Source of the DNA: Promethearchaeota archaeon
Lineage (GTDB): Archaea; Asgardarchaeota; Lokiarchaeia; Sigyniarchaeales; SOKP01
NCBI GenBank assembly: GCA_048938445.1
Contig: JBHLME010000063.1
Location: 1 to 24,666, forward strand
DNA length: 24,666 nt
Direction: 5' to 3'
The notes under the pieces: generated by a model
Database searches by the model: none
What the model saw: the letters and a program-made list of their open reading frames with translations, nothing else
What the model was told of the DNA's origin: nothing
Part shown: positions 1 to 24,666 of the stretch, piece after piece
Position numbering within the stretch: the stretch's first letter is position 1
How the letters are laid out: every line of letters begins with the position of its first letter
Made by a program: the position numbers and the translations under genes

Positions 1-135
1 TAAATAGGATTTGATAGCCCTCAGATCTTAGATTTTATAGTTATTGATTCATAAACTATTTAATTTTAACTAGAAAAAACAAGTGATTTTTTATATTTAG
101 TTTTAATAAACTTAGAAAGGAAATTAAATTTTAAA

Positions 136-738
136 ATGATAATTAATAATTTTGAAAAGACTATAAGTATCAAAATTGTTTATTTTGGACCCGCTCTATC
201 AGGGAAAACTACTTCTTTAAAATTTTTATTTGAACATTTTAATAAGACTCCAGTCTTAAGTATTGAAAATACTTTAAAGAGAACATTATTCTTTGATTAT
301 GGAACCATTTCATTTCAAAATAATCATTGGAAATTAAAGATTCATATTTATAGTACTACTGGTCAAGATTTTTATAAAATAACTCGCCCAATCGTTTTAA
401 ATTCTCTTGATGGAATTTTATTTATTGCAGATTCTTATAAAAAAGCCTATCAACGCAATATTCAATCATGGAATGAATTGCATTATTATTTTCAAGATAT
501 AATAAAGAAACTTCCTATTGTGTTTTGCTTTAACAAGCAAGATCTTCCCAACAAATTCAAATCAATGGATCTTCTAAATGAAATCGGGTTAAATAATTAT
601 GAAAATATCGCAATCGATCACACAATAGCAATCATCGGAGAAGGAATTATACGCTCATTTGAAAAAACAATTAAGCTAATTTTTCAAGATTTAGTAAATA
701 GTAAATTGTTACTTAACAATCAAACATATTTCTCATGA
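136..738 (+). CDS. mglA: MglA-family small GTPase
   Basis: G1 KIVYFGPALSGKTT, switch I RTLFFDY (MglA Arg-Thr signature), G3 STTGQ lacking the canonical Asp as in MglA, LDGILFIADS, G4 NKQD. Confidence 0.9.
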   Translation: MIINNFEKTISIKIVYFGPALSGKTTSLKFLFEHFNKTPVLSIENTLKRTLFFDYGTISFQNNHWKLKIHIYSTTGQDFYKITRPIVLNSLDGILFIADSYKKAYQRNIQSWNELHYYFQDIIKKLPIVFCFNKQDLPNKFKSMDLLNEIGLNNYENIAIDHTIAIIGEGIIRSFEKTIKLIFQDLVNSKLLLNNQTYFS

Positions 739-904
739 TTCAAACCAGATTTGGTATGATTTATTTATAAAGGAAAAATCGATTTCACAAATCCGTAGGG
801 GTAAGCTACTATTTAAACAGATATGGTCATTTTAAGAAAAAGAATTATCTTTTTATAGATAATATTTAAGAAATTAGAAAATTACAAAAAAAAATTGAGA
901 TTAT

Positions 905-1159
905 ATGTCAAATAGCTATTTATTAGAAAATATATCTGATCAAAGAATTTTGCTACCTCCTACCCAATATAAATTATTACGTCTCCTAAAAAATAAAGGT
1001 CCAATGACACGTAGTGAATTAGTAAAGGAATTACAAACAGCACCTACTACAATTTATGATAATCTTGTTAAGTTACAAAAAATAAAACAAATTCAAAAAT
1101 TCACTCAAAATGATGGTAGTATAGGCCGTCCTTTAGTATATTGGAAGCTGACAATCTAA
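905..1159 (+). CDS. Winged helix-turn-helix transcriptional regulator (TrmB/ArsR-like)
   Basis: 84 aa: GPMTRSELVKELQTAPTTIYDNLVKL helix-turn-helix followed by wing GRPLVYW. Confidence 0.85.
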   Translation: MSNSYLLENISDQRILLPPTQYKLLRLLKNKGPMTRSELVKELQTAPTTIYDNLVKLQKIKQIQKFTQNDGSIGRPLVYWKLTI

Positions 1160-1260
1160 TTATTTATTAATCTCTTTTTTTTATTATAAAATGTAATTGA
1201 ATTTGATTTCTTCAAGTTTAGCATTAGCTATATTATTTAAATTGTATCAATTAGATGATT

Positions 1261-1617
1261 CTAAAACTTAAACAATTTATTTTTTCTTCTAAATTTAATT
1301 CCACAATCTCGACAGGTTTTTTGTTTTTTACTGTAAATAACTTTACAGTTGGGGCATTCTTTATTAATAGTCAATAAATGTTTAAAAGTCTTCAAGTCTT
1401 TAGCAGCATAAAGATCATCAGACCATTTCAAAAAATATTCATCATCATAATGGTTTTCTTTAATTTTTTCATAATTAATGATATCAATCAATACTTTCTT
1501 CTCATATGTCTTATTACATTCTAAACATTTTACCTTGGCACCGGTATCTTCAATGTTTATACTTCCACATACAAGACAAGATTCAATTTTGTAGTTTATA
1601 AGGTTTTGGGCTTTCAT
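1261..1617 (-). CDS. Small protein with two zinc ribbons
   Basis: CLVC..CLEC near the N-terminus and CPNC-x10-CRDCG near the C-terminus. Confidence 0.75.
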   Translation of the reverse strand: MKAQNLINYKIESCLVCGSINIEDTGAKVKCLECNKTYEKKVLIDIINYEKIKENHYDDEYFLKWSDDLYAAKDLKTFKHLLTINKECPNCKVIYSKKQKTCRDCGIKFRRKNKLFKF

Positions 1618-1792
1618 TATTTTATAATCCTTTAAATATATTGATAGTAATTGTAGAAGTATCCTTAAAAACCAATCAACTTTTTCTATTTAAATCTATT
1701 AAATTCAATAGTTTTAATTTATTTGAGATAAATATGTTTAAATAAAAAATGTAGATTATATTAATGATAAATTGTTTTTTATTAGATAATTT

Positions 1793-2794
1793 TTAATTTT
1801 TAATGTCAATAAACATCGGTTTTAATACTTTAACATAATGATCCCGAATTGAATATTCCGCTATTTTTGTCCCTTGGGAAATCATCCTTTGAGTTAATAT
1901 TATTTTCTGATCATATTCCTTAGCAATAAGTCTATCAGCTAAATATATAACAGCTCCCATTAAAATAAATGGATTTCTTCCACCTCTCTTCCAGGTTGAT
2001 AATTTGCTCAAGATTTCGCGACATTTTTTTGTAAGAATTACCTTATATTCATCAATAGTCCAAGATATTTGCTTTTTTTTCATTCTCTCAGGTAAGTCGT
2101 TATGATTAGTTGTTTCATTTATTAATCTATTTAAATATGCTTCACTTTTATGAGGTGTTGACCTAGAACTAATATGATGTTTGTATGTTAATCCATCACG
2201 TAAGATAAGTCTAGCACTAACTCTATGACCAAAACTTTGAAAAGCTTTAGCAATTTCATTGATCGTTATGGGAGCATTATGATTTTCTTTTCGAGCTGCA
2301 TAAAAAATACAAAACGCAATTAAGGAAATGTTGTTGATTATCTTTTTTTCATTTTTTAAAATTTTCCTATAGAAATATGCAGCATTATTGCGAATAATCG
2401 TAGTTAGATTGAGGTATTGAGAAATTGAGTTTAGGATGTTAAAAATACGATATTCTGTTTCATGATCTTTTATTCGTAAGAAGTATGCATAGTTTTTTTT
2501 TAACCTTTTAAATAATCTTTGCTTATTAGGATCTAGAAGCTTTCCAGACGTATCTTTTAAATATTTAGATCCGTCAAAATCTATATATGATCCTAAACCT
2601 CCGACATGATCAGTTCTATCTCCTAAAGCAACGTATTGTTTACTTAAATTTCCTTTTTCATTTATATTATTGACTTTATAAGATGAATCACTAAGAATTT
2701 CTTCAACGACTAAACCACAAGTTGAACATATACATTCATAACTATTTTCTATAAGGTGACCATTACATTCAGGACAAGCATTTTTTCGAATCAT
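1793..2794 (-). CDS. tfb: Transcription initiation factor IIB (TFB) family protein, divergent paralog
   Basis: N-terminal Zn ribbon CPEC..CSTCGLVV, GLGSYI linker, two cyclin repeats (LIAFCIFYAAR..PITINEIA; GRNPFILMGAVIYLA) and C-terminal HTH LTQRMIS..EYSIRDHY. Confidence 0.9.
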   Translation of the reverse strand: MIRKNACPECNGHLIENSYECICSTCGLVVEEILSDSSYKVNNINEKGNLSKQYVALGDRTDHVGGLGSYIDFDGSKYLKDTSGKLLDPNKQRLFKRLKKNYAYFLRIKDHETEYRIFNILNSISQYLNLTTIIRNNAAYFYRKILKNEKKIINNISLIAFCIFYAARKENHNAPITINEIAKAFQSFGHRVSARLILRDGLTYKHHISSRSTPHKSEAYLNRLINETTNHNDLPERMKKKQISWTIDEYKVILTKKCREILSKLSTWKRGGRNPFILMGAVIYLADRLIAKEYDQKIILTQRMISQGTKIAEYSIRDHYVKVLKPMFIDIKN

Positions 2795-2981
2795 TTTTAA
2801 TTCACTAATTAAAATAAAACCCCGTTTTAATTATGTATATGACCATAGTACCGTTTTATTTAATTTTTTTAGAAGATTAATTCATTAAAGAGAAGTAGCT
2901 TTACATTAGAATGAAATAATCTTTCTTACAGTAAGAGGGAGGGAGTAAAATAAAAGTAAAATTGAATTTTACAAGAAAGCT

Positions 2982-3440
2982 TCATTTATCATCTAGAATG
3001 ATATCAAAAGTTTCATCAATTTTTGATAACTCATCTACATGTTCCCAATAGAATTTAATATTTTTTAGTTCTACTGTCTCAGATTTTTGTTGTATATCAG
3101 TAATTGTACTAATCGTAATATCCAAAAGATCATGAATTGCTTGTTTTATTTCATCTTGCCTATCTGAAAGTGGAAGGTTTGGAAAAGAATCAAGCACTGC
3201 ATGATATATCTCATCAATATCTCCATTATTTTCAAATTCATCCTTAAGTTCGCTCTTGCAATAATCCCGCTCCTCTTTCAATGTAAAAACAGCAGTATCA
3301 CCTGCCATCCAACCGCAGTTTGTAGAAACAATTTCTAAAATTTTATCGTTGAAAATTTCTGTATTTATTAAAAATTGTTTTAAATCTATTTCGAATACAC
3401 TATCATTAATTTTTTGTGCTTTTTTTAACATTTTTTTCAT
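2982..3440 (-). CDS. Hypothetical acidic protein
   Basis: 152-aa ORF rich in D/E, co-oriented between the Rab-like GTPase and TFB; no motif recognised. Confidence 0.7.
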   Translation of the reverse strand: MKKMLKKAQKINDSVFEIDLKQFLINTEIFNDKILEIVSTNCGWMAGDTAVFTLKEERDYCKSELKDEFENNGDIDEIYHAVLDSFPNLPLSDRQDEIKQAIHDLLDITISTITDIQQKSETVELKNIKFYWEHVDELSKIDETFDIILDDK

Positions 3441-3511
3441 ATTTTATATTTACCTAAAAATATTAAAACTCCTTCTTTTGGATTACTATAGCCAATAATT
3501 AAATAATTTTT

Positions 3512-3522
3512 AAAAAAAAAAA
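3512..3522 (-). terminator. Oligo-T tract, putative archaeal terminator of the Rab-like gene
   Basis: 11 A on the + strand (T11 on -) directly after the stop codon at 3523. Confidence 0.4.
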
Positions 3523-4053
3523 TTAATTATATGCAATCACATGATTTGCAAGAATTTCAAAAGCTTCTGTAACATTTTGTCCCGTTTTTGAAGATGTTTC
3601 GATAAAATTCAAAAAATTGTTTCTATCTATTGTTTTTGGAATGAGAACACTTTTTACTACCGAAATTTCGCTTAGATCAGCTTTTGTTGCTAAAAGGATG
3701 ATAGGTAAATTTTTATTTTGGGTTCTTAATAATTTTACCCAATTATCAATAGCGACAAAACTGGCATAATTTGTTATATCAAATAGTAATAAAGCACCAT
3801 GTGCTCCTTTTAAAGCGATATCTACAATGTATCGAAATCTATCTTGACCACCTAAATCCCATAATTGCATTTTACAGAGTAAATTGGATAATAATATTTC
3901 TTTATGAAAATGTTCAACACCGACAGTCATTTTTGATTTTTCTTCAAAGACTCCTTTAACAAAACGTTTTAGAAGTGTAGTTTTTCCTACGTTTGAGTTT
4001 CCTGCAATAATTATTTTCATAAATTTAGGTATTTGAGTTTGAGTCGTTAACAT
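3523..4053 (-). CDS. Rab/Ras-like small GTPase (Asgard eukaryotic-signature type)
   Basis: G1 GNSNVGKTT, G2 TVGVEH, G3 QLWDLGGQDRFR, G4 TKAD, G5 ETSSK; no C-terminal Cys. The ORF track starts at 4164, but ATG 4053 (MLTTQ) gives a typical 176-aa G domain. Confidence 0.92.
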   Translation of the reverse strand: MLTTQTQIPKFMKIIIAGNSNVGKTTLLKRFVKGVFEEKSKMTVGVEHFHKEILLSNLLCKMQLWDLGGQDRFRYIVDIALKGAHGALLLFDITNYASFVAIDNWVKLLRTQNKNLPIILLATKADLSEISVVKSVLIPKTIDRNNFLNFIETSSKTGQNVTEAFEILANHVIAYN

Positions 4054-4230
4054 CTTTATCATTTTAATGATAATTATTTTTAAACTATATAGAGCAATTT
4101 TTACAAAATAATTGACTGAGTCTGCTGGTTTTCTAAGGTTTTTTTCTTTAAAAATACTCTTCATGTTTTTATTTTTTCTTTAAATATTTACGTAAGATAT
4201 TGCATGTATAACTTTTCTAAGTGATAAATA

Positions 4231-5232
4231 TTGAAAAAATTAAACAAAAATAAAAAAAAAATTCTTATAATTATTGTGATTAGTATTATCTTCACTATGT
4301 TTTCATTAGAATCTTGCTTAAATATACAAGAAATGACTTTTAATGAATCGATTATTGATGCTCCATTAATTCAGAATAGCAATGAACTGCTCATAAATAA
4401 AGTTTACAATTTTACTATAGGGAATAGTTTAAAAAGATTTGAAAACATACCTTTTAAAGAAGAATTTAATTATACCATTCAGTTTAAGATTTTAACGCCT
4501 CATAGTTGTAACATAACAATAACTATAATCGATCCCGAAAACAGTATATATGATGTATTTTATAAGGTTAATTTCAATCATGAAAATGGAAGCTCATTTT
4601 TACATTACGGAGCAGCTGCTACAGGACCACATACTATTATTTTTGATTTAGACATTGATTATAATTTAAATATGTATATCAAAATTGAGGAAACTGTTAA
4701 ATGCTTTTATAACGTGTTTTTATCGCAAGAAATCGATAATATTAAGCAATATGGAATTGCGAAATTTGAGGATTCTACTTCATTAATAAAAAATTTAGTA
4801 CTTGAAACGGATATATCATACAAGCTCTATTTTGCATTGGTATCACCAATAAGTAATAAATTAATAAATCAAGAAATAGACTATGATTTCTACTTAACTG
4901 ATCTAGCTCAAGATATCTTATATGACATTAATTGGAAACATTTACTTCTTACAAATATAGGTGAAGTGTCAAATTTTTCCTTTGGAGTGGCAAACGGGGG
5001 CGTATACATGACGAATTTGACATTACAGTATGATTTAAATCCTGTAAATATTGCATTCGCAATTATATATGACTTTAATATTATTGAAGAGTCAGACGAA
5101 GATGATTCAATTTTAGAAGGATCTAGGTTAAGATTTTCAATACCTGCAGAACTTGTAATAGGAACGATGATAGGATTTGGATGTTTAATATTTATAGCTA
5201 TTGGAATAATTCTTAACAAGCGACTGAGATAG
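4231..5232 (+). CDS. Membrane-anchored cell-surface glycoprotein with two tandem beta-rich domains
   Basis: Basic plus hydrophobic N-terminal signal, seven N-x-S/T sequons, acidic linker, C-terminal TM helix followed by KRLR. Confidence 0.8.
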   Translation: MKKLNKNKKKILIIIVISIIFTMFSLESCLNIQEMTFNESIIDAPLIQNSNELLINKVYNFTIGNSLKRFENIPFKEEFNYTIQFKILTPHSCNITITIIDPENSIYDVFYKVNFNHENGSSFLHYGAAATGPHTIIFDLDIDYNLNMYIKIEETVKCFYNVFLSQEIDNIKQYGIAKFEDSTSLIKNLVLETDISYKLYFALVSPISNKLINQEIDYDFYLTDLAQDILYDINWKHLLLTNIGEVSNFSFGVANGGVYMTNLTLQYDLNPVNIAFAIIYDFNIIEESDEDDSILEGSRLRFSIPAELVIGTMIGFGCLIFIAIGIILNKRLR

Positions 5233-5243
5233 ATTTTCCTTTA

Positions 5244-5265
5244 TTTTTTTTTTAGATTTTTTTTT
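5244..5265 (+). terminator. Oligo-T tracts, putative terminator
   Basis: T10 and T9 runs starting about 12 nt after the stop at 5232. Confidence 0.4.
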
Positions 5266-5355
5266 ATAAAAATTAATTTTTATTCTTTGATCTTTTTCCT
5301 TTAAATATAACGAGATGATGATAATTTAAAATTATTTTTTGGTGATAAGTAAGAG

Positions 5356-5763
5356 TTGACAGGTATGACATTATTACACTTGATTAGATTTATATCTTTT
5401 GAAGTGTATATTGAGAAAAATGAGTTTTCATATATTCTATCTGAAGATCTTCTTAATAAATTATCTAGATATTATAATCATCTCGGTATAAATTTAGAAG
5501 ATTTTCAATTTAAGTGCCTTGAATTTGAAAGATATAGTGCTAAAGATTATATAGATGATGAAGTCTTATGTGAAAATTATTTATCCTTTTGTGCAAATTT
5601 TGAAGAAGCACCAGCTCCAGCATTTTTAATAGTAATATACTTTACTAATAATGTTAAAAAGGTTATTAAAGTCCAAAAGGATGTGATTATAATGAATCTT
5701 GATAATTTAATCACCTATATCGATTTTTTAGTTCTAACTGAAGCCACTGAATATATTAATTAA
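5356..5763 (+). CDS. Hypothetical protein
   Basis: 135-aa ORF (TTG 5356 or ATG 5365), globular composition, followed by T tracts; no motif recognised. Confidence 0.7.
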   Translation: MTGMTLLHLIRFISFEVYIEKNEFSYILSEDLLNKLSRYYNHLGINLEDFQFKCLEFERYSAKDYIDDEVLCENYLSFCANFEEAPAPAFLIVIYFTNNVKKVIKVQKDVIIMNLDNLITYIDFLVLTEATEYIN

Positions 5764-5823
5764 TCGTATTTTTTTTTATTTTTAATTTAATAATCAATTT
5801 TAAAAATTGAAAAAAAAATCATG

Positions 5824-5849
5824 TTTAATGAGATTAAGATTTCATTGAA
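5824..5849. terminator. Imperfect hairpin between convergent genes
   Basis: TTTAATGAGAT-TAAG-ATTTCATTGAA, an 11-bp stem with two G-U pairs, between stops at 5763 (+) and 5907 (-). Confidence 0.25.
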
Positions 5850-5906
5850 AATATTACTTCTATTTTCTTTAATCTCTTTTGCTTTAAATATTAGTTAGAG
5901 GATTAA

Positions 5907-6209
5907 TTAGGGATTAATTATAAAGTGATAAATGACTAAAACGATGAGAATAATTCCAATAATAAAATTTAGCACTGTCAAGAATAAATAGATCACTTTA
6001 AAAATAAAAATGAAATCTAGATTATACTCAACTATGGCAACTCTTAATTTTTCCAAAAAAAAATAGAAAGGTAATAAGATAATCAAATAAAAAATTAATC
6101 CCATGAGAGATACAAATGAATTGGATGATAATATAACGTAAATAAAAATTACAATCATTACTGCAAATAAGAAACTAATGGGAATTAACAATAACTGAAA
6201 TATATTCAA
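5907..6209 (-). CDS. Small integral membrane protein (about 3 TM), coupled to the pilus ATPase gene
   Basis: Three hydrophobic segments in 100 aa; its TTG start overlaps the TGA stop of the ATPase gene (6206-6209). Confidence 0.7.
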   Translation of the reverse strand: MNIFQLLLIPISFLFAVMIVIFIYVILSSNSFVSLMGLIFYLIILLPFYFFLEKLRVAIVEYNLDFIFIFKVIYLFLTVLNFIIGIILIVLVIYHFIINP

Positions 6210-8425
6210 TTCTTAGAAGCTCCTCTCCATTCATTCCAAAATTTATAAGCATCTTCATAAGATATAATTGAATAAAAGAATAATTCATGGAATAAATTTA
6301 CTAAATCATCATTACTAATTTTATCAGAGGTCAGTAAATAATCAAATATTTCTTCATATAATCTGATAAAGCTCTCAAAGCTCTTTTGGTTAATATTTTC
6401 AAATTTTTTAAGTCTATTTATAGTTCTAGTTTCATATAAATTTTTCAATAATTTCCAATCTAAGACTGCAGGATCGAGTAAAAATATTTCTCGATTATGT
6501 TCTCCTACTTGAAAGTGTTTTAAATCAATCTCTGAAACAGACGCAATCCTTCGCTTGTTAAACTCTCTTTTCATGAGAACTAGTAAATCTAAATCATCTA
6601 ATTGCGAATAATTAATCCCAAAAGTATGAATGAATCGATTTATCAGTGAGTCTATCGTATTTGAGTGAATCGTCTGAAATCCTCGCAATCCCGCAGCGAG
6701 ACAATGAAATAAGGCTTGTGCTTCTTCTTTTGTGAGAATTTCACCCAAATAGATCACATCTGGAGTGCGATGCAATAAGGTCTTTATATGATTACTCTTC
6801 GTATATTGACTTCTATCTGAAGATTCTAATGAGTCAGCATGATACTTTAATTGGTGCTTGTTGAATATTAACTGTTCTAAAGACTCAGTGACATTTTCTA
6901 CATATATTTTACGGAAATATTCTGGTAAAATTAAATCAAATGCATTTATTAATGTTGTTTTACCCGTGTCGGTTTCACCGGTTACGGTAATATTAATCCT
7001 TCTTACCATGCAAAAATAAAGAAAAGCAGCCATGAGGGGATTTAATGTCTTATTTTTCAGTAGATCTTGAATGGTTAAGATATTTTTGTTTAACTTTCTA
7101 ATATCGAGAGAAAAACGGGCTACATTAATAGGTCTTACATCAATAGCAAATCTACAATAAAAATACTGGTTTTTAATTACATATTTAAGTACTGGATTTG
7201 AATAGTCTAGCCTCTGTTTACTATATAATCGTAGCAACGTTATGATTCGCTGGATTTCTCTATTTGATAAAGTAATGTCAGTTCGACAACGCCCATACTT
7301 TTGATGATCTAAATAAATTTTACTATCAGGAGAATCTAGAAAAATTTCCTCAATAAAATCATCAATTAAAAGAGGAAAAAGCTTTTCCAATTGAAGGTAC
7401 TTAATTGTTATAAAGAGGATAATTTTATCTTTCTTTAAATTATCCATTTTGCGGTAATTAAGATCAATAATCCTTCGAACCTCATTCTTATACAAATCAA
7501 TTAAGCTTTCAAGGGAAACGGTATCATCAAACCTAAGAACTTGGATTTTCTTTATAACATTCTCAGATAACTTATCATAATATGACTCATCTCCTTGTAA
7601 TTGATGAGCTAGCAAAAATTTATATTTCTTTTCCGTTTTCCTTTTTATATCAGAAATATGAATTTGATATAATTCTCCAAGCTGATAGGTTTCTATAATA
7701 TTATACTTCGGCTCTTTCTGTATCTTCTTATCTAATGAAAAATTAATTAAATCTGATGAATGGGTCTTGGTTATTAAATATTCATAATAATAACGAGAAT
7801 CTTTAAATAATGAACTTTCATCCTGAAATTTATTATAATCTTGTATTAATATGCTTGAATTAAAAATATTTAATAATTTAATGAAAATTTTAAGAAGTTT
7901 TTCTTGACATATAATACATTCAGAATCATTAGGATGTTTTTTTTTACATTCTTTAAAAGCATCCTTAATTTTTAAATAAGCTTTAATTGGATCAAGGAGA
8001 TCATTTTTATCAAGTAATAAAATTTCGTTGTAGTTCTTAAATAGTTTGCAACCAAAATCTTGAGTATATCTACATTTTTCTTTAAATAATAATAAGTTTT
8101 TTTGTAACTTTTTAATGCTTTCAAGTTTTTTAAAAAAATCACAAATCGAATTAGTTACATAAGAGCTAATTGATGAATCAAGAGCCTCAATATGTACATC
8201 ATCAAATTTTTTTGCTAAATTATGCAATATATTATCGAAAACACATTGATAGCACGACTCATTCTTTAGAAATTTTTTTGAGAAATCAGGACAAATTCTG
8301 CACTCAATTGTTAATACTCTTCTCTTGCCCCCTTCGAGTACCTTTTTTGTTTGAATTATTCCTTTCTTACTATAATTATCAATCATTTTTTTAATAGTTC
8401 TATTGTTTTTTCTATTCAAAAGCAA
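6206..8425 (-). CDS. Type IV pilus / type II-IV secretion assembly ATPase (VirB11/TadA/FlaI family) with Cys-rich N-terminal extension
   Basis: FIEEIFLD..IYLDHQKYGRC, LDIRK, Walker A GETDTGKTT (6953-6979), Asp box VENVTE, Walker B PDVIYLGEI, His box TIHS; start may be ATG 8386. Confidence 0.93.
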   Translation of the reverse strand: MLLNRKNNRTIKKMIDNYSKKGIIQTKKVLEGGKRRVLTIECRICPDFSKKFLKNESCYQCVFDNILHNLAKKFDDVHIEALDSSISSYVTNSICDFFKKLESIKKLQKNLLLFKEKCRYTQDFGCKLFKNYNEILLLDKNDLLDPIKAYLKIKDAFKECKKKHPNDSECIICQEKLLKIFIKLLNIFNSSILIQDYNKFQDESSLFKDSRYYYEYLITKTHSSDLINFSLDKKIQKEPKYNIIETYQLGELYQIHISDIKRKTEKKYKFLLAHQLQGDESYYDKLSENVIKKIQVLRFDDTVSLESLIDLYKNEVRRIIDLNYRKMDNLKKDKIILFITIKYLQLEKLFPLLIDDFIEEIFLDSPDSKIYLDHQKYGRCRTDITLSNREIQRIITLLRLYSKQRLDYSNPVLKYVIKNQYFYCRFAIDVRPINVARFSLDIRKLNKNILTIQDLLKNKTLNPLMAAFLYFCMVRRINITVTGETDTGKTTLINAFDLILPEYFRKIYVENVTESLEQLIFNKHQLKYHADSLESSDRSQYTKSNHIKTLLHRTPDVIYLGEILTKEEAQALFHCLAAGLRGFQTIHSNTIDSLINRFIHTFGINYSQLDDLDLLVLMKREFNKRRIASVSEIDLKHFQVGEHNREIFLLDPAVLDWKLLKNLYETRTINRLKKFENINQKSFESFIRLYEEIFDYLLTSDKISNDDLVNLFHELFFYSIISYEDAYKFWNEWRGASKN

Positions 8426-8448
8426 GGAAATTATTTATCCAATATACT

Positions 8449-8718
8449 TTAAGCATCTTTGTCATTTTTAATATAATTTGATGTAAAAATTTCGATTTTT
8501 AGTGGATGCTTTAATTGATCTTGCTGATTGAATAAATGAAAGAATAATGAATTATAACTACTTGAATTTTGTTCTTCTTGTTCATTTTCCTCTTCCCAAT
8601 CATTAACATAATCCCTATAGTCATTGATTTCTGTAAAGATAGGTATTGCCCAAAATAGAAATGAAGATAGAATAATTAGCCCTACTAATATTAATAATAT
8701 TTTTTCAAGAGTTTCCAT
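8449..8718 (-). CDS. Single-TM pilin-like protein (putative minor pilin)
   Basis: From ATG 8718: METLEKILLILVGLIILSSFLFWAIPIF, Glu at +5 then a hydrophobic helix; directly upstream of the assembly ATPase. The ORF track start is 8754. Confidence 0.55.
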   Translation of the reverse strand: METLEKILLILVGLIILSSFLFWAIPIFTEINDYRDYVNDWEEENEQEEQNSSSYNSLFFHLFNQQDQLKHPLKIEIFTSNYIKNDKDA

Positions 8719-8817
8719 GTAATAAATTTTAAAATGAATAATATAAACCCTCATCTTTTTAAGATTTGGATTTTATACATTATTCATCAGATTGAATGCT
8801 TGGAAATATATTATCAA

Positions 8818-9564
8818 TTATAAATACGAATCTCTCTCAACAGTACTCACGTTTACTTGACCCACGCCTTTCATATTATTAGATAATGCATTTTGTGCCA
8901 TCATCATCATCATGACTTCTTTTATAAATTCATCTTCCTTTTTCTTGCCTATCTCATTATTTTTTATTTTTTCTTCAATATTTTCAAGTGCTTTCTTTTG
9001 AGCGTCAGTAAAACTATCAACGGATTTTTTTAGACTCTCTGAGAAATTTTTTAACCATTTTTCTTGCATTTTTGCAAGATCTTCAAGTTTTTCATCAATT
9101 TTATCATTTAGTTGTTGAATTTTATCGTTGGAAGCCTCCATTGGAGGAACATCAGGATCTCTATGATCTCTCTTAAATCTGTCTAACCAATTAGGTTCTT
9201 TTTTCATATCTGGATTAGGATCAATAAGCCACCTTTCAGATTCATTTTTTTTACCTGGCGGCCAAGATTTAGAGTTTTCTTTGATATTTTCTGAGTTTCC
9301 TTCAATAGAAATCTCAGTTTGTTTCTCTATTTGTCTAAATTTAATTTTACTATTTTCATTCTCTTTTAGCGTAATTTTTGCTTTTTCAAAATCAGTTGCT
9401 TTATTTTCATTCAATTTCTCTGCAACCGATTTTTTCCATATCTTTGATTTAGTCTCCTTTTTTCCTTTATTTTTATCAGGATTTTTTTTTGCTCCAGACT
9501 TAGGGCTTTTATTTTTTGGACTTTTTTTTTTTGAAGGATTCTTACTATTCTTAAATTGAACCAT
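8818..9564 (-). CDS. Hypothetical protein: Lys-rich disordered N-terminus plus coiled coil
   Basis: K/S/P-rich first 45 aa, heptad-like region KIQQLNDKIDEKLEDLAKMQ.., Met5 run near the C-terminus; GGGGA SD-like element upstream. Confidence 0.75.
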   Translation of the reverse strand: MVQFKNSKNPSKKKSPKNKSPKSGAKKNPDKNKGKKETKSKIWKKSVAEKLNENKATDFEKAKITLKENENSKIKFRQIEKQTEISIEGNSENIKENSKSWPPGKKNESERWLIDPNPDMKKEPNWLDRFKRDHRDPDVPPMEASNDKIQQLNDKIDEKLEDLAKMQEKWLKNFSESLKKSVDSFTDAQKKALENIEEKIKNNEIGKKKEDEFIKEVMMMMMAQNALSNNMKGVGQVNVSTVERDSYL

Positions 9565-9640
9565 AAATTATGATCCCCTTTTTTTATAGTTATATCTTGT
9601 TAAATTTATTTAAAGTAAATGTTTATTGAAATGTCTATTG

Positions 9641-12358
9641 TTAAGGTATTATAATAGAACTACCACAAGATGGACAATTATTATTAGTATTTTTAATTAA
9701 TTGTAAACACTTAGGACATTGGATCTTCAGAATATTAGTGGCATTGTCGATTTCAATCTTTTTAGGATAATAATCTGCTGTAATAAAATTAAAGAACTCT
9801 CCTGATACGCCCCGATCTAAAACACAGAATCGATCTGGAAGTCTTACAATGGTTTCAATATTCATTGGATTTTTAGTAAATCGTTCTACACTCGCAGAAC
9901 TTTGTCTCATTAGGAATTTTAATGAAGGAAGTGCTATAGCCGATTCGTCTAAATTATCTGCTCGTTGATTTGCAATTAAAAATGAGATCCCACGATCACG
10001 AAATTCAGAAAACAAAATTTCAAAAATTTTAATGATTTGCTCACACGCTACATAATCATCGCTCTTATTTTTTCCTTGAGTTGGTAAACTTTTGAGTATC
10101 CGATGCGCTTCATCTATAACAATCATATATTTCAATCCATGAACACCTTTATCCGGAGTTAACGTTCTTATCGTTTGTAGAATTATGATAGATATTAATC
10201 GTTGCTCCCATTCATTACACTCAGTCAAGTCTATCTGGACTACTTTTCCATTCTTCCAATCTTCATACCATTGGCCTGTATCAACAAAAGGATCCAATGT
10301 TTCAATAAGAGTCTTACTTGAAAGCTGTGTATTTATTCTTGTATTTAATGCAGAAGTGATACGAGATCGGAACTTATCATCATAGTCATGTTCTTCTTCA
10401 TAAAAATAATCTCGTACTAATTGTAACAGATTTACTATTGATCTTGGAGGTTCATTATTTTCAATAATATATTCCTCAAGGACACTTTTGCATGCATATA
10501 CGGCTTCTTCCTCAAAACCTATTGCACCCATTATTGCCTTGCTAACTTGAACAATATGTTTTTCGAATTTAGCTCTATTTTGTAAAGCATGAAGATAAGG
10601 TAATTGAAAATTCTTCCCAAACTTGTAAAATCGCTCTGCTGAATAAATATTTTCTTCATGTTCTCTCTTAAAATTTATGATCAATATCCCCGTTTCAGGT
10701 TTTGTTCTTGATATGGAATTAATGAGATGTCCAATGAGAAAACTTTTTCCCGCACCAATTTGTCCTATGACGCAACCTCCTTGAACAAAATCATCAACTT
10801 TCACATGCATTAGATTTTCTCTCTTCCTTCCATATTCATCAATCCATTTACCAATTGGGAAATTAGAATTATTTTTTACATGAGAATCCCATTTAATTAC
10901 TTGCTTTTTTAAACCTACAGGAACGTGAAATGGCATTTGTTTAGTAAAAGTAAAATCAAATGAGATAGGAGTTAAATATCTTCCACTATAAAGATTTCCT
11001 CTTAAAAAGTCTGCTCTTGCTCCACATAAAACCCTTCGTATCTTACCTATTTTTTTTTCATTTCTAATGGACACCAAAAGACTTCTGATCCTTCCATTTA
11101 ATGCCTGTACTTCATGACTTTTTGAATGAAATTCATTTCCGGCAATACCATAACTAATATATATTTTTACTTTAAATAATTCATCTCTCCACATCTGAAG
11201 GTAAGTATTTTTCTCTGCGGCATCTTTATATTTTAATGCAATTATTTTAGCTCTTTGTTCTAGAATTTTCTTGGGAGGTGCTTTTTTCCACATAATTAAA
11301 AGCTTGATTTTATGTCTATCTTCTCCAAAAAGAGTAATTAGACGATTTATCAAATCAATACGATTACTATATGGTGCTTTAGGAAATTTAATTACCCACC
11401 ATTTCTCTTTTTTGTAAAGATATTTATTATCTACCTTTATATGTTCTAACCTTCCATCAAGACCTTTATAGGTAGACTTTAGATTTGTTAATAACAGATT
11501 ACCTTTTTCTATACCTTCTCTTTCTGTACGTGTTTTAATAAGAAAATAAAATTTAAATTTATCTTTATTGAGGACTATCTTAGCTAAACTAGTTTTTCTT
11601 TTTCTATAAAAATCTAATAACCAGGTTTGAAATCTCTTTTTTTTAGTTTCCTCTTCCCTACCAATTTGTGAAATAATCACTTTTGTCATAAAAAAATGTC
11701 CTTTTTTATTTACTTTCATATTTATTTCATGTCTTTTTAAAATCTGATTGATTTCTGTTCTCAAGCTATGATAAAAGTGAATAATTCTTGCTGTAATCGG
11801 TCTATAACCAAGACTTATGATAGGCCAAATAATTAGAATAGAACTTATTGCAAATATTACTTCATTCAAAAGATAATGAGAGAGATATAAAAACCATGCC
11901 CCAATAAATAAGAGGTACAATCGCTTCCTATATTCATTCATATTAATTGTAGAAATAATAGTAAGCAATGCAATGAACATAATAATTATCGTTCCAGGAA
12001 CAAATGGTAAAAATAATCCAGACAGGAGTATATGGGAAAAAATAAGGATAATAGCTAAATATATGAAAAAAGTTTTTCCTTCTGACCTTTTATAAATTAT
12101 ATAATAATCCCAACTGAATAACATCAAAATTGAGGCCATTTCAAGTTCGAACATGATTATAAGTGTAAATTCTAAAAAAGAAAAGACGATTATTTCTATG
12201 AGAATAAAGAAAGTAATGAGGATGATGATAGATCCTAGATAAAATCCTATAATTTTTATGTATTCATATAACTCTTTTTTATAACAATAGAATGCTGTAA
12301 AAACCATGAATAATAGGATTGAAAAGAAAATTATGTACTGGAATATAAAAAATAGCAT
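9641..12358 (-). CDS. Polytopic membrane HerA/VirB4/FtsK-superfamily ATPase (DUF87-like) with C-terminal zinc ribbon
   Basis: About 7 hydrophobic helices in aa 1-185; Walker A GQIGAGKS (10742-10765); Walker B IVIDEAHR (about 10100-10123); SEFRDRG-ISFLIANQ Arg-finger/Q motif; terminal CPKC-x10-CPSCG. Confidence 0.88.
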   Translation of the reverse strand: MLFFIFQYIIFFSILLFMVFTAFYCYKKELYEYIKIIGFYLGSIIILITFFILIEIIVFSFLEFTLIIMFELEMASILMLFSWDYYIIYKRSEGKTFFIYLAIILIFSHILLSGLFLPFVPGTIIIMFIALLTIISTINMNEYRKRLYLLFIGAWFLYLSHYLLNEVIFAISSILIIWPIISLGYRPITARIIHFYHSLRTEINQILKRHEINMKVNKKGHFFMTKVIISQIGREEETKKKRFQTWLLDFYRKRKTSLAKIVLNKDKFKFYFLIKTRTEREGIEKGNLLLTNLKSTYKGLDGRLEHIKVDNKYLYKKEKWWVIKFPKAPYSNRIDLINRLITLFGEDRHKIKLLIMWKKAPPKKILEQRAKIIALKYKDAAEKNTYLQMWRDELFKVKIYISYGIAGNEFHSKSHEVQALNGRIRSLLVSIRNEKKIGKIRRVLCGARADFLRGNLYSGRYLTPISFDFTFTKQMPFHVPVGLKKQVIKWDSHVKNNSNFPIGKWIDEYGRKRENLMHVKVDDFVQGGCVIGQIGAGKSFLIGHLINSISRTKPETGILIINFKREHEENIYSAERFYKFGKNFQLPYLHALQNRAKFEKHIVQVSKAIMGAIGFEEEAVYACKSVLEEYIIENNEPPRSIVNLLQLVRDYFYEEEHDYDDKFRSRITSALNTRINTQLSSKTLIETLDPFVDTGQWYEDWKNGKVVQIDLTECNEWEQRLISIIILQTIRTLTPDKGVHGLKYMIVIDEAHRILKSLPTQGKNKSDDYVACEQIIKIFEILFSEFRDRGISFLIANQRADNLDESAIALPSLKFLMRQSSASVERFTKNPMNIETIVRLPDRFCVLDRGVSGEFFNFITADYYPKKIEIDNATNILKIQCPKCLQLIKNTNNNCPSCGSSIIIP

Positions 12359-12507
12359 TATAATCGTGTTATTTTATTTATAATTGAAATGCAAACTATA
12401 AAAACAAAAACAATTTCAAAGAGATGATAAATGTTTGGTTTTCCTATGATCTTAAATATCTAGATTAGAATTATCTTCCAAGAAATAATAAAAGAAGTTT
12501 ATTAATC

Positions 12508-13641
12508 TTGAACTCGATTTTAGCAAAAAAGAAAGAAAAATTTAAGCCTCTTTCTTATTATATCGAAGAACAATTTATTTTTTACGTTAGTCTTAGCCGA
12601 ACTAAAAAGATAATTGGTATAAGTATGATAAAGTCTGACGATTTCTTGCAAACAATGGAAATATTAAATGGAAACTTGATGGAAATATGTTTAGAATCTT
12701 ATTCAATACAAATTGAGATAGTAAATTCTAATTCACCTTTTTTTGTTCTAAGATTTTCAAGTGATAATAAAAAGGAGATTATTAAAGATTTTTTTAAAAT
12801 TAACCATAATTTTAAAGAACACAAATTAACGTATAGGATGTTTGAGAAAACACAATTGGAATTTTATTATCTCTATTTTATATCTAATGGTGTGATTCCA
12901 ATACCTTCAGATACTAAAGTTTCTATTTTTAAAAAAAAAATGAATATTTCTTTCCACGAAAACTCACTCTATTATATTTTCTATGAGATAATATCAAATT
13001 CACTAATTCAAAAAGAAGCAGCTTTTCAAGATTTAGTAAATTTATTGAAAGAAAGCAATTATCAAGGATACATGATCACATATGTAACTAATGATAATAG
13101 TGGAGAATTAAGATATTCATCCTATGTCGTGGAATTGAATAATGATCCTGCATATGAATTCGATTTATTAACAAAAGTGAATGAGTTTTTCAAGACAAAA
13201 TTATTAGAAATTCCGAATATTAAGTTAGAAATTATGGCTAAATTCTTATGGCGTTTACCCATTTCGAATGTTAGCTATTTTGCTCGAGATTTAAATTTAC
13301 TTTTTTCCTCAAGAAAGTCTTCTATAACTTCTAGTACCCAAGAACTATTATCTAATGTAGAAGAAAGGTTAAATCAAAATGAGATTCTATTCGAAAAATT
13401 AAATAGCAATTCAATTTTAATCAGCCAAAAGTATATTTTTACAGTCATAACGCATTTAAATCTTGATATTGTCATAGAATTTATAAAAAAATATGTTAAA
13501 ACTTATGGTCTTTATATTTATTTCACACGTGAAGAACATTATTCACAAATAATGGCATTTAATCACATTACTGAAATAAAAAATTTAACTTTATTAACCA
13601 AGGAATCATATCATTCATTAGATATTTCTCAATTTAGATAA
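12508..13641 (+). CDS. Hypothetical soluble protein, divergent from the HerA/VirB4-like gene
   Basis: 377-aa ORF with alpha/beta pattern and no TM; TTG start; ends 6 nt from the convergent platform gene. Confidence 0.75.
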   Translation: MNSILAKKKEKFKPLSYYIEEQFIFYVSLSRTKKIIGISMIKSDDFLQTMEILNGNLMEICLESYSIQIEIVNSNSPFFVLRFSSDNKKEIIKDFFKINHNFKEHKLTYRMFEKTQLEFYYLYFISNGVIPIPSDTKVSIFKKKMNISFHENSLYYIFYEIISNSLIQKEAAFQDLVNLLKESNYQGYMITYVTNDNSGELRYSSYVVELNNDPAYEFDLLTKVNEFFKTKLLEIPNIKLEIMAKFLWRLPISNVSYFARDLNLLFSSRKSSITSSTQELLSNVEERLNQNEILFEKLNSNSILISQKYIFTVITHLNLDIVIEFIKKYVKTYGLYIYFTREEHYSQIMAFNHITEIKNLTLLTKESYHSLDISQFR

Positions 13642-13647
13642 ATGCAT

Positions 13648-15210
13648 TTAGAGAAAGGAAATTCCATACATGAAACTCTGTATAAATGCAATGATAAATA
13701 TGAATGATAAGATATAGAACATAATTGAGATTCTTTTATGACGCACGATCTTAAGAAAATAATAGCAGGTTATTATTATGCAAACAAATAAAACACAAAA
13801 TATGATAATTACATCAGAAAAATCCATTAACTCGTACATGTGATTGATATTTTGCATCTCCTCTATATTTTCTAAATTTTTTACAATGGATATTACTAAA
13901 GGCAGCATTCCTCCAAGGGTGCCTAAGATTACAGGAAATAAGAATATGAAGATCTTAACAATAAATCTTTTTCCCCTTATGATTGTTTTGAATCTATCTT
14001 CAAGAGTTCTATGTCTTTCAATGATCTGAATAATGTCATTTATTTTTTCTGATGAATAATATGCACTATTTTCCAACATGCTATGAATTACATCTAAAAT
14101 AATTTTATATCTTGGACTTGCTAAAGTTATTTTAAGTTGGTTAATTAAATCTTCAAACGTGTATTGTAGACTTATGAGAGAAGATATGTGAGTATTTAGT
14201 GTTTCATTCAATAATGGAAATTGAGATTTATTCTTTGTCCAAGCTTTTATAAAAGCAACTTCCGGAGAATATGAATTTTTCAAGTTTAAAGCCAATGATT
14301 CAAGAAATTGAAGAAACTCACTGAATTGTTGCTCTTTTGTACGTGAATATTCATCTAATACTCCTATTAGGACCGTATTCACTCTTACTAGTTTTTTAAA
14401 CATCCAATACATGAAAACTAAAAGTAATGGAGTAATAAATAAAACAAAGAGAAGTTTAACTTGTTGAAATAAGATAAATGTACATAATATTAATGGAAAA
14501 AATAGGCCAATAAAAAATATTATACCTATTTTTGTATCTAAAGACTTAATTAATATGCGAAAATTCTTTTCTGCTGAGCTTTCATTATAATAGTCAATCT
14601 TGGTATTATATCCGAAATTTTTTATTAATAGTTCAGAAATATATATATTGAAATCCTTAGATGGAGTCACAAGTAATTCAAGTTCTTCTTCAGGAACGAA
14701 TCCTAAATGAATTCTACCAAAAATATGTCTAAATAATTCAGAAATAGGTAATTTATAATCCATCATCAATTTGATAAAAGTCATGCATGTATCAGCTCTC
14801 TCATGTTGGATGGATTTCTTTAAAGAGAAATTAATTTTTATGAGGTAAGATAATGCATTAATTACTTTTTCTTCTTTTTTTACTGTTTTATATAATACCA
14901 TATTAAAATAATAGGCAGAAATGATTGAAATGATTAAACCAAAAAGAATCGAGTAAAATACATTGAGAAAAATTTCTTCTAAATTTATAATTAGAAAAAA
15001 AATTAGAGTTGTCGGAAGAAAGAGAAAAAGAAAAACTATAAAAGAAGCTTTACAAATATCTTCTTCATTTACACCATATATAATCCGATAAACATATTTA
15101 TATTCCTTTGTAATTTCTTTAAATCGAAGTAGAGGTAAATTATATTTTTGAAAATAATTACAAAAGGAGAGATATCCTTTTAGTTTTTTATCTTTTTCAA
15201 ATTGTTGCAC
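13648..15210 (-). CDS. Type IV pilus membrane platform protein (TadB/TadC, FlaJ/GspF-like)
   Basis: TM clusters alternate with two cytoplasmic helical domains (IFGRIHLGFVPEEEL; FLESLALNLKNSYSPEVAF, a T2SSF-like signature); GTG start; directly downstream of the pilin. Confidence 0.85.
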   Translation of the reverse strand: MQQFEKDKKLKGYLSFCNYFQKYNLPLLRFKEITKEYKYVYRIIYGVNEEDICKASFIVFLFLFLPTTLIFFLIINLEEIFLNVFYSILFGLIISIISAYYFNMVLYKTVKKEEKVINALSYLIKINFSLKKSIQHERADTCMTFIKLMMDYKLPISELFRHIFGRIHLGFVPEEELELLVTPSKDFNIYISELLIKNFGYNTKIDYYNESSAEKNFRILIKSLDTKIGIIFFIGLFFPLILCTFILFQQVKLLFVLFITPLLLVFMYWMFKKLVRVNTVLIGVLDEYSRTKEQQFSEFLQFLESLALNLKNSYSPEVAFIKAWTKNKSQFPLLNETLNTHISSLISLQYTFEDLINQLKITLASPRYKIILDVIHSMLENSAYYSSEKINDIIQIIERHRTLEDRFKTIIRGKRFIVKIFIFLFPVILGTLGGMLPLVISIVKNLENIEEMQNINHMYELMDFSDVIIIFCVLFVCIIITCYYFLKIVRHKRISIMFYILSFIFIIAFIQSFMYGISFL

Positions 15211-15270
15211 TTTTCATTTCTCCGGAATTTATTTTATCATAAACTTGATAATAATCATTAAAAGTATTTC

Positions 15271-15660
15271 TCAGAGATTAGGTATTAGATTATCAATGGA
15301 TACTAAAAGATTATTAAAAAATCCTGGTATATTTGTTATTGACTTAAAATTTCTTATAAAATCCTCTTTAATCAAAATTAATTCTCTTTCATTATTATTT
15401 TTATGATTAGAATAAAAAGATAAATCCTGAATCTCATTTTTATCCATCTCAAGTCCTTCACCTTCAAGTCCAAATAAATCCAGAGCTTTATCTTTAACTT
15501 TTTCAAACTGAACGAGAGCAAACCAAAGAATAAGAGCAATTAAAAGCAAGGCTACTGCTAACATGAGGATATTATTGATGATTTCTCCTCCGCGTACCCC
15601 CTTTTTAAAATCCTTAAAATCTTGTTTAATTTTCTGTATAAATTGTTTTATATTTCTCAT
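15271..15660 (-). CDS. Type IV pilin with class III signal peptide (putative major pilin)
   Basis: Basic leader ..DFKKG|VRGGEIINNILMLAVALLLIALILWFALV with Glu at +5 after G21 and an approximately 22-aa hydrophobic helix; lies between the peptidase and platform genes. Confidence 0.75.
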   Translation of the reverse strand: MRNIKQFIQKIKQDFKDFKKGVRGGEIINNILMLAVALLLIALILWFALVQFEKVKDKALDLFGLEGEGLEMDKNEIQDLSFYSNHKNNNERELILIKEDFIRNFKSITNIPGFFNNLLVSIDNLIPNL

Positions 15661-15790
15661 TAAACATAATTAAAAAAATATATTTTTAAAATAAACCAAT
15701 TTTAATAATGCTTTCCTCCTTTCCTTCAGAAAATTATTATAGAAATTCCAAAATTCGTTATGTTTTTTTAGATAAGGGTAGATTATAATT

Positions 15791-16294
15791 TTGATGATAG
15801 AAAAGCTAATATTCTTAATATTTACATTTGCATCAATTTTTCTATATTATTTTTGGAATTCAGGATATTTAGCAAACAGGACAAAATTCTTATTATTTTT
15901 CTCATTTTTAGGTAGTCTTTTTTCCTATTTTATTTTATATGATTTTCTCATTACTATAAATGATTCAATACATATAATCATAGAAAAACTGTTTTCTTTC
16001 ATCCTTTTAAGCATTTCTTCTATATTTTTAATAATTAGTATTACGATTCCATCTGATAATGCTAAAAAGAAGAATTCTACTGATAATAAACTAAGAAATA
16101 AATTAAATAATAATAAGAGTCATTTTAATAAAAAGAATTTTAATCAACTTATAGAAAAATCAAATGATTTAAAAAAAATTGATAACGATATTCAATCTAA
16201 AGAAAAAAGTTTACAAAATGAAAAAGAAAATTCTAATATTTCAAAAGGTTTTCAAGGATTTTTAGATCGTCTCTTTAAAGAACAAGCTAAATAA
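15791..16294 (+). CDS. Membrane protein (3 TM) with charged coiled C-terminal tail
   Basis: Three hydrophobic segments in aa 5-87, then a K/N-rich tail ending FQGFLDRLFK. Confidence 0.65.
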   Translation: MMIEKLIFLIFTFASIFLYYFWNSGYLANRTKFLLFFSFLGSLFSYFILYDFLITINDSIHIIIEKLFSFILLSISSIFLIISITIPSDNAKKKNSTDNKLRNKLNNNKSHFNKKNFNQLIEKSNDLKKIDNDIQSKEKSLQNEKENSNISKGFQGFLDRLFKEQAK

Positions 16295-16313
16295 TTTAAA
16301 TATAAATTTTTTT

Positions 16314-16946
16314 TTAAAATATTCCTACAATAATAATTGTCTCTCCAGTGAGAATCCACATAAATTTTAGCATTAGAGGTAAACCAAAAAAAAAGGAAAC
16401 TAATATGAATATTATAAAATAAATGTGTCCTTTCGTTTTATCGTTTAAAACAATTTTCTTGAAAAGTGCGTGATATAATCCTAATAAAGCAATTAAAAAC
16501 GTTAACAGAGATATAAAGGATACTATTAAAAGCACAAATTGTTCTTTAAGCATTAATGATGTTAATTCTTGAACTGAATTGATTGAATTATGAGATGCCC
16601 CATAAATCCCTAAAGTGCTTATAATATCTAAGAAAAGAGAATTTGGGAGGAGATCAAAGCAAATTAAAAGTAGAAATTGAGTAATTTTAAATAATGAGAA
16701 TACCGAAAACAATCCAAGAATATATACACCTAACTTTATCTTTAAATCTATATTTTTCATTCTAATTTTTAGATTTTCTTGTTTAAATTCGAACTTTTTA
16801 GAAGCACCGATTAAACGATTAGCTAATAAAAATAAAATCACGCATAATAAGATATTAGAGTTGGTAAATATAAAATATAAAAAGGTAACCAAATAATACA
16901 TACCAATATAAATTTGGCGATCAAGAAATTCTGATGATAAAATCAT
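16314..16946 (-). CDS. Integral membrane protein (4-5 TM)
   Basis: Multiple hydrophobic segments; starts 13 nt after the prepilin peptidase stop, so probably co-transcribed. Confidence 0.7.
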   Translation of the reverse strand: MILSSEFLDRQIYIGMYYLVTFLYFIFTNSNILLCVILFLLANRLIGASKKFEFKQENLKIRMKNIDLKIKLGVYILGLFSVFSLFKITQFLLLICFDLLPNSLFLDIISTLGIYGASHNSINSVQELTSLMLKEQFVLLIVSFISLLTFLIALLGLYHALFKKIVLNDKTKGHIYFIIFILVSFFFGLPLMLKFMWILTGETIIIVGIF

Positions 16947-16959
16947 TTCACATTTCTTT

Positions 16960-17553
16960 CTAGAAAAAAGTATATAAATTAATCGCTTCTGTAAGAAATA
17001 TTAGCATTATCAACATAAAAACATAGGTAAAGAAGAAAGGAACAATTAGGGGGACTATCATTCTTTTTTCAACTTGTTTGGAAGATTTTCTAGTTCTACA
17101 TTGCGATTGAGAGAGATTTTCTAAAGAGTTAGAAAATTTGAGTGATCTACCATTAGTTTTAGTTTTTTTAAATTTTTTGAAATAAAATATTACAGTATAA
17201 ATGATAAGAATAAAGCTATAGCAGAGAAATGTATATTTCAAGAAAAAAGCTAAATAAATGAATGGTAGTGAATGAAAATAAAGAATTATTGTTTTTCCAT
17301 CAGCACCACCAATTAAATTCTTTGAAAAAAGAATAAACATGATTATCAATAAAAATAAAAAAACGATAACTTTTGTAAATATGTAGAAGAGAATTATATC
17401 ATATAAAAAAATAGCTTCAAGAATTATTAAAAAGGAAGAATAATAGAAATAAATCCTAAAAACTCTATTTGATATTTGACGAGTCTTAAAATCATAATAG
17501 ATACATACTAAAAGAAAAATAAAAATCGAAAGGAAATTTATAATATAAATCAA
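16960..17553 (-). CDS. Prepilin peptidase, family A24 (PibD/FlaK/TadV-like GxGD-type aspartic protease)
   Basis: First catalytic Asp in YYDFKTRQISN, second in IGGADGK, C-terminal VPLIVPFF; polytopic. Confidence 0.9.
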   Translation of the reverse strand: MIYIINFLSIFIFLLVCIYYDFKTRQISNRVFRIYFYYSSFLIILEAIFLYDIILFYIFTKVIVFLFLLIIMFILFSKNLIGGADGKTIILYFHSLPFIYLAFFLKYTFLCYSFILIIYTVIFYFKKFKKTKTNGRSLKFSNSLENLSQSQCRTRKSSKQVEKRMIVPLIVPFFFTYVFMLIMLIFLTEAINLYTFF

Positions 17554-17555
17554 TT

Positions 17556-17738
17556 TTATCCGTAAAGATATTTTTTCCTATAACTGAATAAATTTCCAGA
17601 AAAAAATATATAAAATCCGAGAAAAACATGCTTTAGGTAAAAATGGAGGAAATCTCTCACAATTTCCATCGCATTCCAATCTACACCCCAATGATCAGTT
17701 ATTCGGGTGTCGATTATCTCCTTTTCTTCACTTTCCAT
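17556..17738 (-). pseudogene. Possible truncated 5' remnant of a GHKL/HATPase-type gene
   Basis: First 31 aa (IDTRITDHWGVDWNAMEIVRDFL) look like real protein and resemble the lead-in to a GHKL N-box; the rest reads like translated AT-rich intergenic DNA. Confidence 0.35.
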
Positions 17739-17961
17739 TTAAATTATCCATAGCAATTGTAATATTGCTTTTTATATCTAAATTTCAATTTTTCTTCTAC
17801 AATTGCTTTTTCATTTAAATATTTAAAGTTACAAAAAATTATGTCATTGTCTATAATAAATCTCATTTCGTGAAACCTCCAAATTTTACAAAAATAATGA
17901 ATTTTGAGAAAAAAATTAGATAATAAACTTAATTAAAAAATGATTAATGATTTTTTTTTAT

Positions 17962-17988
17962 TTTTATATAATTATCAACTAAAGTTGA
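17962..17988. promoter_or_regulatory. TATA-like box next to an inverted repeat (putative operator)
   Basis: TTTTATATA (17962-17970) followed by TCAACT-AA-AGTTGA (17975-17988) in a divergent intergenic region. Confidence 0.3.
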
Positions 17989-18110
17989 CTCTTTCATTAG
18001 ATATTTATAGGTTTTTCTCTTATTAAATTTTTATATATAAAATTCTAATTTTAATTGAATTTAGGATGATTAAAAACAAAAATATATATTAAAGAATAAA
18101 GATTTATTTT

Positions 18111-20447
18111 TTGAATTTAATGATGATAACTACTCGAGAAGCAATTAATTATCAATTCTCATTAATTTTTGGATATTCTTCTTCTAAAGAAGACGATTTG
18201 GTGGTAGGAGATGTAATTGGTCCTGGGAATTTGATGAAGGAAAAGGTGAAAGAATTATCACATGAAGTTATAAAGTTTTTAAGAATGTATAATGCAATTT
18301 TAAGAGATTATACTGGATCGGAATTATATTCAATCGAATTTTCTCTTTTTAATAAAGAAGAACTCCAAAAAGAGGGTGTTACATCAATTAGAATATATCC
18401 AAAATCAATGATATTATTGCCTGGTAAATATAAAGATTGTGAAAGTTCTTTACTCGCTTTAAAACCTGAACCAGATGTATTAAATCCTCATAAATCAAGA
18501 GAAGCGATGAACGATATCAGTGAATTATTTTATGAAGTTGAAGAATTTTCAGAAAGACCCGAAATTAATTCTAAAACCAAGGAATTACTCCTACAAAAAT
18601 TTTCGACAAGATTTAGTAATAAGCTTTTTGGTGATTTGTTAGAACATAAGTGGAATAAGGAGATGGTTGGTTTGAGTCTATCCTTGCCGACAGGGAAGGA
18701 AATGATTGATGTTTATGCTAAAGTTAAATCTGAGATGCAAATGTCATGGTATAAAAGACCTCATGAATTAGACTTTATCAATCCACAATATGAATCTCAT
18801 GAAAGGATTTATGAAGGTAAAAATGCAATTGAACATTTAAAATATGCAATAACCGAACCTAGCTCTAATTTCATTGTTGGCTATACGCTAAAACTTGGAA
18901 CTGATCTTTTTGAATTATGTAATACTGGTACCATCGATGAGATACAGGATGAATTCATTTCTTTTTTGATTAATAGTATTAATGATGAGTTTAAAAAAAT
19001 TAATGATAATTATGACATTAACCAGTTAATCAACAAATTTAAACAATTATTAAGTAAAATAAACCAATTTACAAATAGGTTTTTAGATCATTCAAATAGC
19101 TTCATAATTTCGGGTAAAAAAGGAGATTTAAAAGAATTATTAGAAATGTACAAAATACATGTTATTGAAAAGGGGAAAGTTGGAAATGACAATTATGATC
19201 TTCTTCTCGATTTAACGATAAACTTAATAAATCAATCAATATCTGAAAAAGATGGTCTGAGAGCTTCAGAATTAGGTTCATTATTTAATAGTTTAAGAGA
19301 ATTATTTAAAAATAGTTATGATATTATTATAACATCATTACCGAGATATTTATTATATAGAATTATAAAAAATTTTACTAATTATTTCATGATGGTTTTA
19401 AGTGAAGATTTAAAAAAAGAAGAAGATCAATTAAGGATTTTAGGAAGCAATTTTATTGGAAAATTAAAAGATTTTATTTTAAATCAAATTGAAATGTATC
19501 CTATTACTGTTTCAGGAGATTTGAAAATAAATCAGACAGAAGTAATAAAAGATTTTAAGAATTTCCTTCGCTTAAACTTTGATTCCTTTTTTAAAACAGT
19601 AAAAATTAAAGTAGGAGATATATTCCTACTTGCTGAAGAAACTACTCAGCTGAATTCAGAAGCAATTAAAAAGAAAATTGAATTATTTAAAAAATTACCC
19701 GGAGAGCTTAATTATTTTATAAATTATATAATGAAATATACAACGATAAATCGTTTTCTAAAAGAAAATCCTATAAGTGAAATTTCTGATCCTGTTACTT
19801 TTTCAAATAAATTTTTCAGGTTTTTAGAAAAAAGAATTGGAGGAGTAAATTTAAATTGGAAATCATATCTATTAAGTTGGATTAATGATTATGCTAAACA
19901 ATATTTTAAAGAATTAGATAAAAAACCAATGACATTAGATGAAATATACAATGATTTTTTAAAATATTTCACACTTAGAGAAATTGAAGAGCAAAATCCA
20001 GAGAATTTTGTAAAAATAGTGCATAGTTTAAATGAAAAATTATCAGTTGAACAAGAGAATAGTGAAATTTTTGAATTTTTAAAGCAATATGAAAATTATA
20101 TTGATGTAATAAATAGTTTTCCAAATCATTTTAAAGAGATAATTAATGATAAAATTCAGACATTAAACCTTAGCAATGAGGAAACCCATCCAAATAATTT
20201 TTTGAAAATTGATAATGATTTAACATTTTATCAATTTATTAAAGAGAAAGAATTAAAATATTTCTCTAACTTGATTCCTAGACCATCATCTCTTATATTA
20301 AAACATACTTTATCTGATGAAGAAAAGCTTTTATTTCGTAAACCACTTTATCATGTGATTAATTTTACATATTGGCATGGTCATTCAAGTTTTTACCTTG
20401 CTGATAATTTCAAAACAACATTTAGGGAGTGGGAGAAACAATTATGA
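18111..20447 (+). CDS. Large hypothetical protein, mostly alpha-helical
   Basis: 778-aa ORF (likely start ATG 18120 or 18123); alpha/beta N-terminus, long amphipathic helices, no TM, no NTP motif. Confidence 0.85.
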   Translation: MNLMMITTREAINYQFSLIFGYSSSKEDDLVVGDVIGPGNLMKEKVKELSHEVIKFLRMYNAILRDYTGSELYSIEFSLFNKEELQKEGVTSIRIYPKSMILLPGKYKDCESSLLALKPEPDVLNPHKSREAMNDISELFYEVEEFSERPEINSKTKELLLQKFSTRFSNKLFGDLLEHKWNKEMVGLSLSLPTGKEMIDVYAKVKSEMQMSWYKRPHELDFINPQYESHERIYEGKNAIEHLKYAITEPSSNFIVGYTLKLGTDLFELCNTGTIDEIQDEFISFLINSINDEFKKINDNYDINQLINKFKQLLSKINQFTNRFLDHSNSFIISGKKGDLKELLEMYKIHVIEKGKVGNDNYDLLLDLTINLINQSISEKDGLRASELGSLFNSLRELFKNSYDIIITSLPRYLLYRIIKNFTNYFMMVLSEDLKKEEDQLRILGSNFIGKLKDFILNQIEMYPITVSGDLKINQTEVIKDFKNFLRLNFDSFFKTVKIKVGDIFLLAEETTQLNSEAIKKKIELFKKLPGELNYFINYIMKYTTINRFLKENPISEISDPVTFSNKFFRFLEKRIGGVNLNWKSYLLSWINDYAKQYFKELDKKPMTLDEIYNDFLKYFTLREIEEQNPENFVKIVHSLNEKLSVEQENSEIFEFLKQYENYIDVINSFPNHFKEIINDKIQTLNLSNEETHPNNFLKIDNDLTFYQFIKEKELKYFSNLIPRPSSLILKHTLSDEEKLLFRKPLYHVINFTYWHGHSSFYLADNFKTTFREWEKQL

Positions 20448-22717
20448 TTTCAGGCGTAAAGCGAAAGACAACTGCCGTAGAAAGTGCTCTTAGATACTTT
20501 CAAACTGTTGATTTAATCATATCACACTTTAAAAGAGAAGCAGATAGAGAAAAAATATTTGAATTGCTTAATAATCGGTCTACACTTAAGGATTTTTTAA
20601 TTGCTACAGCAGCAATCCACTGTTATCACAATTTAGGTATTAGAGTTCACCATACTTTAGAAAAAGATATAGATACTGCGGAATCAACGAAAAATTTAGA
20701 ATTACATGAAAAAAAAATCCTTTTTGATGAAATTTCCTTGTTATTGGAAAACTCGATAGAATTAGAAATAGATCTACTTTATCGGATATTAGAGAGAGAA
20801 AATAAATTTTTATCCTTTTTAATTGAAGAGCGAGATTTCAAGAGACATAAAGAACGTGATATTAATGATCTTGAGGAGCAAATTGAAAATGAATTATTAG
20901 AAATAATTAGAAAACAATACCCTCCCTTTTTTTTCTATGATATGGTAAGTGATATAATAGGTTTGACAAATCATGTTAAAGAAGAAATATTAAACGAATC
21001 TTCTAAATTAAAAGATCTGTCATTAGAACTAGAAAAGAAACTAAGATCTGAAGAAAAGGAAGATAAATTTATTGAAATCTCTACTTTAAATCGAGCGGTT
21101 GAACGAATGAAAGAGGATTTTGAATTTAAGTCTTATAAAGAACTCCAAGTTAATGAGATGCCATTAAGAAAAATTAAAAAACGTATATTTGGACATTACT
21201 TTAACTTTTTTCCTATTTCTATTCCGGCTCTTAAAGTCTTTTTAGAAGCGAATGAATTTAAAAAGGAAATCATTAATAAATTCGAAGTATCTTTAAATTC
21301 GCAAGTAAATTTCGATGAATTTGAAAAAGACATTTTAAATTTTATTAAAGAGATCCTTTTTAGAAAGCTTAAAACTCATCCAAATGATTTTATTTATTTC
21401 CTACAAAGTTTAAATGAAAATAGTTTCAATGAAATAATTTATATCTTAAATAAGTATGGGGTCAATGACGTCATTCAAATCATGGATATAAGTGAGGAGA
21501 AATTAGATAATCTTAAAAAAATAATGAGCATGTATAATATTAAGAAATTCGACATAATGGCATTCAATGATCCAACTAAAGATCTGATTTTTTTAAGTAG
21601 AAAGGCTAAAATTGAACAAAAACCATCTAATATATCCGAAGAAGATTTAAAAACATTCATCAAAAAAAAAGAAATCGTTGAAAAAGTTATCTTAAATGAT
21701 TTGAACTTAAGAAGTCATGCTCATATTCTTCTTTTGATAAATTTTAATGATATTTTAGAAAGATTATTGCGTGAATTTTTTTATTACTTATTTTCAAAGA
21801 TTTTTAGACCACTTGCAAGAATTATTGAATTATATTATAAGGTTTCTAATAATAAAGCATTATTTTTATTAGCACTTAAAAAAATGAATGAAACAACGGA
21901 GTCTGAAAAATGGGTTTTTATTAAAATAGAAGAGTTGCTCATACAACGAATTATAAAAATGCAAGAGGATTTAGTGATAATTTTAAACTCAACTAACAAA
22001 CCGTTTCTAATTAATGGCTTTATACTAGCACGATTGTTAGATTCTGGATTAAAAGAAAATGTTTCTAAATTAAAAAATGAACCAAGTCCTCTTTATGAAG
22101 AGATATTGCCTTTATCATTAGATCCAGGAATAATATCACCAATTTCATATTGTATTGCTTATGATTTAATAAAAAGATTTGAAACATATGAATTTTCACG
22201 TAAACAAGAAAGAAAGAAAACTATCGAGTCGAAAGAAAAGGAAAAAGAAGAAAAAGTTAGTGATTTACGCAAAAAACAAAAAGATAGCACATTGAATTGG
22301 ATTGAGCGTAGAATTACATCGACACTAATAGGGATTAATAAACCCAATTTTAATCCTACGGGTTTATATTGGCAGGAAAAAGACTTAAAAACTGCAATTG
22401 ATAATATAAAACTTCATAGCGAATTAGAGGGCGATATTACAGAACGTTTTAGTGAATTTTTTCAATTTGCAATGGCAAAAATTAAATCTTTTGCTCCGGA
22501 TATGAAATTGCCAGACGATAAAAACATAAAGAATACCGTAAATAATATTATAAAGAACACATTAGAATTTAGGTTAGAAAGAAGTCCAACACCAGAAGAT
22601 ATCAAAATTATGATTGAAGGTGAACGTTTTAAAATTGCTGAAGAAATTGCAAAGAATATTGGAAAGATATTTGACAAAACCTTATATATGAAATTTAAAA
22701 GCTCCCGCAAGAAATAA
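20444..22717 (+). CDS. Large hypothetical helical/coiled-coil protein, translationally coupled to the upstream gene
   Basis: ATGA start/stop overlap at 20444-20447 with GGGAG upstream (the ORF track uses GTG 20429); charged coiled segment RKQERKKTIESKEKEKEEK. Confidence 0.85.
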   Translation: MISGVKRKTTAVESALRYFQTVDLIISHFKREADREKIFELLNNRSTLKDFLIATAAIHCYHNLGIRVHHTLEKDIDTAESTKNLELHEKKILFDEISLLLENSIELEIDLLYRILERENKFLSFLIEERDFKRHKERDINDLEEQIENELLEIIRKQYPPFFFYDMVSDIIGLTNHVKEEILNESSKLKDLSLELEKKLRSEEKEDKFIEISTLNRAVERMKEDFEFKSYKELQVNEMPLRKIKKRIFGHYFNFFPISIPALKVFLEANEFKKEIINKFEVSLNSQVNFDEFEKDILNFIKEILFRKLKTHPNDFIYFLQSLNENSFNEIIYILNKYGVNDVIQIMDISEEKLDNLKKIMSMYNIKKFDIMAFNDPTKDLIFLSRKAKIEQKPSNISEEDLKTFIKKKEIVEKVILNDLNLRSHAHILLLINFNDILERLLREFFYYLFSKIFRPLARIIELYYKVSNNKALFLLALKKMNETTESEKWVFIKIEELLIQRIIKMQEDLVIILNSTNKPFLINGFILARLLDSGLKENVSKLKNEPSPLYEEILPLSLDPGIISPISYCIAYDLIKRFETYEFSRKQERKKTIESKEKEKEEKVSDLRKKQKDSTLNWIERRITSTLIGINKPNFNPTGLYWQEKDLKTAIDNIKLHSELEGDITERFSEFFQFAMAKIKSFAPDMKLPDDKNIKNTVNNIIKNTLEFRLERSPTPEDIKIMIEGERFKIAEEIAKNIGKIFDKTLYMKFKSSRKK

Positions 22718-22799
22718 ATTCTTTATTGAGAAAATTAACAAAAATATTAAAATTATTAAAGATTTAGAAATAAAACAAATTGTTAAAAAATTTTAATAT

Positions 22800-23078
22800 T
22801 TGGAAATCATGGTATCAATTCTCACTTGGATCAAAAATCAAATAACTTACTTTATCAAATCAATTCCAGATATAATTAAAGGGCTCATATTATTTATTTT
22901 AATCGTATCAGGACTATCATTCGCAATTCTACTTAGATTATTAGATCAAGGTGGTATTGTAATCTCTATAGTTGGAATTTTTATAGAAATTTTTGCTATA
23001 ATTTTAATCTATTTTCTATTTCGTAAATATTTAAAGTCTGAAGAGAAAAGCGAATCATCGGAATTAAGGAAAAAATAA
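22800..23078 (+). CDS. Small 2-TM membrane protein
   Basis: Amphipathic N-terminus, two hydrophobic helices, charged C-tail; likely start ATG 22809. Confidence 0.7.
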   Translation: MEIMVSILTWIKNQITYFIKSIPDIIKGLILFILIVSGLSFAILLRLLDQGGIVISIVGIFIEIFAIILIYFLFRKYLKSEEKSESSELRKK

Positions 23079-23091
23079 TTATTATTAGATA

Positions 23092-23823
23092 TTAGAGATA
23101 TTTTTCCCAAACACGAGATTTAATTCCTTGAGAGATAAGGTATTCTTTAACATCTGTCAATAAAATATGTGGATCATATTCCCAAGCTTCTATTTTATTG
23201 AAGGATAAGCATTTTAGTTCAGTAACTTTCAACAATTTTTTTAATAGTAACCCATATGATGCAACTTGTGGGATTGAAATCATAAAATTTCCTTCAGGTT
23301 TATAATCAATAACCTTGATTACATTTTCATCAGCATCAATTTGAATTAGGTCAATATGTCCGGTGATAAATCTACCATTAATATTACTCCAAATAGGAAC
23401 TTCAATAGCAATTGAATCTTTATCTTTTATTAATATATTTTTTAAAATTGGCTCATGACCGGGAATTTTATTTATTTTATTTTCTTTATAGTTTTCAAAA
23501 ACACCCTGAGCATATTTAGATAACTTGTAATTGTTTCCATACTTCTTGATTATTCCTTGACGAATAAGTTGCTTACCAAAACTTACTATAAATCCGTTCT
23601 TAAGACCTTTAATTTTGAAATTAGATATTCTTTGAATATTTCTTGAATTAAAAATATCATTTGGAACTAAGGATGTTTGATATACTTTCTTAAAATAACT
23701 CCCTAACTTCCTAAATTCTTCTCTATTTGTTCTTGAAACTGCTAATTTTTCTTTATGATGTTGTAAATTCCAATTAAAACTATATTTTATGCTCTGATGA
23801 TAAAAATCACGTTTTTTTATCAA
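23092..23823 (-). CDS. PD-(D/E)XK nuclease, RecB/AddB-like family
   Basis: H..I..AIEVPIW, ITGHIDL, VIDYKP and QVASYG (QxxxY) motifs; no Fe-S cysteines. Confidence 0.85.
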   Translation of the reverse strand: MIKKRDFYHQSIKYSFNWNLQHHKEKLAVSRTNREEFRKLGSYFKKVYQTSLVPNDIFNSRNIQRISNFKIKGLKNGFIVSFGKQLIRQGIIKKYGNNYKLSKYAQGVFENYKENKINKIPGHEPILKNILIKDKDSIAIEVPIWSNINGRFITGHIDLIQIDADENVIKVIDYKPEGNFMISIPQVASYGLLLKKLLKVTELKCLSFNKIEAWEYDPHILLTDVKEYLISQGIKSRVWEKYL

Positions 23824-24342
23824 AAATGAATCTCCGTATATCTAAATTTTTTTGATTCGAAGCGGTATTTAACTTTATTAAGATTATAGATTTTATAAAT
23901 TCAATATATTAATGAATTACTAATTATGAAAGATAAAATGGACTTGACAGGGTAAACCCGGACATAGTGTATATTGCGACCCCCTATACAAATATTAAAA
24001 TTTATCAATCGATATTATTGGATTATTAATAAAGGGAAACAAAATAAAAATTGAATTAGAAATAAATCATTAACTAATTCCTCTTTACTTTTATATTAAG
24101 TGTGTCAAATAAGGGATTTAAAAAGATTAAAAATCCAATTTGATTTTTGGTCCAAGTTGAAAATGATACTGTTATTCTAATATTAATTTTTAAATCTCCT
24201 AATTTTAATTTCTTATTGAGAGGAGGTTGAAACACTATCTTAAGTGTCCATTCATTATCATTCCAAGCTTTTGGAAGATTGAAAAAATTAACTATTATAT
24301 CAAGAGCTTACTCCTTATATAAAAAAAAATTAATGAAATATT

Positions 24343-24666
24343 TTATTTTCGTAGTTTTTTACTCCTAACTATTCCTATTGATGTGATGATAATTACAGAA
24401 ATCCCAGCTAAACTTACTGTAGTGATGATTATAATCAAAGCAAGGTCGTTTCCGTCTCCGCCACCTTCGTCAACTTCTTCTGGTGAACTTAGGTCGAACT
24501 TTACCAAGCATACATCATCATTTCCCGCTCCGAAACTTCCTGTAACTCCAGCTATATAAGCGTTTCCTGACGAGTCCAAGGAGATTCCACACCCCCTATC
24601 AGATTCGCTTCCGCCCCACATATAGTTCCACTCAACTCCACCAATCGAGTTGAACTTCACCAAGCA
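24343..24666 (-). CDS. 3' end of an SBBP-repeat (beta-propeller) surface protein with C-terminal TM anchor; 5' part lies outside the window
   Basis: WGGSESDRGCGISLDSSGNAYIAGVTGSFGAGNDDVCLVKF repeat, acidic/Gly linker, TM helix, basic tail; the frame is open to the window edge. Confidence 0.88.
   Translation of the reverse strand, partial: CLVKFNSIGGVEWNYMWGGSESDRGCGISLDSSGNAYIAGVTGSFGAGNDDVCLVKFDLSSPEEVDEGGGDGNDLALIIIITTVSLAGISVIIITSIGIVRSKKLRK
24496..24666 (-). repeat. Intragenic propeller-blade repeat, 156-nt period
   Basis: GAACTTTACCAAGCA (24496-24510) and GAACTTCACCAAGCA (24652-24666), both encoding CLVKF. Confidence 0.7.

Follow-up and report, generated by a model that had tools for sequence, protein, structure and literature searches.

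Gene content of the locus

The locus spans positions 5907~17553 of the window (the whole stretch of 24,666 nucleotides analysed, from one contig of a Promethearchaeota archaeon) and comprises nine minus-strand and two plus-strand genes, whose places and essentially also identities agree with the original prediction. It holds a complete T4F (pilus) set, namely a prepilin peptidase, a pilin with a class III-like signal, a divergent platform and a FlaI/GspE-type ATPase, among which a 905-aa HerA/VirB4-like membrane translocase is encoded. The translocase, lysine-rich, pilin-like, ATPase and 3-TM genes form a co-oriented run with gaps of 76, 63, 23 and -4 bp, respectively, the last being a 4-bp overlap of the ATPase and 3-TM genes. 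No terminator-like site was found in 5700~17900, against 2.1 expected, and the GC content of the window varies between 0.23 and 0.32 with no evident foreign block. As predicted, relaxase, integrase and archaellum accessory families have no match among the 20 scanned window proteins; likewise, no transposase or integrase was found in the window. Family scans of the window proteins identified no VirB6/CedA-like, VirB2/CedA1-like, nuclease, relaxase or DNA-binding domain, a PADLOC scan of eight of them gave no defence effector, and NurA, Sir2, DUF4297 and other MADS/Dnd partners are absent by both kinds of scan.

The class III signal (prepilin) peptidase (197 aa; 16960~17553, minus strand) matches PF01478 with 28.5 bits (cut-off of 26.5), and its D21 and G82-G83-x-D85-G86-K87 are invariant in all seven aligned homologues. 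Its gene also occurs in the variant loci L052, L053 and L056. The candidate pilin (129 aa; 15271~15660, minus strand) matches Pilin_N only below threshold (E-value of 0.047); its N-terminus consists of a basic leader of ~23 residues, an [E/R]-x-G-G-[E/D] motif and ~22 hydrophobic residues. Six aligned homologues from variant loci and two Flp-like proteins of 65-66 residues share this pattern. The Flp motif is G/XXXXEY, and the Flp-like character is clearest in related loci, as in the G/SLLEYG of L051.

The 520-aa protein encoded at 13648~15210 (minus strand), with ~7 TM helices, has no direct Pfam or NCBIfam match. PF00482 exceeds its cut-off nowhere in the genome and is reached by two of the 14 platform-family members (best E-value of 4.2e-4). 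A platform-family HMM, however, matches seven of seven proteins of ~470-520 residues from other Asgard families, taken from places where PF00482 is over its cut-off, with E-values of 1e-37 to 1e-51. The AF2 model is all-helical (pLDDT of 82), and homologues adjoin the T4F ATPase in relatives. The protein is a divergent T2SSF-type platform; the predicted TadBC platform holds as to its type, but it is a single fused protein, not a TadB/TadC pair.

The T4F assembly ATPase (739 aa; 6206~8425, minus strand) carries a Cys-rich N-terminal extension and is the sole strong PF00437 match in the genome (61.1 bits). It matches NCBIfam FlaI with an E-value of 4.8e-28, and its ranked matches are archaeal GspE (PDB 2oap, 5e-25), FlaI (1e-19), CpaF (5e-10) and VirB11 (2e-5). 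The protein, labelled VirB11/TadA earlier, is nearer to GspE/FlaI than to CpaF or VirB11. The small pilin-like protein (8449~8754, minus strand) is monotopic, with one N-terminal TM helix and no family match; its true start is probably at 8718, since M13 corresponds to the first residue of the homologues. In ordinary T4F loci, these homologues are encoded between ATPase and platform, and in variant loci their genes lie upstream of that of the ATPase. The 100-aa protein with three TM helices (5907~6209, minus strand) is a standing component of T4F loci in the family; its gene adjoins that of the platform in ordinary loci and follows the ATPase gene in variant ones.

The translocase and the proteins encoded around it

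The translocase (905 aa; 9641~12358, minus strand) consists of six to eight TM helices (residues 1~215), an α/β domain (~220~450), a P-loop ATPase domain (~500~820) and a Zn ribbon (878~900). Weak family matches were obtained to DUF87/HerA (E-value of 0.0015; better DUF87 matches exist elsewhere in the genome) and Zn_ribbon_3 (0.0069), and none to the VirB4 Pfam families. The ATPase domain matches PADLOC mad8 (3.4e-15) as well as HerA defence models, which places it by sequence nearest to DUF87/HerA proteins and the defence-associated mad8. Across 13 homologues the Walker A (G532, G537 and K538) and Walker B (D749 and E750) residues are invariant, as are C884 and C895 of the Zn ribbon, and C881 and C898 are nearly so. 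Structural similarity search of the AF2 model using Foldseek gave VirB4/TrwK as the top match (5e-11 over 811 columns), followed by HerA (2e-8), DndH-C (7e-8) and TrwB, with Sir2-HerA and DUF4297-HerA also listed. The match to the VirB4 C-terminal domain (PDB 4ag6) has a TM-score of 0.59; the global TM-scores are only ~0.3.

Directly 3' of the translocase gene lies that of a 248-aa protein (8818~9564, minus strand) with a lysine-rich N-terminal half, a helical C-terminal half and a conserved C-terminal motif. A family scan gave matches to helical proteins only. Orthologues occupy the same place in L022, L052, L056 and L097, and in L053 an unmatched 334-aa protein takes it. The K+R content of the family is 23-29%, and the four closest of the five lysine-rich proteins end in VST..R[E/D]SYL. 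More generally, a charged low-complexity protein is encoded downstream of the translocase-family ATPase in essentially every locus examined. These proteins are basic where the translocase belongs to the T4F-linked clade, and acidic, with lengths of 228 to 1903 aa, in the other loci; phmmer linked no basic to acidic ones. Two downstream proteins of other loci carry Hint and LAGLIDADG domains, and a third weakly matches LAGLIDADG. The genes of soluble translocase-family members follow one for a membrane protein that contains an HExxH motif.

A 210-aa polytopic membrane protein (16314~16946, minus strand), of no known family in Pfam or NCBIfam, travels with the translocase module. Its homologues occur in the variant loci L052, L053, L056 and L095 and beside T4F-free translocases in L024 and L098; the latter two also match a related 201-aa protein of L111. 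The two plus-strand genes encode a 167-aa protein with two TM helices and a charged C-terminal tail (15791~16294) and the soluble 377-aa protein p377 (12508~13641). The former has no significant family match, and its homologues lie at the matching place and strand in L052, L056 and L095. For p377, no Pfam, PDB or Atlas relative was found. Its gene is a conserved companion of ordinary and variant T4F loci alike: in L022, L052, L053, L056 and L095 it is convergent to that of the platform, in L038~L041 and L047 it lies near the ordinary locus, and it also occurs in L111.

Distribution and phylogeny of the cluster

In the ordinary T4F locus of the family, the ATPase, the small monotopic protein and the platform are encoded contiguously, by rpl3-rpl4-rpl23 and without the translocase. 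The window differs in its order of platform, p377, translocase, lysine-rich protein, small protein and ATPase. As predicted for archaeal operons, ATPase and platform are normally neighbours in relatives, only one small gene apart, and the window thus truly departs from this pattern. The paralogues of the two locus kinds share 40-48% identity in the ATPase and 31-44% in the platform, and the 3-TM protein, the small monotopic protein, p377 and the prepilin peptidase are paralogous as well. An intact ordinary ATPase was not found in four of the five genomes that carry the variant: it is reduced to a fused remnant of 236 aa in G000 and to broken pieces in G133, and no second match was obtained in G132 or G134. 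The variant therefore seems to act as the T4F machine of the cell.

The window gene order, including both plus-strand genes, is kept in seven other loci (L022/L057, L053, L056, L095~L097 and L052+L109, the last interrupted by a 9.3-kb insert that separates translocase and ATPase in G132). Translocase identity across these loci is 42-67%, and the flanking genes (TFB, small GTPase and wHTH) are shuffled. The phylogenies of both ATPases agree with the predicted merger of pilus and translocase genes: the T4F ATPases of variant loci group together (100/100) in a clade that branches from within the family's ordinary ones, and the T4F-linked translocases form one clade (support of 1.0). The variant is rare, occurring in five of 135 genomes of the family, and its conservation within one clade could reflect inheritance rather than selection. 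Moreover, a second T4F cluster (contig C69 of G146) has a different order, and its translocase (29% identity) belongs to another subclade. This translocase is flanked by the platform and a Flp-like pilin on one side and by a 3-TM protein, a p377 homologue and an ATPase on the other, and comes with separate partners, namely a 201-aa TM protein, an acidic protein and a 256-aa protein. The layout of the window is more than chance.

In the wider translocase family, most loci lack the merger. The original prediction counted usual separation of the two in relatives against its reading, and at least 29 other translocase-family loci show no T4F genes in the examined DNA, which in many cases has short flanks. 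G028 and G012 carry a homologue and the T4F locus on one contig, at distances of 26 and 85 kb, respectively. The family has a patchy distribution with multiple copies: members occur in 23 of 61 relatives, and G015 has six matches. The soluble homologue of L026 adjoins two genes whose N-termini resemble, by eye, an OLD-type ATPase and a UvrD helicase.

Possible function and related systems

The original interpretation as a whole is partly supported. As the best reading we tentatively favor, at a probability of roughly 0.4, a CedB/CedD-like translocase to which a pilus machine is coupled, and the locus is a good candidate, as yet unproven, for a machine that couples a pilus to the transfer of DNA or protein. 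It would be a lineage-specific T4F machine of one Promethearchaeota (Asgard archaea) family whose operon took in a translocase module. The gene identities, the intact catalytic motifs, the operon-like spacing and the conserved and recurrent linkage are observed; that the parts are physically coupled, that the pump forms a ring, what it carries and in which direction, we infer. The pilus part (prepilin peptidase, Flp-like pilin, platform, FlaI/GspE-type ATPase and small membrane proteins) would build a filament on the cell surface, and the translocase part (the 905-aa protein, its lysine-rich downstream protein and the polytopic protein of 210 aa) would be a membrane pump, ring-shaped and driven by ATP, that moves a polymer across. 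Both parts may act as one machine, the filament for contact or capture and the pump for transport. By analogy with the Ups pili and Ced importer that Sulfolobales possess, and with the competence pili of bacteria, the cargo would most likely be DNA. No gene of the locus is a specific indicator of DNA. Our searches found no description of such a pilus-translocase locus in print.

The prevalence of unlinked family members could instead indicate an independent translocase module, perhaps related to defence or mobile elements, that was inserted once in a duplicated T4F locus and co-inherited with it while uncoupled from the pilus. The mad8 and HerA defence matches, the Foldseek likeness to DndH, Sir2-HerA and DUF4297-HerA, the patchy, multi-copy distribution, the by-eye neighbours in L026 and the tolerated insert in G132 fit this explanation. 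We nevertheless regard it as unlikely, because the translocase gene lies inside a tight co-oriented run ending in the T4F ATPase, the order persists at 42-67% identity despite shuffled flanks, and a second, differently arranged embedding involves another subclade; the window also lacks a defence effector among the PADLOC-scanned proteins, an integrase or transposase, and a clear foreign block by GC.

In type VII secretion, membrane-anchored FtsK-like EssC/EccC ATPases export the products of neighbouring genes. A pump that exports or handles protein rather than DNA, with the charged downstream protein as substrate or adaptor and the pilus cluster building a decorated filament or secretion device, would explain the near-constant presence of that protein. 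Its C-terminal motif, present in the 248-aa protein and its closest orthologues, could serve as a recognition signal, and the HExxH protein fits protein processing; the Hint and LAGLIDADG domains of other downstream proteins also speak for this reading. This is somewhat less probable still, as the closest structural relatives (VirB4, HerA, DndH and TrwB) and the architectural match CedD act on DNA, and phmmer did not connect the basic and acidic downstream proteins. Placement within the T4F operon, and the apparent replacement of the ordinary cluster by the variant, might also suit an additional filament motor or regulator, for instance for retraction, with no cargo pump. This is highly improbable: homologues in most loci work without T4F genes nearby, and the protein lacks PilT-like features and belongs to the HerA/VirB4 fold family. 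PilT-type ATPases are absent from archaea, according to PMC4858521.

For the favored pilus-coupled translocase, the Ups pili and Ced system (CedA, CedA1, CedA2, CedB and CedD) offer a close comparison, as HerA-clade ATPases associated with the membrane are likewise combined with a type IV pilus there. According to published descriptions, CedD consists of a TM domain, an N-terminal domain and a HerA/VirB4/CedB-like ATPase (PMC11868833), and the N-terminal domains of CedB and CedD resemble that of VirB4 (PMC11868833, PMC9905601). Judged by this published description, the 905-aa protein shares the three-part layout of CedD; together with the top structural match to VirB4/TrwK, this favors the predicted CedB/VirB4-like translocase, whereas its sequence is nearest to DUF87/HerA and mad8. 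It differs from the Ced ATPases in its six to eight TM helices and C-terminal Zn ribbon. Compared to Ups and Ced, pilus genes and ATPase share one operon-like cluster here, with no CedA/VirB6 or CedA1/VirB2 homologue identified in the window.

Apart from the VirB4/TrwK-like ATPase, the locus holds no T4SS component. HerA-NurA, Sir2-HerA, DUF4297-HerA, MADS mad8 and DndH have a similar ATPase core, but differ in the partners that the window lacks, and an N-terminal polytopic domain is not known for these systems. On the pilus side, bacterial Tad/Flp and archaeal Epd-like pili share short Flp-like pilins and an A24-type peptidase with the window family, and CpaF is among the PDB matches of the window ATPase. 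They differ in that the window platform is a single protein and its ATPase is closer to archaeal GspE/FlaI; TadB/TadC-like pairs were found in other Asgard families.

A translocase embedded in a type IV filament cluster

All eleven genes of the original prediction are present in the window with the correct coordinates. The window is contig C185 (24,666 bp) of genome G000, whose 4.6-Mb assembly has a completeness of 96.5% and a contamination of 8.2%. The GC content varies between 0.23 and 0.32 along the contig without a clear foreign block, and the only annotation carried by close homologues is "hypothetical protein [Promethearchaeota archaeon]". The predicted embedding of a membrane translocase (905 aa, 9641-12358, minus strand) among type IV filament (T4F) genes is real, and the gene order is conserved across further loci despite rearranged flanks, in which TFB, the winged-helix protein p84, p152 and the GTPase change places. 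The variant cluster reads peptidase, 210-aa transmembrane (TM) protein, (2-TM protein p167, 15791-16294, plus strand), pilin, platform (13648-15210, minus), (soluble protein p377, 12508-13641, plus), translocase, lysine-rich protein (8818-9564, minus), monotopic protein, T4F ATPase (6206-8425, minus) and 3-TM protein.

Locus L056 keeps the whole order from the peptidase through the 3-TM protein, as does L053, in which p167 is undetected and an unmatched 334-aa protein replaces the lysine-rich protein. L022 (the same as L057) runs from the pilin through the 3-TM protein, with the peptidase, 210-aa TM protein and p167 absent from its 20 kb. L052 plus L109 together give a complete cluster, but five TPR-like genes on the opposite strand, a block of 9.3 kb, split its translocase pair from its ATPase trio. 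The metagenome fragments L095, L096 and L097 follow the variant order wherever they cover it. In L096 (3-2060), the variant-type translocase lies in two frames of 519 and 116 aa, which may reflect a frameshift or an error in sequencing. Translocase and platform database matches that coincide in longest-contig size point indirectly to some seven further linked contigs. The translocases of variant loci share 42-67% identity with that of the window. The linked translocases form one clade (support 1.0, FastTree), and the variant ATPases group together as a single clade (100/100, IQ-TREE) within the ordinary ATPases of the family. Of 135 family genomes, five, spread over three genera, have variant-type translocase homologues; this minority version embeds a putative CedB/CedD-like membrane pump. 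The region 5907-15700, whole or in part, is present in nine DNA runs of three studies, with no RNA run among the listed holders. A promoter scan, which returned 80 sites against 86 expected, is uninformative and used a sigma-70 model that is inapplicable to archaea.

The family also possesses an ordinary, translocase-free T4F locus, ordered as ATPase, a 125-140-aa monotopic protein and platform, with a 99-aa 3-TM gene convergent to them. Its neighborhood comprises an A24 peptidase, TFB, rpl3-rpl4-rpl23 and a p377 homologue, in addition to a 400-aa protein with an N-terminus that looks Orc1/Cdc6-like by eye only. The ordered locus beside the rpl3 operon is conserved across the family (L038-L046, L110). 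The T4F ATPase was found in 101/135 family genomes; among 61 relatives, 42 have ATPase homologues and 36 platform homologues. An ordered T4F locus in most genomes of one Asgard family differs from the picture given in the 2026 archaeal T4F census (PMC13705601), in which ordered loci are rare in the Asgard superphylum and core genes scattered. One reason that such loci are missed or reported as scattered may be that the platform escapes the Pfam model PF00482, which gave a match in 0/9 genomes of family f1 (0/10 counting G000).

In G000 itself, the ordinary site beside rpl3-rpl4-rpl23 (contig C45, locus L047, 9546-10256) holds only a 236-aa frame that fuses an N-terminal stretch matching the T4F ATPase (residues 30-133) to a C-terminal stretch matching the platform (residues 414-517); paralogues of both p377 and the 3-TM protein accompany it. 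This frame resembles what a deletion in the ordinary locus would leave behind, though its contig could belong to another strain, given the 8% assembly contamination. The ordinary ATPase is broken in genome G133 and a second T4F ATPase was found in neither G132 nor G134; in G015, the ordinary and variant ATPases are both intact. The variant cluster apparently replaces the ordinary locus.

A second embedded cluster lies on contig C69 of genome G146, with all genes on one strand save one small opposite-strand ORF. It is ordered as platform, 54-aa Flp-like pilin, 201-aa TM protein, TM-fused translocase, acidic 231-aa protein, two small ORFs, 256-aa protein, 3-TM protein, p377, a small Cys-rich ORF that is Zn-ribbon-like by eye, and ATPase. 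Its translocase and three partner proteins group with the T4F-free loci L023, L024, L055 and L098, and its ATPase falls outside the variant clade with weak support; there are hence two forms of the association.

Filament components and the divergent platform

The 739-aa T4F ATPase matches PF00437 (GspE/FlaI/TadA family) with 61.1 bits against a cut-off of 24.9 and is the sole strong match to this model in the window genome. Its nearest PDB relatives are archaeal GspE (2oap, 5e-25) and FlaI (1e-19), with CpaF and VirB11 behind. The 197-aa peptidase matches PF01478 with 28.5 bits (cut-off 26.5) and keeps both catalytic Asp motifs, with D21 and GGxD85GK invariant in 7/7 aligned homologues. The 129-aa candidate pilin gives a sub-threshold Pilin_N match (E 0.047); in the alignment, it shares with its homologues and with the 65-66-aa Flp-like proteins of related loci a basic leader followed by G-G-[E/D] and a hydrophobic helix. 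The cluster contains a PF00437 ATPase, an A24 peptidase with two catalytic Asp residues and, on indirect grounds, a platform.

No family model matches the 520-aa platform directly, and PF00482 found nothing in either protein or genome scans; only 2 of the 14 members of the platform family reach this model, at best with 4.2e-4. An HMM of the platform family matched 7/7 proteins of ~470-520 aa from other Asgard families (1e-37 to 1e-51), which had been fetched from places scoring over the PF00482 cut-off. The 520-aa protein is accepted on this indirect route as a putative divergent T2SSF (PilC/FlaJ/TadBC) platform. A search of a library of 5.8 billion proteins yielded 65 close relatives, none of which has a Pfam domain, so they provide no bridge to the known platform family. 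The structural model is good (pLDDT 82); Foldseek against the PDB returned nothing, with a best E of 0.37, and the profile search of the PDB nothing meaningful. The predicted complex of the platform with the TM domain of the translocase scored 0.00 against a mark of 0.32, which is evidence neither way.

The translocase and its homologues away from pilus genes

The translocase consists of six to eight N-terminal helices, an α/β domain, a P-loop ATPase whose Walker A and B motifs are invariant, and a four-Cys ribbon at the C-terminal end. By sequence, it matches only DUF87/HerA (E 0.0015), the PADLOC model mad8 (3.4e-15) and HerA models. The single sequence has no match in the PDB, and its profile reaches only a weak HerA match (8wiv, E 0.055). 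Remote relatives in a library of 1.84 billion proteins are DUF87 proteins of 850-1200 aa, one of them from Njordarchaeales. The AlphaFold2 model is of moderate quality (pLDDT 64; 70-90 in the ATPase core). Structural similarity search using Foldseek ranked TrwK/VirB4 first, with an E-value of 5e-11 over ~800 columns, followed by HerA, DndH-C, the VirB4 C-terminal domain (TM-score 0.59) and TrwB. Residues 1-215 gave no usable match in the ESM Atlas. The neighboring p377 had no profile match in the PDB and only sub-threshold structure rows in the ESM Atlas, where the query model was poor. The translocase family comprises ~100 clusters at 50% identity, with membrane partners either fused or adjacent, and is undescribed as far as our literature searches reach.

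Translocase homologues occur in 23/61 relatives, often in multiple copies, and at E<=1e-60 in 12/135 family genomes. The synteny expected of a merged locus holds within the variant clade, whereas at least 29 examined homologue loci have no T4F gene nearby (the gene maps of L061, L062, L064 and L065 were left out of this inspection). The presence of the translocase module in such loci means that it can work without a pilus. Another locus, L036, gave no match in the ORF screen. The steady neighbor in the unlinked loci described in detail is a downstream charged low-complexity protein of 228-1903 aa. Among three such downstream proteins (L023 11517-13643, L055 8658-11324 and L058 7655-11299), two carry Hint (Intein_splicing) and LAGLIDADG domains, and that of L058 has a weak LAGLIDADG match only. 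The Hint/LAGLIDADG domains extend almost to the C-terminus with no obvious C-extein after them, and may therefore be not a true intein but an autoprocessing domain at the C-terminus.

Soluble homologues of 599-688 aa are found in L058, L060, L063, L100, L101, L103 and L107, the last cut by the contig end. Upstream of them, and of soluble forms of 640-720 aa, lies a separate membrane protein of 241-272 aa that bears an HExxH motif, preceded in L101 and L103 by a 92-93-aa TM protein; very large acidic proteins of up to 1903 aa follow in 6/7 loci, the seventh (L107) being cut off. The soluble homologue, the HExxH protein and the acidic protein constitute a separate, undescribed gene module. The idea that the fused TM domain of the translocase corresponds to this separate ~250-aa HExxH protein was ruled out by an hhalign probability of 2.8%. 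In locus L026 (11887-15549), two genes with OLD-family ATPase-like and UvrD-type helicase-like N-termini form a Gabija-like pair (by eye), ~0.5 kb from a soluble translocase homologue.

Possible functional coupling and comparison with known systems

According to PMC11868833, CedB and CedD belong to the HerA clade by sequence and are VirB4-like in their N-terminal domains; the published layout of CedD, compared by description only, matches the translocase. The Ced and Ted systems, as outlined in PMC9905601, employ homologues of VirB4, VirB6 and VirB2. The candidate for the VirB4/CedB-like ATPase is the translocase, with TrwK/VirB4 as the top Foldseek match (5e-11) and only DUF87 in Pfam. Candidates for the VirB6/CedA-like part are the 6-8-TM domain of the translocase and the 210-aa protein, neither of which has a Pfam match. 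As to a VirB2/CedA1-like two-helix pilin, the 3-TM 100-aa protein of the window also belongs to ordinary T4F loci.

Other affiliations of the translocase were also considered. A HerA-NurA end-resection helicase is at odds with its membrane anchor and with the 20 window proteins, among which no NurA or Mre11/Rad50 family was matched; outside the translocase, the window genome has four other DUF87 matches over the cut-off. For a HerA-type defence system (Sir2-HerA, DUF4297-HerA or MADS), no partner gene was seen beside the ATPase: PADLOC matched no effector model in eight window proteins, and among the seven besides the translocase only the 248-aa lysine-rich protein gave two marginal matches (E 0.004-0.008). 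A virus or plasmid origin was rejected: PHROGs returned a single family of unknown function, and the predicted absence of relaxase and integrase was borne out, with neither family matched in family scans of the window proteins. Foldseek against BFVD related the translocase to uncharacterised Bacillus phage membrane ATPases. No DNA-processing gene was indicated by family and PADLOC scans of the window proteins.

The original prediction merged pilus and translocase into one machine. Functional coupling of the two is plausible, partly supported and favoured by the operon structure, by the conserved order against shuffled flanks, and by the fact that the variant apparently replaces the ordinary locus and the association recurs; the many T4F-free homologue loci, the small number of genomes with the variant and the lack of DNA-processing genes among the window proteins scanned weigh against it. 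The fullest reading is that some Asgard archaea have fused a DNA-exchange apparatus into one chromosomal operon, combining an Ups-like contact or capture pilus with a Ced-like DNA pump, arisen at least twice in the family and replacing the ordinary pilus; we put its chance at roughly one in five. The pump half would be a single polypeptide made of the polytopic domain and the VirB4/HerA-like ATPase. If true, the prokaryotes most closely related to eukaryotes would own a self-contained device for competence or for DNA transfer between cells. Little is known of DNA exchange and surface machines in Asgard archaea, and if the parts act together, the cluster would be a compact candidate, amenable to testing, for taking up or exchanging DNA or for a new route of secretion, and would show that pilus and translocase modules are able to merge into one operon. 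Literature searches on Asgard archaea with type IV pili and HerA, or with VirB4, showed nothing relevant by title or abstract among the papers listed. The main text of the 2016 census (PMC4858521) mentions neither Lokiarchaeota nor a HerA-linked locus, and "HerA" is absent from that of the 2026 census (PMC13705601); no description of the T4F-translocase arrangement was found in the literature, the supplements of PMC13705601 aside.

The flank of the cluster in the window holds TFB and two small GTPases. Two overlapping plus-strand ORFs of 778 and 762 aa (18111-20447 and 20429-22717) have no family, defence or phage match and are not conserved beside other variant clusters. A 243-aa minus-strand protein (23092-23823) gave sub-cut-off matches to a PD-(D/E)XK nuclease (E 0.0063) and a CARF-associated HTH (E 0.0033). 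The Ras-family GTPase (136-738; PF00071, 4.9e-40) and the second small GTPase (3523-4164) are both typical Asgard signature genes. Homologues of the second GTPase in other families (L048-L051) are preceded by two conserved genes for proteins of ~300 and ~340 aa.
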